This document shows positions 1-64,000 of a stretch of DNA of 64,000 bases, piece by piece. Positions within the stretch are counted from its first letter, which is position 1, and each line of letters starts with the position of its first letter. The notes beneath the pieces were generated by a model. That model was not told the DNA's origin. It saw only the letters and a list, made by a program, of their open reading frames with translations, and did not search any database. The translations under genes and the position numbers were made by a program. Source of the DNA: Lepidodermella squamata (taxonomy: Eukaryota > Animalia > Gastrotricha); contig JBLDXI010000031.1 of the NCBI GenBank assembly GCA_047495785.1, positions 1 through 64,000 on the forward strand. Direction: 5' to 3'.

Positions 1-17
1 ACACATCTCGTGAGAGT
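1..17. other. Probable PacBio barcode remnant (bc1003 plus T overhang); not genomic
   Basis: ACACATCTCGTGAGAG(T) equals my recollection of the bc1003 barcoded overhang adapter. It sits at the start of the window, and the inverted-repeat match begins right after it. Confidence 0.8.
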
Positions 18-18
18 G

Positions 19-2342
19 TCCCCATTCTTCAAAACTTTGCAGGGTTAAAAGTTTTTAGTTTCGGATAAATAACACAATTTGTTATTTCAGGGTAAGAAGT
101 GACTTGCTTATCATGAACGTTGAAATTACACAAGTTAGAGTACTAGTGCTCGTCCTAGCTCTGATCAAAACTTGACTTCGAACTGATTAATTATTTGGAT
201 CATTTCATCTTCATGCTCATGCTTTTACAGGTCCGCAAGGCATCCAAGGCGGCGAGGGACCCAAGGGTGCGCAAGGCTCGAAGGGAGACCAGGGATCTCA
301 AGGCTCTAAAGGTGCCCAAGGCAGTCAAGGATCTAAAGGCGCTCAGGGTAAGACTTGAAATAACTTCCTACAGCCTCAGTATATTTTTTTCCATCCACTG
401 TAGGCTCGCAAGGATCCAAGGGCGATCAGGGTAGCCAAGGTTCGAAGGGTGCCCAAGGCTCCCAAGGATCTAAAGGCGCCCAAGGCTCGCAGGGCTCGAA
501 GGGTGAGCAAGGTAGCCAGGGCTCCAAGGGTGCCCAGGGTAGCCAAGGCTCTAAAGGACAACAAGGTATGTTTTCCGACTATTTTGCTTGCTACCTGCAA
601 TGTATTCCATATCACAGGCTCGCAGGGATCTAAAGGCGCCCAAGGCTCTCAAGGTTCAAAGGGTGCCCAAGGTAAACTTCAATCGGCATGACAGCGTCAG
701 GATTTCCATTACATAAATTTGTGTACTACAGGATCACAAGGTTCTAAAGGTGCCCAAGGAAGCCAAGGTTCAAAGGGCCAGAAGGGTGACATTGGTTCAA
801 CTGGACCGCAAGGATCGATAGGCTCAATCGGTACGGCTATTAATAACGCCAAATTGCAACAACATATTTTATTTCTTTTTTATTGCTACAGGACCTATTG
901 GCCCTATGGGACCTCAGGGTTCGAAGGGTGACAAGGGCGACAAAGGCGATCAAGGCTCGAAGGGCGCTCAAGGTTTGCTGGACAAAAACGTTTTTAACGC
1001 TTTCTACCCATTTTGTTTCGAAACAGGATCACAAGGTTCTAAAGGAGCCCTGGGAGCCCTGCTCTCCCTTAGATCCTTGCGAACCTGCAATGGAAAAGGA
1101 GTTAAGAAAGTACAGATATGGAGCGTAGTGCTAAACAAACCCTGAGCACCCTTCGATCCTTGGCTGCCTTGAGCTCCCTTGGAACCCTGGCTACCTTGTT
1201 CTCCTTTGCTGCCCTGAGATCCTGATAAACAATGACAAAGATTTTAAGACTGGCGGTATAAGTGCAGGGTTGTACCCACCTTGAGCTCCCTTAGAACCCT
1301 GGCTTCCCTGGGCTCCTTTAGAACCTTGTGATCCTGTTTCGAAACAAAATGGGTAGAAAGCGTTAAAAACGTTTTTGTCCAGCAAACCTTGAGCGCCCTT
1401 CGAGCCTTGATCGCCTTTGTCGCCCTTGTCACCCTTCGAACCCTGAGGTCCCATAGGGCCAATAGGTCCTGTAGCAATAAAAAAGAAATAAAATATGTTG
1501 TTGCAATTTGGCGTTATTAATAGCCGTACCGATTGAGCCTATCGATCCTTGCGGTCCAGTTGAACCAATGTCACCCTTCTGGCCCTTTGAACCTTGGCTT
1601 CCTTGGCACCTTTAGAAACCTTGTGATCCTGTAGTACACAAATTTATGTAATGGAAATCCTGACGCTGTCATGCCGATTGAAGTTTACCTTGGGCACCCT
1701 TTGAACCTTGAGAGCCTTGGGCGCCTTTAGATCCCTGCGAGCCTGTGATATGGAATACATTGCAGGTAGCAAGCAAAATAGTCGGAAAACATACCTTGTT
1801 GTCCTTTAGAGCCTTGGCTACCCTGGGCACCCTTGGAGCCCTGGCTACCTTGCTCACCCTTCGAGCCCTGCGAGCCTTGGGCGCCTTTAGATCCTTGGGA
1901 GCCTTGGGCACCCTTCGAACCTTGGCTACCCTGATCGCCCTTGGATCCTTGCGAGCCTACAGTGGGATGGAAAAAAATATACTGAGGCTGTAGGAAGTTA
2001 TTTCAAGTCTTACCCTGAGCGCCTTTAGATCCTTGACTGCCTTGGGCACCTTTAGAGCCTTGAGATCCCTGGTCTCCCTTCGAGCCTTGCGCACCCTTGG
2101 GTCCCTCGCCGCCTTGGATGCCTTGCGGACCTGTAAAAGCATGAGCATGAAGATGAAATGATCCAAATAATTAATCAGTTCGAAGTCAAGTTTTGATCAG
2201 AGCTAGGACGAGCACTAGTACTCTAACTTGTGTAATTTCAACGTTCATGATAAGCAAGTCACTTCTTACCCTGAAATAACAAATTGTGTTATTTATCCGA
2301 AACTAAAAACTTTTAACCCTGCAAAGTTTTGAAGAATGGGAC
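19..2342. repeat. ~1.03 kb near-perfect inverted repeat (arms ~19-1050 and ~1311-2342, ~260 bp spacer); likely chimera artifact
   Basis: The arms are reverse complements, introns included. The differences I saw are homopolymer-type indels (ccatcc vs gggatgg; gttctaaa vs tttagaaacc). Confidence 0.92.
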
Positions 2343-5300
2343 GAACCACGGCAAAATGAACAACAGAGATTAGGAATTTGTATGAGAAAGTTAATATGCC
2401 ACGGCATAAGCATACATGACCGCTGTTACTTCGGTCAATTTCGTAGAAAATAAAGACTAATTTTAATTCCCAAGAAAATTGTATGAGAATGTAGATAGAA
2501 TTCGGGCGGAATCATGAGAGGCTGCCGATAGATAGAAAGGAAAAGTAAGAGAGTGAAACAAACCTCGCGGACCGATAGGTCCAGCATTGCCCTTCGAGCC
2601 ACGGCTGCCCATAAGACCTCTCGATCCTTGGCTACCTTGTTCACCCTTCGAGCCTTGAGATCCTTGAGAGCCCTTAGATCCTTGGCTGCCCTGCTCACCC
2701 TTTGAACCTTGGCTTCCCTGAGCGCCCTTCGAGCCCTGCGAACCTTGTTCGCCCTTCGAGCCCTGGCTGCCTTGTTGCCCCTTCGAACCTTGAGAACCCT
2801 GAGCACCCTTTGAGCCTTGACTACCTTGGGCGCCTTTAGATCCTTGTGATCCTTGTTCACCCTTTGATCCTTGGCTACCTTGCGCTCCCTTAGAGCCCTG
2901 CGAGCCTTGCTCGCCCTTAGATCCTTGTGAACCCTGAGCTCCCTTAGAACCTTGAGATCCCTGAGAACCCTTTGAGCCTTGAGAGCCCTGAGCGCCCTTT
3001 GAGCCTTGGCTGCCCTGAGCACCCTTCGAGCCTTGAGATCCCTGAGCACCCTTTGATCCCTGCGGGCCTTGTGCGCCCTTGGATCCTTGAGAACCTTGAT
3101 CGCCTTTGTCGCCCTTGTCACCTGGATAAAAATTAAATAAATCAAAACGCAAAACAGCCAATGTTCGAAAACTCACCCTTGGATCCTTGTGGTCCCATAG
3201 GTCCGATGGGTCCTATGAAAAAAGAAGACATATCAAGTCAAATATCGATTATGGACATTGTTATCATACCGATTGATCCTTGCGGGCCTTGAGAACCTTG
3301 CGAACCGAGATCCCCTTTCTGGCCCTTGGAGCCTTGGCTGCCTTGTTGACCTTTAGATCCTTGCGATCCCTGAGCGCCCTTGGAGCCTTGGCTACCTTGC
3401 GCACCCTTGGAGCCCTGTGAACCTTGGGCACCTTTGGAGCCTTGCGAGCCCTGTGCGCCCTTCGAACCCTGACTGCCTTGAGCACCCTTGGAGCCTTGGC
3501 TACCTTGCTGACCCTTCGAACCCTGGGATCCTTGGGCACCCTTGGAGCCTTGCGAGCCCTGAGCACCCTTCGATCCTTGGCTGCCTTGTTCTCCTTTCGA
3601 GCCTTGACTGCCTTGAGCACCCTTCGATCCTTGAGAACCCTGAGCACCCTTAGATCCTTGCGATCCTTGAGCACCTTTAGAGCCCTGAGAGCCTTGGGCA
3701 CCTTTGCTACCCTGGGAGCCTGCAACAGATAACAAATGTACGCATGAATTGAAGGTTTGAAATGAAAAACATACCTTGTTCGCCCTTCGAGCCTTGTGAA
3801 CCTTGGGCACCCTTAGAGCCTTGATCACCTTTCTGTCCCTTGTCGCCTTTAGAGCCTTGAGAACCTTGACTGCCTTGTGGACCAGTCGGGCCTAGAAAAT
3901 TTCATTAGACATAAGAAAATTTGCCACGGAATTATAGTGAATTCCCTACCCATTGGTCCAATAGGTCCGATCGAACCTTGGCTGCCCTGGCTGCCTTTCT
4001 CGCCTTTAGATCCTTGTGAACCTTGTGCGCCTTTCGAGCCCTGCGAGCCTTGTGCGCCTTTCGAGCCTTGAGAACCTTGGTCGCCCTTTGAGCCCTGGGA
4101 ACCTGTTGAAAATATGCAGTAAAATCATGCATCTGTAAAAACATGGTAAAATAGCACAAACCTTGGCTGCCCTTAGACCCTTGACTGCCTTGAGCACCTT
4201 TCGAGCCCTGAGAGCCTGCATTGATAAAATGAAAAATAATCGAAAATGTTAGGGTAGAAACATACCTTGTTGACCCTTCGAGCCCTGGCTTCCTTGGTCT
4301 CCTTTGTCTCCTGCGCATAACAAAGAAATGGTCAAATCGATAAAATCAAAAGAAAATGAAACGTACCCTTCGAGCCTTGAGCACCCTTAGAACCTTGGGA
4401 GCCTGCCCAGAACAAAAAATATCATTAAGAGTTTCAGATCACTTCATTTGACAAACCTTGATCGCCCTTAGAACCCTTCGATCCTTGCGAGCCATGATCA
4501 CCTTTCTCACCTTTGGAACCTTGGCTTCCCTGAGCACCCTTTGAGCCCTGAGAGCCCTGAGCACCCTTGGAACCTTGAGAACCTTGCGCACCTTTAGATC
4601 CCTGACTGCCCTGCTCTCCTTTCGATCCTTGTGATCCTTGGGCACCTTTGGAACCCTGAGATCCTTGAGAACCTTTGCTTCCTTGGCTGCCTTGGTCTCC
4701 CTTTTGGCCTATAAAGAATTGAAAAATTAGCTCAAGAAATTAAATGAAGTTAAGAAAACGGACCCTTTGAACCTTGAGGACCCATTGGACCGATCGGACC
4801 TAAATAACAATGTCATGAAGAATCAATTATGGAATACACGTTTAATCCTACCGATAGATCCTTGCGAACCATGATCACCTTTCTCGCCCTTCGAGCCTTG
4901 ACTGCCTTGTGCACCCTTTGAGCCTTGGGAACCCTGAGCACCCTTCGAACCCTGTGAGCCTTGAGAACCCTTAGAACCTTGAGAACCTTGAGCGCCCTTT
5001 GATCCTTGACTGCCTTGAGCACCCTTGGAGCCCTGTGAGCCTTGAGCGCCCTTAGAGCCTTGCGAGCCCTGTTCACCCTTCGAACCCTGACTGCCTTGAG
5101 CACCCTTAGAGCCCTGAGATCCTTGCGCACCCTTCGAACCTTGGGAGCCTTGGGCACCCTTGGATCCTTGCGATCCTTGTTCACCCTTTGAGCCTTGAGA
5201 ACCTTGAGCACCCTTCGACCCTTGAGATCCCTGGGCACCCTTCGAGCCTTGGCTACCCTGTTCACCTTTACTACCCTGTGAACCTGTAAATACAAAGTAG

Positions 5301-8300
5301 ATTAAATTTCAAGAAAGACATTTCTTCCAGGCAAAGTTACCTTGTGCTCCCTTTGATCCTTGGCTTCCTTGAGCGCCCTTCGAACCTTGTGACCCTTGGG
5401 CTCCCTTGCTGCCTTGGCTGCCTTGGTCTCCCTTTTGGCCTGTAGGAATTCAATGATAAAATTTATAAATGCAAACGCGAGGAAACAACTCACCCTTTGA
5501 ACCTTGAGGACCCATTGGACCAATTGGACCTGCAAAAAGCGGGCATAAACTTATTTTTACGAAATTCATCTCAAGTCATACCGGCAGAGCCTTGCGAGCC
5601 TCGCGATCCCATCAATCCTTTAGATCCTTGAGAACCTTGAGCACCCTTGCTGCCCTGGCTACCTTGGGCGCCCTTCGATCCTTGAGAGCCTACAATCAAA
5701 TTGAATAATTAGAGATATGCAGAAATGACAAAATAATTATAAACAGACCTTGAGCTCCCTTCGATCCTTGACTGCCCTGATCACCCTTCGAGCCTTGGCT
5801 TCCGTGATCGCCTTTCTCGCCCTTGGAACCTTGGGCGCCCTTTGATCCTTAAAATTGAATCAGCATAATAAATGGCAGCTCTTAAGCAAGATTGTGACAA
5901 ACCTTGTGATCCTTGGCTACCTGTAGTGGTTGGAGAAGAAAACAGTTAAGGATTAGTGGCCAGGTCTTGAAAAAACAAACCCTTGGAGCCCTGAGAACCC
6001 TGATCACCCTTCGAGCCTTGGTTGCCCTTAGAGCCTTGATCACCCTTGCTTCCGAAAGCGCCTGTGAATAAAAAAGTTGAAAAACTTCAAGCCATCGAAA
6101 TCAAATTAGCGTACCTTTTTCGCCCTTTGAGCCTTGGCTTCCTTGGGCACCCTTCGAGCCTTGACTGCCCTGGGCGCCCTTTGAGCCTTGAGAGCCTTGG
6201 GCGCCTTTAGAGCCTTGCGATCCTTGGGCGCCTTTCGAACCTTGGGAGCCTTGTTCACCCTTGGAGCCTTGCGAGCCCTGAGCGCCTTTGCTGCCCTGAG
6301 ATCCTGCAAAATAAAATGTTCAATCAAATTCGAAAATAATTTCCATCACAAATAATGAATAATAGGGGAAACAGCTCAATCGACTTGCATACGTTTCTAA
6401 TATAATTGCCTATAATTGAGGAACTGCGAGCCATCCAAACAATATCTAGCCAAAATTAATCCTGCAAGTTATGGGAAATAATGATTCTCCAGGTTCACGG
6501 TGCCCAATGAAATAACACATGTTTTGGCAAACCAATGAAGAGACGCGATATCGAAAGGAAAAATCGCGTGAAATCGTGACGTTCTTACAATACAGCCACA
6601 CGATAGGTGGACCTCAAATTCGTACTAGCCAGGGTTAGAATTTCAGCGCAATAAGATACACTTATACAAATGCAATGCAAAACACACCTTGTGCTCCCTT
6701 AGAGCCTTGAGATCCTTGGCTGCCTTTCGATCCTTGCGAACCCTGATCGCCCTTTTGACCTGGAAAATTGAATGCGATACATTTTGAGGGAACGGTTTAA
6801 AGACTATATCGTGCATTACCTTTAGAGCCCTGAGGACCCATTGGACCGATAGGACCTAACGTAGAAAAATTAAAGCTGTTATCAGACTTATATTCGATTA
6901 CATTAGGTACATACCGATTGAGCCTTGGCTGCCTTGGTCTCCTTTTTGTCCCTTCGAACCCTGAGAACCTTGTGCGCCCTTAGACCCTTGGCTACCCTGA
7001 GCACCCTTTGAACCCTGAGATCCCTGAGCACCTTTAGAACCTTGCGATCCCTGGGCTCCCTTCGAACCTTGAGATCCTTGGGCACCTTTAGAACCTTGGC
7101 TACCTTGTGCTCCCTTGGAGCCCTGCGACCCTTGAGCACCCTTCGAGCCTTGGGAACCTTGCTCGCCCTTAGAACCTTGGCTACCCTGAGCACCCTTCGA
7201 GCCCTGGGAGCCTTGGGCACCCTTTGAACCTTGTGAGCCTTGAGCCCCTTTAGATCCTTGCGATCCCTGTTCACCCTTTGAACCTTGAGAACCTTGGGCG
7301 CCTTTAGATCCTTGAGAACCCTGAGTGCCTTTCGAGCCTTGCGAACCTTGCTGGCCCTTGGAACCTTGCGACCCTTGAGCACCCTTGCTACCTTGGCTAC
7401 CCTGCTCCCCCTTCGATCCCTGAGAGCCTTGAGCGCCTTTCGAGCCTTGCGATCCTTGTGCGCCTTTCGAACCTTGGGAGCCTGAAATCAAAAATATAGA
7501 ATTCATTTCTTCGCTAACAGTTACAAGTCGGAAACCTCACCTTGGCTTCCTTTCGACCCCTGGCTGCCTTGATCACCCTTTTGTCCTGGAAAACAAGACA
7601 TGCAGAAAGAGCAAGAAAACATGTTTAAACGTACCTTTGGAACCCTGAGGACCCATGGGGCCAATCGGGCCAATTGAACCAATAGAGCCTTGAGAACCGA
7701 CTTCTCCCTTGTCCCCTTTCGAGCCCTTAGATCCTTGGGATCCCTGTGCGCCCTTGGATCCTTGTGAACCTTGAGCGCCCTTGGATCCTTGCGAACCCTG
7801 AGCCCCCTTGGAGCCTTGGCTACCCTGAGCACCCTTAGAACCTTGCGAACCTTGAGCGCCCTTGCTGCCTTGGCTACCCTGAGCACCCTTAGAACCTTGC
7901 GAACCTTGATCGCCCTTGCTGCCTTGGCTACCCTGAGCACCTTTGGAGCCCTGCGATCCTTGTGCTCCCTTCGACCCTTGGGAGCCTTGAGCGCCTTTGG
8001 ACCCCTGAGAACCCTGTGCACCCTTTGATCCCTGTGAGCCTTGGGCACCTTTAGATCCTTGAGAACCCTGTTCACCCTTAGACCCTTGCGAGCCCTGGGC
8101 ACCTTTCGAACCTTGAGTGCCTTGGGCACCCTTGGATCCTTGTGAACCTGCGGGGCAAAAAAGATATATTCCAGCATTACTTGTAATTGTGAAACCTACC
8201 CTGCGCGCCCTTGGAGCCTTGAACACCCTGAGGACCCTCTGAACCTTGCGGGCCCATTGGACCGATGGGACCACGTGAACCTAGAAAATAAATATAAATT

Positions 8301-11300
8301 AGGGAATTGGTAATTGGTGAGCCAATAAAAACATACCGATTAGACCTTTAGATCCCATCAATCCTAACAAAAACGCGAGTATATTAGAAGAAACACTCAT
8401 TGTTAAAATTGAACCAACCTTGCGCTCCTTTAGAGCCTTGGTCGCCTTTATAGCCTTTAGAGCCTTGAGAGCCATGATCACCCTTTTCACCCTTCGAACC
8501 TTGCGAACCATGGTCACCTAAAATTCAAGTTGAAAGTGAACATAGTATGTTGATTATATTCTTATCTTACCTTTAGATCCTTGGACACCTGGAATCAGAA
8601 ATTTATACAACATAATAATTCGGATGTAATTATCAATCCAAATATCTCACCCTTCGATCCTTGGGCACCTTTGGAACCTTGACTTCCCTGGTCTCCTTTG
8701 TCACCTTTAGAGCCTTGACTTCCTTGAGCACCCTTGCTCCCTTGGCTGCCCTGTTCGCCTTTGGAACCTTGAGAGCCTTGGGCTCCCTTAGATCCCTGGG
8801 AACCCTGAGCACCTTTCGATCCCTGAGATCCTGTTAAATGTTGAAAATCATCGTTATGAAATTCTAAGAGCATAAATTATGCACATACCTTGAGCGCCTT
8901 TGGAGCCTTGGCTACCTTGAGCGCCCTTGGAGCCTTGAGAGCCTTGCTCACCCTTAGAACCTTGAGAGCCTTGGGCACCTTTAGAACCTTGGCTACCTTG
9001 AGCGCCCTTGGATCCCTGAGAGCCTGTTTGGTGAAATTCATTATCTCGGAGTTTTCAAAACCAAGCAATTCATACCTTGATTTCCCTTGGATCCTTGATC
9101 GCCTTTGTCGCCCTTTGTTCCTGAAATGAAATATTTAGAAGAGAAACAGGAAGTTATGCAAATGACTGACCTTTAGAGCCTTGTGGACCCATGGGACCAA
9201 TAGGTCCAATAGAACCGATGGAACCCTGCGGACCGATGTCTCCCTTGTTGCCCTTGTCACCCTTTGAGCCCTGGCTTCCCTGAGCGCCCTTGGATCCCTG
9301 ACTGCCTTGCGCACCCTTCGATCCTTGACTGCCCTGAGCGCCTTTAGAGCCCTGGCTACCTTGAGCACCCTTGGAGCCCTGTGAGCCTTGTTCGCCCTTG
9401 GAACCTTGGCTACCTTGTTGGCCCTTCGATCCCTGAGAACCTTGAGCACCCTTGCTGCCTTGGCTGCCTTGTGCGCCCTTTGAACCCTGGCTTCCCTGAG
9501 CGCCCTTTGAACCTTGCGATCCCTGAGCACCCTTCGAACCCTGGCTACCCTGAGCCCCTTTGGAACCCTGTGAGCCTTGGGCACCTTTAGAGCCTTGAGA
9601 GCCTTGGGCTCCCTTAGAGCCTTGGCTACCCTGAGCACCCTTTGAACCCTGCGGGCCCATAGGACCAATTGGACCGATCGATCCTTGCGAACCTTGGTTG
9701 CCCTTGTCGCCTTTGTCGCCCTTCGATCCTTGCGAACCTTGTGCACCCTTCGAACCCTGGCTACCTTGGTCACCTTTTTGACCTTTAGAGCCCTGAGAAC
9801 CTTGAGCGCCCTTGGATCCTTGGTTACCTGTTTGCAAATGTACAATTTAAAAACAGATTTTCATAACCATTGTATCTCACCTTTCGAGCCCATAAGACCT
9901 TTCGATCCTTGAGACCCTTGATCTCCTTTGGTTCCTTTGCTACCCTGGCTGCCTTGGTCACCTGTTAAGTTAATCATTCGTAAAATTAACACAGCATCAG
10001 TAGGTAATTGATTTCTTACCTTTAACGCCCTTAGATCCCTGGCTACCTTGAGCACCTTTGGATCCTTGCGATCCTGTAATAAAACACATTTTAGGATCAC
10101 AAACTATCAAGCGTAGAAAATCTTACCTTGAGCGCCTTTAGAGCCCTGAGAACCTTGCGCACCCTTAGATCCTTGAGAGCCTTGGGCACCTTTGGAGCCC
10201 TGGCTACCCTGAGCTCCTTTAGAGCCTTGCGAGCCTTGTTCACCTTTGGATCCCTGCGAGCCCTGAGCACCCTTGGAACCTTGAGAGCCCTGGGCACCTT
10301 TGGAACCCTGGGAGCCTTGGGCACCCTTCGAGCCTTGGTCTCCTTTTTGTCCTTTGGAACCCTGTGGGCCTAAAAAAAAAGCAGCAAAAAATTAGCTCCA
10401 TTCAGTTCACTAAAACAAATCCACTCACCCATGGGACCAATTGGGCCGATCGAACCAATATCACCGTCGTGGCCTGTTGAACACAAATATTAGTAAAAGG
10501 CATTTGCAAGAGATTGCTTTAATCTCACCTTTCTGACCTTTCGAACCCTGGCTTCCTTGGTTACCTGGTAAATTAAAGGAATGAGCAAAGTGAAATAGTT
10601 TATTCAGACACATACCTTTGTTGCCCTTGGAACCTTGGTCTCCCTGGTGGCCCTTCGATCCTTGGGAGCCTGGATAGAAATAAAGCAATTTGAGTAATCA
10701 AAAAGCGCATTATTGAGATGCGCCTACCTTGAGCACCCTTGGATCCTTGGCTTCCTTGTGCGCCTTTCGAGCCTTGGCTTCCCTGGGCACCTTTGCTGCC
10801 CTGAGAGCCTGTGAAAATAGATAATAATTGCTAGAAATTTAGAGAAAATAATAGATATTTCATACCTTGGGCACCCTTGCTGCCTTGACTGCCCTGGGCG
10901 CCTTTAGATCCTTGGCTTCCTTGTACGCCTTTAGATCCTTGATCACCCTTTAGGCCTTTGCTGCCCTGGGAGCCTTTAAAACGAAGATGATGTAGAACGC
11001 GGAAATAAATCATTATAAAACAAACCCATGTCACCCTTGGAGCCAATATCGCCTCGGCCACCTTTCGATCCCCACGGACCCTCAGGACCTAAGTAGAATC
11101 ATTTTTTTTATGACGAAAGCTATTTTATAATAGAAAAAATCACTCACCAATAGGACCTTCGAAGCCGCGATCTCCCTTCGTGCCTGGTAAAAAAATCAGC
11201 ATGCAGGTTCGAAAAAATTAAAATAATAAAATTTAAACAAACCAGGACAACCGTTCTTTCCGTTCAGACCAGCTTCGCCTGACGACGCCAGAAATATATT

Positions 11301-13513
11301 GAATCGAATACCTCATCGGTGAATTTCAAGTTACCTTTCGATCCTGTTTAATACGGAAAGGATGCATTCAATAGACAATTTATTCAGATTATCATGTTAA
11401 CTTACCATCGATACCAGCGTCACCTTTCGCACCCTTATGACCAGGAGCGCCAGGGCAACCTACGAACCAAATCAAGCAGGTGATTAGCCCATTTCAGGCG
11501 GAAACAACCGTACCTTCTTGACCCTTAACACCTGCGCACAAAAATAAGCAGTTCAGCCAAAATCATTACACGGCAGTGATGAAAATTACCTCCTTCACCA
11601 GGCGTTCCTTGATCTCCTTTGTCACCCTTGGAACCCTGGGTGCCGGCACTACCGGGGGTGCCATCAGTACCGTTAAAACCAGGTGTGCCGTTTTTTCCAT
11701 CGCAACCAGGTTCTCCCTTTGGACCTATCAAGGTAAAACCAAAGTGAATAAACGCTGTATTTTGGCGCAGTGTAACAAACCAGGACCGCCGGGTGTACCG
11801 GGTCTGCCGTCAACGCCCTTGTAGCCTTTGAAATTGATAATACATTAAACAGAGCCTTTTTCTTGGTAAAACCACATACCATCGATACCCTTGGTTCCGT
11901 TCACACCGGCATCACCCTTGGAACCTAAAGAAGAATAAAATAATCACACCAAATCATCAATGACAAGCAAAATGTGTACCTTTTGGACCTGAAGGACCAG
12001 GGCAACCTGTTCGAAAATGTTGCGTAGAAATTGTTAACAGGTACATGTTTACTTCAACTTACCTTCATTGCCTTTGTAACCTGAGAGAAAAAGAGACGAA
12101 AAATAGACATTCAATTGCTGGCAAATCAATAATCAATATTGTAGAGGATTATGGTTAGTATGGTAAGTAATATTGGTAAGTACACGAGAGACAGCATCGA
12201 TAATTTCAAGCACTAAACGTATTAGAGCGTCAATTCAGCTAGACTTAGGCATGAACACCACTAGCTCATCATTCAAGTTAGAGGAAGTCAATCTCTGACA
12301 CTACCGAGTAAACGTCGATCTTGGCAACTGACAATTTTGAAATTTAGCGCGCATATTTGGTTTCAAGGTGAAAATTTTTTAATTACAACTTTTTATGACA
12401 TTAATAAATTAAATAATTTGTATATTACATTTTTAGTTTTTTATGATAACAAATGTCCGCAGCATTTTTGAAGAAAAAAAGATAACCCGTGTTGCAGGTT
12501 GAGCGGTTTTGGCTTGACCTCTTAGGTTGAACGTTTTAATTTAATTTTTTTTGTTACAGCCTGATATTTCATTAGCAGGGGAAAGATGATTAGGATACTA
12601 TTTTCAGATGCTTACCGTCAACACCGGGTCTTCCGTCGTTTCCTTTGTCACCCTTTCCACCCTTCTCGCCACCAATGTTGTTGCGGCAGTACCACATCGT
12701 GTATTGGCAGTAAGTTTTGACGTTGTCCTTTGTTAAGCAGTCCATAGTCGTAGACAAAAAGTCAGTTACCGGCTCAGCAATAAAGCCCAGCGGACAGCGC
12801 GCTTCGTTGTTAGCGGCAGCATTCCCAATTGGTTGGCAGGGGTGACCCGGTGCTAGACCAGCACACGAATCACAGGTTGAGAAAACACCACCGAACTCAT
12901 CTTGCGGGCCAGAATAATTGTAGCAGACCCTGAAGTAACAAGTTTGCAGCGGGGCTGAGTTGACAGCGTCGCTATAGCGACACAGCATCGGGAAAGTTGT
13001 TGATACGTAATTCGGCCCACAGTCCGTGACGTTGGTATTGAAGCAATTGACAGTTGTATTTCGGCCATTGTTCAACACCGTGAAGAATACCGCAGAGCCG
13101 AAATTCGGATCACCTTGCGCACGCCAGCACCCAGCCATGCTGCTCATACAGTATTGGGTTGAGGAAGCGAAGCGGGAGTACGGCCACAAGGAGGTCGAGG
13201 ACAGCGATCTCCTCGTATCAGGCGGACACATGAAGCTGCTCATGTAGGAATTGTGGTACCCGCCTCCTTGATTGCCAGTGCATGCGCTTGTTCCGGTCGT
13301 ACTGAACGATGTCGTTTGAGAGAAAAAGCCGGCAAAGTTTGAGATAGCTCGCCGTTCTCGATGCAGCTGATGCGAGAACGTCGGCAGCAAGTCGATATCA
13401 TCTCCCATATCGCCTAATGCTTCGGCACGGGCTGATGCTGCCTTGGCACTGGCGAGGAAACCGGCGAGTAACAATACCAATATCATTGGCAACTCCCCGG
13501 GTGAAATTGCCAT
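1051..13513 (-). CDS. Secreted collagen-like protein: signal peptide, furin site, Cys-rich N-terminal domain, very long (GSQGSKGAQ)n Gly-X-Y region; dozens of exons; 3' end not in window
   Basis: Exon 1 (13513 to ~12615) reads [25 protein letters not shown]...RERR then ~16 Cys, then [10 protein letters not shown]. Downstream exons are Gly-X-Y blocks separated by ~50-60 nt GT-AG introns. Confidence 0.92.
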
Positions 13514-14964
13514 TGTGTAACGCAAAAACAAACTGAGTATATGCTGCTTTGGGTTTTATGGTTAAAATAGAGCTATATCTACTAAAACGAAATTATTTAA
13601 AATGATAAAAAATAAAACTGATTGGTGTGAATGAAATTTGTTAGGTTGATAACGTGACGGCACGCGTTTCGGCTATTCCGTGAAAAACGCAATTGTTGCG
13701 CACCGGGGCCGATCGAGACGCGTGCCACACGCGATTACTTGAAAAAAACACTTAGTAGCACTTGTTTACAAAGTTTTTCCGAAAACAGGACACGAAGAAA
13801 AAATTATTCGAAAAATGAGTAAAAAAATACATGAATAAATTGGTAATTCTTAAAAAGCGGATTTATCGGCAATATATTTTTTCCTAAATTTTTTGAAATT
13901 TTTCCCATTTATATTGATTGGAAAATGTAATAATTCGTATTTACTTTCATAATACATAACGATTTCCGGGTGGCACGCGCCCAAGATGGTAACAGGAAAA
14001 CAACAAGGTAGCATCCGGTGTCTTAGTCTGGTTCATTATCAATTCTAATCAATGTCTCGAGCGGGTCATTATTTTTCACCTCCCTCTTTTTACCCTATCG
14101 TTGGTGGTTGAAATCTTACACGGCAACAATATCCTATTTTATTTTAAAAGAAGCAAGAGCCAAGCCGGCAATATTGGCTTGAGAGGAAAATTTATCGCAT
14201 AAAATATAATCCCGGCTATCAAGAATTAATTACGATAAATTGCTGCGAAAATGTCGACCTCATCGTCAATATTAATTCAGCTTGGATAATATTAAAAATA
14301 TATAAATATTGCTATTTTAGAGATTTTATTTCGAAAATATAACGTGATTCAGCGGGACTCAGCGGGAAGCGGGAGCCCTATAGAGCATTTTTCGAGATAT
14401 TTCCGAAGAATCGGGGGAAAAGCAGTAGCGATAAGGCGAAGCGGCACGATTTTCCGTTAAAAAGCGCGGTTGTGCGAAGTTAATAAGGTTAAACTGGGTC
14501 ATGATTGCGTTTTGTAAAGATGCTGGAAAGTTTTGGAGGTTAAAATGAAAACATTGAAACCAATATGTATTTTTTGCTGTGAAATGAGCAAATTCATATC
14601 ATTGATTTTTTCCAAAACAAAATTCCGCACGCGCTTGCGTAAGGGCAGTTTCCATTCATGATGCAGGTATATATGAAAGGAAAATCAAATTTTGAAAAAA
14701 TCTTGAAAATAGATGGATTGCCAATAGGTCAACCTAAGTCAGCGGATTTTTCAAAGAATACTATTTTTTCAAGGTTCTAATTTGTTTCATTTTGCATAAC
14801 AAGTAGATCTTACTATTCCGCGCATATTGGCTAAACAGTTATATTCCACCTTGATATCGATTCAGGAATCGATTTAAAAAAATCAGCGATTTTTCGATAT
14901 AGCTCTACCAAATTTTATCTAATATGATGGAAGGCGGATGAAATAAAATCTAAGACAATGATTC

Positions 14965-16804
14965 TCAAACAATTACGCTCCGCTTAGGTAAAAAAACCGC
15001 GGCCGGCTGGAACCCTTTCCAACCGCATTGGCGCTTGAACCCTGAACCGATCGCTTGCAATAGAAAAATAGGACCATCCCCCTTGATAAACAAATTTAGT
15101 TTTCCAGCGTTGGTTGTAACATACGATTTTTTGATGTTTTGCTCGGAAGTGAAAGTGAATTTCGCGCTGGTTTGGACAAAATTCAATACAATAGAGAATA
15201 AATCGAAATTTCCGTTTTATATAAATGCGCGCGCGCCTCAAAGCCCATAAGGTGCAAACTGATAATGACGCCAAAATAACAGTCATATGATTATGTAATA
15301 TGTAATCATCAACTATGAAAAATTATAGGTTGATATCAATTATCTGAGTTTATTAGACCTTGAAATCGAAAGCTGAAGTGTATTTGATAATATTACCGGA
15401 CTCCAGCTGAAAATTAGGGGGGAGGGGGGCGAATCGCAAAAATTTAGAGAAACATTTCGGATTATCATTTTAGATTAGCCCGATTTTGCTGGAAATTGTA
15501 TTAAAATTTTGGGAAATCCCTTTGAATAATTCGGCCGGCCGCATGAGGCTTTTAGAACGAGGCTCTCTGCTCGGGGTTTGAGAATCGCTGTGATAAGAAA
15601 ATAATGCCGAAATCAAACAAAAATCGAAAATCTATTTATTGATGGATTCTCAAAATGGGTGGTTAAAATAATTAGACCCGATAATATTCTGCTAAAACCT
15701 TTGGGGAATATTTACGAGAACTAAAAACCCGAAGGTTCAGATTTAGGGGAAATTAGAAGTTGGAACCTTACATTTGAGGCATGCCAAACTAAATGATATT
15801 TTTCAAGTGAAATAACCTAAATTTCGATGAAATTCGGTAACTCTGTACAGCTACTAATTTTCGGTGGTCACTGCCTACAAATAAGAACCTATCAATGCAG
15901 TAATAAATACCCGAAATTACCCGAAATAAATTGCCGAGATTTCTCTACCGAAAGGTGTTGTGGAAGAACTGAAGAAGATTTTTATGGAATAAAATACAAA
16001 TTGAAACGAAAACTTCGATCGGGCACGTGTATGTTTTCGCAAAAAAGTGAAACCGAGCCAATGAAAAAATCAATCGTTTTATTCATTATTTTATTCACGT
16101 TGATCGCGTGCTTCAAAACAACAATACAGTAAAAACGGCCATTTTTTAGCGCGCTTTTTCTTGTTATTATCGCGCATCCTGTTACACGCGCACGTAATTT
16201 GTTTGTGTGATATTTTTGATTTCGACTTGTTTTCATTACAGCTGCTGCTAGTAACCGAATTCGAACCAATTTGATGCTGGCAGCAATCTTCATCGGGCAG
16301 CGTTTCGTAAATTCCCGAATTCTCCACCGCGATTTGATCTCGAACAATTTGAAGCGTTCGCTTATCAGGTAGAATATCGAATAGCAGCGCTGGTTTGTGT
16401 AACGATAAATGAGCTGGCGGTAGTTCGATCGCGTAAATTTGCCCGGTTTTCATCGACGGCTTCAGCCCGAAATTGCCCGGCGATCGGTTTTCAACCTGTT
16501 TCGGCCGGAAAAATCCCATCGCCTGGTTGTTAAGGTAGTTTGCCATTGCGAAGTCAGCGTAAGACGGCCGGAAAGCTAAAGCTGGGCCGAATTGCGGCTG
16601 AACTGGGGTAATTAAAAACGGCTGCCGGTGATGATGATTTGACGCTGATTTTTTGCGAAATCGCCGCGGAACCGGCGCGGATTTGTTCGATGATGAATTG
16701 CACGAGCTACAGCACGAACACGACGATGTTGTAGTAGCGGTGTAATAGGCGTTAGGGTGCCTAGTTAACGGGTTGAAAAACCGGTCCGTATCTGCTGACG
16801 GCAT
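14965..16804 (-). CDS. Unknown two-exon protein; the C-terminal part may be a divergent alpha-crystallin/HSP20-like beta-sandwich
   Basis: The 237-aa ORF 16091-16804 can splice (GT after ...WPFL at ~16130 to CCAG at ~15168) in frame into ORF 14965-15186 (LAKFTFTSEQNIKKSYVTTNAGKLNLFIKG). The fold assignment is only a pattern impression. Confidence 0.5.
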
Positions 16805-19483
16805 ATTTTTCGAAACAGGTGTTATTATTGTTGCGATATATCACAACGCGAGTGATTTTGTATATTGGCTAGCATATAGGCCGTGCCTCTCGCGCTGTGT
16901 CAAAAACAAGCAGTTGAATAAACAAGAAAATTGATGACACCAATAATGTACTATTATTATTATTATCTACTCCTTCGCGCTCATCAACACGCATATTTGA
17001 CCGGAAAATACACACGTACAGGGTGGACACAACGCTCATCGCGAAAACCAGTTTGTTCTGAACGGATATTTTCGATAGCCGTATAATGTAATGAAAAATA
17101 TCATATAAAAGGCAAATGCGTAAGCTCTACTGTTAGATCCGCCGCAATTATTGGACCGTTCGAGTGGAATTCCGCTTTCTACAGCCGCTTAAAAACAATT
17201 GCGAGCAGTGCTGATAAAAAATTATTTTCTGACTTTAAATTCGCTTTTTTATGCAGAGTGGCCAATGTGAATTGTGGAATTTTATCATCGCCATCAGCTA
17301 ATGAGACTTGCCGGCTCATTATTCCTCGTCATTGAGTTTAACAACTTTTCTTTTCACTGAAATGAGATCTTCCGAACGAATTAAACATCGATACGTACAA
17401 CAAATTTTTCCGTAATTCGCTATATTTTTTATTACGTACTACCCGGACGCTGATGAGTTGTTTACCGGTAATTTCGTTGCAAAAACACGTTTATTCAGGC
17501 ACGCGCTGCCGAAATCACGTGCGAAATCACTTGCGAGTCCGAAAAACACTGGAATGAACTAAATAATTTTTGCCGCGAGAAATGACGCAAGTCGGTCTAT
17601 AATGTACGATTAACTGTCACGCGGTCTCATCTCGGATCTCGGACAGAAAAAAAAGTGTTATTTGGGCTTTCGTTTTTTATTATGAATGAGTTTTAAAATG
17701 ACCTCGTGGACATGTGAATGGCCGCGTAAGGGAAAGGGGGTTTTGATAGCGTGAGATTTTGATGCCACTCTCAGGATCACTGAAAGAGGAGTCGAACGAT
17801 ATCAAAAAATACGCTGATAGTCAACAGAGCCGCTGCAAAGAAAATGGGCTTCAAAGTTTAAAAAAAGTTGATGGAATCAAAAGCTAGGGTTTCTACAACA
17901 ACCGGAATCGATAAGCCTTTTGGGCAACACGTTGGGCTTTGCCGTATGTTAAGAAGGATGGGAGCTGCCTAGAGGTCTGAAATTCCAAATCCTCAAGAAA
18001 GCCTGAGTGGGAACCATAGAAAACGAAGTGGGAAATATTGGAAAAGACCCTCTACAGTCAACACCCTTTTTCCATTTTGCTAGAATATACGGAAAATTTC
18101 GCCAGTCCCCACTTTTCACTGTCAAATTCAAAACGAACTTTAAACTAAAATACAACCCTTGAAAAAGCGCGCCTTCGCAAGTTGAGAGAATTAGTTGGAC
18201 ATTTTCGGATTTAGAGAAGATCTGAGAAAAATTTGACTAAGCCACATGTTTCATCTCGGATTTCTTGATGGAAAACTGTTCTTTGGAATGTATGTAACAG
18301 GTCCATAGGATATTCCTTTTATAATTCTTCAGGAATATGTTCAAAGCTTTCTCTAATAAAATAAACATACATATTTCCCGCGGGCCAAGCCTCTAGAACC
18401 TACTCAGTAAAACCTGAAGTTGATAACAGAATTCCAACGGAATGTGTGTTGAAAGTGCAGTTATTTTTTCCTATTCACTGGAAATCGCATATAAAATCCC
18501 TTAGCGAACGTGGAACTTGTGACTATGTTCTGCCGGAAACCTTTTGCATGCATCAATTCAGCGGCTCAAGAAACAATTTTAAAGTTGTGAAACGTCACCA
18601 TATTTAGGCGTCCAAGTTTTAGAAAGCGACGTGCCCGAACCCCCAAACACTCCATACACGATATACCAGTTGCTCTATGATGATCAGACCTGGTCGCGGC
18701 GAAACAAATCAGTTCAACCATCGGATCTGGACGAATCCACAAATATCAAAGGACTCCTCAGTCGGTTGAAACCTGAGCGGATGGTGGCATTTTGAAAATT
18801 TAAAACGTCGAAAATTTTGTGAGAACTTTCTGATCTTACTGAGCTTACTTGATAGTAGCAGACCAGCACAGAGCCAAACCGCGCAGCTGCACTAAGGTAA
18901 GCCTGCGGAAAGTAAAACCTCTCGAACAAAATCGAAAATTGAAAAAATCGAGAGTTGAAAAACCTGCGGCGGGTATTAAATAATTCAATAGGTAGAAAAT
19001 GTTCATTATATTTTATAATTAAGTTCTTATAATAAAAATAACCCAAATTGTAAAAAACCTTTAGAATTTAGATCCGCGATTCGAAGATGAGGCGCGAGAA
19101 AAAATACGACCACGTTCCCTTCCGCGATGGAACCGGCAGCTGACCGGCTCTGGACCTAACGCGAAGCCTAGTGTCATCTGAATTGATGACGCCGGGTGCC
19201 TGCTTGTCTCTTCTTGTACCTCGTACAGTTGCTTACTGCTTACTGCTGAAGTTGCCTCGCAAAACGGTACAGGTCGGGGGAAGAGGAGCATCATATTTCG
19301 AAATCCCTATTGCCTGCGATTCCACTTCTGCCTCCGCGTTGGCGCGGTATGCATTAGTTTTGCAACTTCGATAAAATCTCGGCCGTGTAAAACATGTGGC
19401 CTAATCGCGTGGAGTAGTACTTCTCAAAACTCTGGTGTTATCAAGCGATAATCCTCTTTTTGCTAGGGAATTAACCGTAAAGT

Positions 19484-21732
19484 ATGCAAGCAAAAACATC
19501 TCAAGTTGCCTTTGGAAAGGCTGAACAGTTTGAACAAATCAGAAAGGACTGCTTACGCCGACGGCAGAAGTTTGAAGATCCAGGTGAGTAATTTCGTTTT
19601 GAGCTTTTCCATCTTTATACCTTACACCACATTATTTCAACAGAATTCCCTGCTTCCGATCAGTCTATTTATTACAGCAGCCAGCCAAGTCAGAAGTTTG
19701 AATGGCTTCGCCCAGATGTAAGATTCGTTTCATTTTGTTGATGATATCTTGAAAGTTATTTTTCATTTAGCAAATATGCTTCAAGTATCAACTTAAGCCG
19801 GAGTTGATAAGAATGGGCAGCCCAACAATGCGCTTCGATGTAGTCCAAGGCGATTACGGTGATTGCTGGCTGGTTTCCGCTTTTGCTGGCATGTCAGAGA
19901 ATGAAGAGCTATTGTTTCGCGTCGTTCCTCGGGGTCAAAGCTTCAGCGAAGACTGGTATACTGGCATGTTTCGCTTCCGCTTCTGGCGATTCTCGCAGTG
20001 GGAAGATGTGATCATCGACGACCGTTTACCCACCATTAATGGCCAATTGGTTTTTGTTCACTCGCAATCCATTGCTGAGTTTTGGCCTGCTTTAGTCGAA
20101 AAAGCCCTGGCAAAGCTGTATGGCTCGTATGAGGCGATGAAGAGTGCTTTGTTGGGTGATATCCTTACCGATCTGACTGGCGGATTAGCCGAGTCTTATC
20201 TGCTCCACGGCTCTGGCGCTAACCTGCCGAAAAATATTATCAACGTCATGTTCAAAGCACTCGAGCGCGAGTCAATTATTTCCTGCAGCATTCAATCTGG
20301 CAATCGCAATGCCGGAGCGTCGTTCCAACCAGGGCAGCGTCTCCCTAACGGTCTGATATTAGGTCATACTTACTGCGTGACCGACCTGCGAGAAATTCGA
20401 CTTATCACTCAAACTGGCGAGATTCCATTTGTTTTAGTCCGTCTGCGCAACCCGTGGGGGTCCCGGGTTGACTGGAATGGCGCATGGTCTGAGCGCAGTG
20501 AAGAATGGCAGTCGATTCCCGATGAAGACCGCCGAGAAATGGGTCTTGTTGTTCGAGGAGAAGCCGAGTTCTGGATGGAATTCCACGACTTCCTTGCTAA
20601 TTTTGATACGCTAGACCTGTGTAATCTAGCACCTGATGCTCCCGTCCGAACACCAAGGCGCTGGTCTGGTCGATTGTTCAACGGCCGTTGGATCCGTGGG
20701 GCTAACGCTGGTGGTCGGCCAGAATGCCGCGAAACTCACTGGACCAACCCTCAAGTCCGTCTTTGGTTACGAGAGCTGGATGATGACGAAGAAGGGCTGT
20801 GCTCTTTAATCGTCGAATTGGTGCAGCGAGACGAACGTGGCGTCAAGTATCGCGCCCCAAATCACGCCCATATCGGCTTTGCAATCTACCAACTACCCCC
20901 TGGGGGTGAACCGCCAGTCAACGACGAGGGCACAGCGATTGTTCAAGAGCCGCAAAATCGGGCGTTTTTCGACACGCATCAAATAATTGTCCACTCTGGT
21001 TGTTTCGCGAATAGCCGACAGGTCACTCGACGTTTCCTACTCGCCCCGGGAGATTACCTGCTGGTTCTAGCGACCTACGAGCCTAACATACCTGCTTCCT
21101 TCACTGTGCGTTGTTTCTTTGAGAAACCTGGCAATACGGCTCAGTTGCTGGACAACGACGCCGAATTAGTCAACCCGCAAGCTTCACTACTCGGCCCGCC
21201 ACTGACCCTGAGTGAATCACTGGCCCCGGAGGCCCATGAACGATTAAGGTGGTTGTTCTACGAAAGCGCTGGCGAGGAGATGAAAGTTCAGGTTTCGAAT
21301 CTACCCCAAATTTTGGCAGCTGCTTTCAATAACGAGTTCGAAATAAGTCAAACGACAGCCCGAGCTTTGTCTCTACTTGTCGACTCCGACCGAACTGGCT
21401 TTGTCGACTACAACGGATTCGCAGCTCTGTTCCGCCTGGTTGGCCAGTGGCGTCGTTCCTGGTTTGAAAATCGAACTAACGACCGGGCTGCAACGTTGGA
21501 AGCGCATCAATTAGGCCCGGCTTTATTAGCAATCGGGTTCAAGTTACCTTCCAGAGCTGTAGCTGCGATTTTACTGCTTCACGGTGATCAAAAAATGGGT
21601 CTGAGCCTTGATTCTTTCCTCACCACGGCCGCCCGCCTCCACCAGGCCGGGTCTACATTCAAGAAACTGCAACACAACGGTCGTTTAGTTCTCAGTCTCG
21701 ATCAGTGGCTTGAAGAAGCTATGGTCGCTTAA
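19484..21732 (+). CDS. Classical calpain (CysPc-C2L-PEF)
   Basis: Exons 19484-19583, 19644-19717 and 19771-21732 give FEDPEFPA...WLRP. Catalytic motifs QGDYGDCW, GHTY and LRNPWG, then AGG...NPQ (C2L) and an EF-hand-like DSDRTGFVDYNGF. Confidence 0.95.
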
Positions 21733-22109
21733 TTTGTTATTTTATAAGGTGGCAGTTCTGAGGTTGTGCTATTATAAAACAAACCCGCTTGCACGCGAAC
21801 AATTATTATTACTGGCATTCCGGTTTATGAAACTGTTTCTCGGCTATTATCTGTTTGGTACAACCAATTATTCGGTGTGGCATCTAATGCCACATATTTC
21901 CAGTTTTTTCCATCGCTACTCTGAAGCAACGCATTTTTATTGTTTATTATTATCGCTCTCAACTCCTTTTAGCAGCGCATTTTTCTTACTGCCGAATAAA
22001 TTAACTCGCTAATTTTGTTTTATTTCTTTTAGATTTTATTTGAATTTTCACGGGAACGAATTAGCTGAAATAACATTATGGTGAGTTATATTATCAATTA
22101 TTTCTGGAA

Positions 22110-22243
22110 AAATCGCATTTTTATTTAATTTTAATTGAATTTTCCACTTCGAAAGTTTGATTTTTTTAAATGCGATCAAATTCTTAGCAGACTATTTACA
22201 GTTTTCATTGAGCTCCGGCTGATTGAAAATTGTTGCAACAACT
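22110..22243 (+). ncRNA. Possible divergent H/ACA snoRNA in intron 1
   Basis: Hairpin ATCGCATTT...AAATGCGAT, H box AGACTA, second hairpin ACAGTTTTCA...TGAAAATTGT, ACA at 22238. It lacks the shared guide of the other copies. Confidence 0.45.
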
Positions 22244-22344
22244 GCGTAAAATTTCCTTTATTTTCCAGAATGTTCCGAACAATTGTGATGCTGCTCCATT
22301 CTGTTGATCGAGGTGAGTGTTCAATTACTATCAGTCTTCGAAAG

Positions 22345-22483
22345 GGCACCCTATTAGTAGTTGACGCCGTCTGAAGAGTTCTTCTTTGGATCAGGCGTTG
22401 ATTCTCCCGCCAGGTGCGAGATCTATCGAATTTTCTGTTGAATGCATTTTTCGCTTGAAACGCGATCAATGTTTCAGACAATT
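22345..22483 (+). ncRNA. H/ACA snoRNA copy 1 (5' pocket predicted for 28S helix 69)
   Basis: GCACC...GGTGC stem with pocket strands TAGTAGT and CTCCCGCC, imperfect H box AGATCTA, second hairpin, ACA at 22478. Confidence 0.75.
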
Positions 22484-22609
22484 TCATACAATTTATGTTT
22501 TCTATTCCAGAGAATCAACAACAACTTTGGATAAAGTAGCCGCGAAGGTCGATTGATATACTTTCGATCGATAAACAAGGTGAGTGACTAAATTTGATTG
22601 AATTTTTCG

Positions 22610-22746
22610 GGCACCCTATTAGTAGTTGTTTGTGCTTAATTCCACATTCAATTCTCCCGCCAGGTGCGAGACTAAAATTCGATTTCGGGACTAGTTACTC
22701 GAATTAACGCTCCTCAATTCGAAATTTGTCTTGATTTTGAACATTT
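22610..22746 (+). ncRNA. H/ACA snoRNA copy 2
   Basis: Same 5' hairpin, H box AGACTA, second hairpin, ACA at 22741. Confidence 0.8.
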
Positions 22747-22834
22747 TTCATTTCAGATTCTTCTCGATCGAATGGAGCTAATGACTTCGAATGACTTTGA
22801 GGTTAGAATATTAAATATTTTTATTGGCATGAAG

Positions 22835-22976
22835 AGCACCCTGCTATTAGTAGTTGCCGCTTAGTCTCTTGTAGGCGTAGCGTCAATTCTCCCGCCAGGT
22901 GCGATACCAAAATTGTGTCAAGGCGTTTTTTCGATAGAATTCAATTCAATCGGAAGGTTATATGACTCGGACATTA
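22835..22976 (+). ncRNA. H/ACA snoRNA copy 3 (pockets for 28S H69 and 28S UAUGAC-U-GAACGCCU)
   Basis: H box ATACCA. The 3' pocket is AGGCGTT / GTTATA, with 14 nt from the pocket to ACA at 22971. Confidence 0.85.
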
Positions 22977-23077
22977 ATTTTCTTATTTTCCAGGTGCGCT
23001 TTGGCTCCGAGAAAAATCCGGCGATCTGGCTGAATTAAGCGATTTGTAAGTTATTAATACTATTTTATTCCAAGTCT

Positions 23078-23193
23078 GGCACCCTATTAGTAGTTGCTTG
23101 TGTAATCCCCACATGCGAGATTCAAACTGATTTCGAGATTTTTTCTCAAAATTATTCCCCATAATTTTTGGATCTTCTCGATTTTGAACAACC
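23078..23193 (+). ncRNA. H/ACA snoRNA copy 4 (degenerate 5' hairpin)
   Basis: Keeps GCACCCTATTAGTAGTTG but CTCCCGCC has decayed to ATCCCCAC; ACA at 23188. Confidence 0.6.
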
Positions 23194-23303
23194 AATTTTT
23201 TATTTCAGTTTTCGATAGCGGCATTTTTCGCGATAATTGTATCGGCAGTTCTTCACAATCAAAGGTAAATTTAGTTTTCATTTACCACTAGTAGTAGTTT
23301 TAG

Positions 23304-23446
23304 AGCACCCTATTAGTAGTTGCCGCTTGCTTTTTCTCGGAAAAGCGTAGCGTCATCTCTCCCGCCAGGTGCGATAAAGACATCGCTTCAAGGCGTTTTT
23401 TCGATAGATTTTCATTCAATCGAAAGGTTATATGACGCGGATATTA
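23304..23446 (+). ncRNA. H/ACA snoRNA copy 5 (close paralog of copy 3)
   Basis: Same two pockets as copy 3, imperfect H box, ATA variant of the ACA box at 23441. Confidence 0.78.
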
Positions 23447-23642
23447 ATGTCAATTTCTCCCATTTCAGCTAATTGGCCTCCAGACCTGTCAAATATGGTG
23501 CTAAAATTCTGACTTGATTTCCTGTGATATTTTATTATGGTGGATTCTTTTCAATAAAACTGATCACTTCATTTTGATTTGCGTTTATTTTGTTTTATTC
23601 ATAATTTTTGCTCTTAAATTAGACGACTTTTGAAGGTGAAAA

Positions 23643-26600
23643 ATGGCAGATGATGCCGCAAAGGACTTGCCATTTCGAGCCGAATACGCGAAAAGTGGCC
23701 GGGCAGGGTGTCGCGGGTGCAAGGAAACTATTTCTCAAGACTCGCTACGCCTCGCGGTCATGATCCAGAGCCCGCATTTCGACGGGAAAATGCCCAATTG
23801 GTACCACTACGCGTGTTTCTGGAAGAAAGCTCGAGTTCAGAAGACAGAAGATATTCACGGGTTTCACTCACTGCGGTGGGAAGATCAGCAGAAAATTGAG
23901 AAGCAAATCGGAGGAGGTGGGGCCGCGGGTGGAGATGCGGCTGCCTCGTCCGGAAAAGGCAAAGGCAAGGGCAAAAAAGGCGCCGCGGCAGCAGCAGCTG
24001 TTGATGATTCCGGGACACGAGATTTTAAGGTGGAATACGCGAAATCAGGCGGGTCCAAGTGCCGCGCTTGCGAGGAGAAAATTCCGAAAAATGAAGCTCG
24101 GTTAGGGAAAATGGACTACGAGTCTGACCAGGCGAAGATGTACGGACCTCAGGTGAGAATATTAAACTGAATTTAGCCGACTTTCGATAGCTGCTCTTCA
24201 AAACCGCTAGGCATTTTAATTATGAAATATATCAATAGGGCTTAACGGCGAATTATCCGCTCATTTACGCCGATCCTTGCAGTTGTTAATTGTTTAAATC
24301 GAAAATAATTTTGGTAAAATTTCAAAAAAATTTGAATCGCACAAATCTAATTCTGATTTCGGAAATGCTAAAAAATGTCAGATTTCTCGAAAAACTTGAT
24401 CGAAAATTTTTCTGATACGACTACTTTCAGAATCAATCAATATTTACTTGTTGGGTTTTATCTATTGAATCGTAATTTAACTGATTTTTCAGACTCTGTG
24501 GCACCACGTTCAATGTTTTGTTGATAAACGCGTCGATCTCGGCTTCACGACTGAATTGAATGTCGAAACGTGCGCCGGATTTGCGCAGCTCGAGAAGGAA
24601 GACCAACAGCGACTGGTCACCCTACTCGGCAAGGGCGAGTCATCGCGGCCGAAAAGTGTCACAAATCAGGATAAAGAGGACGGCAAGAAGTCGTCGAAAA
24701 AACGCAAGGCCAAGGACGAGCCGGATAACGAAGATTCGATCTCAACAACATCGACCGCGGTCGAGAATAAAAAAGCAAAGGACGATGTCGCCGAGCAACT
24801 CAAGTTGCAGAATAAAGAAATCTGGGAAGTTCGCGATAAATTACAAAATTCAGATTTGAGCACGCGAGATATGAAAGAATTGCTCGAATTCAACGACCAG
24901 CACGTGCCTGAGGCCGGGAAATTGATCGAACGACTCGCTGATTGCCTGCTATTCGGCGCTTTAGCCCTGTGCCCTGAATGTAAAAAGGGTCATTTAGTCC
25001 ACTCAGATACGTGCAATGCCTATCGTTGCACTGGTCAAATGACTGAATGGGCGAAATGTGCCTATCAAACTAAGACCCCGAAACGGAAAAAGATGGTATT
25101 TCCGGACGACCTCAAAGAATCGGTTGATATTTTCAAAAAATATAAATACAAAGCGAGAGAGCGAATTTTCCCGCCAGATCGCGTTAATCCCGTGAAAAAG
25201 GAGGAGGCTACTTCGAAAACTGACGATTCGAAACCGTTATCTCTGCTGAAATTTGTTGTCAGTGGTCGAATGACACGGCCTGTCAACGAATTGCGCCAGG
25301 CTTTGAGTAATTTAGGCGCTACAATAGCCGCTGATGTCGATGGCACGGTCATCGCCCTGGTCACGAGCTCAGCTGAGGCGAAAAAAGGCTCGGCGAAATC
25401 GAAAATAATCCAATCAGCCGAAACTGCCGATATCCACGTTGTCGGCGAGGAATTTATCACCGAAGTCCTTGAAGTGGCGAAAAATTCGAAATTGAAAGTT
25501 GTTGTTCAAGACCCGGGTCAACCTGCAGACCCGGTTCCGGACGGATTCACCAATTTGGCTGATTTGATTGTGAAACATCAGATTGTGCCGAATTGCGGTG
25601 GTAATGTCAATTCGAGGATTCGGTTGAATTTGGCGAAGTCGATGGGTATTGTTGCGAAATCAACTGCGGCGTTGAAATCGGGCCTGAAATCGGATTATAA
25701 AAGCGGCCCAGAAACGAAAAAGTTCAAGGTCAAAGGCCGCTCGGCCGTTGATCCAGACTCAGGTTAGTTCATTTTTTGAAAAAATATTTAAAAAAAGAAA
25801 TGTCGGAACATTTTACGCGAGAATATGTAATTGGTATAAATTTTCAGGAACAAAATTCAAGAACAAAAAAAATGTCTGAATCTAAGATTTAAATTAATTT
25901 TTGCAATTCCAAAACTAAAAAATTGAAAAAAATTATTATTTCGATTCAATTAATTTTTCGTAAATACGAAACCGAAACAATAGGTATTCTTTTTAGCCAT
26001 TTTGTTGCCTTTTTCAAGTAATCTCGCGTCTCGCGTATTATTTTCGGTCACATCTTCGGACTATTCGATACAGGCGGCGGTCAGAATAGCCGATCGTCGC
26101 CTCACTTTGCGTCCGTACATCAATTTTTCACGGCTTGAAAAGCCAACTTGACTACAAAGTCGATCGGTCGTTACCGTGGCCGAACGGGACAGATTTCAGT
26201 TGGACATTACATTTTCTCGTTAAATTCTTTTCCTAGGTTTGGACGACGAAGCTCACGTGCTGGAAGAAGGCTCTTGCATTTGGAATTGCGTCCTCAATTT
26301 GGTATCGATCGAAAACAAAATGAATTCCTACTACAGGCTACAATTGATAGAAAGCGACACCAAGTAAATTTTGTGATTTTTTTCCTCATTTTTTTTATAA
26401 TTTATTCCGAATTTTATCAGGAAAACTTGGTGGGTTTTCCGAGCTTGGGGTCGAATTGGCACAACCATTGGCAGCAACAAACTTGAGAGGTACTCGAGTA
26501 AGGACAAAGCCAAGGATAATTTCGAAGAGGTGTTTCTTGAAAAAACCGGCAATCCGTGGAATAAGGGCGCGTTTTCCCGCCAGAAAATCCCAGGCCGCTT

Positions 26601-29600
26601 CTACCCGGTCGACGTTGATTTCGGGGTCGACCCTGATGAACAGGCGAGCAGTTTGTCGCTGGACAAGGCCGGCGGTTCGTCGAAGCTGCCGAAGGAGGTT
26701 CAAGAGTTGATCCGGTTGATCTTTGACGTCAAAATGATGAAGAAGATCATGGCTGAGATGGAGATTGATTTGAAGAAAATGCCACTCGGTAGACTGAGCA
26801 AGTCGCAAATTCAACAGGTTTGTATTACAATTTTTTAATGGGGCTGGTTTGATTCAAGTTGACGTGGTCAGTTTAGTCAGCTTTCCGAACATAAGAGGAT
26901 AATTATTAGCATGGGTGATTCCTTGCGTGCTAAAACAATTAAAACCTTTAAAATCCTTAATCGCGCGTTCAAGAAGACTGGAAAGATAGTGTTTGTATAG
27001 TTTTCTATTTAATTTTCTGCTCCCAGCTGAAGACCAAAAGCATGAAAGGGAATAATCAGTTGTTTCATCGAAGATTTAAAAGATTTAAAAGAGAAGTTAA
27101 TTTCATGGCGATAGAGGATCCCCGCGGTCGCTCGAGCTTTTGAAGGATCAATTTTCTTAACTGCGGACTCCACTTAGGTCCAGACCACTCTGTGTAGTCA
27201 TCGCGTGTTCTTTGATCTCATAGTGCACGAGACCCCGCGTTGGGCTTACTGCAACAGACACGGAGAAGTTATTTCCAGGACTTGACGTTGGCATTTTCGT
27301 AATAGCCCGCTTGCCTTTTTTGCCCGACCGAATCACCCTCGTGCCCAGAGACATTGATTGAAACTCTAGACACAGAACGGGTTGGCCGACGGAAAAACCG
27401 GCAAGAGAATCACCAGCCGGTTGAACCGTGAATTGAGGCCATATTGAGGCTCTGACATTTGAGTGGTGTTGAAAGACGGTTCATTCGAATAGACGCCGGT
27501 GTCGAACGGCATGGAGGATAACAAACTGACATTCGAGGGTGTTGTGAAAGTCACGGTGGTAGCTCGGTTGCTGACTGCGGGCTCTTGAACAATAGTTCTC
27601 GTAATCGACATTTGTCGATGTCGGAGAAACGCATTGTGGGCGGGAAATCGATCCATGCCACTATGGTGCTGCGGCGCGGACGGACGCGTCGACGTTGGCG
27701 GGCGATAACCAGACCTAAGCTTATAAGGCAAAAACTTGGGGAAGCCGTCAACAAAAATTGGATTCATGAATTCGCCCAAATAACGACCTATCTTATTGCA
27801 GCCGTAACAGGCAGTTACGGTGCGTCGACAAACAGTGCAGCGACTAGCGGCGTGTCCGCAACGGGCAGTCTCAGGCGATGCCAGGCCTTCACCTGCATCC
27901 CCGACGACCAGTGCCCCGTTCGGAGGCAGAACTTCGTTGCGAGCAGCAATCTGGATGGCATACTCCAACCTAAAGCGGGTAAAAATATTCACCAAGATCA
28001 ACGTTGCGTTATCTTTTAAGTAATTCGAAACAAAGTTCTTGCAGCCCTCCGTTTGGATCGGCAGAGTTGCGAAAAACAATTTTGCCAGGATTTCTTGATT
28101 GTAAAAAGAATCTCCGCCTTGCTGCGACTTCAATTTGTTAAGGACCTTGCTAAAACTTGCGATATGGGCATCGGGCGAAGTCCCTAAAAGAAAAACAGGT
28201 AAATCGCGGTAAGCCACCAGCGACTGGACGACTGGACGAGTGGATGGTCGAGCGTGAGAGCGGCGTTGACGTCATTCCAACACTTCACGGCCGAATAGTT
28301 ATCATTGATGATGAACGTAAGGTGTTCACCAATCGTTCGCGCGATTGCATAGCGGATCTCGCCATTGAGGATCGTCCACCAACGCTCGTTGTTACCATCA
28401 GCCGGCGGTTCAGCGGTTCCCGTCATGATTTCCAGCGCACCTTTCAAATGAAACATCTGGTTCCGCCAAGCGGCCAGGTTGGTCGTGTCGTTGAGTACAA
28501 CCTTGAATTCTTCGCTTCCTGAGCCCATAACAATATTGAGTTTCCAAATTGCGCACGAGCCGATAAATCGAATAAAAATTGCGTAGGTTCGTGCGACTAG
28601 CACCGAATTAGACAGCATTCCAGCCACAGGGCTAGCACACCTTCCACACACCTAAAGCAATAGGGAAAATTAAAATTTAATTTTTCTAAATTTTCTTAGG
28701 CTTACACCGTGCTATCCGATCTGCAAAAAGCTATCGAAAACCCACCCAGCGACGGCGCCTCGAACAAGCAGTATGTTTTCATCGACGCTTCAAACCGCTT
28801 CTACTCGCTGATCCCGCACGATTTCGGCATGAATGCCCCGCCTCTCATCGATTCTTTGAAGGCGATTCAAGACAAAACGACCATGCTGGACGAACTGATG
28901 CAAATCGAACTCGCGTATCGAATGTTGTCCGATTCCGGGCAAAGCGGCGCCGAAGACCCGTTGGACGTGCACTACAAGCAGTTGAAGACGGAAATCGTCC
29001 CTGTTGATAAGGCGAGTGATGAGTTCAAGCTGTTGGAGCGGTATGTCAAGAACACGCACGCGGCCACGCATTCGCAGTACAAACTGGTCGTCCAGGACGT
29101 GTTTCGGGTGGATCGCAGCGGCGAGGCGGGTCGGTTCGAGCCGTTCCATAAACTGCATAACCACCAGCTGTTGTGGCACGGGTCGCGGCTCACCAATTTC
29201 GTCGGCATTCTCAGTCAAGGTATGCATGAAAACATTAATAGCTATGCTGTCATGCGGGGAAACTTTGGACAAAACCCGTGTTTTTTTTCGGTTTTAAGAT
29301 TATTCCTAATTCAGAAAATTAAGACAGAGATGTTAACCTGTCCAAAATTACCCAGCGCAACCCCTTTTAACTGAGTTATTATCCAATTATTCAAATTTCA
29401 AATACACATAAGTAACGCAAAATATAAAATGCCATACGAATAGTAATCAAGTATGTCTCATGTGAATGGGAAATGGGATTAAAAAATCCGAAGAAATGTT
29501 ATCCAACCAGTTAAAAACCGAAAATTACCGAACCAGTTACCATCGGGGTTTTTCAGGGTTTTCTCCGGTAAATTTTTAATTTATTCGGTAGAGTCGTGGA

Positions 29601-30437
29601 TAAATGATGGAAGACATCCCCCAGCGGGCTTAATTCCAAAAAATAACCTATTTATTATCTAAAAAATGTCCAAAATTGAAAATGGTATGCCCATTTTAGC
29701 GAATAAACGCCTAATTTTTCAATCTTGAAATTTTGAACTCTTCTGGAATTTTTTTACCATCTTGATGAAATGTTGATAATTTTTAGGTCTAAGGATCGCG
29801 CCTCCTGAAGCGCCGTCGACTGGTTACATGTTCGGAAAGGGCGTTTATTTCGCCGATATGGTCTCGAAATCGGCGAATTACTGCTTCACCTCGGCTATGA
29901 ACAACACGGGCCTGTTGCTGCTATCAGACGTGGCTCTCGGAAATCCTCACGAGGTTCTACATGCGAAGAGCTTCAGCAAAGCGCCTCAGGTATTTATTCA
30001 AGATGCTAAGGCTGAAAATGTATCGAAAATTGAAATACAGAAAAAATGAGGAGGATTTTTTAATTTAAAGTTTTTTTGAAATCCCAAATTTTTTGAACGT
30101 GATTTTTGAATTATCACTCGAAATATGGTTTTTCGAGTTTCACATCTCTAAAATATTTTCTCATAATTTCGATTTTCGTACTTGAAATGTAATTTTTTGT
30201 GTTTTATTCCAGGGATTTCATTCGGTCAAAGGCTGTGGCATGACGTGTCCGGATCCGAATGGCGCCGCCCAGTTGCCGGTGGCTGACGCCGGTTACGAAA
30301 TCACGGTGCCCTGTGGCAAGCCCAAACAGTCGGGCGCTGCTGGATCGTCGCTGCTCTACAACGAATTCATCGTGTACGACGAGGCTCAAATCCGCCTGCG
30401 CTACCTGCTGAAACTCGACTTCAAATACAGCGTTTGA
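23643..30437 (+). CDS. PARP1: Poly(ADP-ribose) polymerase 1 (Zn1-Zn2-Zn3-BRCT-WGR-HD-ART), 7 exons
   Basis: [13 protein letters not shown]...WYHYAC, second finger [74 protein letters not shown] (H-Y-E triad intact). Exons ~23643-24152, 24493-25762, 26237-26363, 26421-26817, 28700-29219, 29787-29989, 30213-30437. Confidence 0.97.
27170..27375 (-). mobile_element. Fragment of a Tc1/IS630-type DDE_3 transposase
   Basis: Frameshifted SFN...[37 protein letters not shown] resembles the segment after the first catalytic Asp of DDE_3 transposases. Confidence 0.5.
27740..28650 (-). mobile_element. Degenerate Ty1/copia retroelement 5' end (putative LTR, PBS, frameshifted gag) in a PARP1 intron
   Basis: Putative LTR starting TGTG at 28650. 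PBS GTTATGGGCTCAG (28519-28531) resembles the copia half-tRNAiMet PBS GGTTATGGGCCCAG. Gag-like NLAAWRNQM...SAVKCWNDV and [12 protein letters not shown]...FFATLP, with a degenerate zinc knuckle [10 protein letters not shown]. Confidence 0.7.
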
Positions 30438-31515
30438 ATAACACATTCCAGTCGGACATTTTATGCACAAAATATCAGAGACCATATTGACAATGCCATG
30501 AACATTTTTCATTTCTATATAACCTCATTACGCAGTGATATTATAATAATATTGTAAAAATTACGCGTGTAATAAAAAATTCGTGTTTCTTGAGCGAATT
30601 TCCACGGAAAAATTTGAGCTGAAACTGGTTTGAAATTGCTGCAACGCCTGTTGTTTGAAGAAGCGGACTCGTGATAATGAATGTTTTACGGTTGTTGAGA
30701 ACATTACCTGCTCTTGATTTTTCGTTTCGTTATGCCATTTTTCAGTATATTAATAATTTTGTGAGGCTATATTCCGGTTGATTGTATCGAATTATCTTGT
30801 ATTAAATAAAGGGAAATTTGAAAATATTCTTGCAGAGTTTTTCATCGAAGTAACACGGTGAGTGAATCGGGATTCATCGCAAACCCACCCGGTAGCGTGT
30901 GGTAAAGATGAGCAGCTTGTGCGAGAAACGTGATGTTATTCACGAGAAACGTGAACCTCATGATATTTCACGCAAATTATTTCAATATTTAAGCTTGATT
31001 TCGTGGCAATTTAGAACTCTTGTCTCTTGTCTGCCTAACCTTGAAGAATTTCAAGTTGCGGGTAATTTTGATAGATCTGCCCTAAATTCGGATCGACTTT
31101 TGATTTGGTTTTCGAGAACACAGAAATTCCCACTTTCCTTATTCATGCCAAATATGAATAAAACATCTAAAAGGGAAACATCTAAAAAGGTTAAGAACCT
31201 GTTACTCCTATCGTTTCAAAGGTAACCCCGCGTAAAGGTATATTCATCTGACTGAGCCAGAATTAACGGCGATCTATATAATAAAAGTAGAATTAACTTT
31301 GAACGTCATGGAATTTGAGAGAAATTTTGAAAAAATGGGGTCACAGTTACGCAACTGCTGGAAAGATGTAAGCATAAGATTTCAACTTTGTTACGCAATC
31401 ATAATCCGAACATTGTTCGATTGGTTCGTAGACAATCACAGCCGCACAACGTCATTTTTCATCGCTGTTAGCACGACCTTTTTCAGAATTTTTGTCAACT
31501 CGAAACGCGATAGTA

Positions 31516-34500
31516 ATGACTCGATCCGAGCCGAAATCTGGCCACGACCGGCCTTACAAAGCTGAGTACGCGAAAAGCGGTGGTTCGCACTGCCACCGGT
31601 GTAACAACATGATTGCCGATGGCTCGTTACGCTTGGCTGAAATGCCCGATGCGGCGACGGTTCCGGACGCGCGGACGCCGCAGTACTTTCACTTTTCCTG
31701 CTTCTGGCGCAAACATACCGCCAAAAGTTTGAACGAATTCGAAAATTGGCGCGATTTACGCTCGGCTGACCAGCAAGCTATGGAAGAAGCTATTCACGGT
31801 TGGCTGAACCTTTCAATTTAAAACTTCTTCAAATTCCAAAAATTTTAATTATTTATTTAAATTAAAATTTTTTAATTTTTTTCAGGTATGCATACTGCGG
31901 GCGAGACGACCGAGGAAGAAGAAGAAGCGTCGGAACTTGCGGGCGAAGTTGCAACTGAGAAGCAAAGGGTGCCGGAAGCTGCTCAAGCGGCACTCGAGGC
32001 TGGCGCCCATCGAGCCGGTCTTCGAACTTTTAAAATCGGCTATGCTAGGTCACGTGGCAGCCGGTGCCGGGCTTGCGATGAAAACATCAACATGGGCGAT
32101 GTTCGAATCGGAAAACACGACGGTAATTTTATTGCCCTAATTTCAGACATTTTCGAAGTTTTAAATTTGAAAATTTTGATTTTTAGTGGACACCGAACAT
32201 GCATTGATGTACGGACCCCGGATTCAGTATCACCACATCAGATGCTTTGTAGCGAATCGACAAGAGCTGGACTTTCCGTCCAATGCGAAACTCGAACAAA
32301 TAGCCGGATTCAACACGCTTCGCGACCACGACAAACGGCGATTGGTCGAAGCCCTGGGCGGTAAGATGCCACCTAAGCAGACACCAAAGGGTGGTGACCA
32401 AGAGACCCGACCTGGCCGAGATTCCGGTCTTGGCGATGAGGAGGAGCATCATCAAAAAACTACGACGACCTTCAAACCGCATGTTGCCGCTGATTTCCGG
32501 GGTGAAGGCATCAAGACGATGAAGCCGGAGGAGGCGGAGAGGGAGAGGGAGAGGGAGGAAGAGGCTGGGGGCGAGGAAGAATACGAGGAAGGCGATGTGT
32601 CTGAAGGCCCGGCTCGGCGGGTCATTGCTCGGCGCCAATCAAGAAAAATGGAGCATGAGCAGCAGCAACATCAGCAAAAGGAAAATCGCGAGCAAGAAGA
32701 GCAGCCGATGGAGCAGGGGAGTGGGGGCGATGAGGTGAAGGAACAAAAATCACCCCATTTAGCGGCCTTCCGACCTCCGCCCTTACTTGAATCAGGTAAA
32801 ATTTAAAAAAATTGGCGGAATGAGGCCAACATTTTTCGATTTTTTCAATTTTGAAATTTTAAAATTTAAATTTTTCAAAATTCGAAATTAGTGCGGATCC
32901 AGGATATTACTTGGAAATTTTTCCAATTCGCTTTCACATTTTCAATTTTAATATTTTACTATTTTAGGTGAAAGGCCGTTGAATAACCTTCGATTTTTCA
33001 TTGCGGGTCGCATGCAGCGCCGCTCGCTGGCCGAGGTGCGCGAGGACCTGGTTCGCCTCGGCGCCACTATTGTACCGGAACCTGATGACACGACCGTGGC
33101 GGCTGTTGTCTCCGATTACAAGGCCCGCATCGGCTCCCACAGCACCCACGTCCGAGCTGCCATAAAAGCCGATGTTCACGTCGTGGGCGAGGTAATCTTT
33201 TTTTTTAATTTTCCTGCATTTCTGTCGATTTTTTCAATTTAAAAAAATGGAAAAAACTTTTAAACATTTTCAAAAATTCAAAAATCTCCATTTTTCATTT
33301 TCATTTTATGAATTTTGTTATTTTTTAGGATTTTGTGGATGACTGTGTTGCCGCCGCTCAAGCTGGTCGCCTCGTCGCTGACCCTGCCTCGTACCACGAG
33401 GCGAAACATAACGGCTCGGTATGGTTGGCTGAGTTGGTCGAGCGTCACGCTCTGGTTTCGAATTGCGGCAGTGACGTGGCGGCCCGAATTCGCCGCTGTT
33501 TAGCCGCGTCCCACGAAATCGGCGGCCGGCACTTGGGCAAGTCAACGGCCGAGGCGATTGAGTCGTCGCCGAAAAAAGGCGAGAAAGGCGAAGGCGTGGA
33601 GGAAAAACGCCCGAAAGTGGAACCTCGGCGAACGGTTGATCCCGAATCAGGTACTTCTAAAAATTTGAAAATAATTCAAACTTGAAATTTGATTGATTTC
33701 CCTATTTCTGGGAAGTCTCCAGAATCTTGCTATGATTTTTTCCAAAAATAAAGATAGGTCTATAAGCATTTTCACCAATAAAGTCGAGTTCCCAGCGCCC
33801 AATTTTTTAAGCGCCGAATAGCTATTTTGGCTTATTTTCTTTTGTTGATAGGTACTGAGGCTCTGGGATTCTCGGTACCAGTTAGGTAGAAACATGTTTA
33901 TTTTAGGCCTCTATGACCTTTGGTATCGGAAAAATTACTGATTTGAAAAACCGACCCGTGGAATCACCATCGGCATGAAAAAATTTAAGATAAAAAAGAT
34001 TAGGTACCATATTTTGGAGAAATTTAGTGCTGGAACCCAAGGGTCACTTGCTGGAACACTTGGACTGATTAGATATTGCGTGCGGAACCTTGAAGTTTCG
34101 TGGAAATTCCCAAGAGTTTCAAGCGCTTTCGAGAAAAAATTAAATTCTGTTCAAAAATTCAGTTGGCTTAAAAAAAGTGGCCACATAAAGCAGAGAAAAT
34201 TCTGGACGAAAAATAGTATCTTGCCGATGCAAGTCGTTTGCGACTAGCTGAGATGGAAGATAGAATTGAAAAATCGCCGGTGAATTTCAGGAAACAAGTC
34301 CAAAGAAGAGCTTTTGCGTAGCCTTTCAATTTGAAGTTAGCTGTTGGCAGTTACAGTGATTGGAATGATTTCAACTGAGCGATTGAGCGTTGTAATTTTG
34401 CATCTTAGCTCAGTGTTTGGTTCAGCTCAATTCATCATCGATATGTTAATCAGCCTGATTTTGAGAATTCGGGTCACCATTCTCCATTAAAAAGGACGTG

Positions 34501-35187
34501 ATTGCGATAACCTGGCTATTAGGCAGTTTTATTAGTCTTTCGCCCCTATACGCAACTGCGATGGTCCCTGAGATTGATTTGAGAGAGGAAGAAACCAAAT
34601 TGAGAAAATGAGAAAAAATTTAACCAGAACTATACAGAAGCTATGTGGTAGTATCGGTGTGATCTTGGCGTGTAATAAATATCAAGTAATTAACAATTGA
34701 AAAATTAGTTAGAAATTTTTTTTTCGAAAATCTCACAATTGAATCAAATTTAGGCTCGGAACACAAGAAATGCATACATACTTAGTTAACTTTTATGAAT
34801 ATTTTTTTAGGCTTGGAAGATGAAGCCCACGTCTTCGAAGAGGACGGCTGTGTCTGGAGCGTTTTACTCCATTCAATCCCCGAGGTGAGCCTATCGAATT
34901 TCTACTACCGAATCCAACTGTTCGAATCCAACGACAACGCCGTATGGTGGGTCTACCGGTCGTGGGGCCGCGTTGCCACCGCCATTGGCTCGACCAAGCT
35001 CGACGTTTTCGACTCGAAAGACGCGGCTAAGCGCAATTTCGAGGAGGTTTTCACGGATAAAACCGGCCTCGAGTGGAATAAGGGGCAATTTTCGGCTGAA
35101 CGCATCGTTGGCCGGTACTACCCTATCGACGAGACGGACGTTGAAACGCCGCAGACGGACGAGCCGCAAAAAATGGCCGTTGACTGA
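31516..35187 (+). CDS. PARP1 paralog without catalytic domain (Zn1-Zn2-acidic linker-BRCT-WGR), 6 exons
   Basis: [13 protein letters not shown]...YFHFSC, GYARSRGSRCRAC...YHHIRC, Glu-rich linker, BRCT (LRFFIAGRM...DVHVVGE) and RSWGRV. TGA at 35185-35187, AATAAA at ~35333. Confidence 0.85.
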
Positions 35188-35881
35188 AATTAATATGGCA
35201 ACGCGCTGGGATTTTCGTAAAGCTAACATTTTTTAATCACTTAATTTCTTAGAATTTCTCACTCTTTTAATTAACCTTATTTCTCAATAAGCTTTTGTAA
35301 TATAATTGATGATAATAACGAGAGGCGGAGACAATAAAATAATTGTTTTATTATCGAAAGATCTTTTTTATTTTATTTTTAAATTAAGTTTAAAAATTTA
35401 AATTGCTGATAGCTGAAATTTAATAGATTGAAAGAAAAATTTCTGGGCAAATTGCAACAGTACTGCGAGTAGGAATCGAGCTTGAAAGAAAAAATTTCAA
35501 AAATTTGTATTATAAAATTAAGAAAATTGAATATCAAATTTTGAGAAAACGCTGTCTCTAAAGTGGCAGTTCACTTCAACGAATTATTCGCTATGAAGTT
35601 TTCAAAAAAATATAAATTCAGAAATTCTTTGAAAATTTCCAGAATTAGTTCATCAGTGGGCTAAAATTTTGAAATTCGGGAAAAGTTCATTCGCCGAAAT
35701 TATTTTGAATTTGTTGAAGCTCTATCGAGAAGTACCTTTCTTTCTATTGATCTTTTCATCATTTCCCTGCAAACAGCAGCATTTTTGGAATTTTTGGAAT
35801 TTTTGGCGGATTTTGGCAACGTTTTATTCCTCTTTTCCATTCTCGTTTTTTTCTTAGAATTTACCAAAATTGTAATTTATA

Positions 35882-38546
35882 ATGGAATATTGCGCTGAAT
35901 ATGCGAAAAGCGGCCGATCGCGGTGTCGAGTTTGCCGCGATTTGATCGATATCGGCGAGCTGCGGCTCGGCCGCATGGTTCAATCGATGTTTTTCGACGG
36001 CAAAATCCCTCAATGGCATCATTTCGATTGTTTCTGGAAACGCAAATCAAACTTCTCGAATCTCGAATCAACTCGCGACATTGGCGGTATCAGTGATTTA
36101 GCACCAGCCGATAGGCAAAAAATCGAGCTGCGCCTCAAAATCGAACCTCGCCACGATGATAACCTAATTTTCGACTACTCGAAAAGCAACCGGTCAAAGT
36201 GTAAAATTTGCGACTCGCCGATTCAGATGAGCGAATTTCGAGTCGGAAAAATGGAACCGACGTCGTCACGCGTCGTTTGGCACCACGCCAAGTGTTTGGA
36301 AAACGACCTACGTCACGCTTCAGATATCACCTCAATTCCTGGCTACAATCAACTGAAGCCAGAAGACCGTGAAATCGCGTTGAATTTGATCTCGCCGCAT
36401 CGAAAGCGACTGTCAAGCGATGCAAATTCAGCCATGCGTGACCAACACGATTTACTCCTCGAGATTCAAGACCAGCTTGAAGAGGCAACGCATGAAAAGT
36501 TGAGTTTACTCGATTTTACGGTGATTCTAGCTGAAAATGACCAGTTTGTTCCCGATGCGTCACGCTTGGTTGCGCATCTCGCGGATTGCCTAGCTTTTGG
36601 CGCGTTACCAAGGTGTCCGAGCTGCAAAATCGGCCGCCTGATGCTTAGTGATGATGCGAGTGGCTACCAATGCCAGGGTGATCGAAGCGGCGGCGAGCTA
36701 CGCTCATGTTCCTTCGTAACCCGAAACCCGATGCGAATTCCTATGATGATTCCGAACGATGACCGCTTCAAACAAATCGAACTTTTCTCCACCTACAAAT
36801 TTGTTGACCGAACTCGTCTTTTCGAAGATAGCCCAGCTACGCCGAAGCGAGCGAGGACAAAGTTTCAATCCTCGGATCCTGAGCTTGAAGGTAAAATCCC
36901 AAATTTCGGGTTTTTTCGGTAATTTTTCCAAACAATTTATAGGCTTAAAAAAAGAGGCTCATATCTACAAGGACGCTGATGGGACAAGTTGGCAGTGCCT
37001 TCTTCACTCAGTTTCGATTACTATGGGCCGAAATTCGTTCTACAAGATTCAGCTTTTCGAATCTAACAAAAAGTGATGCACTAAAATTTCCGTGAAACTA
37101 TTTTGAAATTCCAGCTTTTAGAGATGCGTGGTGGGTTTTGCGAAGCTGGGGCCGGATTGGAACCGATATCGGCAGCTACACTATGGATAAATTCCCGAAT
37201 GCAGCATCAGCCGAACGAAAATTCGAGCAATTTTTCTTCGAGAAAACCGGTCGTTTATGGGAAAAGGGCAAAGGCCAGTTGTCGTTAGCCGGGCAAGCAA
37301 CTGCCTTCAAATACCAGCCTATCCCGATCTCAGATAATTCGAATGAACCTATCGATATTTCGACCCTGACGCAATCGAATAAAGACGACGAAGAGCTGGG
37401 CGATAAGAAAGCTTCACCCTCAGTTCGAGACCTTGTCGCTAAAATGTTCGACCCTGAAGAGGCGAAGCGAGAACTTCGCGAGGATCTTGGCCTGGATGCC
37501 GATCAAATGTCCCAAATTTTGGCGAATCAGCGTGACGGGCAGCGGCTTCTCGAACGAGCCGATCATCTTCTCAAAGATTTGCTCAACCAAATCGGCGAAG
37601 AAAAGCAGATGCACTTCGTCGAACAAGCTTCGAGCGCGTTCTACGCTCTTATCCCGCACAATTTCGGCCTTGACCGGCCTACAGCGTTGGACAACAGGCG
37701 AATTATTCGAGATAAAATGGCTCTAATGGCTCGTCTCCATCGGCTTTACATTACTCATCAGATGGGTCGAGACGCTGGTCAGCTTTACGAAGCTTTAAAC
37801 ACGAGAATCGAAGAGCTGGAGTTCAAAATTGATGGCAATGAAATCGAGTTAATTGATGCGTATCTGCGAAATTCGACTCGAGATTTCGAAGGGTCAATCA
37901 AAATTCGATCGATTTTTCGCGTCGATCGAGAAGCTGATGCGGCGTTTGGTCATCGCTTTGTTCACGCAAGTTTTTCTAACCATAAATTGCTGTGGTTTGA
38001 GCATGCTTCGTTGGCTGATTTTCCGGCGATTTTACGTCATGGTCTGCATGATTATTCGCATGTTGATCGATTTTACGATTCGGCGATGCCGTGCGTTGAA
38101 AAGGCTCGGTCAGCCAAAGTTACCCCGAAATCTCTTCTGCTTTTGCTAGCCGATGTTGGTATGGGTAATTGCTACTTCTTCAATAAGCCTATCGACTATT
38201 ACCCGTCAAACAATCTCATTCCTCCTGACGTAAGTAGCTAAAAATACTTAATCGTTTCTGTTCCTATATAACTCTTATTTATTTATTAACATAGAATTAT
38301 CATTCTATTCGATTTGTTGGCACCGTATGTCCGAATCCTTGCGAGTCGCGTTGGATCACCATGGATAAGGATTCTAGTTGCTTGGAGTATCAATTGGAAG
38401 TCCCAGTTGGTCGGTCGATTTCAGTGGAGGAATCGTCACAACGCGGCGAGCTTCTGGATGGTGGAAATCGTAGCGACTACAGCATTTATATTGCTGGGGT
38501 CAATCAAATCAGTTTACGATATCTGGTGTCTGTAGATGTCAGCTAA
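35882..38546 (+). CDS. PARP1 paralog with degenerate catalytic domain (Zn1-Zn2-Zn3-WGR-HD-pseudoART; no BRCT), 4 exons
   Basis: EYAKSGRSRCRVC, DYSKSNRSKCKIC, ADCLAFGALPRCPSC, RSWGRIGT, FYALIPHNFG. The catalytic motifs read LLWFEH, RFYDS and RSDYSIY. Confidence 0.88.
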
Positions 38547-38736
38547 ACTGAGTACCTGGAAACTCTGATATATTGAAACTGACAATGCTTTTTCTTATAT
38601 TATACCTTTAAATTGAATTCCTAAGCGAACTTATAAACGAAGTTCGAACTACTTCTTGAAATAAATTGCACTGAATTACTGAAACGTGGTTTTCTTTTGA
38701 ACAAAAACGTGATTTTCAAGGTGAGAGCTTTTTTAA

Positions 38737-39135
38737 CCCTTAGCCGCCGGCGCAATGACGTGTTAACTCGAGCACCTTTCAGAAAATCCCAGAAAATCAA
38801 GAAGAGGCAAAAATCAAATTCTGAGTCGGCAGAAAGTCTTACATTTAGCCTTAGATTGAAAGCCGAACCTCTATTTCAGAATAAATTTACCTGGGTTGCC
38901 GTTGCTATGACGTGTTAACGCGTTTTCATGACGTGTTAACGAGTTTTGACGTTATCTCACTATTTTCGACCTGCTCAGAATGGCTTTGAAAATTTGGATT
39001 TTCAGGGAGTGCTTGTTTCTTGCTATTGATTTATCATAATTTATGACGCAACAATGGGTTCGATAGCCCAAATCCTCCGACCACGGTGAATTTTCTCCGG
39101 AATTAACGCGTGTACACGTCTTCGGCAGCTAAGGG
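38737..39135. mobile_element. Non-autonomous piggyBac-type element
   Basis: TTAA on both sides (38733-38736, 39136-39139). TIRs CCCTTAGCCGCCG / CGGCAGCTAAGGG, with repeated ATGACGTGTTAAC motifs inside. Confidence 0.85.
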
Positions 39136-39189
39136 TTAACTTTCAGCACAAAATTGTGAACCTTAAAGAACTGATGATCCTAGTATCAA

Positions 39190-39880
39190 TTATGGCAAAT
39201 TAGTACCGATATTCTGGTCTATAATCGCGAAAATAGTTCTAACAATTTTGGATAAAACAGGGGTAATTTCGGACAAAGAATTTAAATGTGCTACGATAGT
39301 TACGTCCGAAACCCGATGCCAACCCTCCTTAAAGGCAGTCGGACATGGCTCGAGCACGAGACTAGCTAACCAGAGCACAGAGGGGCAATGCGCGGGCACG
39401 TCTGTTGTTTTCGGTCTAAAACTCCTCGCTATACCAGCGTTAATACGCATGTGCCCTAGCTCCAAGGTAGCTTTTTGGTCGTAGAAAGATAGAAGGTCCG
39501 TCACATTCTGATCGACTCGAGCGCGGCGCGGAAAATAACTAGTTAAACCGCGATCTGCCCAAGCGCATGTCCAAGCGAGACTAACAGTATAGTAAGCTGC
39601 ATACCTGGGGAGCTCTGTACAGCATCAGGAACGAAAAGGACCGGTTTCACGGACAATTTCGGTGAGTGCAGCATGAACTTATTGACGAAGCTTAAGTTAA
39701 TTCTCTTTTCTCACAAGAATAAGAATTTAGCTCTTTTGACCGCATTGTTTAAAGCAGTTAATGTGCAAGCTGACGGACAGGCTATGACCTGAGCCCTAAG
39801 CACATTCCCAAAATCAAGCGTCCAGCTTCCATCAAGGCTGCCATCCTACACAGCCATCGCAATCGCCCTCGTTTCCCGTG
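39190..39880 (-). mobile_element. Possible degenerate 3' end of a non-LTR retrotransposon ORF2
   Basis: Broken, intronless, GC-richer reading frames with HMRINAGIAR...HCP(LC)...PCP, resembling a C-terminal CCHC region. Confidence 0.35.
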
Positions 39881-40329
39881 CCGAAAAAAAGAAAAAAACT
39901 AGTCGATGAATAAAAAAAAACCTGCGATTAATTTGCAAATTATTATATTGTTTTAGTTATACTGAAATGCGTAAAAGTTTATTTTAGTATCGAATAATTT
40001 AAGTTCGCTGTTTGCTTATTTTCAAAGGTCGAATGAATGATTTTTAAAACTGCAACTCAAGCGCGCCTTTCCGCTTCACTCCGGTTGTTCCGCTGTTCTG
40101 GTTGCAAGTTGCAAGCGCATATCCCAACTACCTAATGCCTACTGCCTGCAGCCCGCCGCAACAGGGCAGGGAAGGCGGAAGAATTTAGGCGCCGGGTTTT
40201 GGTGGCTGGGGAAGTCCGAAAACCTGCAACCTTCAGAGGGCGAGTGTGCCGAAACTAAACCCTAACCCACTCATCGCTGGCGCAATTACTTCCCGATTTT
40301 TCCACTTCACGGAGGCGGCCATTCATCTT

Positions 40330-41450
40330 AAACCGTTAATCTGTAGATCTTTCATTCGCTACTTATATCCTCATCTGGGGTCTGGGGCTTATAGGTTTGA
40401 CATAAGACATAAGCGCATCATGGGGTTCCATATCACCAACTGGACGATTCCACTCCAATAGCAGGGAGAATCGATGATAAGTGCCCTCGCACCAAAACAT
40501 GTTCACTCAGTTCCCACATGGTGCAGGGTATGCCACAAGCAAATCAAGCGAATAACCCCTGACCCTCCTTGAGTTTGTTGAACGGTCGGAAAGCACAGAT
40601 TGGGGTGAGACGCAGGTAGAATAGCTTCAAATCGCTGGGGAGATCAGCTCTCATAAAATCACCAAAGAAGCGTCCTTGCGCTCAGAAGAGTTTATCGTCG
40701 TAAGCCTCGTGGTATAGTTTGCCTGTGTTCTAGCGGTCGACCTCTTCGAGTCTTTAAGTGACAGTGGAGCGCGTCGACTCAACGGCGAAACTTTTCAGGC
40801 TTCTCAATCCATATTTTGTTACACGAACGCCGTTCCATCGCCACCAGATCATTTTGGCGGTCGTGAGCTACAATCATCAGTTGTTGCTGAAATTGAACAA
40901 TGCTTTCCCGCTGCTTGCAGCTTTCCTCTTCTAGAGCCACCACTCTGGGGAGCATAGAGGCTGAAAACTCGATCAACACCCCTAACGTTTGAGCCATCGG
41001 GTTTGTTTGGTTGCTGGGATCTGCTTTCAAGAAATCTCCCGCAGCTTTCATTTTTTGGTTTAGCGATGCGTCGCCAGGGTCCATTGCGCCAACGTAGTCG
41101 TGGTCAATCATACTTATGGGTTTTGACTTACCCGCTATTCACAATAAACGTAGGTAATCAAAGCCGTATCAGTTTTCATCGATAACAGAAATCTGATGGT
41201 CCGGAATCGCCTCCTTCAATCGAAGTGCCCTCCAAGAGATCGCCGCTCTCAGATGTCTCCCTTTCAGACGGAGATGGTTCACTCTCAGAGGGCACCAACA
41301 TAACCCTAACCTCAGCCTGGAAGCCGCGTTTAACCTTAACCCGCTGAGAGGGCAAAACTACCAACGAAACTGGAAACGGCCGGAGTACGGAATGAAATAT
41401 AAGGAACTGCCTTGCATTACCGCAGAGAGAGCTGTTAGCTGTTGAAGACA
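40330..41450 (-). mobile_element. Possible degenerate retroelement ORF1/gag remnant
   Basis: Stop-interrupted frames: an acidic Ser/Glu segment (41176-41451) and a coiled-coil segment RVVALEEESCKQRESIVQFQQQL (40779-41111). No splice structure seen. Confidence 0.3.
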
Positions 41451-41681
41451 TCTACTCTCATATTGGGATTTGTTCGTGTTTAATCGCCATAACTGATTCT
41501 TGGTGTTCTTTATCTGTGCGTTTTGCATTGTTCTTTTCACTGGAAGGCCATGGGTAGTAAGTAGTAAATTAGAACATAGAGCACCGATCGTGACCTCTGT
41601 CTCGGGCTTTTTCATTTCATTTGTTTTATTACGGTTGTATCACTTCAACTAGGTTTTCATTAATTTCTTGTATTTGCGAAA

Positions 41682-42041
41682 ATGAGTACTGATGATAAGA
41701 AAAAGTTGAGAGCCGAAAAGTTCGGTGCGATCGAGCCTGAACCAGCTAAAGCATCCACAGAAAAGAAAGTCGAGAGGTCGCAACGTTTCGGTACGGATTT
41801 GCCTACAGATGTCAAGAAAAAGACTCGAGCTGAACGGTTTGGGTCTGCAGCGAACGGCAAAGAAGCAGCAGCACCTGAAGCTACTCCAGAGGTGAAGGAG
41901 AAGCGTGATAAGCGCAAGGAACGCTTCGGCGCCGTGGAAAACGGCAGTGATAAGCCTGCTGCAACCGCGCCTGCAGATCCTGAAGTTGAAGAGAAGCGAA
42001 AAAAGCGCTCAGAGCGCTTTGTCGAGGCTCAAAGCTCTTGA
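41682..42041 (+). CDS. SARNP/Tho1/MOS11-like mRNA export factor lacking the SAP domain
   Basis: 119-aa ORF with five RxxRF(G)-type motifs (RAEKFG, RSQRFG, RAERFG, RKERFG, RSERFV); AATAAA at 42140. Confidence 0.8.
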   Translation: MSTDDKKKLRAEKFGAIEPEPAKASTEKKVERSQRFGTDLPTDVKKKTRAERFGSAANGKEAAAPEATPEVKEKRDKRKERFGAVENGSDKPAATAPADPEVEEKRKKRSERFVEAQSS

Positions 42042-42190
42042 ATCATCGATTGTTTGCTCGTTTAGCATTGATGTTTTTTCGTTTCTCTATCGTTTCCGTG
42101 TGTTATGTGTAAATATCTTGTATCATTGCTACCAATCACAATAAAAAAGTCAACGTTTTATAATCAAATTTGATTTATAGGTCGCAAGGA

Positions 42191-45100
42191 ATGCATTCTA
42201 AAATGACGTCTCAAATGATGATGCAGACGAAGAAGGTTACCGCAGTTGCTGAACGTCGGCTTGACACTCAAGCGATTGTTCAAGGCAATATTGAAGAATT
42301 GAATCGTTACATCCAGCAGAACGAGTATCATTTGAAGTTGAAAGATCACGAGTTACGCCAAGCTGAGACTCATGTGAAGACGCTGAAAGATGAGTTGCAG
42401 AAGGCGCAGATTATGAACCAGCAGTTGGCGTCGAAAATGCAGGTTGAAGAGCGAGCGCGAGCTGATATTGTCGCGAGAACTCAAACTGTCCAACAAATGT
42501 ATTCGCGCTTGCTGGAAAATGCGAAAACTCTGGAGATTTCTTTCGCTAAAAGTTGATTACTCGCATTTCATCGTCGATTTTCTATGATTTTTCTTTCTGA
42601 TATTAGCTGAAGAGACTTGTAAATCAGCCTTAAAGAAAAACGATGAGCAAGAAGATCGAATTTTGAACCTCGAAAGTCGATTAGCCGAGCTTACTGAACT
42701 TGCTCTCCAGAAGGACGCTGAATACAAAAGTCGAGGTTGAAATTTTGTTAAATTTCGAGAATCGGAAATAGTTTTTCTAAAATATTTAGTCACCGATCTC
42801 AAGCGTGAGATGGAAGAGAACCAGGCGCATTTCGAATCTGTTACCAGTGATCTCAATCGATCGCTTGATTGCCGCCTAGAAGAAATCGAAGAACTGAGGC
42901 GCCAAAGGGAAAAATTGGATCTCGACCTGACAGAGAAGATCAAACAAATTGAAGCTGTATTGCTAGAAAATGGTCTAAATTTTGCAAAATTCTTCGTTAT
43001 TTGGATATCATCGCATATTTTTTACAGGTTCTCTATTGAAAAGAATCGAGGCTTTGGAAAATTTGAAGCAAGAAATCGAGTTGAAACTGAAAACTCAAAT
43101 CGAGCAATATGAAGCTTTGGACGAATCATTGAAAGCTACCAAAGCCGAGTTGGAAAAAAGCGAGGCGAATCTTTCGGCCAAAGAAGCAGAATTGGAATCC
43201 GCCAGCCGGCTGATTGCTGAACTCGAGACTCACATTGCTGATCTCAAGATAAAACTGGCTGAAAAATCGGACGAATCAGATAGCTTGAAAGCGAAGTTGT
43301 CCGACCAGATCGTTGAAACGGAGACAATTGGCGAATTAGCGTACAATTTCGCTTCGAAAATCGACTCCCTTGATCTCAATTTGACCGAAAAATCTCGCGA
43401 GAATGATTCGCTGAAAACTGATATTGCGACGCGTGAAGCCGAAGTCGAAGTTTTGAAGACAGAACTTGTTAATGAGAAATCGGCCCTGTCAGATTTGCTG
43501 GCGCGATTTGATGAAACGGATCGAAAATTGAATGGTTTAATGAGTGAGCGAGATGATTTGCTGAAAAACTTGGAAACGAAGGAAAAGAATGTCGCCGAGC
43601 TCAAGTGAGTTTTTTTGTAATAGGGCTCGAAATTCAGAAATACGTTCACAGAAATGTGAAAAATTCAGACTTTTTTTAGTGTCAGTGATAAAATAACTCT
43701 TTAGATTTTTTATGCTATTCTGATATTTCATTTTGTTTCAATTTAGATCCAGCATTGAAATTCTGCAAGTTGAAATCGAGGCTAAACAAGTGAAGATCGA
43801 TACGAGTGAAACAATGATCAAGGTAACAATTTTTGCGATTACGACCCATCTTAGTTTTTGATCTTTGAAAAATGTGATGTTGGAAGATTTTAAGTATAAA
43901 GATAGTTCAGCCACCTGAATTTAAACCGGTTTAATATTTTAAAAACCGATGAAGTTCGTAAATTGGGCGGTTCCCATTTAAGGATTAACATTTAATGTGG
44001 TTTCAAGTTTCAGTTTGCGCTTGGTGCCAATTTTCAAAATTTGGTCTAGCTAACAAATTATGTGAATATTGAAATCAGCGAAAATTGTTCGTTGAGCTTC
44101 TAATAATTTGTTCCACAAAACGCCGCCTTTCCGCATTAATTGTGTGAAGAGTGATGTAATGCGTGCGTAATGCATACGGTATACGATAGTGAATCGGTAG
44201 TATAAAGCTAGATGGGTGTATTAATCATCGGTTGTTATGCGCACTACTCCCTCGCACCGCCCTATTTACTTGTGTAGTCAGGATGGCCGAGCGGTCCAAG
44301 GCGCTGCGTTCAGGTCGCAGTCAGTTTCTACTGGCGTGGGTTCGAATCCCACTTCTGACACAATGTTTTTTCCTCTTTTTTATTTTTTATTTTTTATTTT
44401 TAGAATCTCGATGCTAAAATTGTGGAATTAACATCTGCATTGGCTTCTGCTAAAAATGAGGCGAAGTCATGCGAAGAAAAATGGCTGGGCGAAAGGGCTG
44501 ATTTTTTGGAAAAAATCCGGCTAGCTGAATTGGAAGCCACCGAAGCAAAACAGGAAATTTCAGCCCTTCAAGGCGCGAAATCGAAAATTGACCAGCAATT
44601 AACAGCTCAACGCTCTGAAACAAAAAAGGCCGAAGTCGCTCGTAAAGCTTTGCAGGAAGATCTAGAGAAGAAAAACGATGAAATCACGGCTTTGCGTCAG
44701 GAATTGGACGAAATGAAGGCGGATTCTGAGAAAACGGCTGGAAAATCGGATGAAAAACTGAAGAAAGCCCTGGAGAAACTGCATCAAGTCGAGGCTAATT
44801 ACTCGAAAAAATCGAAAGAAAACGACGAAATTTCGTCCGAATTATCAAAAATTCGAGACGATCTGAGTGAGAAATCTGATGAAATCGATAATTTAAAATC
44901 GAAAATCACCGATCTGGAGGAAAAATTGACGAAAGAGCGAAAAGCGGCGAAGGCTGCTGAGAAAAAATTGGAGGAGAAAGAGCGTGAATTTGCGGCGACG
45001 TTGGAGGCGGAGAAGGAGCAGCTGCGATCGCGATCTTACGTCAAATCAACGGAATCTGTGTTGCAGGAGGGTCCGCAGCAAGAAACCGAGCGAACGCCGG

Positions 45101-46757
45101 CGTTTCAAAAGCCGCAACGCGCCAATATAGTCGTAAGTATAGCTGATGAAAACGGGTCTTTTTATGAGAGGAAAAGTTTAAAAAAGAGCTCATAATTCCC
45201 AAATATTTAGGTTCTACCAAATTTCTTCCTCTAAAAAACTTCAAAGGAAGAAATATCTCTAATTATTTCTGTTTGCTCTATCAGGTTTTTGGAAATTTGG
45301 AGCTGACGTAAAAAAATCGAGTAAATCGCCATTTACATGAAAAAAATCGCGATATGCAAAATTTCTTACACGCAGATTGAGGTGTTAATTTAGATTTTTA
45401 GAATTTACGAATTTTTTTAGTATTCTATTTGAATTTCAATTTGATTTCAATGGAAACTTCTATGAAAAATTCTGCTTTTCCGAAGATGAAATGAGAGCTA
45501 AGGAACCCTGAAGGAACAAAACTCTATTTCAAATTTCAATTGTTCTAATATTCGGGTTTCAGGTATTTATAGTTACCAATTTTGGGAATTCGAACCGCCC
45601 TAATTTGAAAAAAATTCTGAATTTTGCACATATCTACAAAGTCTCAATTTATTTTCTTGAAAATTACCGTTTTGAATTCTTTTTACAATTCAAATAAAAT
45701 GTCTGATTGTTTTCAAGTTTATTTTTGTTAACATGGTATTTTTACTCTATTTTGAAGGAAAAAGCTCCTGTTATCATTACTGTCGGAAAATCCACGAGTA
45801 AAGAGCCGCTGGAGGTTTTCACGCAGCAAGTCGCTCCTCGTGCTAGCCGCCCAGCCACGAAGAAAGAAACGCCCGTCAAATCGCTTCGAACCCCAGTCAA
45901 TCGGAGCGCGTCGTCAGTCAACCGCCTGGAACGCATGGAAACTGAATCGATGACTACCGCCAGTGTCAGTATGGACGAGGACGACGATTCAACGTACTCG
46001 CCTAGCGCGAAGAAAAAGGGCCGCAAAAGCGCCCCGGCTGCGATTTCAGTGCCGAAAACGCCAATTAAGAAGCCAGCGCCTGATTTTACATCGCCTGTTA
46101 TTGCTTCGAAAACGTTGATCCCGGCCAAAGTGCAGGCTAAACCAAATGCGAAACAACCCAAGGGAGACAAGGTAAAACATTTTGCGTTAGAAGTCTTGGA
46201 AAAATTAATATTTTAACATTATTTTATGGAATATTTTAATCCTTGACCTCTCATTTGATTTTCACGATTAATTTGTTTTGAAATTTCGGTACTAGGTAGC
46301 AAAAAATATCAGATTTATTTGGTGCATCATTCGCGATCAATATAGGAAAAAGCCGAAATCGAAAAAATTTAATGCTGGAAACTCAATTTCAGTGATGCTA
46401 ATATGTAGACTTTTTAATTAAAAGTACGCTGAATTTCATAATTTCATAATTTCTATTGACCTCAATCTTCGGATATACCAAACTTTAAATTTGTTTTCAC
46501 AAAAATTATTGACGCGTATTTTGTGTGTTCTTTTGTCTAAGGCTGAAACGAAGTCCGCCGCAGTTGCTAAACCAGCTCTGCCTCGTAAAACACCCGAAAA
46601 GAAACCGAAACCAGAGGCGAAACGCGCGACCGACAACGTTGGTGGCGGGCCGAAGCGAATCTACCTAAACGACCCGAAAACGGCTGGGCAGCCAGTGAAA
46701 CCGGCTGAGAAGGAAATCGAAGATCCGTTTGCGTTTCTTGACGACTGTCCGTTTTGA
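42191..46757 (+). CDS. Long coiled-coil protein, probable synaptonemal complex transverse filament protein (SYCP1-like), ~8 exons
   Basis: The N-terminal NIEELNRYIQQNEYHLKLKDHEL...LQKAQIMNQQLASKMQVEE...DIV...MYSRLLE lines up without gaps with my recollection of the SYCP1 CM1 motif. Long heptad region, then a basic S/T-P-rich tail ending DPFAFLDDCPF. Confidence 0.65.
44277..44360 (+). tRNA. tRNA-Leu(CAG), intronic
   Basis: GTCAGGATGGCCGAGCGGTCCAAGGCGCTGCGTTCAGGTCGCAG...GGTTCGAATCCCACTTCTGACA: full cloverleaf with long variable arm, followed by a T-run terminator at ~44366. Confidence 0.97.
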
Positions 46758-47224
46758 ACGGGTATCATCTATCTATACCTATTCGGAATTTTTTTCGAAC
46801 CAAGACTTGAATCAATCATATTGTGCTCAAAACCCGAACAGCGTTAATGTTGTGATTTTCTGAATTTTTTTCATTTTTCGTTTTCCAATTAATTACCTGC
46901 ATTGAACTTGAAAATAATTTTCCCAGTTTGTTTCACTACTTGTTACGATGCAAAGACATGTAAAATTCAAAACTCAAGGTGCCGAAAAGTCTTATTGTTC
47001 AAATTATATCTATACTTATTCTGGATTATAAATTCAGCTAATAAAGTTTTGTTCTGTTTGCGCATTGCAAATCAAAAGGTTCTTAAATAGGTTTGATATT
47101 CGTAAGTTCCGAAACATGATTTTTCGATGAAGAATTTTCGGCTGGTCTTGCCAGCAGGTTCAAGGTCATTCGGTTGGGTCTTCGATATTGCCACTCATTC
47201 ATGCAAAATTAATACAATGCAGCA

Positions 47225-47910
47225 TCGTTATAAGGAACGGAGAACGGAGTATATAACGAACTTTTGTTGTAACGAACGAAAATTGCAGGCTCTTGCCGAA
47301 CTAGCGTACTATTTTGCATGCAAACAACATTTGTTGTAACGAACATTTACTAACGAACTTTCTCTGTAGCGAAAGCCGCCAGAGCAAAAGCTGGTGAATA
47401 TTCTAGTCAACATTATTTAAATTTTTATCTGAAATGAAGACCAAGATAGCCAAATTATATGATGAATCCTATCGAGAACCTTCAGCCGAATCTTGGTCTC
47501 GGAATGGGACGAATCAGATCACAGTACAAAAAATCAAGGAAATCCCAATAAAGCTAAACTAAGCAAATAACATGGATGACCTGTAATCTATTATAATCTA
47601 CAGGGTGTTCGCGTAATAATACTCTTCTAAAAATAGCTTTGCTACTTTTTGCATTCATTTGAGCTTTTTTGTAGCTATTTTTAGCTCATCCAGAGTATTA
47701 TTACGCGAACGCCCTGTATTTATTGCTCTCTTAAAACAATTAATCGCTGAATCCACATGCAGGGACTATGCGCAACGCGCACGATGTTTGCAGTGATTGG
47801 ATTTTGTTACCATGTACAGTGAAACCCCGATTTGGCGTCATCTACGGGCCGGCCGAAAAATCGGGCGGGAAATCCGAAAAGACGGATAATCCGGGTCAAT
47901 TTACATGCAA
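47225..47910. repeat. pogo/Tigger-like MITE fragments flanking the mariner MITE
   Basis: Repeated TAACGAAC units ending in CTGTA (~47255-47368), and TACAGTGAAACCCCG... at ~47815. Confidence 0.4.
47601..47716. mobile_element. Tc1/mariner-type MITE
   Basis: TA on both sides; 25-bp TIRs CAGGGTGTTCGCGTAATAATACTCT / AGAGTATTATTACGCGAACGCCCTG. Confidence 0.85.
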
Positions 47911-48556
47911 TTCGATGCTGCGGGGAAAAATGAAGATTTTTCACCCCTTATCTTCACCTTAGCATACTCGGACTTCCCGTCAGACGGAAAATAAGACTGG
48001 TGAAGGGGTTTAATAACAACTTGAGGTTCTCGCTTTCAATGCCAGGCTACTACTCACCTGTTCCGGAAGATCCTTATCTGTGAAAACGTTTCATTCGTAG
48101 ATTAACAGATTAATCAGAATTCGGGGTTTTCTTTGATGCGACTTTTCGATCAAACGCATGACAGCCGTCTGTATCAAAGAGCAGCGTCAAACTGAAAACA
48201 TGATGCTGATAATTGGATGCTGAGAAGCATAAGCAGGATAAGGAATGACGATAAGCAAAAATGTCCGGGTAGCTTCAGGCTTCAGGCTCTATAAAATCTG
48301 TCACTTTTAAGAATGGTTAATGGTTACATGTAAACACCGAGATAATATTTATTTTAAACTATAATATGTTATAAACATCATGTTATAAGCATCATTGGGA
48401 AAATGAATGACTGTAAATGGCTGAATGAGTCACCGCAAAGAAAACATTCGGAAAATATTCTGTACATTGGAATTTCATAAATAGCAGTTTTAAAAAGTGG
48501 AGAATAATGTCTGATGTTCCGAAACTAAAATTAGATAGTAGGAGTTGACAGAGCAG

Positions 48557-51500
48557 CTACACGCCATCGTAGCATTGAAAAGGATCCATGTACGGCGGCG
48601 TTGCATCCGAAACCTGATAAGAACAGACGAACATGTTTGAAGTATACTTCTCGAAAATTTGATGAGGAAAAGTGACCCACTTCAGTCGGTTTGCATCCGA
48701 AATCCGCACGTCGACAATCGGCGAACGGCTTGCCTGTTTCGTTTCGGTAACAGCGAACGTATTTCTGCTCACAAGGGTTCACAAGCGATAACATTATCGG
48801 CAGTAGCAAGACGTACCCAATTGAGATCGGCTCGATGATTACACGCCAATAGATTGCGGCCGAAGAAGGCATACGAGTTGAACATCTAAAGTAGTAGATG
48901 CCCCAAGGTCGCAAACAAGTTTCGATATTTCGGGAACTCACGATTTTGTCCTCACCGGAAAGACATCCTTGTTCGCCGGCAATGCAGCGGAATGTCGAGC
49001 CTTTTACGCATTTCTTAGCGTTCTGTGGAAGAAGAAGCAAAAATTTGACGATGTTCGAAAATTCCAACTAACGCCTTTGTTGCAGGTGTCCGTGAAACGA
49101 GCTGGCCACTCCTTGAAAGGAGTTTCGCCTTCCAAGCAGTACGGCCTGCACGCTTCGAACTGGCCAGTAACCGAGTTGGTGCAGCGCGAAGCCAATTGAG
49201 CTATCAACAGACAATAAAATTCAAGATACAAACTCTCACATAGGGAGTTGGATTTGTTTAGCTACAATGTTAATGACCTACTGCAGCTTTTAATTCTGTT
49301 CGCATTCTCGCAATCGGTAAGACCGCCGTTACTCCAGCATTGTAAAGTAGAAAAATAGAAATTGCGGCACGCATTTGAAGAAGCATTGAAATCGCCCCTT
49401 GGAAGATAACTCATGCGCAAACCAGAATCTTCGGACCAGCGCGAGCAGGTGCCACCTGTTGAGGTCTTAGATAACAGGTATCCTTCATAATCACTGGCGA
49501 CCGGCGTGATTCGGCATTCCTTGCTTAGCTCGGTTGCTTTCACACCTGGACAAGTTGCGAAGGCCGTCACTGTGGCGCCCTCACCCGATTGCTGGTAGGG
49601 TATGCTCGAGTAGACTAAAGCTTGATTTTTGTTTGTCACAAAAACACGACCACGTGCGGTGGCGATATTGCAGAACCTAATAATTGTAGAAACTGGTGAG
49701 GCAATAACAATACTTATTTTGTTCAACTTACGCAAATCCTGGAACTCTGCTCTCCGGTCCCAAGTCTCTTATAAGAACAAAGTTCATACAATTGACACTT
49801 TCTGAAATTAAAGTTACTATTATTAAATATTGACAAATAAATCGATTTGCCCACGGAAATATTGTAGAAGGGGCCAAGTCGGGAAAGCGAATATCAATCC
49901 ACTCGTGTTTCCCTGAAAGTGAAAAGATGAAACCACATACAGGATTATATGAATATATTTTCGAACCGTTTTGACACGCCAAGAACAGCGAGTTGAATTT
50001 GTTGTGCCAACTGCGGGAGTTGATATGTCAACGGTAGTACAAGGTTTAACGTAGATTTCGCCGCCGCAGCCATTCGCTGTATCGGTCGGATACGGGGCTT
50101 CACAGAAATCGCCACCAAGGCCAACCGGGCAGAAGCATTTCGTACAGTTCACGCTCGGATTCGGGTAGCCACCGTTTTGACATGTAATTGTCGGGTTCTT
50201 GCACGGATCGGAACCTGGATATACATGAGCGGACTAATGAAAGGTGGTATCTCTAGCTAATTAACGCAACAATACGCATGCAATTGAATTTTGTGAATTT
50301 TGCCTCTGAATTTGATATCAACCTTCTCAACTTTCAATGAGATGAAAGTGCTATGTCACGAAACGACATATCGAGAAATATCGAAACAACGTGTTTTGAA
50401 TATCCCAACTCCGAAATTTCCCGTGCTGTAAATTCCCAAATACAAGCCCAGGCGGAAACTCTTTGTCGGCTCTTTGATCTTCTATCTTTCAGTGCCGCCT
50501 GGGCTTGTACTTGGGTATTAACGGTAAAAGATGCTACAACGATGCGTTATGAGGACCCCGCTCTTTCGTATGGCACTGTCCGTTCCAACATAAATCATAG
50601 GTAGGATTCGTATTTTTTGCGCTACGTGTAAAGCTGGAAATAGCACATTGCCTGTTTTCGAGCAAAAACATGGTTTGCGGGAGCCTCGAGCTCGATTTTC
50701 CCCAGCCACGGCCATTTTCGATGTTCAGAAGCTGGGGATCTCGTTTTTGAACTCGTTGAGCCGATATTTCATTATCTAATTGTACGAATGCGACTTTTGG
50801 CTTCACCCAGAACCCCGGATCTGAAAGTTCAAAATAGTCTGAAGCTTGTAGGCGGAGTTCGTGAACTAACTCGTGTGGTGAGGGATCACAGTCGGACCTT
50901 TTGATTCGAAAATCGTTTTTCTACTACTCGAGTCTTTTTGAAGTTCCCAATGCGGGGAATATGAATTGCCCTATAATTTGAAAAACATTAATTTTTTTAA
51001 AATCTTTATCAGGGTTGTGATCGAAGTAAAAAAGTAAATGTGCAAGTTTTGACGCAGCAAAATGAACAACCCGATGAGATCCAAATTTTACCTGGCATTG
51101 GCCTTACCAAAGAGCTCCTTTTTGACTAATGAATTACCCTAATTGAAGTTAAAATCGTTCAATATGCAATACGAGATGGCGTCTTTCCTTAGTTCACTCA
51201 CGAAGAAAACGCTTCACAGGCTATTTTTAGTGAAAGTTATAGATGCAACATACTGTAGCAGTTGTAAAGCGTGTTCAACTTGACCATGTCGAACAGTGAC
51301 AGGTAAGCAGTCTGTCCCACGCTAGTTACATATCGCCGGTCGTGCGGATACCTTTCATTCACCCCTAGTCTGCCTGCCCCATATATCGAAATAGGATTGA
51401 ACAATGACTCATAATCAAAGGGAGTCGCGTTGTAGTACGTTTGTGCCGTATTTATCGTGAATCTATTGACACAAAAATCAAAGAAATAAGCTCGCGACAG

Positions 51501-52272
51501 AGCCAGAATGAAAGCAAACCTGCTCTCGAAGCCAGGGTAGGGAATGAGATATTGATCACGTTCCGGTCGCCTGAGTTCATACGTCAGACCTAGGGCATAG
51601 CCAATTTTTCTCATCACCAATGGAACCTGTTTCAAACACAATTTATTTGACTTTCAAGTTCGAAATGATGCGAAACAAACCGCGAGCGAAGTCTCTAGGC
51701 CGCATTCATAATAATTGACTCCAATGAACTTTTGAGGATACTTATCGCCATGATAGCCAAACGGGCTCCTAAATAGGTAGAGAACATGAATCAAATGATG
51801 ACTCATCACGCTGGAACACAGCAACTCACGATATTTCCAAGAAGCGAATCGATTTGGTATTCAGGTTGATGGACGGTCTCTCCTCGAACCGCAAGCAGGT
51901 GACCGATTCGATTTCAGCTATTGCTTGCTTGATAAAGCCCCTATCAAACTCAGCTGTCGCGTCAATATATAATTAAAACAGACAATTTTTCGGTCAAGTA
52001 AACTCACGGACAGCTAAACTGGTGCCGGCAGCGATAAATTGCCAGGTTCCGTTGTCGAATGCGTACAGTATCGGCAGTGGCCAAGGTTGGGCCGGCGGTT
52101 TACCAGGCGTGAAGCCATCATAAAAGTTGTAGTACAGGGTCATATTTATCGGGCCGATTGTTGGGTCAGCAACATTGACAAAGGTATAATCGTCATCAAC
52201 CTCCTGGCCTGAGGAGAAGCGGCAGTGGAGAAGTGAGCATGCCAACGCAAGCAAAATGCCGCGCACCGTCAT
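48557..52272 (-). CDS. Astacin-family pseudoprotease (signal peptide, astacin, EGF-like, CUB, kringle, Cys-rich tail), multi-exon
   Basis: WPLPILYAFD, IESVTCLRFEE, RKIGYALGLTYELRRPERDQY, PFDYESL, LSLFDMVKLNTLYNC; CQNGGYPNP...CFCPVGLGGDFC; CGGEIY; YEGYLLSKTSTGGTCSRWS...NACRN. Confidence 0.85.
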
Positions 52273-53383
52273 CGCTGGTCGAAATAAATGTTGATGAAAA
52301 AAGTAGCTACCGAAATACTATTATCAAATGATTGAAATAGAGACTGTTTTGAAGTTTTATAGCATGAATGGAACGTGCCCAATAGCTTTCAAATTTCGAG
52401 CACAGCACGCGATTGAAACCGCTAAACCGTAAATTTAGTGGCCAGTGTTTCAGGTTTATTGCTCGCCATGAATGAAACGATTTCACATGGCTACTTTGGA
52501 GGATGATTCTCTTATGTAAAAACAGATAGGAACTAGGCAGATAGGAAATCACACGTTTGTAATTTGTAACTGTTTCCGGATGTTTTCATATTTCCTATTG
52601 GACCCAATGGTAGCGTTTTCGAGCAGCCTAAATTTGAAAAAATCCTGTGAGGTGACTACACAGCCCCAGGGTGCCTAAAAAGGCATATCTCCGCACCGGG
52701 AAATCGTATAAATTCGGTGAAAATGGATAAATAACCAGTGTCCCGCCGGCTTGGTGATGAGCAAAGATATTGTGGGATTGTCGCCAAAGTGTCATCAAAA
52801 TCGATTGTGTACAAATTGTGACTAAACGGAATGCATTTCTAGGTTGATCTCACCACGCTGATGAAATGTTTCTTTGAGAGCGGCTTCCTAGCTATCACCG
52901 TTCTGGAGATAAAACCGCTCAGGTGTGACACCGGGTAAGGTCACGTGACCAACTTGACAGTGGAACTTCTCCGTAACCGTAACCGTAAATAATAAAAATA
53001 TGTTGCGGTTTTCGAATTCTTGGTCCTCCATTTCTTCTCTATCGAAGCAGCGTGTGCCAATCGGGAAAGAAAATGTAAAGATTTCCTCAAACACATTTTG
53101 GGCACTAATGGGTAAGTACCGAAAATATTACCAATCAGTTTCATCATCTCGGATTTTTTGAATTTTTTCGATGAAACGAGCCACAACTTTTAATATCCAG
53201 CTTTAATATGGAAATAAAGCAAAATATTTTGTAGGTACAAATATTATTGGAGAACATTAGGAAATTACTGAAAAAATACAGTCATATTAGGAGCTAAAAT
53301 CTCGTTGGCAATCGAACGAAAGTTGCTGAGTCGTGAGTAACAAAATCGATAAGCAGTAAATTATTGGTCAATAAAAATCGCAT

Positions 53384-54285
53384 CTAGCCATTAATGTCTC
53401 GATTGCTGTGATGCTGCTTCTTGGTCGATTTTTTAGCCGAGTGCGAGGCAATTATCGACTTGATTTCGTCACTTTTCGCCAGGTCGATCGCCGTCGAGCC
53501 TGAGTCATTCTTCATCGTGGCGTCGGCGCCTGCCTCGAGGAGGGCCTTGACCAGTTCGGCACTGCCCTGCCATGATGCGATCATCAGCGCGGTAGAACCG
53601 TTATCTGACGTCTGCGCATTCACATCGGCGCCATAGCTGATGAGGGTTCGAGCTGTTTCGACTCGCCCGCTGGCTGTAGCCAACGCTAAAGCAGTCCAAT
53701 TCGACGGGCACTTATAATTAGGATCGGCACCTCCTAGAAATTAAAAAAAAATCCAATTCAAAAATATTTTCAATTCACTTTCACCAAAATTAAGTTTTTC
53801 ATAAACCAGCAATTTCTAAATTAATTTTTGAAAATTTGAAAAATTCGAATTTTAAATTTCTAAATTTGAATTTTAAATCAGATTATTCAAATCAGTGAAA
53901 AATTTCCAAAAAAACATTAGAATTCTGAAATTTTCGAAATTTCGAAATTTTAAATTTAGGAATCGTTATTTGAAAAAAATAGAAGTGTGTCAAATTGACC
54001 TTCAATTAGCGCCCTCACAACGTCCGTATGTCCGTTATTAGCCGCCCTCACCAGAGCCGTCCAACCGTCGACGTCCTGAGCAGATATATCAGCGCCGTGT
54101 TCGATCAGCAGTTGCGTCGATATTAGACGGCCGTTTTCAGCCGCTAGAATGAGCGGCGTTCGCTGACTCGGCGTTCGGCCGTTGATATCTGCCCCGCAGA
54201 CAATTTTTAGTTTCACCTCGATGTCCTCGCCATTTTGAGCCGCTTCGAGCAAATCCTCTGTATGGTACTCGATACCGCTAATCAT
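53384..54285 (-). CDS. Ankyrin-repeat protein (5' end uncertain)
   Basis: Repeats TPLILAAENG, TALVRAANNGH, TALALATASG and TALMIASWQG, each followed by a GAD-type motif; intron ~53736-53999. Confidence 0.9.
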
Positions 54286-55352
54286 TTTTTATTAATAATT
54301 TTAAAATAATTGGCATTTCTACAATTATTTTGAGAAAAATCGGAATAGGTAGATTGTAAAAATGAGGCGAAAAGTTACGATAATACCTCCATTGTTCCTG
54401 TGGTAAAAATTTCTGAGAATTTGAATTTTTCAATCTAAAAAAGCTTTAGACAGAGATTTTTTAGAAATATTACTATCTTTGGACTAGAGCCAAAAAACAA
54501 CGATTGAAAAATGAGTATATCAACTCTCATTTATCAACAAACCACATACGGCTCATTAGTAGAACAGCTATTAAAATTTAGTGAATTAATGATATTTTTT
54601 CCTAACAGTTCATCAGTTTTTCCCTTTTAAGTCTAAAATGCTATTATATTCAGATTTTTATTGTAAAATTTGGACATCAAGCCAGGCTTCGCTATTGAGT
54701 TGAGAATTCTCAAAAAGATATTTCGTCAAAAGCGCCTCATTGACCTACCTTGATTCTTATATAATAAGCGAGGCCAAGAGCGTATCGCGCATAAAATATT
54801 ATGACTATAGGCGCAGGTATAAATTTTGTATTCGCCTCGCACGTTCTTTCTTCCCGCTGTGGACTTTGAAAGTGCAAAATGTTTCCGATCAAAAGACTTG
54901 GCTGTAGAATATTCGTGCTGTTATAAAGGAGAAACTAGCACTCCTCTTTACATATAAATCGAGTTTTAAAATAAAAATTAATTTAACAATTTCCGTTGGT
55001 GAGTTGCGAAATTGAATTACAAAAAGAGTAATATACCTGAAATAATAAGCACTTGCTGTTAAAATATGCGATGAAAGGTTGCGATCAATTTGATCGCAAA
55101 AACGTATCGACTGTATTAATATAGCGGAAAAAATCGTTCAATTACCTATGATAGTCGGAAAATCAGGGCATCGTTCATTATTATTTTTACGCTACGCACT
55201 CTATAATATATAGTAAGTATATGCCTGAAAGTGGCTATAAGGTAAACAGATATTTTTTCACCGGTGGAAAATCTCCATTATCGGCAGTTTATTTGGTTTA
55301 TTATTAGCTCGAAAAATCACAATTTTAATCACATTCACATTATTTTTTCCGG

Positions 55353-56796
55353 TTACAAACAAGCGCATTCTTCTACAACCATGTCAGGGAACACTTCTTG
55401 GGCGACAGATCCATCTAGCCGTGAGATTATGACCGGTTTATTGCTGTAGCGAATAGGTGCGCAAGGCGCGGGTGGCGGGGGTGAGTAGTCGCTGGATGAC
55501 GATGAGTCACCGAATCGGTTCAACATCGACTGCCATTGAGCGTGGCGAGTTGCGGCTAGGTGCCGCGGCATCGGAAAGCCACATTGGCCGGAACAGTAGT
55601 TAGCGGCATACGATGGCGGAAATAAAATGCCCTGAAAAAAACAAGAAAACTTGTAAGACAATATGGAAATTTAATAAAATTGGAGTTAATAAAATTTAAA
55701 TTTGAATTTTTATAAAATTCAAAATCATAGATTTGGACATTTCAAATTTCGCCTAATTTTTTCAAAATATTTCTCCCAAACCCAATCAGTCCCAAAATAT
55801 GATTTGATCTTAAATATTTCCTGCAATTTCGCTATTCCTACTACTATTATTTTATCTTGAATTTTGAAAATGTATTTCAGAAAATATTTTATTTTACCAA
55901 GCCAAGGTCGACCTCTCGAAAATTGATGTAAAGCGTCTCGCGGTGGCAGATGTTCGGCCTCGGTCGCCGATTATTTGATGGCACAGGTGCGTCACGCTTG
56001 AATAAGCGCCTCGCAAATCGAATTCCAATGGCTCTCGGCGAATCAGCAAAGGGCAGAACAGGCAAAGAATCGTCAAAATACCCCTCATCAACGTCAGTTT
56101 CATCCGATTTAGACGGAACACTTTCGTGATGAAGCAATAAAACTGGCCGATGGCTTGGATTACCATCAACAGGATGTCCTAAAATTGAAAATTTCAATTT
56201 CGAAGATTTGATTAAAAAAATCTAAACAAATTACCTATGCATGGTGAGATTATTTTCCCATTGAAACAGCTGATTGGCATCGAAATTTCCAACCAATTTT
56301 CGCTGTGAATTTTTGTAATTTTGTACCGACGCCATGTCGAGGTTCCATTTTGACACTCAACCTCGATATTACCAGTAATCGATTCCGCGTCGAAATTCGG
56401 GGCAAAAATGAATAATTTCACCGATTTCAAATGTTTCGTCGATGATTTTTCTAGATTAAATGCGAATTTATTGCAGGTTTCCATTGTACCAGGAATGGCT
56501 TCGATCTTGTCATGCGGCGCCAGTCGACCATGGCGTGCTAAATCAACCATGACGCGAACAGCTGATGATTGATTCGTGTCGACTTTCGACACCACCAATT
56601 CGTTTTTTCGATGGAAAAGTAAGCTTTTCAATAGATTTTTATCACCGAATTTCGACCATGAAATCGGCGCAGCGAAGCGTGTCGTCTGCGTGTCATCATC
56701 CGAGGCGTAAATTCCAGATAAAAAACTACTGGCCTCACTATAGCCGGCTAAAATCAGAGAGCTGATGATGGCGAAAACTATCACGACGATTTCCAT
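55353..56796 (-). CDS. Divergent TGF-beta/BMP-family ligand, 3 exons
   Basis: Signal peptide, prodomain, RRLFKR cleavage site, then CHRETLYINF...ANYCSGQCGFPM...PAPCAP...DMVVEECAC. Confidence 0.92.
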
Positions 56797-57927
56797 TCAG
56801 AAAAATAATTCTACGTTTATTTCGCCTTTCTTAGGGCTTTAATCTGGTATTAATCATTATTCACGCAGGTATTTGTTCAACATGATGTGCTGTCTTGCGA
56901 GGTGAGTAAATAAGTGCGTGTGAGTAATGAGGCCGCGTCGCGGGTCACATCGTGTCGCCAAGTGGATGCGTGCCGCAAATTAGGTGTTCGGTAATACTAT
57001 TAACATTGCTGTATATAGAATCCCATTTTAAGTGCCATTATGACGATGCTAGGTCCGGGGACCAATAATTAGGTGGACCATGGAAATGTATGAATTCGCT
57101 AAAATGTATCTATATCAGTGATGACCTAATAAAATTCTGAAAAATTGTCCGAAACACACAAGATAACTCGGGTTATTAACAGTTGCTGGTCTTTATTCTG
57201 TTCGGTCAACCTGGGACGTTTTTGACTATTGCCAAGAGCAAAGAGAGAAAAAACTTAACTAATTAACTAAATGGCAGGTCAAAAACTTCAGCCGACATTT
57301 AGCTGGTTTTTTTAAATTACCTATTGTTGAATTCGAAAATTTCAAGGAAATGGGCAATTGCACTAGTGATTTTATAATGTATAGGGTAAAAATCCCTAAT
57401 TTTGGCCGCTTTGAGTCCTTAGTGCAACGGTTCCCTAATTCCAGCAATGAGTTTAGGTTACCACAAAACTAACCATAAATCAATGCAAAATCGTCCAAAC
57501 TTGCAGTAACCGACATTCGTTAGCCTAATAACTCCTTTATTCTTCTGTATTTTTGCCAAAATTCTTTCTGAAAATTCAACTGACTGGCATAGTTGAAGAA
57601 AACCCAAAAAATTGGGGCAAAATTGCACGGCAATAACGTTAACATCTCTTCCTGTTGTTTTCAGTTTTTATGGTAATTAGTGATAGGCAGAATTGGAATT
57701 CATGAATCCTGTGGATATCTATGATAAAATTTATTCCCTGAATCGACTCCTGCGCGAAAAAATTGGGAAAAAAACGCGCAATCACACATCAGTCTAGAAT
57801 CTAGAATAATCATAGAGAACGTTGTGGGAGTCTAGAAGAATCAAAACATGTGATCACTACGTTCTCTTTGAATCAAAGAATCCCACTATAAACTAATGAA
57901 CGTTAAGTCAATTTGTCGTTCGATTCG

Positions 57928-58387
57928 TTACATCTTGGCGAAGTAGATGAGTGCTGTAGCACCCAAGATAAGAGCAGCCAGTGGCGTCGCCATTTCACCA
58001 GAGTTGCATTTATCAGTCGTGCAGCAATAGACCTCTGAGCACGCGATCGACAAAGCACAGCCGCTAGCCGGCGTACAGCTCGTTGAACAGCCCTTTGAAA
58101 TCGAGGTGGTTGTGGCGCCGAACAATGTTGTTTTCGTAACAGATTTCTTTAGAAATCGGACAATGACAATGGTTTCAACAAAGTAGTTGTGACTTACCGA
58201 GCAAGCGGTGTATTGCGTACCATTGCACGTGTTTGTTGTTCCATCGCTACCATCGTAGCATGTTAGGGCATCTAAAAGTCAAACGTTAAAATTTATTTTC
58301 GAAAAATTGGGGCTCTCTAAAATTACCTGCGAAGGTGGCCAAGGCGGCCAGAGCGAAAACGACATACATAGCTTGCGAAACGGCCAT
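57928..58387 (-). CDS. Ly6/uPAR three-finger protein, predicted GPI-anchored (copy 1), 3 exons
   Basis: Signal MAVSQAMYVVFALAALATFA, then LTCY...KGC...CCTTDKCN and a hydrophobic C-terminus. Confidence 0.9.
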
Positions 58388-59184
58388 TGCTAGGTAGATG
58401 ATATAAGATTAGCTGTAATTGCTTGATTCTGGTTTGCGGATGATTTCCATGGCGATTTCTGGTCGCTTTTTATAAGCTGGTGCTGATTCAAGTTGTTCAT
58501 CTGCAAATTTCTTAGCTGTCTCCTTGCATAGTTTTACTCATATATCGTTCCTTTGACAATCCGCTGAATTTTCAGTTTGAGTAATATGTTGTTATGCTCC
58601 CTTGCCGTGTCAATTAACTTTGACGCTCACAGTGGATTAACGTGACTCCATGTTTTAGCACTCCAGCCAGCTATATGCACTTCGTGTAAGCTAGTGGCTA
58701 GGCAGTGTTGCAATTTTGCAAAATTAAGAATAGCCGGGATAGCACAGGACTTCAACCTTCGAGCTTGTAGATGGCGAAAGAGGTTCCAAATCAGGCAAAT
58801 GCTTGCCCAATGTGATCAAGACCAGTTCAAGATCGGAGATCAGCCAATTTGATGGAAAATCTAATATAAACCCGACTTCTGATGATCATCTGTGGATTGA
58901 GCTTTGGCATTTGTGGCTGGTTCTACACATAAATGATAGTCGAAAGCTGCCACTATTCTTTTGCGGCGAACGTTCTTCTCCTTGGAAGTTTGAAACAGTG
59001 TTGGAAACATTGTAAAGTATTTCAGACACAAACCGAACCTGCGAACTGTGCAAGCGCCGGGAATCTACCAGTTAAAGAACTGATTTCTCAAAGCCAAACA
59101 AAAAGCGAAAACACTAAATGAGACGTGTCCGATTAGATCTTAGATCTTTAATTTCTGAAACACCGGAATTATGCAGCTACATAC

Positions 59185-59440
59185 TGCGAGCTGCCCGTGA
59201 GCTTTCGACGTAGGTGAAGAGCCTTCGATGGCGTAACGGCCGGCAACCATTGTCTGGTCTTTCTATAACGACATAGTTATAGAAATAACGGAAGCCATAT
59301 GGCAGTTGGCGTCTTTCAAACATGCGTTGCCACATTCCATTGGTGATCGCCGCGAAGTTACCGGTGCATTGATTCGCATTAGCCTTGCCGAATTGGGTCG
59401 TTATTTTAGCCTATCAGCGGCCGCTGGAATAATGAACGTT
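59185..59440 (-). pseudogene. PAN/apple-domain secreted protein pseudogene
   Basis: Homologous to 63640-63915 (ANANQCTGNF...CGNACLKDANC); start codon and reading frame disrupted. Confidence 0.55.
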
Positions 59441-60141
59441 TATGAACGTTCTGCTTATCAAGAAAATATAAACACACGCTGAAATCTTCAACTCTGGCTA
59501 GAGTTATGAATCTCTTTTGATATCACTCTCTGGGCGTCTGACAACGCCACAGCGATCGTTTGTTGGATAGCAGCGCATGCCAAGAATTGGTGAAAGTTTA
59601 TCACTGGAAATTGATAAGAACTCGACGAATATGAAAAGTTGAGAATGATTCTCCTAGCCAACATCTCACTTTCTTGCCGCCTATTTGCCTTTGTTGAACC
59701 AGGCGCGGTTGAATCATGACTATAGAAATATCCGGTGGCATGCGATGCTTGTACGTGAGCAAAATGTTTTCGAAATGCCCTGTCTGTTGACTTTACGCGT
59801 TCAGTTGAGTATTTTTCATAAAAAATTTAGCGGAGATGGTATTATTCTCAATTTCACGTACATTGGATAAAGTCCCACAAATATGACAAGTGAGAATTTC
59901 TGCTTATCTTTCCCTTTCGTCAAGTTTCGGTTTGCCTTATTTTCAAGATATTAACCTTGTCTTCCTATTATCAAGTCCGTGATGCTTCTACTTGGCGTAC
60001 AAGCTCGGCGCTATAACGTACAAGACTTAGTGTCAGCGCCTGTTTCAACAAAGACAACCGAAAAGCCGAGAAGCTGCGTATAACTTGTCAGGAAGAGCAT
60101 TCCTTTAATTTTTCTCATTCCAATTCACATCAATTTTAAAC

Positions 60142-60584
60142 ATGTTCGCCAGGAGCGCTGTTTCAGTTCTACTTCTTGGCTTCGCCTTTCAACCTGAGGC
60201 GTTGGGCGTATCACTGATAAAGGATGCAAGAGTCGCTAAAGCCCCACCGACTACGACGATGAGTTCTTGTGAGTATTTTGCTTCCATTAAATATTCCTAA
60301 TCATTGACTTGGCCAACTTTTCAGCGGACTACCTCAAGTTGAGGAAAGATGTCCTTTCCAGATTCGGAACGATGTCCTTTGACGACTGTGAGGGCTCTTA
60401 CGCTCAGGAGAGCCAAGCGAATGAGGCGCTATGTGGCCAGGCGTGTTCGAGCACTAAGGACTGTTACGCGTTCCGTTTCAATCCGAACACCAAGTCGTGC
60501 GTCTTTTCAAACAAGTCCAACTGCTTGAAGCGTATTTCCAATCCTCCCCGCTTCACCGGCACCACCTACGTGAAAAAGCTGTGA
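60142..60584 (+). CDS. Small secreted PAN/apple-domain protein, 2 exons
   Basis: Signal MFARSAVSVLLLGFAF, intron 60269-60324, then CEGSY...LCGQACSSTKDCYAFRFNPNTKSCVF (C-x3-C-x5-C-x-A-F-x-F...C pattern). Confidence 0.8.
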
Positions 60585-61435
60585 AAACAATGAATTACGA
60601 TCAAGCGCCGAGTGAAGAGAGTAGTGGCGAGATGCAGTTGAATGAATTTGCATGCGTAGTGAGGCAGTTGAATGAGTGATCTGCATCTCAGGGCTGAAAC
60701 AAAATAAAATGCGGGCTTGCATATTTCGACTGTTCGCACTGAAAATGGGCTCCGGTTGCGGATAATTGAAATGTGCATTTGAAATTGATGAAGTCTCGTA
60801 CTTCACTCGAATGAATGGGGTATACTCGACTTGCACAAAACGTTTTGCGCAAACAAACTTGCACAAACTTTTTTGCACAAAATTTTTCTCATTCGTTCGA
60901 ATCGCCGATGAATTCTAAGCATCGTGTTATTCGACTTTTTTAAGCGATCAGGCCTCGTTGCAAAAATACATAACGCTTACGCATTCAGAGTTTGTGAATC
61001 GGTCGTATGTTATATGTTTTTCTTAAAACATGCGAGCGAGGCAAAAAAACTTAACGCAAAACTTGTCTACTTATTTCATGCAGAGTTTGTGCGGAGACCT
61101 TAACATCCATGGTGATCGATGTTGTTCACAAACAATTTAGCGAAGATTGTATTATTCTCAATTTCACGTACATTGTTGGATTGTGCCACAAATAAGGTGT
61201 TCGGTAATACTATTACAACATTAATGTATATAAAATCCCATTTGAAGTGCCATTATGACGATGCTAGGTATTCATTTATTGTCATGGAAATACATAAATT
61301 CGCTAAATTTTACCTATAGCGGTGTATTTTACCTAATAACATTCAGAAAAACACACAAGATAACTCAGGTTACTAAAATTTGCTGGTCTTTATTCTGTTC
61401 GGTCAACCTGGGACGTTGGATTACTGCCAAATATT

Positions 61436-61753
61436 TCTCTTCGCGCTCTGGTGGGATATCTTAAAAAGCTGAAGTAGTGGCGCCGTCGTTGACCTGAGCA
61501 GACGACACGGTTGTATCCGCAGAGGCCGCTTAAGGATGCACACGTGGGCAGCCATGACTCTCAATGGTTGTCTCGCTCGAGAGGTGGGGAAACCCACGGG
61601 TCGATTGACGGTCTTCTGCGAAAAGGCTTAGATAAACTTGAGCGGGGTTCGGCACCACATCCAATGGTGTCAATACCTCATTAGAGTGGGAGGAATCGGG
61701 GGCGGGTAGCCAGCTCGCTCTCTCACCTTCTAGTCTGTAATCATCATCATCAT
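61436..61753 (+). mobile_element. Probable 3' end of a non-LTR retroposon (LINE/SINE) with a (CAT)n tail
   Basis: GC-rich ~320 nt block absent from the paralogous duplicated segment, ending in TAATCATCATCATCAT. Confidence 0.5.
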
Positions 61754-62105
61754 CTGAAGAAAACGGGTTTGCTGACGTGCTACGTTACCAAAATTGCACG
61801 GCAATAGCGTTAACATCTCTTCCTGTTGTTTTCAGTTCTTATGGTAATTAGTAATAGGCAATTTTGAATTGAAATTCATGAATCCCGTGGATATCTATGA
61901 TAAAATTTATTCGGTGAATCGATTCCTGCGCGAAAAATTGGGAAAAAACGCGCCATCACACATTAGTCTAGAATAATCATAGGGAACGTAGTGAGAGTCT
62001 AGAAGAATCAAAACATGTGATAAACATGTGATCACTACGTTCTCTTTGAATCAAAGAATCCCACTATAAACTAATGAACGTTAAGTCAATTTGTCGTTCG
62101 ATTCG

Positions 62106-62565
62106 TTACATCTTGGCGAAGTAGATGAGTGCTGTAGCACCCAAGATAAGAGCAGCCAGTGGCGTCGCCATTTCACCTGAGTTGCATTTATCAGTCGTGC
62201 AGCAATAAACCTCTGAGCACGCGATCGACAAAGCACAGCCGCTAGCCGGCGTACAGCTCGTTGAACAGCCCTTTGAAATCGAGGTGGTTGTGGCGCCGAA
62301 CAATGTTGTTTTCGTAACAGATTTCTTTAGAAATCGGACAATGACAATGGGTTCAACAAAGTAGTTGTGACTTACCGAGCAAGCGGTGTATTGCGTACCA
62401 TTGCACGTATTTGTTGTTCCATCGCTACCATCGTAGCATGTTAGGGCATCTACAAGTCAAACGTTAACATTTAGTTTTGAAAAATTGGGGCTCTCTAAAA
62501 TTACCTGCGAAGGTGGCCAAGGCGGCCAGAGCGAAAACGACATACATAGCTTGCGTAACGGCCAT
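62106..62565 (-). CDS. Ly6/uPAR three-finger protein (copy 2)
   Basis: Near-identical to 57928-58387; the last-exon ORF is identical at protein level. Confidence 0.9.
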
Positions 62566-62984
62566 TGCCAGATAGATGATATAAGGTTAGCTGTAATTGC
62601 TGGATTCTGATTTGCGGATGATTTCCATGACGATTTCTGGCCGCTTTATATGCACTGGCGCTGATTCAAGTTGTTCATCTGCTAATTTCTCAGCTACACC
62701 TCCACCCATCATTTGACTCAAATACAAATTTCGTTTGCGGATCCGCGAAACATGAATTAATTTGGCTATTTTCTCGGGAATACCTATGCATCGACACAGT
62801 TTGAGTAATATGTAGTTATGCTCCCTTGCCGTGTCAATTAACTTGATTGCTCATAGTGGATTAACGTGACTCCATGTTTTAGCACTCCAGTCAGCTATAT
62901 GACTTCGTGTAAGCTAGTGGCTAGGTAGTGTTGCAATTTTGCAAAAATAAGAATAGCCGGGATAGCACAGGACTTCAACCTTCA

Positions 62985-63915
62985 AATCGAGCTTGTAGAT
63001 GAAGAAAGAGGTTCCAAAGCACTGATCTTTGTTGGAGTCATAGCAGGTGTTGTTGCTATAAAAATAATGGAAGCCTTGGCGTTTGGCGTCTTTCAAACAT
63101 GCGTCGCGACATTCAGCAGTGTTCGCCATTGTTTCTTGACCGCTGCGAATAACCAAACTTATTGCTGATCGTTGCGGGTGAAACTTCATACTCAGATCCT
63201 TCCAAATGCTACAACGGCGTTTAGCCCAATCAGACCATCAAACTTCATGCAGAAATAAGACTGATTGATATTATAACTCACTTCAGTCTCGAATTTCACT
63301 TCAAAATTATTTATTTCACTTTCGAATTTCGCATTCACTTCACAGACATAAACCAAGCTCATCTTGACATACTCCCCGCAAACCCGAACTATCGCAGCTC
63401 ACAGCCTCACGTAAGTGAAGCCCTCGACACCGTAACGGCCGGGAATCAATGTCTTGCACTGGTCTTTGTTCTCTATGGATAGAACTTATCAAAAATTAGG
63501 AAATTAGTTTCTGCATTCGATAATAAACCATGACAACAGCTTCAAAAAAAGTTAAATTGAACGACTTTTTGAGGAACGTAGATGCTTCATACCAAGAGCT
63601 ACCTTTTGATACTTGGAGCGATCTTGGATGATTTTAACGAACTATCGCAGCTCACAGCCTCACGTAAGTGAAGCCCTCAACACGGTAACGGTCGGGAACC
63701 AATGTCTTGCACTGGTCTTTGTTGGGGACATAGCAGGTATTGTTGTTATAGAAATAACGGAAGCCTTGGCATTTGGCGTCTTTCATCGCCACTTTCGGCA
63801 GTGTTCGCCAGTTTCTTGATCGCTGCGAAGTTGCCGTTGCATTGATTCGCATTAGCCTTGCTGAATTGGGCAATTACTATAGCCATCAGCCAGTCAGCGG
63901 AATAACGAACATTTA
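62985..63915 (-). pseudogene. Several broken PAN/apple-domain gene copies
   Basis: ANTAECRDACLKDAKRQGFHYFYSNNTCY (~62985-63130), a fragment at ~63390-63470, and a frameshifted copy at 63640-63915 (KDAKCQGFRYFYNNNTCYVPNKDQC). Confidence 0.6.
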
Positions 63916-64000
63916 TGATAGGCTCTGCTTGCAAGAAAATAAAAACACACACGCTGAAATCTTCAACCCACTCTCCGGGCATTTAACAACGGCAACGCAT

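Follow-up and report, generated by a model that had tools for sequence, protein, structure and literature searches.

Can an animal collagen form a stable helix with hardly any proline? Animal collagens are generally thought to need proline and 4-hydroxyproline for this purpose, and the known exceptions come from bacteria, viruses and a vent worm, whose cuticle collagen is of the glyco-threonine type. The question is raised by a gene of Lepidodermella squamata at the start of a contig. The window, that is the whole stretch of 64,000 nt that was analyzed (C31:1-64000), carries this gene on its minus strand, with the ATG at 13513 and the following features (basis in brackets).

13514..13838, minus strand: stretch upstream of the gene, 100% identical to C48 (alignment to C48)
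12616..13513, minus strand: exon 1, encoding the signal peptide, RERR site, 16-Cys domain and first 6 triplets (frame check)
12081..12615, minus strand: intron 1 with a length of 535 nt (no coverage by putative RNA run X2)
11026..12080, minus strand: 11 short collagen exons on the N-terminal side, unremarkable in composition (exon models, composition count)
1141..11088, minus strand: main helix, 47 pure Gly-X-Y exons (exon/intron models, Pfam PF01391)
6820..6855, minus strand: 36-nt exon encoding a recurrent 12-residue motif, an example (exon models)
5494-5529, 4764-4799 and 3177-3212, minus strand: further 36-nt motif exons (exon models)
1607..1616, minus strand: 10-nt frame disruption by two errors in homopolymer length, +T and -C (comparison with C48)
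1..1055, no strand assigned: inverted fold-back, the reverse complement of 1305-2340 (self-complementarity)

The original prediction read positions 1051-11100 as a collagen of the GSQGSKGAQ type, and this is confirmed by the 47 minus-strand Gly-X-Y exons in that interval, which together encode 2,229 residues or 743 triplets. Their lengths are multiples of 9 nt, and they are separated by GT-AG introns of 49-62 nt in phase 1. The interval itself was drawn too short, as the gene extends past it to the ATG. The predicted composition, with Ser at X, Gln or Lys at Y and hardly any proline, is borne out by the triplet counts: the X position holds Ser (59.6%), Ala (17.6%), Asp (6.6%) and Pro (6.1%), and the Y position Gln (56.3%) and Lys (34.6%). 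Proline makes up 2.0% of the main helix in the window, all of it at X and none at Y. The window contains 163 GSQGSKGxQ nonapeptides, in which x is mostly A (120), followed by E (22), S (8), Q (7) and D (4).

These exons are genuine, but the copy in the window breaks off near residue 2,669 out of 4,652, because bases 1-1055 are an inverted fold-back. Its arms are 100% complementary between 21-396 and 1965-2340 and 98% between 384-1055 and 1305-1976. At about position 1044 the minus strand of C31 turns into its own antisense, whereas a second contig, C48, carries on with proper exons. The fold-back is probably an assembly artefact that lies outside the gene, and the apparent plus-strand exons within 1-1055 are artefactual since they belong to an inverted copy of 1305-2340 at the contig start. 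The full gene lies at C48:645060-665847 and comprises 98 exons and 97 GT-AG phase-1 introns. Its coding sequence is a single open frame of 13,959 nt, so that in-frame stops after splicing are excluded, and its product has 4,652 residues, a mass of 434 kDa and a pI of 10.1. The helix runs for 1,328 unbroken triplets (3,984 residues), is interrupted by a 5-residue break (PPNNP) and continues for 106 triplets (318 residues). All exon models of this copy were multiples of 9 nt, one of them later being re-read as 96 nt. The joined 4,652-residue model was used for the frame check and for composition, while relatives were searched for exon by exon. The locus is a real, intact animal gene that is complete on C48, and the window holds a cut-off duplicate of it.

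The state of the window copy could also be taken to mean that the repeat is a satellite-like expansion, a pseudogene or an artefact of assembly. It sits at a contig end next to a fold-back, it carries two frame-breaking homopolymer errors, and it is 100% identical to the C48 copy while identity in the flanks beyond 13838 drops to 89-94%. However, the two one-base errors at 1607-1616 are the only differences between the copies and occur in C31 alone, with both C48 and the fold-back arm intact, and the C48 copy keeps one open frame over 97 canonical introns. No paralogue other than the identical C48 copy was found in the genome, and the repeat DNA otherwise matched the genome only weakly, over about 100 nt. 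Furthermore, an independent DNA run covers the region and differs from the gene at 30 of 2,038 intron nucleotides and at 10 of 2,605 exon nucleotides, 9 of the 10 exonic differences being synonymous.

The repeats themselves are equally at odds with a recent expansion. The constancy of the peptide despite synonymous variation, which had been noted at the outset, is real and the variation is saturated: the 195 exact GSQGSKGAQ units of the full gene are written in 188 distinct DNA versions, compared to 192.5 after shuffling of codons between units. The units have a mean nucleotide identity of 0.76 and use both Ser codon families, and adjacency does not raise their similarity above that of units separated by over 500 residues. 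Only 0.5% of the 31-mers in window positions 2400-8300 recur, and the introns are mutually as dissimilar as shuffled sequences. Given saturation at synonymous sites and the lack of relatedness among the introns, the repeat has not been amplified recently; the repeats are old. The suggestion that selection acts on the peptide also stands: with saturated silent sites and 9 of 10 exonic differences synonymous in the independent run, the peptide repeat is under purifying selection. Taken together, an origin of the gene as satellite, pseudogene or artefact is scarcely credible. This explanation is largely refuted for the gene itself and holds only for window positions 1-1055. The fold-back and the duplicated contig end are flagged for the assembly.

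As to expression, the data comprised three runs, none of them recorded as RNA. Pieces of run X2, a putative RNA run, are identical to exon 1 and none falls on intron 1 or upstream of the gene; transcription is no more than suggested, and no splice joints were seen. Spliced-leader sequences of rotifers and nematodes were absent. The neighbours of the gene are an animal calpain and PARP1. The best named matches of the calpain come from a brachiopod, a nemertean, an annelid and a mollusc, at 41-45% identity, which makes the animal a probable spiralian that lacks close annotated relatives. In a metagenomic relative, whose calpain is 71% identical, the calpain-PARP1 order is kept and no collagen is present within 10 kb.

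Pfam Collagen (PF01391) matches two exons with E-values of 1.3e-33 and 3.6e-39, which together with the 1,328 + 106 triplets places the product, by its repeat, in the collagen superfamily. A fibrillar assignment is opposed by the missing COLFI C-propeptide and by a helix of 3,984 + 318 instead of about 1,014 residues. Type IV collagens, which end in C4 (NC1) domains and have a frequently interrupted helix, do not fit either, as no C4 domain was found and the helix is interrupted only once, by 5 residues. Cuticle collagens of the nematode type have an N-terminal cuticle-collagen domain and short, interrupted Gly-X-Y blocks between Cys clusters; they share only an RxxR-type site and terminal Cys residues with this protein, which has no N-terminal Pfam domain and a giant uninterrupted helix. 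The length and globule of annelid-type giant cuticle collagens are matched at the level of sequence, with a rod predicted from the triplets at 1.14 + 0.09 micrometres and an N-terminal domain of 281 residues. The expectation that no characterized family has the same repeat held up: among 2,293 generic collagen matches, none has the nonapeptide in series. A metagenome scan for the repeat returned identities of 41-56% only, and a literature search yielded no paper with GSQGSK and no relevant use of the phrases proline-poor or proline-free collagen.

The same searches bear on whether the animal took over the helix-coding part from a microbe or virus, with introns entering it later. Metagenomes do contain single-ORF collagen-like genes (L020, L021, L027) of at most 773 triplets, in which GSQ is the most frequent triplet and proline amounts to 0.1%. 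However, the 41-56% identity is the level of any Gly-X-Y pair, no match has the nonapeptide in series, and the gene has 97 phase-1 GT-AG introns, an animal-type signal peptide, a furin site and a C-terminal module that is common to other collagens of the genome. With these introns and the animal neighbours, the gene falls outside the prokaryotic and viral collagen-like class, and such an acquisition is considered very unlikely.

The two ends of the protein differ in what they reveal. The N-terminal domain (281 residues including the leader) contains 16 Cys, with a furin-type RERR site at residues 52-55 after the signal peptide. No relative of this domain was retrieved by word search, by an exhaustive phmmer run over 1.84 billion representative sequences, or in Pfam, PDB sequences, the ESM Atlas and JGI metagenome contigs, and AlphaFold gave no usable model from the single sequence (pLDDT 34). 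The C-terminal end reads GPCGPPGPPGPPSAC, followed by a short amphipathic helix; it holds two Cys and a (GPP)3 with flanking Cys, and for its 64 residues no Pfam domain and no relative was found. When the 70-residue C-terminal exon was modelled as three copies, an ipSAE of 0.42 was obtained compared to 0.00 for the best control, a score that covers only the last 26 helix residues and may reflect memory of solved collagen helices. Among proteins of known structure, 21 of 30 that were solved as one-chain pairs attain the ipSAE mark, and none of 23 single-chain ones does. The runs share at least 84% of contacts and the pLDDT of the partner is about 60. The predicted interface comprises residues 4-29, with a one-residue stagger, and helix positions 32, 35-36, 39-40, 42-43 and 46. 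The model supports, as a prediction, the binding of three chains. In addition, five other collagen genes of the genome share the layout of (GPP)n followed by a helix, indicating a compact C-terminal nucleation module that is common to several of its collagens.

Throughout the full gene, two thirds of the helix consists of the nonapeptide GSQGSKGxQ. Proline amounts to 2.8%, and to 1% at Y, with 12 of the 14 Y-position prolines located in the 11 N-terminal collagen exons and the collagen end of exon 1. Ser accounts for 19%, Gln for 19%, Lys for 11% and Thr for 0.6% of the helix, and the net charge is +301 per chain. This charge and the very low imino-acid content would also suit a chain that forms no collagen helix at all, such as a flexible polycationic Gly/Ser/Gln/Lys polymer secreted as a glue, mucus-like gel or silk dope. 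Yet Gly never lapses over 1,328 consecutive triplets, the exons keep to multiples of 9 nt although a disordered chain has no need of a strict register, and the C-terminal (GPP)3, its flanking Cys and the helix modelled as compatible with a trimer point the same way, which makes a flexible polymer unlikely.

The preferred reading, to which we assign a probability of roughly 60%, is that of a secreted collagen rod independent of hydroxyproline, a putative homotrimer that folds from its C-terminal end and is stabilized by salt bridges and hydration. Three chains would be joined at their C-terminal ends by the short helix, the (GPP)3 and the two Cys; from there the collagen helix would zip up toward the N-terminus, giving a rod of about 1.2 micrometres. 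In bacterial collagens without hydroxyproline (Scl1/Scl2, BclA), polar and charged residues provide stability (PMC8968730); similarly, Gln at Y and Ser at X may hold the rod through hydration and hydrogen-bond networks. The proline-free, GSQ/GAQ-rich collagen-like ORFs of metagenomes are a further precedent. KGE/KGD salt bridges are known to help folding and kinetic stability (PMC11923368). The gene encodes 163 such Lys-Gly-Glu/Asp pairs at a median spacing of 24 residues, which could add to the stability of the rod as inter-chain bridges; they are not enriched in the C-terminal quarter, contrary to the trend in that study. The cooperativity of the great length may contribute as well. The 12-residue motifs from the 36-nt exons punctuate the main helix every 150-260 residues, about 190 apart, and might act as X-proline/hydrophobic clamps, as proposed for GPIGPMGPQ, or as sites of lateral assembly. 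In the weakest step of the proposal, the basic rod with its one globular end would build an extracellular fibrous layer of the annelid-like cuticle type; that the protein serves as a biomaterial of cuticle, adhesive or egg case can only be guessed.

A point against the preferred reading is that in host-guest peptides neither Ser at X nor Lys at Y supports the helix more than moderately well. The helix could alternatively be stable only once modified, as the original prediction proposed, through glycosylated (O-linked) or phosphorylated Ser or hydroxylated or glycosylated Lys at Y, or the material could be hardened by Gln-Lys isopeptides. Hydration, salt bridges, X-proline clamps and the C-terminal nucleus would be simpler, as they call for no modification. 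The residues concerned are abundant (the Ser, Gln and Lys contents given above), every helix Lys stands in an X-Lys-Gly context (469 sites), and searches of the genome yield four genes of the GT25 glycosyltransferase family plus four matches to the transglutaminase core. A precedent is the Riftia cuticle collagen, which is reported to be stabilized by glycosylated (galactosyl) Thr (Mann et al. 1996, as cited in PMC11766948 and PMC11923368). However, the known glyco-Thr stabilization operates at Y whereas Ser occupies X here, and similar bacterial and metagenomic collagens do without such animal enzymes (PMC8968730). The genome gave no match to lysyl oxidase, a result that is uninformative as the control search was empty too. 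Dependence on modification is therefore regarded as possible but rather unlikely; it is compatible with the hydroxyproline-independent rod.

The more specific claim, that an animal makes a rod longer than 1 micrometre whose helix dispenses with proline hydroxylation and relies on a nonapeptide code, salt bridges and a nucleus of (GPP)3 and helix, is advanced tentatively, at somewhat less than even odds. If true, hydroxyproline-independent collagen would not be confined to microbes, and nature would supply, in this gene, a model for recombinant collagen materials that need no modification. With only 1% proline at Y, the hydroxylation position, over its roughly 1,430 triplets, the gene makes stabilization of an animal helix by means other than proline testable with short recombinant segments.

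Fibrillar collagens (I-III, V, XI) have about 338 triplets, about 20% Pro + Hyp and exons of 45, 54 or 108 nt, and their folding begins at C-terminal GPP triplets near Cys. The present protein resembles them in its long unbroken helix, its exons in multiples of 9 nt and its C-terminal GPP with nearby Cys, but differs in its 1,328 + 106 triplets, 2.8% proline, phase-1 introns and Pfam-free ends. With collectins and coiled-coil collagens it appears, from the model, to share a short alpha-helical trimerizing segment directly after Gly-X-Y; unlike in collectins, no lectin or globular head follows the helix, which is about 40 times longer here. Bacterial, phage and metagenomic collagens likewise lack hydroxyproline, are rich in polar and charged residues and commonly have Gln, alongside Thr, at Y, with GSQ, GAQ, GDK and GQK being frequent. 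They differ in their unspliced ORFs and other trimerization domains, and in having no GSQGSKGxQ array.

The annelid and vestimentiferan cuticle collagens (Riftia, Alvinella, Arenicola) are described as a micrometre-long helix with a globule (Gaill et al. 1995 and Mann et al. 1996, as cited in PMC11766948). The likeness lies in a spiralian source, which is probable here, in the unusual composition and in a helix independent of hydroxyproline, as proposed for the present protein. From Riftia, where glycosylated Thr is the stabilizer, the protein is set apart in having 0.6% Thr and Gln + Lys at Y. Because of this low Thr content and of 1% proline at Y, its chemistry differs from the glycosylated-Thr or Hyp-rich composition of the annelid cuticle collagens.

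The collagen gene is complete on another contig of the assembly (C48), and the window, which opens contig C31, holds just a truncated duplicate of it along with artefacts. The C48 model is a single open frame of 13,959 nt (4,652 residues), interrupted by short introns with a median length of 56 nt (91 of 97 within 45-65 nt). The gene and the successive parts of its product are:

C48:645060-665847: complete gene model, 98 exons and 97 GT-AG phase-1 introns
N-terminal part: 281 residues
Main helix: 1,328 unbroken triplets
Sole helix break: GAM-PPNNP-GIP
Second helix: 106 triplets, including a run of ~20 GPQ
C-terminal end: GKRGRRGHTGPCGPPGPPGPP-SACDDPRKLRKLVADLLNELLANVFDDSDEV...KI

The calculated mass of the product is 434 kDa, with a pI of 10.1 and a helix net charge of +301, and at 0.286 nm per residue the rod is predicted to be ~1.2 micrometres long. 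Two putative furin-type processing sites are RGRR, ahead of the C-terminal module, and RERR, behind the leader.

A six-frame scan of the window confines Gly-X-Y runs to the minus strand at 1041-12670, besides mirror runs on the plus strand at 230-980. The gaps between runs measure 40-51 nt and read G/GT...AG/G, and thus represent GT-AG introns of 49-62 nt that all split a Gly codon after its first base. The Gly-X-Y exons are multiples of 9 nt in length (9-657 nt), and single exons match the Pfam Collagen model with E-values of 1e-33 to 4e-39. The 5' part of the gene comprises:

12616-13513, minus strand: exon 1, 898 nt, beginning with ATG
11026-12080, minus strand: 11 small exons after exon 1, encoding ordinary proline-containing collagen

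Exon 1 encodes a hydrophobic leader, RERR at residues 52-55, a Cys-rich domain (16 Cys and three N-x-S/T sites) and the first triplets, and from 10973 downwards the GSQGSKGxQ repeat takes over. Long stop-free ORFs in the other frames and antisense to the repeat encode Arg/Lys/Val/Leu-rich peptides and were rejected as genes, being by-products of the GGN-NNN-NNN periodicity:

2435-3145, 3264-3725, 4813-5295, 7521-8177 and 9135-9845, minus strand, with matching plus-strand ORFs: stop-free by-products

Window 1045-19400 and C48:638846-657528 are collinear in inverted orientation. Window 1045-13838 matches C48:644735-657528 at 100% identity except for two homopolymer-length errors at 1607-1616, which are present neither in C48 nor in the fold-back arm. 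Bases 21-1055 repeat 1305-2340 as its reverse complement, forming a ~1-kb inverted fold-back that opens C31; near 1044 the coding strand of the window switches to its own antisense, whereas C48 goes on with proper exons, and the only genomic copy of the C-terminal exon lies on C48. The fold-back (1-2340) and the nearby homopolymer errors look like artefacts of long-read assembly where a contig ends; in our reading, C31 starts with an unpolished end that folds back on itself, and it represents one of two homologous regions that have diverged. The flanks beyond the gene are collinear at 89-94% identity only, and this difference from the identical gene may mean that two haplotypes were left uncollapsed, or that an old duplication was accompanied by gene conversion or a switch of haplotype. 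Matches to P4Ha_N are likewise paired and near-identical on contigs C32, C38 and C112. A ~250-bp repeat with internal inverted matches at G000:C48:642912-643160 (L006:2912-3160, in a stretch of C48), probably a MITE, is missing from the C31 homologue and has more than 40 copies across contigs at 76-96% identity.

Further along the window, the neighbouring calpain has its best named matches among brachiopod, nemertean, annelid and mollusc proteins (41-45%), from which the animal is judged a probable spiralian. A relative with a 71% identical calpain is present in four metagenome assemblies (ENA scaffolds L016-L019), where the gene order is calpain, one PARP1, Tho1/MOS11. The window carries three tandem PARP1-like genes (23643-38241) against this single copy, so the triplication looks specific to the L. 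squamata lineage.

The helix composition bears out the original observation of a nearly proline-free collagen built on a GSQ-GSK-GAQ nonapeptide. Within 1051-11100 (47 exons, 743 triplets), the leading residues at X are Ser (59.6%), Ala (17.6%), Asp (6.6%) and Pro (6.1%), and those at Y are Gln (56.3%), Lys (34.6%), Ile (3.9%) and Met (2.2%); proline amounts to 2.0%, with none at Y, and there are 163 GSQGSKGxQ units. In the C48 gene, 309 nonapeptide units account for 65% of the helix, and Y-proline occurs 14 times (1.0%) over the 1,427 triplets of the counted helix exons, 12 of these within the first ~200 helix residues. The exact motif GPIGPMGPQ occurs 17 times, in most cases between GSI and GSK-G(Q/D)K-GDQ; these copies mark the rod off into 150-260-residue blocks and are nearly its sole hydrophobic clusters.

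Four lines of evidence indicate that this is a working gene: an open frame, saturated silent sites with a fixed peptide, dissimilar introns and mostly intronic or silent differences in an independent public DNA run (X1). The C48 frame has no in-frame stop across all its introns. The 195 exact GSQGSKGAQ units of C48 have 188 DNA versions (192.5 after codon shuffling between units), adjacent units are no more alike in DNA than distant ones, and serine is encoded by both TCN and AGY; the variation of synonymous codons under a conserved peptide, noted from the first reading, extends to saturation. The introns are no more alike (mean identity 0.548) than shuffled sequences (0.539), so the array is old. 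X1 carries the collagen region including introns with 1-2% differences, and among the 40 best supported, 30 lie outside exons (2,038 nt compared) and 10 within them (2,605 nt), nine of the latter being synonymous. Transcription is no more than suggested by a public run guessed to be RNA (X2), which contains identical short pieces along exon 1, with no pieces on the adjoining 535-nt intron or upstream of exon 1, and no splice joint among the matches listed. One X2 contig tracks exon 1 to 12642 and then departs from both the genomic sequence and the predicted next exon, reading GDKGDSLNEA; the contig may be chimeric or stem from a paralogous transcript.

Three copies of the last exon, folded together, reached an ipSAE of 0.42 (best control 0.00). 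Among proteins of solved structure, 21 of 30 one-chain pairs and 0 of 23 single chains attain the mark passed here, and this pass may stem from the model's memory of collagen helices. Contact agreement between runs was at least 84%, with a pLDDT of ~60, and the model has a staggered collagen-type interface at residues 4-29, followed by a helix with heptad-like contacts. These predictions support, but do not show, trimerisation at the C-terminal end. Five other collagen genes of the genome end in the same way, with (GPP)2-4, sometimes Cys, an amphipathic helix of 20-40 residues and a stop:

G000:C31:1687763, C31:921387, C31:747658, C10:1006643 and C33:1552667: collagen genes with this ending (loci L011-L015)

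This ending may be a lineage-specific C-terminal trimerisation module, and the shared layout fits the C-to-N nucleation and zipper model accepted for collagen folding (PMC11923368). The chains would trimerise at the C-terminal end and then zip C-to-N.

For the rod body, the sequence suggests three stabilisers that would work on unmodified chains. The first could be hydration networks formed by Gln at Y and Ser at X, of the kind described in bacterial collagens that lack hydroxyproline (PMC8968730). The 163 KGE/KGD pairs (median spacing 24 residues) would supply inter-chain salt bridges, which aid register and kinetic stability (PMC11923368), and the GPIGPMGPQ motifs, with proline at X, might serve as clamps. 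The modifications and Gln-Lys-type cross-links proposed originally may form an added layer. Lys always stands in an X-Lys-Gly context, the one used by lysyl hydroxylases, and the genome holds GT25-family, collagen prolyl-hydroxylase and transglutaminase-core genes.

The N-terminal domain has no relatives in protein databases, Pfam, PDB sequences, the ESM Atlas or JGI metagenome contigs, and the C-terminal domain has none in Pfam. The nonapeptide array is absent from every protein, metagenome contig and paper searched. Metagenome contigs do carry proline-free collagen-like ORFs rich in GSQ, GAQ, GDK and GQK, presumably microbial or viral:

L021:2542-9759, L020:3664-8625 and L027:4639-9840: unspliced ORFs on metagenome contigs, 1,654-2,406 aa, 0-0.3% proline

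Their triplets are variously GSQ/GTT/GST, GIQ/GDQ/GLK and GAQ/GDK/GQK, and L021 has 773 in one unspliced ORF. The compositional strategy is therefore already known outside animals; what is new here is its use by a giant, intron-rich animal collagen. The product belongs to the collagen superfamily but is neither a fibrillar nor a type IV nor a nematode-cuticle collagen. Its predicted shape, a micrometre rod with one globule, derived here from sequence, agrees with that described for annelid cuticle collagens (PMC11766948), and on this likeness our best, though tentative, guess is that it builds an apical or cuticle-type fibrous matrix.

Follow-up and report, generated by a model that had tools for sequence, protein, structure and literature searches.

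A calpain gene, an H/ACA snoRNA host gene and PARP1 in a tight same-strand chain: a possible spliced-leader operon in the gastrotrich Lepidodermella squamata

The SL2 operons of Caenorhabditis elegans join unrelated genes on the same strand. Each upstream poly(A) signal lies less than about 100 nt from the next trans-splice acceptor, and a U-rich element is found between the cistrons. In tunicates (Ciona, Oikopleura) and flatworms (Schistosoma), a single spliced leader (SL) is common to operonic and non-operonic genes, and the intercistronic regions are very short or absent. Flatworms, which have SL operons, are the phylum closest to gastrotrichs in current phylogenies and are likely their sister group. 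No report of a spliced leader or an operon in Gastrotricha was found in the literature searched. A different kind of evidence is known from dinoflagellates, wherein relict leaders (retroposed genes that start with a leader exon) are read as DNA evidence of reverse-transcribed, trans-spliced RNAs.

A stretch of 64,000 nt from Lepidodermella squamata was analyzed (GCA_047495785.1, JBLDXI010000031.1:1-64000; hereafter the window). Coordinates read from the sequence place three genes head to tail on the plus strand, almost without spacer:

19484-21732, plus strand: calpain coding sequence (ATG 19484; exons 19484-19583, 19644-19717 and 19771-21732; TAA at 21730)
22033 to about 23575, plus strand: non-coding snoRNA host gene (seven exons, AATAAA at 23553-23558)
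23643-30437, plus strand: PARP1 (ATG 23643, TGA at 30435, seven exons)

At both junctions the upstream poly(A) signal lies less than about 100 nt from the downstream 3' splice site on the same strand (21995 to 22032 and 23553 to 23622), and these three unrelated genes are plausibly transcribed as one RNA that is separated by leader addition. Similar to C. elegans operons, the locus combines unrelated same-strand genes, close spacing of poly(A) signal and acceptor, and a U-rich element. In contrast to C. elegans, the gaps are shorter (30-62 nt) and no specialized downstream leader is evident, as the two leaders of this genome, SL-A and SL-B, cap the same elements; furthermore, the middle cistron would be a non-coding snoRNA host. 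This candidate operon shares very short intercistronic regions with the operons of tunicates and flatworms, whereas the leader sequence is unrelated to theirs and the SL genes are located in the rDNA spacer beside 5S. The middle gene resembles the vertebrate hosts UHG and GAS5 in carrying one snoRNA per intron between short, ORF-less exons that evolve faster than the snoRNA introns. Unlike UHG and GAS5, its units are paralogous with one guide pocket, and it lies less than 70 nt from protein-coding genes on both sides. Taken as a whole, the locus is best explained as closely packed same-strand genes in an organism with SL trans-splicing, a reading to which we assign a probability of about 0.5.

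The initial annotation of this DNA had described the three genes as a probable operon resolved by trans-splicing. Its core AATAAA, AG and ATG coordinates are all correct when read off the sequence, and its gene identities are borne out by the Pfam domains of calpain, the full domain order of PARP1, and the non-coding H/ACA snoRNA host nature of the middle gene. The first gene contains Peptidase_C2 (2.7e-86) and Calpain_III (2.4e-29) domains, and its closest relatives are spiralian calpain-9-like proteins, the best of which (71% identity) is encoded on a 39-kb ENA contig. The locus has a second copy, C48, that is about 5% diverged; between the two calpain sequences, 58 of 62 substitutions fall at third codon positions. 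Splice sites were scored with a matrix derived from introns of the window, 14 of them curated and about 57 collected automatically, and ranks are given among 7119 AGs on both strands. The calpain coding sequence is flanked by the following features:

19465-19466, plus strand: acceptor-like AG, 17 nt before the calpain ATG (score 3.5, top 6.5% of AGs)
21733-22032, plus strand: calpain 3'UTR, with AATAAA at 21995-22000, the T-rich 13-mer ATTTTGTTTTATT at 22012-22024 and AG at 22031-22032

The AG at 19465-19466 is retained in the C48 copy and is a possible leader site of calpain as the first gene of the chain. Calpain looks like a tissue-type gene, which would be unusual at the head of an operon and counts against one. 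A structured RNA within the conserved calpain 3'UTR was considered and rejected (fold z -0.56).

The middle gene is genuinely a non-coding host of H/ACA snoRNAs: it is spliced, has no ORF, and its exons are less constrained than its snoRNA introns. Its exons and the units within its introns are as follows:

22033-22080, 22269-22312, 22511-22579, 22757-22801, 22994-23045, 23209-23264 and 23469 to about 23575, plus strand: host exons, separated by GT-AG introns
22344-22488, plus strand: H/ACA unit 1, intron 2 (hairpin-hinge-hairpin-ACA tail fold, z -2.3)
22609-22745, plus strand: H/ACA unit 2, intron 3 (fold z -3.0, H box AGACUA, ACA tail)
22835-22981, plus strand: H/ACA unit 3, intron 4 (fold z -2.7, H box AUACCA, ACA tail)
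23075-23125, plus strand: degenerate unit 4, intron 5 (repeat family D3; truncated, without the 3' strand of the pocket)
23303-23450, plus strand: H/ACA unit 5, intron 6 (repeat D1; 82% like unit 3)

The first donor of the host gene is GTGAGT at 22081. Exon 3 has stops in all three frames, and the gene is without an open frame. The host exons are 76-100% identical to C48 (76-84% for exons 1 and 2), as compared to 96-99.5% for the snoRNA-bearing introns 2-4 and 6. Units 1-3 have the canonical H/ACA fold (z -2.3 to -3.0), and an ACA tail is present in all three; the H box ANANNA is present in units 2 and 3, and units 1 and 5 are without a perfect match. Conservation in C48 is complete for the 5' hairpins of units 1 and 2 and for unit 3 (100% each). 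The predicted fold of unit 5 is non-canonical (z -1.9) and its 5' hairpin differs from C48 by 3 substitutions and 4 gap columns, while the alignment of unit 4 to C48 contains 18 gap columns.

The host snoRNA units are paralogues with one common guide pocket, which in unit 1 is complementary to large-subunit rRNA. The bipartite pocket, CUCCCGCC/GUAGU, pairs with the large-subunit rRNA sequence GGCGGGAG-UA-ACUAU at position 2565 of the L004 rRNA copy. It leaves a U unpaired and is located 15 nt from the H box, the H/ACA criterion being 14-16 nt. The host introns are predicted to release H/ACA snoRNAs aimed at this single uridine of the large-subunit rRNA. No Rfam snoRNA family matched the units at gathering score or at E values up to 10, which is unsurprising because the phylum has no curated snoRNAs.

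The third gene and its surroundings comprise the following features:

23559-23622, plus strand: gap between host gene and PARP1, with ATTTTGTTTTATT at 23587-23599 and AG at 23621-23622
23623-23642, plus strand: candidate PARP1 5'UTR, if AG 23622 is used (20 nt, in-frame TGA)
23643-24152, 24493-25762, 26237-26363, 26421-26817, 28700-29219, 29787-29989 and 30213-30437, plus strand: PARP1 exons, identified exon by exon with Pfam
30571-30859, plus strand: PARP1 3' end, with AATAAA at 30571-30576 and 30805-30810, AG at 30834-30835, a 22-nt mini-exon at 30836-30857 and donor GT at 30858

The encoded domains occur in the order zf-PARP (twice), PADR1 (the third zinc finger), BRCT, WGR, PARP_reg and PARP, and the Pfam profile positions are continuous across the exon borders. 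A 5-nt indel distinguishes the two copies before PARP1, yet the AATAAA, the 13-mer and the AG are all present in C48; the candidate 5'UTR that follows is only 52% identical. A donor-like AAG/GTGAAA at 23636 was rejected, as it is not retained in the C48 copy. At the other end of the gene, the region 30571-30859 is 97-100% kept in C48, and the AG at 30834-30835 with its mini-exon is probably the start of the next gene, a PARP-like gene that carries zf-PARP and has its ATG at 31516.

The two junctions differ in acceptor strength. At the calpain-host junction, 30 nt separate the AATAAA (21995-22000) from the AG (22031-22032), which follows a T-rich tract and is a good acceptor (score 9.5, top 1.3% of AGs). 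At the host-PARP1 junction, 62 nt separate the AATAAA (23553-23558) from the AG (23621-23622), which lies 20 nt before the PARP1 ATG. This AG is a mediocre acceptor (score 5.2, top 4.3%), A-rich in its last 8 nt and no better than the two weakest proven calpain introns. The exact 13-mer ATTTTGTTTTATT is common to both gaps, and its sole other near-match in the window is likewise located between a 3' end and the next ATG. The AATAAA, 13-mer and AG are retained in C48, where plain introns are only 73-88% identical.

The initial annotation had also listed AGs without an obvious donor close upstream of other ATGs, a list that survives in part. The AGs at 42180 (score 7.8, top 2.2%), 35857 (score 5.3, top 4.1%) and 19466 (top 6.5%) are acceptor-like. 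The AG at 31486 (score 8.6, top 1.8%) has an evident donor, GTGAGT at 30858, and the sites at 13533 on the minus strand (score -5.9) and 41651-41652 (score 0.9, top 12%, unconvincing) are not acceptor-like. The 100 nt before AG 41652 are 100% conserved in the second copy, resembling an exon or promoter. A composite signal, defined as AATAAA followed at 15-80 nt by an acceptor with a score of 5 or more and then, within 45 nt, by an ATG that opens at least 60 codons, occurs three times in the window, as compared to 0.24 times on average and at most 2 times in block shuffles; one of the three matches is an internal PARP1 intron. The composite pattern exceeds chance, though modestly.

Whether this organism uses a spliced leader, as the proposal presupposes, was examined across the genome (121.2 Mb, 151 contigs), the assembly of which lacks COX1. 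Each rDNA spacer contains two SL-like genes beside 5S, both comprising a roughly 32-nt leader, a GT donor and, further downstream, a hairpin. In SL-A, the leader ends in TTCGAATTCTAAG and is followed by GTATGA, an Sm-like site (AAUUUGA) and a 3' hairpin; in SL-B, it ends in AAATTTTCTGAG and is followed by GTTAGT. There are 543 candidate copies of SL-A, the fold of which is not unusually stable (z -0.25), and a variant SL gene folds canonically (z -4.1) with the Sm site AAUUUUCUGG. No Rfam SL family matched these genes. The SL-A exon occurs 44 times on large contigs without its intron after it, and the SL-B exon 507 times, rDNA copies included. Among the inspected copies, more than 10 unrelated sequences follow the leader, the end of which coincides exactly with the donor. 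Retroelement copies capped by SL exons, cut exactly at the GT donor, are dispersed and number in the dozens; they lie mostly on megabase contigs with non-rDNA flanks, their upstream flanks differ and their 5' truncation varies. Furthermore, identical LINE 5' ends are joined at an identical junction to either SL-A or SL-B (L015 vs L049/50, L006 vs L059, L008 vs L041).

Similar to the relict leaders of dinoflagellates, these genomic copies begin with the leader exon; in contrast to dinoflagellates, the leader here caps LINE-like elements and unidentified repeats rather than cellular genes. A search for leader-capped retrocopies of cellular genes found none, as the ORFs after the leader were either without a Pfam family or LINE-like with a CCHC knuckle. 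The capped copies could partly stem from elements within SL genes that are transcribed through from the SL promoter. Because SL-like genes in the rDNA spacer are found together with their exons capping retroelements exactly at the donor, leader trans-splicing in this organism appears credible, and the premise of the earlier proposal is upheld to this extent. Leader traces of PARP1 and calpain are barred from protein databases because of the in-frame stops in their 5'UTRs. For the gene at 42182-42553, which has an open 5'UTR, a protein search found no leader trace, and no proteins of the same species came up in protein word searches with this 42182-42553 exon, PARP1 exon 1 and calpain exon 3. 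An exact scan of JGI metagenome contigs with both leaders gave 0 matches.

In the proposed mechanism, RNA polymerase II would not stop after the host gene but read on into PARP1, and this read-through may even begin at calpain. Cleavage and polyadenylation past the AATAAA (21995; 23553), assisted by the shared U-rich 13-mer, would end the upstream RNA, and the downstream RNA would acquire a capped 5' end, the leader of about 32 nt, joined at the next AG (22032; 23622). We infer leader addition at 22033 and 23623 and a shared precursor. The more specific claim, that the H/ACA snoRNA host is an internal cistron of a gastrotrich SL operon with one promoter for guide RNA and PARP1 and the leader on both RNAs, is offered tentatively. 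Resolution of an operon by trans-splicing, as originally proposed, is favored by the anatomy and the SL premise and disfavored by the weak PARP1 acceptor and the failure of several orphan acceptors cited for it.

Independent, tightly packed genes would produce a similar arrangement. Promoters of the host gene, PARP1 or both would lie inside the 3' part of the upstream gene, with transcripts starting slightly upstream, and the AGs would be outron leader acceptors (trans-spliced, non-operonic) or incidental. The sequence would fit equally an operon and an outron transcribed from a separate promoter within the upstream gene, and most trans-spliced genes of nematodes lie outside operons. The earlier statement that there is no room for a promoter holds within the gaps themselves, while a promoter inside the upstream gene stays compatible. 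Between the copies, a 300-nt block that starts at the calpain stop and extends 20 nt beyond AG 22032 is 99.3% identical, and identity falls sharply after it; a conserved promoter driving strong expression of the host gene would also account for this block. Conservation also climbs about 125 nt upstream of AG 19466. However, the 99.3% identity of the calpain 3'UTR requires no promoter, because other 3'UTRs in the window are equally conserved (PARP1 99.3%, Tho1-like 99%), and a PARP1 promoter would be confined to the 175 nt from the last host acceptor to the ATG or to introns occupied by snoRNAs. Independent genes are unlikely on this evidence.

Alternatively, the host gene could be a multi-exon 5'UTR of PARP1, transcribed from a single promoter upstream of 22033 and cis-spliced to AG 23622 from a donor in its last exon. 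The AATAAA at 23553 would then lie within the last intron or mark a short non-coding isoform, and the snoRNAs would be co-transcribed with PARP1 without a leader. It is common for snoRNAs to sit in 5'UTR introns of animal protein genes, and a candidate donor is found at 23498 (ATG/GTGCTA; score 5.5, top 7.7% of GTs), which is unchanged in C48, would give a 125-nt intron and outscores the donor of one proven host intron (score 2.1). This donor is nevertheless the sole candidate and is weak, and the conserved AATAAA and calpain-type U-rich 13-mer lie between it and the acceptor. Several upstream ATGs in the host exons would hamper PARP1 translation, and the first host exon begins at acceptor 22032, which still requires a partner; a PARP1 5'UTR is a doubtful identity for the host gene. 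It is least probable, indeed very improbable, that no leader is added at the locus and that the AATAAA-AG pairs are chance occurrences in AT-rich spacers, the capped copies being retroelements in SL-like genes that are read through: the chance probability per acceptor alone is roughly 0.05-0.1 and every identified leader partner is a retroelement, but more than 10 unrelated partners share the exact exon-intron boundary of two SL genes, mostly on megabase contigs with non-rDNA flanks, the exact 13-mer is present in both gaps, and the composite signal is enriched over shuffles.

An automatic predictor produced the gene models of this genome (PMC11660948); in models of this kind, closely spaced genes may be merged or given wrong starts when leader addition is left out of account. 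If the SL operon reading is true, a non-coding snoRNA host gene can belong to an SL operon. If confirmed, the operon would add Gastrotricha to the few animal phyla that have SL operons, which would bear on the number of SL origins in Spiralia, flatworms having the system.

The initial annotation read a calpain, a snoRNA host gene and PARP1 as an operon resolved by trans-splicing, and its identification of the two protein-coding genes is borne out by searches that were run exon by exon only, rather than on joined spliced sequences. The three genes are arranged as follows.

19484-19583, 19644-19717 and 19771-21732, + strand: calpain, three exons, Pfam Peptidase_C2 (2.7e-86) and Calpain_III
22033 to ~23575, + strand: host gene between calpain and PARP1, seven exons, canonical GT-AG introns
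23643-24152, 24493-25762, 26237-26363, 26421-26817, 28700-29219, 29787-29989 and 30213-30437, + strand: PARP1, seven exons, Pfam matches

The domain order of PARP1 by Pfam is zf-PARP (twice), PADR1, BRCT, WGR, PARP_reg and PARP, and the profile positions are continuous across exon borders (WGR 1-25 and 29-74; PARP_reg 1-46 and 47-135; PARP 1-67, 69-134 and 138-199). The best relatives of the proteins in the window are spiralian (Lingula, Owenia, nemerteans and molluscs), while protein word searches found none from the same species, and the assembly lacks COX1. The 1.9-kb intron 4 of PARP1 carries two long antisense ORFs of 283 and 155 aa at 27366-28651 (- strand); no Pfam family was found for either, and they may represent a gene nested in the intron or what is left of a repeat.

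As had been proposed, the middle gene does host snoRNAs. Exon 3 contains stops in all three frames, which rules out an open frame through the gene. A repeat unit is present once in each of introns 2-6, and units 1-3 are predicted to fold as a hairpin, hinge, hairpin and ACA tail (z -2.3 to -3.0). The constant 5' pocket of the units, formed by CUCCCGCC on the 3' side and GUAGU on the 5' side, is complementary to large-subunit rRNA GGCGGGAG-UA-ACUAU, with the UA left unpaired and 15 nt from the H box. This predicted pairing has box H/ACA guide geometry. Of the remaining units, 4 is truncated and 5 looks to be decaying; an Rfam search of the units returned no matching family.

A second copy of the region, representing the other haplotype or else a large duplication, serves as a useful in-genome conservation probe. 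It lies on contig C48 of the same assembly (G000:C48:610000-639999, read as L064-L066) and is collinear with positions 18305-48622, with 91-95% identity across a stretch of 30 kb or more. In calpain exon 3, 58 of the 62 differing sites fall at third codon positions, indicating that both calpain copies are under selection. Identity is 73-88% in plain introns, ~99% in the 3'UTRs of calpain, PARP1 and a Tho1-like gene, 100% in the snoRNA hairpins of units 1-3, and only 76-84% in host exons 1-2. Weaker constraint on exons than on introns is a classic sign of non-coding host genes. The calpain 3'UTR block 21733-22052, which starts at the stop codon and extends 20 nt beyond the acceptor, is 99.3% identical between copies and the following 250 nt 83-89%; a stable fold was sought in this block and none was found. 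A coding reading of the 100-codon stop-free frame at 21710-22012, which overlaps the calpain 3'UTR, is argued against by a 1-nt indel in the C48 copy.

Both gaps between the genes have the AATAAA/AG layout originally described. The calpain AATAAA (21995-22000) is followed after 30 nt by an AG at 22031-32, and the host AATAAA (23553-58) is followed after 62 nt by an AG at 23621-22, 20 nt upstream of the PARP1 ATG. Among 7119 AGs scored with an acceptor matrix trained on introns of the window, 22032 is in the top 1.3% and 23622 only in the top 4.3%, similar to the weakest proven calpain introns. The two gaps share an exact 13-mer, ATTTTGTTTTATT, whose sole other near-match in the 64 kb is at 53213 (- strand), in an interval that likewise separates a 3' end from the ATG that follows. 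Our reading of the 13-mer is that of a U-rich element beyond the cleavage site, which would favor real 3'-end formation at both AATAAAs. Both junctions retain the AATAAA, 13-mer and AG in the C48 copy. Identity of the PARP1 5'UTR is just 52%, and a donor-like AAG/GT at 23636 is absent from that copy; this pattern is neither proof nor refutation of leader addition.

Judged from these sequence features, calpain, the host gene and PARP1 would form an operon with leader addition at 22033 and 23623 from a common precursor, a reading to which we give a probability of about 0.5. One competing explanation is that the host exons would be the PARP1 5'UTR through cis-splicing from 23498 to 23622. The last host exon has a single donor candidate, at 23498, in the top 7.7% of GTs. 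Co-transcription of PARP1 with the snoRNAs would hold in this case too. In another, promoters may be buried in the upstream genes, which would fit the conserved 300 nt upstream of 22032, although other 3'UTRs are conserved equally. The junction signals may also be pure chance. The window contains 3 occurrences of the composite of AATAAA, acceptor and ATG with an ORF, of which one is an internal intron, against 0.24 for shuffled sequence.

Acceptors lacking an obvious donor had also been listed elsewhere in the window as support for trans-splicing. That at 42179-80 is good and those at 35857 and 19466 are passable, whereas 41651 and 13533 (- strand) fail and 31486 has an evident donor, GTGAGT at 30858. 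The 42179-80 site has the same layout as the proposed operon junctions (AATAAA at 42140, 35 nt, AG). In the interval 41682-42190, a single-exon Tho1/MOS11-like gene (119 aa) has this AATAAA 35 nt before the acceptor of its neighbor, and the two genes are a second operon-like pair within the window. A tRNA-Leu(CAG) at 44277-44361 (+ strand) is apparently intronic in the long coiled-coil gene starting at 42191. Behind PARP1 (30805-31516) lie a second AATAAA at 30805, an AG at 30835 and a 22-nt mini-exon, whose donor at 30858 leads to acceptor 31486 of the next PARP-like gene; the AATAAA, AG, mini-exon and donor are 100% kept in the C48 copy. Because donor 30858 closes a mini-exon that follows this AATAAA and AG, the chain may continue from PARP1 into the PARP-like gene as a possible fourth member. 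A third junction of this build lies at 53140-53390 (- strand), where an AATAAT-type signal precedes a copy of ATTTTGTTTTATT with one mismatch, an AG and, ~55 nt on, an ATG.

Candidate sources of a leader are present in the rDNA. The rDNA unit L004 carries 5S in its spacer on the opposite strand, and two spliced-leader-like genes, SL-A and SL-B, adjoin 5S in the rDNA spacers read (L004:3100-4600, G000:C62; L062 for SL-B). In SL-A, the leader AAATATCTGCGTATCGATTTTCGAATTCTAAG is followed by GTATGA..., and the gene also contains AAUUUGA and a 3' hairpin; in SL-B, AAATATCTGCGATTGAATATTAAATTTTCTGAG is followed by GTTAGT.... SL-A is in every rDNA repeat among the matches listed, and SL-B recurs in rDNA arrays at repeat spacing. 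A third SL-like variant has a textbook SL RNA-type predicted fold (z -4.1) with the Sm site AAUUUUCUGG. In L004, a ~0.9-kb insertion lies at the SL-B donor, and its own start is a third SL-like gene. Metagenome scans for the SL-A and SL-B leaders gave no matches.

The SL-A exon also occurs without its intron, in 24 copies as a 24-mer and 44 as a 14-mer versus 2 for the control, mostly on megabase contigs; the SL-B exon is dispersed likewise. In the copies read, the leader stops exactly at the predicted donor and more than 10 unrelated sequences then follow; the upstream flanks are likewise unrelated, and the extent of 5' truncation varies. The 5' ends of three different LINEs were each found at one and the same junction with SL-A in one copy and SL-B in another, and one leader-capped element contains a CCHC-knuckle ORF1 and then an endonuclease-like ORF2 start. 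The simplest reading of these sequences is that leader-capped RNAs exist and were reverse-transcribed, such that the SL donors would be in use. The leader partners identified are all mobile elements, and some capped copies could have come from elements lodged in SL genes, by read-through from the SL promoter. Full-length LINE-like elements at dispersed sites (L005-L063) have a complete leader, SL-A or SL-B, at their start. As the leaders end in pyrimidine-rich ...YAG, one may speculate that a capped copy is re-spliced at the same point. Several post-leader sequences (L014, L025-L028, L035-L037, L039) have hammerhead-ribozyme-like cores (CUGAnGA ... helix ... GAAAC), like Penelope-like elements or retrozymes.

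Neither operons nor trans-splicing are mentioned in the paper on the L. squamata genome (PMC11660948), and in the library searched no paper was found relevantly linking gastrotrichs with spliced leaders or trans-splicing. The point specific to this locus is the presence of a non-coding host gene within the chain.

Follow-up and report, generated by a model that had tools for sequence, protein, structure and literature searches.

The gene described here, on the forward strand of the window (the whole 64-kb stretch of Lepidodermella squamata DNA that was analysed), is a non-coding, spliced snoRNA host gene of the UHG type. The elements repeated in its introns are probably H/ACA guide snoRNAs that descended from one double-guide ancestor, were duplicated and have since been decaying. 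This reading was built on the repeats, their positions in the introns, the splicing of the host, the hairpin folds, the distances to the boxes and the complementarity to eukaryotic rRNA. An earlier interpretation made from the letters of the DNA (the sequence-only reading) had proposed such elements in five consecutive introns; the repeats exceed chance by far and the introns are spliced out in RNA, in agreement with that proposal.

When sequencing runs were searched with the region and with copy 3 alone, it was found in only one RNA run (X1) and one DNA-like run (X2), both available as assembled contigs. When the contigs of run X1 were aligned to positions 21000-25000, all six introns of the host gene were found to have been removed at GT..AG sites, and the contigs showed depth over the exons, with none lying inside the introns. 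Unbroken coverage of the same stretch was observed in the DNA-like run X2. The start of exon 1 is approximate, as the RNA contig of run X1 begins near 22066. The spliced host RNA is ∼422 nt in length, and its longest open reading frame encodes 24 amino acid residues. The locus was thus found to be transcribed and spliced, with no meaningful ORF and with snoRNA elements in the introns only. The positions of the gene, its introns and the intronic elements are listed in Table 1.

Table 1. Host gene, intronic element copies and relic (positions within the 64-kb window).
Feature	Position	Strand	Description
Non-coding snoRNA host gene	22033..23575	+	7 exons; joints from RNA contigs of run X1
Host gene exons 1-4	about 22033-22080, 22269-22312, 22511-22579, 22757-22801	+	
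Host gene exons 5-7	22994-23045, 23209-23264, 23469 to about 23575	+	
Host gene introns 1-3	22081-22268, 22313-22510, 22580-22756	+	GT..AG, run X1 contigs
Host gene introns 4-6	22802-22993, 23046-23208, 23265-23468	+	GT..AG, run X1 contigs
AATAAA	23553-23558	+	Polyadenylation signal of the host gene
Intron 1 relic	22133..22204	+	Resembles the 3' half of copy 1; no 5' hairpin
Copy 1	22344..22493	+	5' stem 22346-50/22413-17; CTCCCGCC 22404-11; H position AGATCT; ACA 22478 or 22488
Copy 2	22609..22746	+	5' stem 22611-15/22663-67; CTCCCGCC 22654-61; H box AGACTA 22669-74; ACA 22741-43
Copy 3, 5' part	22834..22976	+	Stem 22836-40/22898-902; GTAGT 22850-54; CTCCCGCC 22889-96; H box ATACCA 22904-09
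Copy 3, 3' hairpin		+	Lower stem 22914-19/22964-69; arms AAGGCGTT 22920-27 and GTTATAT 22957-63; ACA 22971-73
Copy 4	23077..23193	+	Decayed paralogue of copy 2; 5' arm present; H position AGATTC; ACA 23188-90
Copy 5, 5' part	23303..23446	+	Stem 23305-09/23368-72; CTCCCGCC 23359-66; H position ATAAAG
Copy 5, 3' hairpin		+	Lower stem 23384-89/23434-39; arms 23390-97 and 23427-33; ATA 23441-43

The spliced RNA, the polyadenylation signal, the tiny ORFs and the single snoRNA per intron are shared with the vertebrate UHG/GAS5-type hosts, the Drosophila and rice clusters and the UHG-like hosts of Neurospora. Paralogous snoRNA isoforms in intronic clusters were reportedly described by Huang et al. 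(2005) and Liang et al. (2002). Non-coding hosts with a single snoRNA in each intron, and clusters of paralogous isoforms that arose by tandem duplication, have been documented (PMC2780460). Unlike the UHG-type hosts, the gene studied here carries paralogues of a single H/ACA family in five introns, and these are in differing states of decay.

The 18-mer GCACCCTATTAGTAGTTG was found as an exact match at 22346, 22611, 23079 and 23305 (0.02 expected by chance), and the version of it in copy 3, at 22836, contains a 3-nt insertion. A second shared sequence, CTCCCGCCAGGTGCGA, occurs exactly at 22404, 22654, 22889 and 23359 (0.22 expected by chance); it is absent from copy 4 because of a deletion of ∼18 nt relative to copy 2. 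Through this deletion the 5' hairpin lost its 3' arm and the downstream strand of its lower stem, in line with the earlier description of copy 4 as decayed. Each of the introns concerned holds one copy, located 29-38 nt from the 5' splice site, and no sixth copy of the element was found within the 64-kb window. The relic in intron 1 aligned locally with the 3' half of copy 1 (z 5.0, 0/500 shuffles) and showed no significant fold (z -0.17). The copy 5 allele in run X2 differs by a CTAT insertion after 23309 and by four substitutions within the copy, three of which lie in the guide arms or the H position.

The order hairpin, hinge, hairpin and ACA/AUA was observed in copies 1, 2, 3 and 5. The minimum-energy fold of the whole element in copies 1-3 had a lower stem of 5 bp (GCACC/GGUGC) that led through an internal loop to a variable upper stem. 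The 5' hairpin of copy 5 was seen only when it was folded alone, and that of copy 4 cannot form, the 3' strand of its lower stem and its 3' arm having been deleted. When the 3' hairpins of copies 3 and 5 were folded alone, each showed a lower stem, an open internal loop and an upper stem of 9 bp, with the ACA (copy 3) or AUA (copy 5) one nt past the 3' lower stem; an ACA or ATA follows this stem in all five copies. A competing pairing between the two guide arms was found when copy 5 was folded as a whole RNA and when copies 3 and 5 were folded jointly. The 3' hairpin of copy 2 (fold z -3.86) is almost fully paired and has no open pocket, and no canonical pocket was found in the 3' hairpin of copy 1. 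The z-scores of the whole-element folds were modest, ranging from -1.9 to -3.0. An H box of the form ANANNA was present in copies 2 and 3 only; the hexamers of copies 1, 4 and 5 have the wrong nucleotide at the sixth position, and no other ANANNA was found in their hinges.

The 64-kb window was scanned with Rfam at the gathering threshold, and the region and copy 3 alone were scanned at E values up to 10. No H/ACA family, SNORA23 and SNORA17 included, was matched at the gathering threshold, and the scans at E up to 10 returned only snoR77 (20 bits against 47) and SNORA69 (12.6 bits against 47), both at chance level. On their architecture as read from the sequence, the elements are classed as putative H/ACA RNAs that stand outside any curated Rfam family. 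An established H/ACA snoRNA is a stable small RNA bound by dyskerin/Cbf5, Nhp2, Nop10 and Gar1, with its ACA three nt from the mature 3' end.

For the prediction of rRNA targets, 120 loci of eukaryotic rDNA were retrieved from metagenomes by means of a 22-nt pattern from helix 69. Two of these were complete units with SSU, 5.8S and LSU as judged by Rfam, and one unit was scanned; the scanned rRNA is that of a eukaryote from a metagenome, not that of Lepidodermella squamata itself. The H/ACA rule was applied at every U: that U and its 3' neighbour are left free, the rRNA preceding them is bound by the 3' arm of the pocket, and the rRNA following them by the 5' arm. For the 3' pocket of copies 3 and 5, the top match was UAUGAC-U-GAACGCCU, with 6 + 7 bp and no gap, and none of 300 shuffled arms did as well (0/300). 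This is the site that the sequence-only reading had named as UAUGAC-U-G-AACGCCU, and the pairing lies at the canonical distance from the box. For the shared 5' pocket, the top match was GGCGGGAG-U-AACUAU in helix 69, with 8 + 5 bp, and 10-22 of 300 shuffled arms were as good (∼3-7%). The second-ranked rRNA match of this pocket was clearly weaker, and the 28S helix 69 U proposed earlier is also its best rRNA match. In the helix 69 pairing, either 2-3 guide nucleotides adjoining the upper stem have no partner or the lowest pairs of this stem must open. Both target sequences were found in eukaryotic LSU rRNA, as had been expected. When aligned to the E. coli 23S rRNA, the two target nucleotides correspond to U1911 (helix 69) and U2746 (domain VI). 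The 5' flank of the domain VI site differs among eukaryotes (UAUGAC, UAUGGC, UAUGCC and UAUAAC).

The distance between guide and box in H/ACA RNAs follows a rule of 15 ± 1 nt, and such rules are neither sufficient nor strictly necessary (PMC8522698). In copies 1, 2, 3 and 5, CTCCCGCC begins 15 nt upstream of the hexamer at the H position, and GTTATA begins 14 nt upstream of the ACA of copy 3 or the ATA of copy 5; both distances had been noted from the sequence beforehand, and both fall inside the rule. A bipartite pocket with an rRNA match was found in the 3' hairpin of copies 3 and 5 and in the 5' hairpin of copies 1, 2, 3 and 5, and none was found in the 3' hairpins of copies 1, 2 and 4. Judged from sequence features, copy 3 is the most canonical predicted double guide of the cluster. 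When copies 3 and 5 were compared, no difference was found at the 26 nucleotides predicted to pair with rRNA, a set that was defined after the fact, against 28 differences in the 122 other aligned columns (p 0.004), which points to selection on the guides of these two copies. With broadly defined arms, the difference (5/42 against 23/106) was not significant.

It is unlikely that the elements are not snoRNAs at all, that is, that a repeated intronic element (a remnant of a mobile element, or a cis-acting splicing or structural element) spread together with the units and matches rRNA by coincidence. The missing Rfam match, the three of five copies without a canonical H box, the contigs of run X1, whose depth is confined to the exons, and the fold z-scores of the whole elements, which reach only -1.9 to -3.0, are consistent with such an element. 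However, the conserved parts are those that an H/ACA RNA requires (the lower stem, both strands of the pocket and the start of the hinge), and the upper stems vary in sequence but remain paired. Moreover, there are two independent bipartite matches to conserved rRNA, each enclosing a U and each spaced 14-15 nt from its box; none of 300 shuffles equalled one of these matches, and the spliced host RNA with its short ORF is typical of snoRNA hosts.

The sequence CUAUUA in the 5' arm is conserved, and the helix 69 pairing gives no explanation for it. The 5' strand CCCUAUUAGU might serve as a second antisense element directed to ACUAAUAGGG in domain V of the 28S rRNA, giving the RNA either one more guide or an accessory site for binding rRNA, and this is a highly improbable reading. 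A 10-nt complement, GATTGTTCACCCACTAATAGGGAACG, was found in five of the fetched LSU loci, and CUAUUAGU is conserved throughout the five copies, whereas only GUAGU takes part in the helix 69 pairing. On the other hand, the rRNA has a C at the position, two nucleotides 5' of the paired segment, at which a canonical guide requires a U; two of the ten nucleotides fall in the lower stem; and the stretch is interrupted by the 3-nt insertion in copy 3 and by a 4-nt insertion and a G>T change in the copy 5 allele of run X2. A 10-mer match in ∼5 kb of rRNA is also not rare for a conserved stretch of ∼40 nt. On the C at the target position, the overlap with the lower stem and the indels, CCCTATTAGT was rejected as a canonical second antisense guide.

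The sequence-only reading had held that a constant 5' hairpin was joined to swapped 3' hairpins. Such a modular exchange, in which unrelated 3' hairpins were acquired and the orphan copies 1, 2 and 4 became new guides, is improbable. The 3' halves of the three classes could not be clearly aligned (copy 2 against copy 3, z 0.4-1.7; copy 1 against copy 2, z -0.5 to 2.0), as would be expected after an exchange, and for other snoRNAs it has been suggested that guide halves recombined (PMC2780460). However, the upper stems in the shared 5' hairpin must be homologous, given their position, and they proved just as unalignable between the classes (z at most 1). Enough time has thus passed since the classes separated for similarity to have vanished wherever sequence is unconstrained, and the loss of similarity in the 3' hairpins therefore requires no swap; divergence alone accounts for what had been taken as swapping. 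Some residual similarity between the 3' halves of copies 1 and 3 was also retained (16/1000; combined statistic of the three classes, 22/1000), and in copy 1 the sequence AAUGCAUUUUUCG stands opposite the guide arm AAGGCGUUUUUUCG of copy 3. This similarity is weak, with p about 0.02. The 3' hairpin of copies 2 and 4 is a closed helix whose pairs were retained through changes from G-U to G-C and from G-U to A-U; as modelled, it is a structural hairpin with no open pocket.

A search for targets of the orphan 3' pockets had been named as a check of the sequence-only reading. When the pockets of copies 1, 2 and 4, under several definitions, were compared with one complete eukaryotic rDNA unit, that of another species, no match exceeded those of the shuffled arms, which also argues against an exchange that produced new guides. 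A small chance is given to a related alternative, in which the orphan 3' hairpins of copies 1 and 2 and the CUAUUAGU stretch would be newly evolved functional modules and not products of decay, acting as guides or accessory sites for targets outside the rRNA core (expansion segments, snRNAs or mRNAs). If this were true, the locus would be a live case of new H/ACA specificities arising through duplication of exon-intron units.

The copies form pairs, namely 2 with 4, 3 with 5, and copy 1 with the intron 1 relic. Copies 3 and 5 share 82% identity across 120 nt and lie 470 bp apart; copies 2 and 4 lie 468 bp apart, with similar 3' halves (z 6.7). As both pairs are spaced by 468-470 bp, a block of two units (∼470 bp) was duplicated, and at least one further unit duplication took place besides it. 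The exons between the copies can no longer be aligned to one another. The earlier view that exon-intron duplication is generating new guides thus holds for its first half, the unit duplication, which is seen in the ∼470-bp block and in the likeness of intron 1 to intron 2; the new guides were not borne out, as no orphan pocket had a match above the shuffles in the rRNA unit scanned.

According to the preferred reading of duplicated and decaying double guides, the ancestor was most likely one double guide, with a 5' pocket that would have been directed to the helix 69 U (equivalent to U1911) and a 3' pocket that would have been directed to the domain VI U (equivalent to U2746). Tandem duplication of the exon-intron unit would have multiplied this ancestor, and the two-unit block of ∼470 bp would have given rise to the pairs 2/4 and 3/5. 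As four to five helix 69 guides would have been redundant, single modules would have been free to decay in a process of birth and death. Copies 3 and 5 would have retained both predicted guides, copies 1 and 2 the helix 69 guide only together with a structural 3' hairpin and its ACA, while copy 4 would have lost its 5' pocket and intron 1 would hold nothing but a relic. Each intron would release a putative H/ACA pseudouridylation-guide snoRNA of about 135-150 nt, the spliced introns being debranched and then trimmed to the core protected by the snoRNP. The snoRNP would convert the helix 69 U to pseudouridine and, in the case of copies 3 and 5, the domain VI U as well. The steps of release, trimming and modification are drawn by analogy with the established behaviour of H/ACA snoRNPs; likewise, we infer the release and stability of the snoRNAs, the assembly of a dyskerin-type RNP, the pseudouridylation at both sites and the order of the evolutionary events.

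The position 28S-3737 in human rRNA is presumably the helix 69 U (the equivalent of E. coli U1911), given the E. coli alignment and the spacing of the human helix 69 pseudouridines. Human ACA23 (SNORA23) is listed in a review table as the guide for 28S-3737 and 28S-4331 (PMC6466398), and the assignment of ACA23 to 3737 in the sequence-only reading is thereby supported. The elements studied here share the predicted helix 69 target with SNORA23, which is a likeness of function and not of family membership: the second target of SNORA23 is 28S-4331, whereas here it is the domain VI site, and no homology in sequence or structure was detected (no Rfam match at E up to 10). Human SNORA17 (ACA17) was named in the sequence-only reading as the guide for the U in UAUGAC-U-GAACGCC (4659 in the old numbering); the assignment of ACA17 to 28S-4659 was not found in the literature search, and the elements of the cluster gave no Rfam match to SNORA17. 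For the helix 69 site, the literature search yielded no counterpart in Drosophila. In bacteria, pseudouridines 1911, 1915 and 1917 of the 23S rRNA are made by RluD. The helix 69 position predicted here is among those modified by RluD, which, in contrast, is a stand-alone protein enzyme that uses no guide RNA.

Single- and double-guide paralogues, loss of guides, switches of target and redundant guides have been described in the fungal snoRNAome and for Neurospora CD5/U24, and the same rRNA site can be guided by different families across lineages (PMC5824354, PMC2780460). As lineage-specific pairings of guides are documented in these studies, a pairing unlike the human one is not surprising. 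As in the fungal and Neurospora cases, the hairpins or antisense elements of the present cluster would evolve as separate modules, and paralogues would lose one guide. Those cases were inferred across species, whereas here several of the stages adjoin within one gene.

The cluster is an ordinary type of snoRNA host gene enlarged by tandem duplication, with no new mechanism. Since the independent evolution of hairpins, redundancy and lineage-specific pairings had already been documented, it is a tidy teaching case and not a new principle. For a poorly annotated invertebrate genome, it provides a well-supported snoRNA annotation. Helix 69 forms part of the intersubunit bridge B2a, and two pseudouridines are predicted in functionally important and conserved parts of the 28S rRNA, namely helix 69 and domain VI. 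Putative stages in the birth and death of a two-module guide RNA may be seen side by side within 1.5 kb: a predicted double guide, predicted single guides whose second hairpin is structural, a copy whose 5' pocket is dead, and a relic.

The snoRNA host gene lies between the genes for calpain and PARP1, all three on one strand and separated by short gaps. In the RNA run (X1), read as assembled contigs aligned to the region, the calpain contig ended at 21889, the host-gene contig extended from near 22066 to near 23545, and PARP1 coverage was found from 23696 onward. The contig limits of the three genes were separate, and therefore no read-through among them was observed in the X1 contigs across 19804-24170. 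One further X1 contig of low depth (4.2) linked 23143 with 23250 and 23193 with 23300 on opposite strands in the region of the decayed copy 4, and it may be a chimera produced by the assembly or have arisen as a fold-back artefact. Elsewhere, the only Rfam match at the gathering threshold in the whole 64-kb window was a tRNA, whose anticodon loop, read by eye in the alignment, suggests Leu(CAG).

Features neighbouring the host gene and elsewhere in the window
Feature	Start	End	Description
Calpain		21732	same strand as host gene and PARP1
PARP1	23643		same strand as calpain and host gene
tRNA	44277	44360	84 nt; long variable arm; Rfam match at gathering threshold

In copy 3 (22889-22927) and copy 5 (23359-23397), the first pocket's 3' arm (CCCGCC) and the second pocket's 5' arm (GGCG) were complementary to each other. 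This alternative pairing was favoured over the H/ACA fold both when the two copies were folded jointly and when the whole copy 5 RNA was folded.

Two versions of 22124-22366 were present in the DNA-like run (X2): one was identical to the window sequence, and the other carried 23 differences and 5 gaps over 238 nt (∼10% divergence), a pattern in the sequences that suggests that the haplotypes diverge here or that a second locus, paralogous to this one, is represented. A single X2 contig covered 22337-23514, with no substitutions relative to the window across the first ∼970 nt; all six of its substitutions, together with a 4-nt insertion (CTAT), fell within the final 170 nt (23309-23475), which cover copy 5 together with the beginning of exon 7. 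Three of these substitutions lay at the H position (the hinge hexamer) or in a guide arm of copy 5. Such clustering might mean that copy 5 is under relaxed constraint, that gene conversion has occurred, or that the contig passes from one haplotype to another.

Follow-up and report, generated by a model that had tools for sequence, protein, structure and literature searches.

Animals sense DNA breaks mainly through PARP1, which is also a major drug target, and inactive PARP1 retained on DNA is blamed for much of the toxicity that PARP inhibitors show. A DNA-binding fragment consisting of the zinc fingers Zn1 and Zn2 is generated from PARP1 by caspases, and the DNA-binding domain serves as a trans-dominant inhibitor when over-expressed. 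The catalytically dead mouse mutant Parp1 E988A forms persistent foci, blocks repair dominantly and is dominantly lethal (PMC10401025), and a PARP1 that persists at breaks without catalysis can therefore strongly alter repair. Pseudo-PARPs with an inactive ART fold are known, namely PARP9, PARP13/ZAP, plant RCD1 and TASOR (PMC2964712, PMC7532188), and the PARP family is expanded in Adineta vaga, a bdelloid rotifer, in which irradiation is followed by over-expression of 17 PARP genes (PMC10809525). No natural, selected, genome-encoded "PARP1 without catalysis" was found in the literature or databases searched.

The locus described here contains three PARP1-derived genes, A, B and C, arranged head to tail within a 64-kb window, by which we mean the whole stretch of DNA that was analyzed. 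Each gene was modeled as one open frame interrupted by GT-AG introns only:

23643..30437, + strand: gene A, a complete PARP1 of 1083 aa with Zn1, Zn2, Zn3/PADR1, BRCT, WGR, HD and an ART with H-Y-E; 7 exons (23643-24152, 24493-25762, 26237-26363, 26421-26817, 28700-29219, 29787-29989, 30213-30437)
31516..35187, + strand: gene B, a sensor-only paralogue of 683 aa in which Zn1, Zn2, an acidic linker, BRCT and WGR are followed by a stop; 6 exons (31516-31798, 31886-32122, 32187-32795, 32968-33191, 33329-33650, 34811-35187)
35882..38546, + strand: gene C, a pseudo-enzyme paralogue of 832 aa with Zn1, Zn2 (shortened loop), Zn3, WGR, HD and a degenerate ART, lacking BRCT; 4 exons (35882-36890, 36943-37072, 37122-38229, 38295-38546)

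No further PARP1-like sequence was detected in the window by tblastn. The first-pass annotation had read the locus as one active-type enzyme followed by two non-catalytic paralogs with complementary domain losses. The triplet was confirmed by gene models, Pfam matches, zinc ligands and triad motifs, and both Pfam and the near-invariant columns of PARP1 bore out the losses, as B lacks the catalytic domain and Zn3 while C lacks BRCT and has a degenerate ART.

Gene A shares the full architecture and the triad of canonical animal PARP1 (human PARP1; PARP clade 1, Citarelli et al. 2010, PMC2964712). Pfam matches were obtained for two zf-PARP domains, PADR1, BRCT, WGR, PARP_reg and PARP, with zf-PARP (PF00645) scoring 117 bits, all zinc ligands in place and the WGR motif at 26437-26463. 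The triad motifs read LLWHGSR (29168-29188), GVYFAD (29840-29857) and YNEFIVY (30357-30377), and A alone of the three genes combines a helical regulatory domain with an ART that has the H-Y-E triad as well as the donor loop. Gene A is 66% identical to the single PARP1 of a relative and 48% identical to oyster PARP1, and its branch in the tree is short (0.12). Gene A is probably the working PARP1 of the organism. B and C derive from the canonical form, whose zinc fingers and WGR they retain (the Trp, Gly and Arg conserved in WGR occur in all three genes), but they differ from it in that B is without Zn3, HD and ART, and C is without BRCT and has a degenerate ART. The third zinc-binding domain (PADR1_N plus Zn ribbon) is present in A and C and absent from B.

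Gene C matched two zf-PARP domains, PADR1, WGR and PARP_reg in Pfam, with 123.5 bits for zf-PARP (PF00645) and 51 bits for PARP_reg. Its zinc ligands are complete (35921-35935, 36017-36031, 36197-36211, 36281-36295 and 36614-36634) and its WGR motif lies at 37138-37164. Retention of near-invariant columns was 95% in Zn1, 83% in Zn2, 100% in Zn3 (13/13), 82% in WGR, 58% in HD and 42% in ART, the last value standing against 95-97% for even the most divergent true PARP1s. The ART was located as follows:

37837..38546, + strand: degenerate ART of gene C, matching PF00644 at 19.4 bits, under the 26.7-bit cut-off

Within it, the His motif reads LLWFEHAS (37987-38010), the His being, according to the alignment used, either replaced or displaced by 2 residues, and the donor loop carries an 11-residue deletion (38035-38061). 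Moreover, the equivalents of Y896, S904 and Y907 are gone, the Tyr/Ser/Tyr region being replaced at 38065-38094, and the catalytic Glu aligns with Asp or Ser, again depending on the alignment, in the region NRSDYSIY (38466-38489). The loss of catalytic and NAD+-site residues by which pseudo-PARPs are recognized is thus found in C. An AF2 model of exon 3 had a pLDDT of 83-95 across HD and of roughly 66-87 over the ART portion; it superposed on PARP1 catalytic fragments with a TM of 0.50-0.58, a value for a model that excludes the final 84 residues and whose fold is biased by an input alignment of ordinary PARP1s. The closest matches among solved structures were human PARP1 WGR-CAT structures. 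Elsewhere in C, the Zn2 loop is approximately 10 residues shorter, and the equivalent of human W318 is Leu.

Like the pseudo-PARPs, C has an ART-like domain that has outlasted its catalytic residues, presumably because it serves in structure or binding, but PARP9, PARP13/ZAP, RCD1 and TASOR belong to other PARP clades with other partner domains, and none has PARP1-type Zn1-3, WGR and HD as C does. C also resembles Parp1 E988A and inhibitor-trapped PARP1 as a break-binding PARP1 form without PAR synthesis, both properties being predicted in the case of C. Whereas Parp1 E988A is an engineered point mutant with the NAD+ site and automodification region intact, C occurs naturally as a gene of its own next to the active-type copy A, and the donor loop, NAD+-site residues and BRCT are all missing from it.

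Gene B matched only two zf-PARP domains, BRCT and WGR in Pfam. Zn1 scored 52.6 bits against zf-PARP (PF00645), and Zn2, which is interrupted by an intron, scored 22.1 + 21.6 bits. The CCHC zinc ligands are complete (31588-31602, 31687-31701, 32062-32076 and 32228-32245), the WGR motif lies at 34954-34980, and near-invariant PARP1 columns are retained at 84% in Zn1, 100% in Zn2 and 76% in WGR. Two residues have been lost from Zn1, the Phe that stacks on bases and the Arg conserved in KSGR. The frame ends 18 codons past a YPID motif, and both HD and ART are absent. In the place of Zn3 there is a different segment:

32360..32795, + strand: Glu-rich linker of gene B, occupying the place of Zn3/PADR1 in gene A

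The linker has 147 residues, with 30 Glu, 6 Asp and a net charge of −12; it retains 0/6 near-invariant Zn3 columns and gave no PADR1 match in Pfam. The architecture of the trans-dominant PARP1 fragment, with Zn1 and Zn2 but no catalytic domain, is present in B, though with a Zn1 that lacks the base-stacking Phe, and B would likewise be expected to occupy breaks without signaling. The fragment is a proteolytic or experimental product, whereas B is genome encoded and additionally has BRCT, WGR and the Glu-rich linker. Because B has neither HD nor ART, and because the ART of C falls below the Pfam cut-off with its catalytic residues lost, both are classed as PARP1-derived paralogues and not as PARP1 enzymes. 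Judged by their sequences, B and C have lost the ability to make poly(ADP-ribose). The triplet shows how a multidomain enzyme can split into complementary nonenzymatic paralogues after tandem duplication.

To judge whether B and C are maintained, neutral evolution was simulated to the observed divergence. Simulation gave 20-29 expected stop codons per gene, and 0/300 runs were free of stops. By comparison, there are 0 stops or frameshifts in the 1515 codons of the two genes (683 in B and 832 in C). GT-AG is kept in 8/8 introns, and the GC content of the coding sequence (0.57 in B, 0.48 in C) exceeds that of the respective introns (0.32 and 0.28). Constraint sits on the DNA-sensing domains, where 76-100% of near-invariant columns are retained while variable columns agree with the consensus at only 10-31%, and where both genes keep every zinc ligand together with the arginines of the backbone grip (LRL, RIG/RVG) and the WGR Trp and Arg. 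The earlier suggestion that intact frames and zinc ligands reflect selection is consistent with these results, and neutral evolution of B and C is contradicted by them. dS was saturated even between A and the relative, such that dN/dS is not estimable and there is room for a recent loss of constraint in B or C. One or both genes could accordingly be nonfunctional, either unexpressed or so recently freed from constraint that the frames have not yet been hit; orthologues were not found in the databases searched, recent relaxation is invisible with saturated dS, and the ART and HD of C are eroding, with 42% and 58% of near-invariant columns. That reading is opposed by the unbroken frames where neutrality predicts tens of stops, by the intact splice sites and maintained exon-intron GC contrast, by substitutions that spare the invariant columns of the sensor domains and by the degenerate ART of C, which spans about 230 codons, is split by an intron and is still unbroken. 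We consider nonfunctionality quite improbable and conclude that B and C are very probably selected, noncatalytic PARP1 paralogues. We note that the branches of B and C are very long (1.91 and 3.43, respectively, versus 0.12 for A), with which relaxed constraint or changed function is also compatible.

The origin of B and C was addressed by comparison with a metagenome contig of the relative, on which a calpain gene, one PARP1 and a Tho1/MOS11 gene occur in that order. Here, the order is calpain, A, B, C and Tho1/MOS11, with the following anchors:

19523..21729, + strand: calpain gene, upstream synteny anchor, 51-81% identical to calpain ORFs just 5′ of the relative's PARP1
41682..42041, + strand: Tho1/MOS11-C gene, downstream synteny anchor (PF18592, E 1.5e-9)

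The latter is 57% identical to a gene of the relative that begins 290 bp past its PARP1 stop. Moreover, A, B, C and the relative form a clade with support of 100/98 and 7 and 10 shared derived residues. The single PARP1 in the syntenic relative and the support for the clade together indicate that B and C are lineage-specific duplicates, as the first-pass annotation had supposed. Within the clade, the tree gave the grouping (relative,(A,B)) with support of 92/93 and 82/68, C taking the basal position. AU tests rejected no topology (ABC clade, p 0.17; A plus relative, p 0.62; A plus C, p 0.087), and counts of rare changes were balanced between duplications before and after the split from the relative.

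Two of the features first offered as signs of local duplication fared less well. The phase-1 intron at DPxSG|L is also present in the relative's gene and in oyster PARP1, and its presence in the oyster gene makes it ancestral rather than a mark of duplication here. As read from the gene structures, the same intron shows that duplication was at the DNA level rather than by retrocopying. The BRCT extension shared by A and B is half of a mark: its insertion of about 20 aa is also found in the relative and is thus a trait of the lineage, whereas replacement of the conserved BRCT Trp by Asn-Cys is specific to A and B, the relative retaining QQWGG:

33455..33472, + strand: "NCG" motif at the end of the gene B BRCT, with its counterpart in gene A at 25585-25602

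An intron in WGR common to A and C was also considered as a duplication marker and rejected, as an oyster phase-2 intron lies two codons away and the A/C intron is probably ancestral.

B-like or C-like orthologues were not found in other genomes by protein and metagenome DNA searches with single-exon or ORF queries, the word-index protein searches covering proteins 0.55-1.75 times the query length. The best protein match to exon 1 of C was 31% identical, and the best match to exon 3 of C in an exhaustive HMMER search was 37% identical, with all top matches compared being nearer to A than to C. Protein search with exon 2 of A recovered the relative only. The relative's N-terminal ORF in turn recovered ordinary PARP1s, the nearest of them molluscan at 40-43%, and the nearest named PARP1s were molluscan at 40-48% identity. 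In the metagenome DNA scan, the WGR exon of B gave no match, and exon 5 of A gave a best match of 53% with no close relative. The triplet is akin to the Adineta vaga case in being a lineage-specific multiplication of PARP genes, the rotifer being a stress-tolerant invertebrate; the rotifer paper (PMC10809525) describes no domain loss or noncatalytic copies, whereas here there are three copies only, with defined complementary losses.

Of the ways in which the triplet could work, the likeliest is that B and C modulate A. On this account, B and C arose within this animal lineage by tandem duplication of A at the DNA level and were retained as protein-coding genes. B keeps the two break-recognizing zinc fingers, BRCT and WGR, and, being without Zn3, HD and ART, would be able only to bind breaks and unable to signal. 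In C, the entire break-assembly module (Zn1, Zn2, Zn3, WGR and HD) is present, attached to an ART without NAD+-site residues and donor loop, and the BRCT/automodification region is missing as well. Both would sit at DNA breaks or at partner sites, either competing or cooperating with A, and their occupancy may tune the amount of PAR, the duration of break cover or the targets modified in trans. Expression of B and C, their DNA binding and their modulating effect on A are what we infer, and roles as decoys, modulators or factors in damage tolerance are plausible by analogy with PARP1 structural biology. The account as a whole, in which A works and B and C are retained duplicates that modulate it, stands in our estimation at an even chance, and the break-binding modulator mechanism falls slightly short of that.

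Alternatively, B and C could be functional without competing with A, as chromatin or transcription cofactors, as stage- or germline-specific scaffolds or as fast-evolving decoys in genetic conflict, for instance against transposons or viruses by which PARP1 is targeted or exploited. The very long and asymmetric branches would fit such roles, as would the alteration of residues for break-dependent activation (W318 to Leu and the Zn2 loop in C, the Zn1 Phe in B) and the failure to find an upstream motif common to the three genes. The best-retained parts of B and C, however, are the break-sensing domains with their ligand and grip residues, and no new domain was acquired, the B linker being merely acidic. 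We regard noncompeting roles as possible but rather unlikely. Changes that might weaken DNA binding or domain assembly are the Phe and Arg losses in Zn1 of B and the Zn2 loop and W318-to-Leu change of C.

A stronger form of the modulator proposal is a three-gene PARP1 buffering system in which B and C load beside A, cap PAR synthesis and NAD+ loss, and shield ends or act as trans-acceptors, for survival of bursts of DNA breakage. We hold this form to be speculative and unlikely; if true, a kind of protein with dominant lethality in mice would have been rendered harmless or even useful. If B and C are expressed, they constitute a natural experiment on how cells tolerate or use noncatalytic PARP1 at breaks, which would tell which PARP1 domains suffice for useful break binding and how PAR signaling gets damped without inhibitors.

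Finally, the gene models were considered as transcription units. B and C lie on the same strand 695 bp apart, and they could in principle be one unit, either by read-through or by joining, for example, of the B WGR exon to the C HD/ART exons. Splicing of B onto a catalytic exon had been named earlier as a way in which B might be an enzyme after all, and tblastn found no HD or ART exon between the B stop and the C ATG. Moreover, B has an in-frame stop (35185-35187) with AATAAA 146 nt downstream, the interval 35188-35881 is without coding homology and has a GC content of 0.275, and the ATG of C is at the very start of Zn1 and preceded by a strong acceptor-like site. The exon 3 acceptor of C is in phase 2 in mid-WGR, and joining it to the complete WGR of B would therefore duplicate half a domain. 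We consider a single B-C unit highly improbable. Rfam gave no match across 22000-42500, and the long introns of the genes have no repeat copy elsewhere in the window. Unpaired splice-acceptor-like sites were identified before B and C:

31477..31486, + strand: CCTTTTTCAG, 29 nt 5′ of the gene B ATG
35846..35857, + strand: TTTTTTTCTTAG, 24 nt 5′ of the gene C ATG

We infer that CCTTTTTCAG before B is a candidate trans-splice acceptor. AATAAA occurs past the stop of each of the three genes, at 134 nt in A, 146 nt in B and 114 nt in C, and the ATG of each is preceded by an acceptor-like site of its own.

Listing of open reading frames (ORFs) and Pfam scans of exon-sized ORFs indicated three PARP1-like genes arranged head to tail on the plus strand between positions 23643 and 38546. 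Exon boundaries were set by inspecting three frames and the splice sites, after which the following gene models were assembled:

23643-30437, plus strand, gene A, the complete enzyme, 1083 amino acids in 7 exons
31516-35187, plus strand, gene B, 683 amino acids in 6 exons
35882-38546, plus strand, gene C, 832 amino acids in 4 exons

Each model has one open frame and GT-AG at every intron (stated total, 17), and a tblastn search with A detected no other PARP1-like sequence in the 64-kb window. A contains the zinc fingers Zn1, Zn2 and Zn3 (PADR1), followed by BRCT, WGR, the helical domain (HD) and the catalytic domain (ART), the last with the motifs LLWHGSR, VYFAD and YNEFIVY. B contains Zn1, Zn2, BRCT and WGR; the position of Zn3 in A is taken by a linker of 147 residues that includes 30 Glu and carries a net charge of -12, and the reading frame stops 18 codons past the YPID motif that closes WGR. 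C contains Zn1, Zn2, Zn3, WGR and HD without BRCT, and its Zn2 inter-ligand loop is approximately 10 residues shorter. Zinc ligands (CCHC and CCCC) are complete in all fingers present in the three proteins. Thus, the gene models, Pfam content and intact ligands confirmed the anatomy of the triplet described in the first-pass annotation.

The ART of C is still recognizable, with a Pfam score of 19.4 bits against a cutoff of 26.7. Its His motif reads LLWFEHAS, such that Phe or Glu occupies the His position and the His is displaced by two residues (HMMER, MAFFT). Moreover, the donor loop has a deletion of 11 residues, the GKG-YFAD-SKSANY block is replaced, and, according to the alignment used, Asp or Ser stands at the catalytic Glu position. 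An AlphaFold2 model of C exon 3 alone, built with 29 PARP1 homologues as the input alignment, had pLDDT values of 83 to 95 in the HD and about 66 to 87 in the ART part. The model resembled human PARP1 WGR-CAT structures (Foldseek E value of 7e-14) and catalytic fragments (TM score of 0.50 to 0.58), for an alignment biased to PARP1 and with the last 84 residues, encoded by another exon, excluded. The prediction fits, weakly, with a retained ART fold in C.

A protein search with exon 2 of A returned one protein at 52% identity, encoded on a 38.9-kb metagenome scaffold (ENA ERZ23486764, scaffold_981) from an organism here called the relative. Gene order on that contig is calpain, a single PARP1, and a Tho1/MOS11-C gene 290 bp downstream, and gene order in the window is calpain (19523-21729), A, B, C, and a Tho1/MOS11-C homologue (41682-42041). 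The only match of B and C on the contig was its single PARP1, which was modeled as 1073 amino acids in 4 exons and shares 66% identity with A. A maximum-likelihood tree that also included 18 other animal PARP1s grouped A, B, C and the relative in one clade (support 100/98), with branch lengths of 0.12 for A, 0.38 for the relative, 1.91 for B and 3.43 for C. Moreover, derived residues in otherwise conserved columns were common to A, the relative and B in seven cases and to A, the relative and C in ten. The clade and the shared derived residues indicate that the duplications occurred within this lineage, after it had diverged from molluscs, annelids and the remaining animals in the sample, and together with the synteny they bear out the earlier proposal that B and C are local duplicates. 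The branch lengths put the rate of evolution of B and C after duplication at roughly 15 to 30 times that of A.

As to whether each duplication predates the divergence of the relative, the tree placed B with A (82/68) and C basally, no alternative topology was rejected by AU tests, and counts of rare changes were balanced. Replacement of the Trp at the end of BRCT by Asn-Cys, common to A and B only, favors a late origin of B. Any duplication that predated this divergence would mean that the corresponding copy has disappeared from the syntenic locus of the relative.

Two arguments offered previously for local duplication were corrected. A phase-1 intron between DPxSG and L is indeed present in A, B and C, which shows that B and C arose by duplication at the DNA level and not by retrocopying, but the same intron is found in the relative and in the oyster PARP1 gene and is therefore ancestral and no marker of local duplication. 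Likewise, the "NCG" ending of the BRCT extension is specific to A and B, but the insertion itself, of approximately 20 residues, is also found in the relative and is thus a trait of the lineage. A phase-2 intron in WGR is common to A and C, the oyster has a phase-2 intron two codons away, and the intron was probably ancestral, with losses in B and the intron-poor relative. A, C and the relative have the last ART intron in common, at a site that the oyster gene reads through. The relative's PARP1 has three introns compared to six in A.

The A coding sequence was mutated randomly in silico down to the amino acid identity observed or, in a milder setting, to 50%. These neutral simulations accumulated a mean of 20 to 29 stop codons, and 0 of 300 runs per setting remained open, compared to no stops in B and C; the simulations left out indels and are therefore lenient. 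Near-invariant columns, defined as those with a residue shared by 17 or more of 19 full-length PARP1s, were kept in B at 84% for Zn1, 100% for Zn2 and 76% for WGR, and in C at 95% for Zn1, 83% for Zn2, 100% for Zn3 and 82% for WGR. Retention in C was 58% for HD and 42% for ART, the ART figure being 95 to 97% in the two most divergent genuine PARP1s of the set, and agreement of B and C with the consensus at variable columns was only 10 to 31%. This pattern indicates that constraint was kept on the DNA-sensing parts and lifted from catalysis. Moreover, coding GC content was 0.57 in B and 0.48 in C, compared to 0.32 and 0.28 in their introns, and all splice sites of both genes are canonical. dN/dS was unusable as a test because dS had reached saturation even in the comparison of A with its orthologue; A-B values (dN of 0.38 to 0.68, dS of 2.2 to 3.0) are near saturation and unreliable. 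The simulation, column retention, and GC and splice-site data back the earlier suggestion that intact frames and zinc ligands despite divergence reflect selection. That B and C are dead or silent is quite improbable, and we conclude from these sequence comparisons that they are very probably selected noncatalytic paralogues.

A single transcription unit comprising B and C would make the two one gene. B, however, terminates in a stop codon and its own poly(A) signal, C opens with an ATG exactly at Zn1, and the internal acceptors of C, if joined to B, would duplicate half of WGR; a B-to-C fusion is therefore extremely improbable. AATAAA lies 114 to 146 nt past the stop in each of A, B and C. The spacer from the B stop (35187) to the C ATG (35882) has a GC content of 27.5% and gave no PARP1-like match in tblastn with A. 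Inspection of splice signals indicated two strong, unpaired acceptor-like sites:

ending at 31486, plus strand, acceptor-like site 29 nt before the B ATG
ending at 35857, plus strand, acceptor-like site 24 nt before the C ATG

As a lead only, these sites are compatible with spliced-leader trans-splicing.

PARP1 recognizes a break through Zn1 and Zn2, contacts the 5' end through WGR, and releases ART when Zn1, Zn3 and WGR assemble on HD; its main automodification region is the BRCT-WGR linker. By analogy, B would only bind, competing with A for breaks, or might sit beside A with its Glu-rich linker modified in trans. C would probably assemble on a break without PAR synthesis and without an automodification region, and would stay there until displaced, as a proposed natural analogue of trapped PARP1. 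Several sensor residues are changed: C has Leu at the W318 equivalent and a short Zn2 loop, and B Zn1 lacks the base-stacking Phe. Such differences argue that allosteric activation is no longer required in C and that neither protein simply replicates the A sensor. In the mouse, one catalytically dead PARP1 allele suffices for dominant lethality and prevents the repair of single-strand breaks (PMC10401025). For a protein of this kind to be selected here implies a regulated or altered role. We tentatively favor a role for B and C in modulating A by binding to breaks; a different function, for instance in chromatin, as stage-specific scaffolds or as conflict decoys, is rather unlikely.

PARP1 that is dead or DBD-only is familiar as a mutant, cleavage product or construct. 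A natural PARP1-type gene that combines Zn1 to Zn3, WGR and HD with a dead ART, or that retains only Zn1-Zn2-BRCT-WGR, was not found in the literature and databases searched. Among 1.84 billion representatives, no protein was more than 37% identical to the WGR-HD-ART exon of C, each top match compared was much nearer A than C, and in a language-model atlas the exon fell among ordinary PARP clusters. The relative's N-terminal ORF retrieved ordinary PARP1s only, molluscs being nearest at 40 to 43%, and metagenome DNA scans with the B WGR exon and A exon 5 gave nothing close. The searches returned no self-match, and thus this genome's own proteins are absent from the protein collections. Within the reach of these searches, B-like and C-like proteins were not found elsewhere, and the weight of the finding hinges on expression data. 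Other clades are known to include pseudo-PARPs (PARP9, PARP13, RCD1 and TASOR; PMC2964712, PMC7532188), Adineta vaga has a PARP gene expansion with radiation induction (PMC10809525), and a 2010 family survey reported the HYE triad in almost all clade 1 proteins, altered only in land-plant clade 1D (PMC2964712).

Other features of the locus were observed. The Zn1-Zn2 linker of A (23920-24030) contains a Gly/Ala/Lys-rich run, GGGGAAGG...; its length exceeds that in the relative and in the other aligned PARP1s. Intron 4 of A (26818-28699) is 1.9 kb, compared to 49 to 567 bp for other introns, and carries minus-strand ORFs of 283 (27366-28217) and 155 (28184-28651) amino acids; the ORFs had no Pfam match and the intron no second copy in the window, and it may be an inserted element. 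Intron 5 of B (33651-34810) is 1.16 kb, compared to 64 to 172 bp for the remaining B introns, and gave no Pfam, Rfam or repeat match. Upstream of A (22000-23600), no Rfam match was found at an E value of ≤0.1. The relative's contig (L001:1-19712 plus L002) carries ankyrin genes, calpain, PARP1 and Tho1/MOS11, syntenic with the window and packed 290 bp apart, and may be the sole public sequence close to this lineage. Repeated matches between 53444-54276 of the window, minus strand, and the relative's ORFs at L001 2830-4227 and 17573-18169 suggest a repeat-containing gene common to both loci. Finally, the gap from C to Tho1/MOS11 (38547-41681) spans approximately 3.1 kb without recognized coding sequence, and the equivalent gap in the relative is 290 bp.
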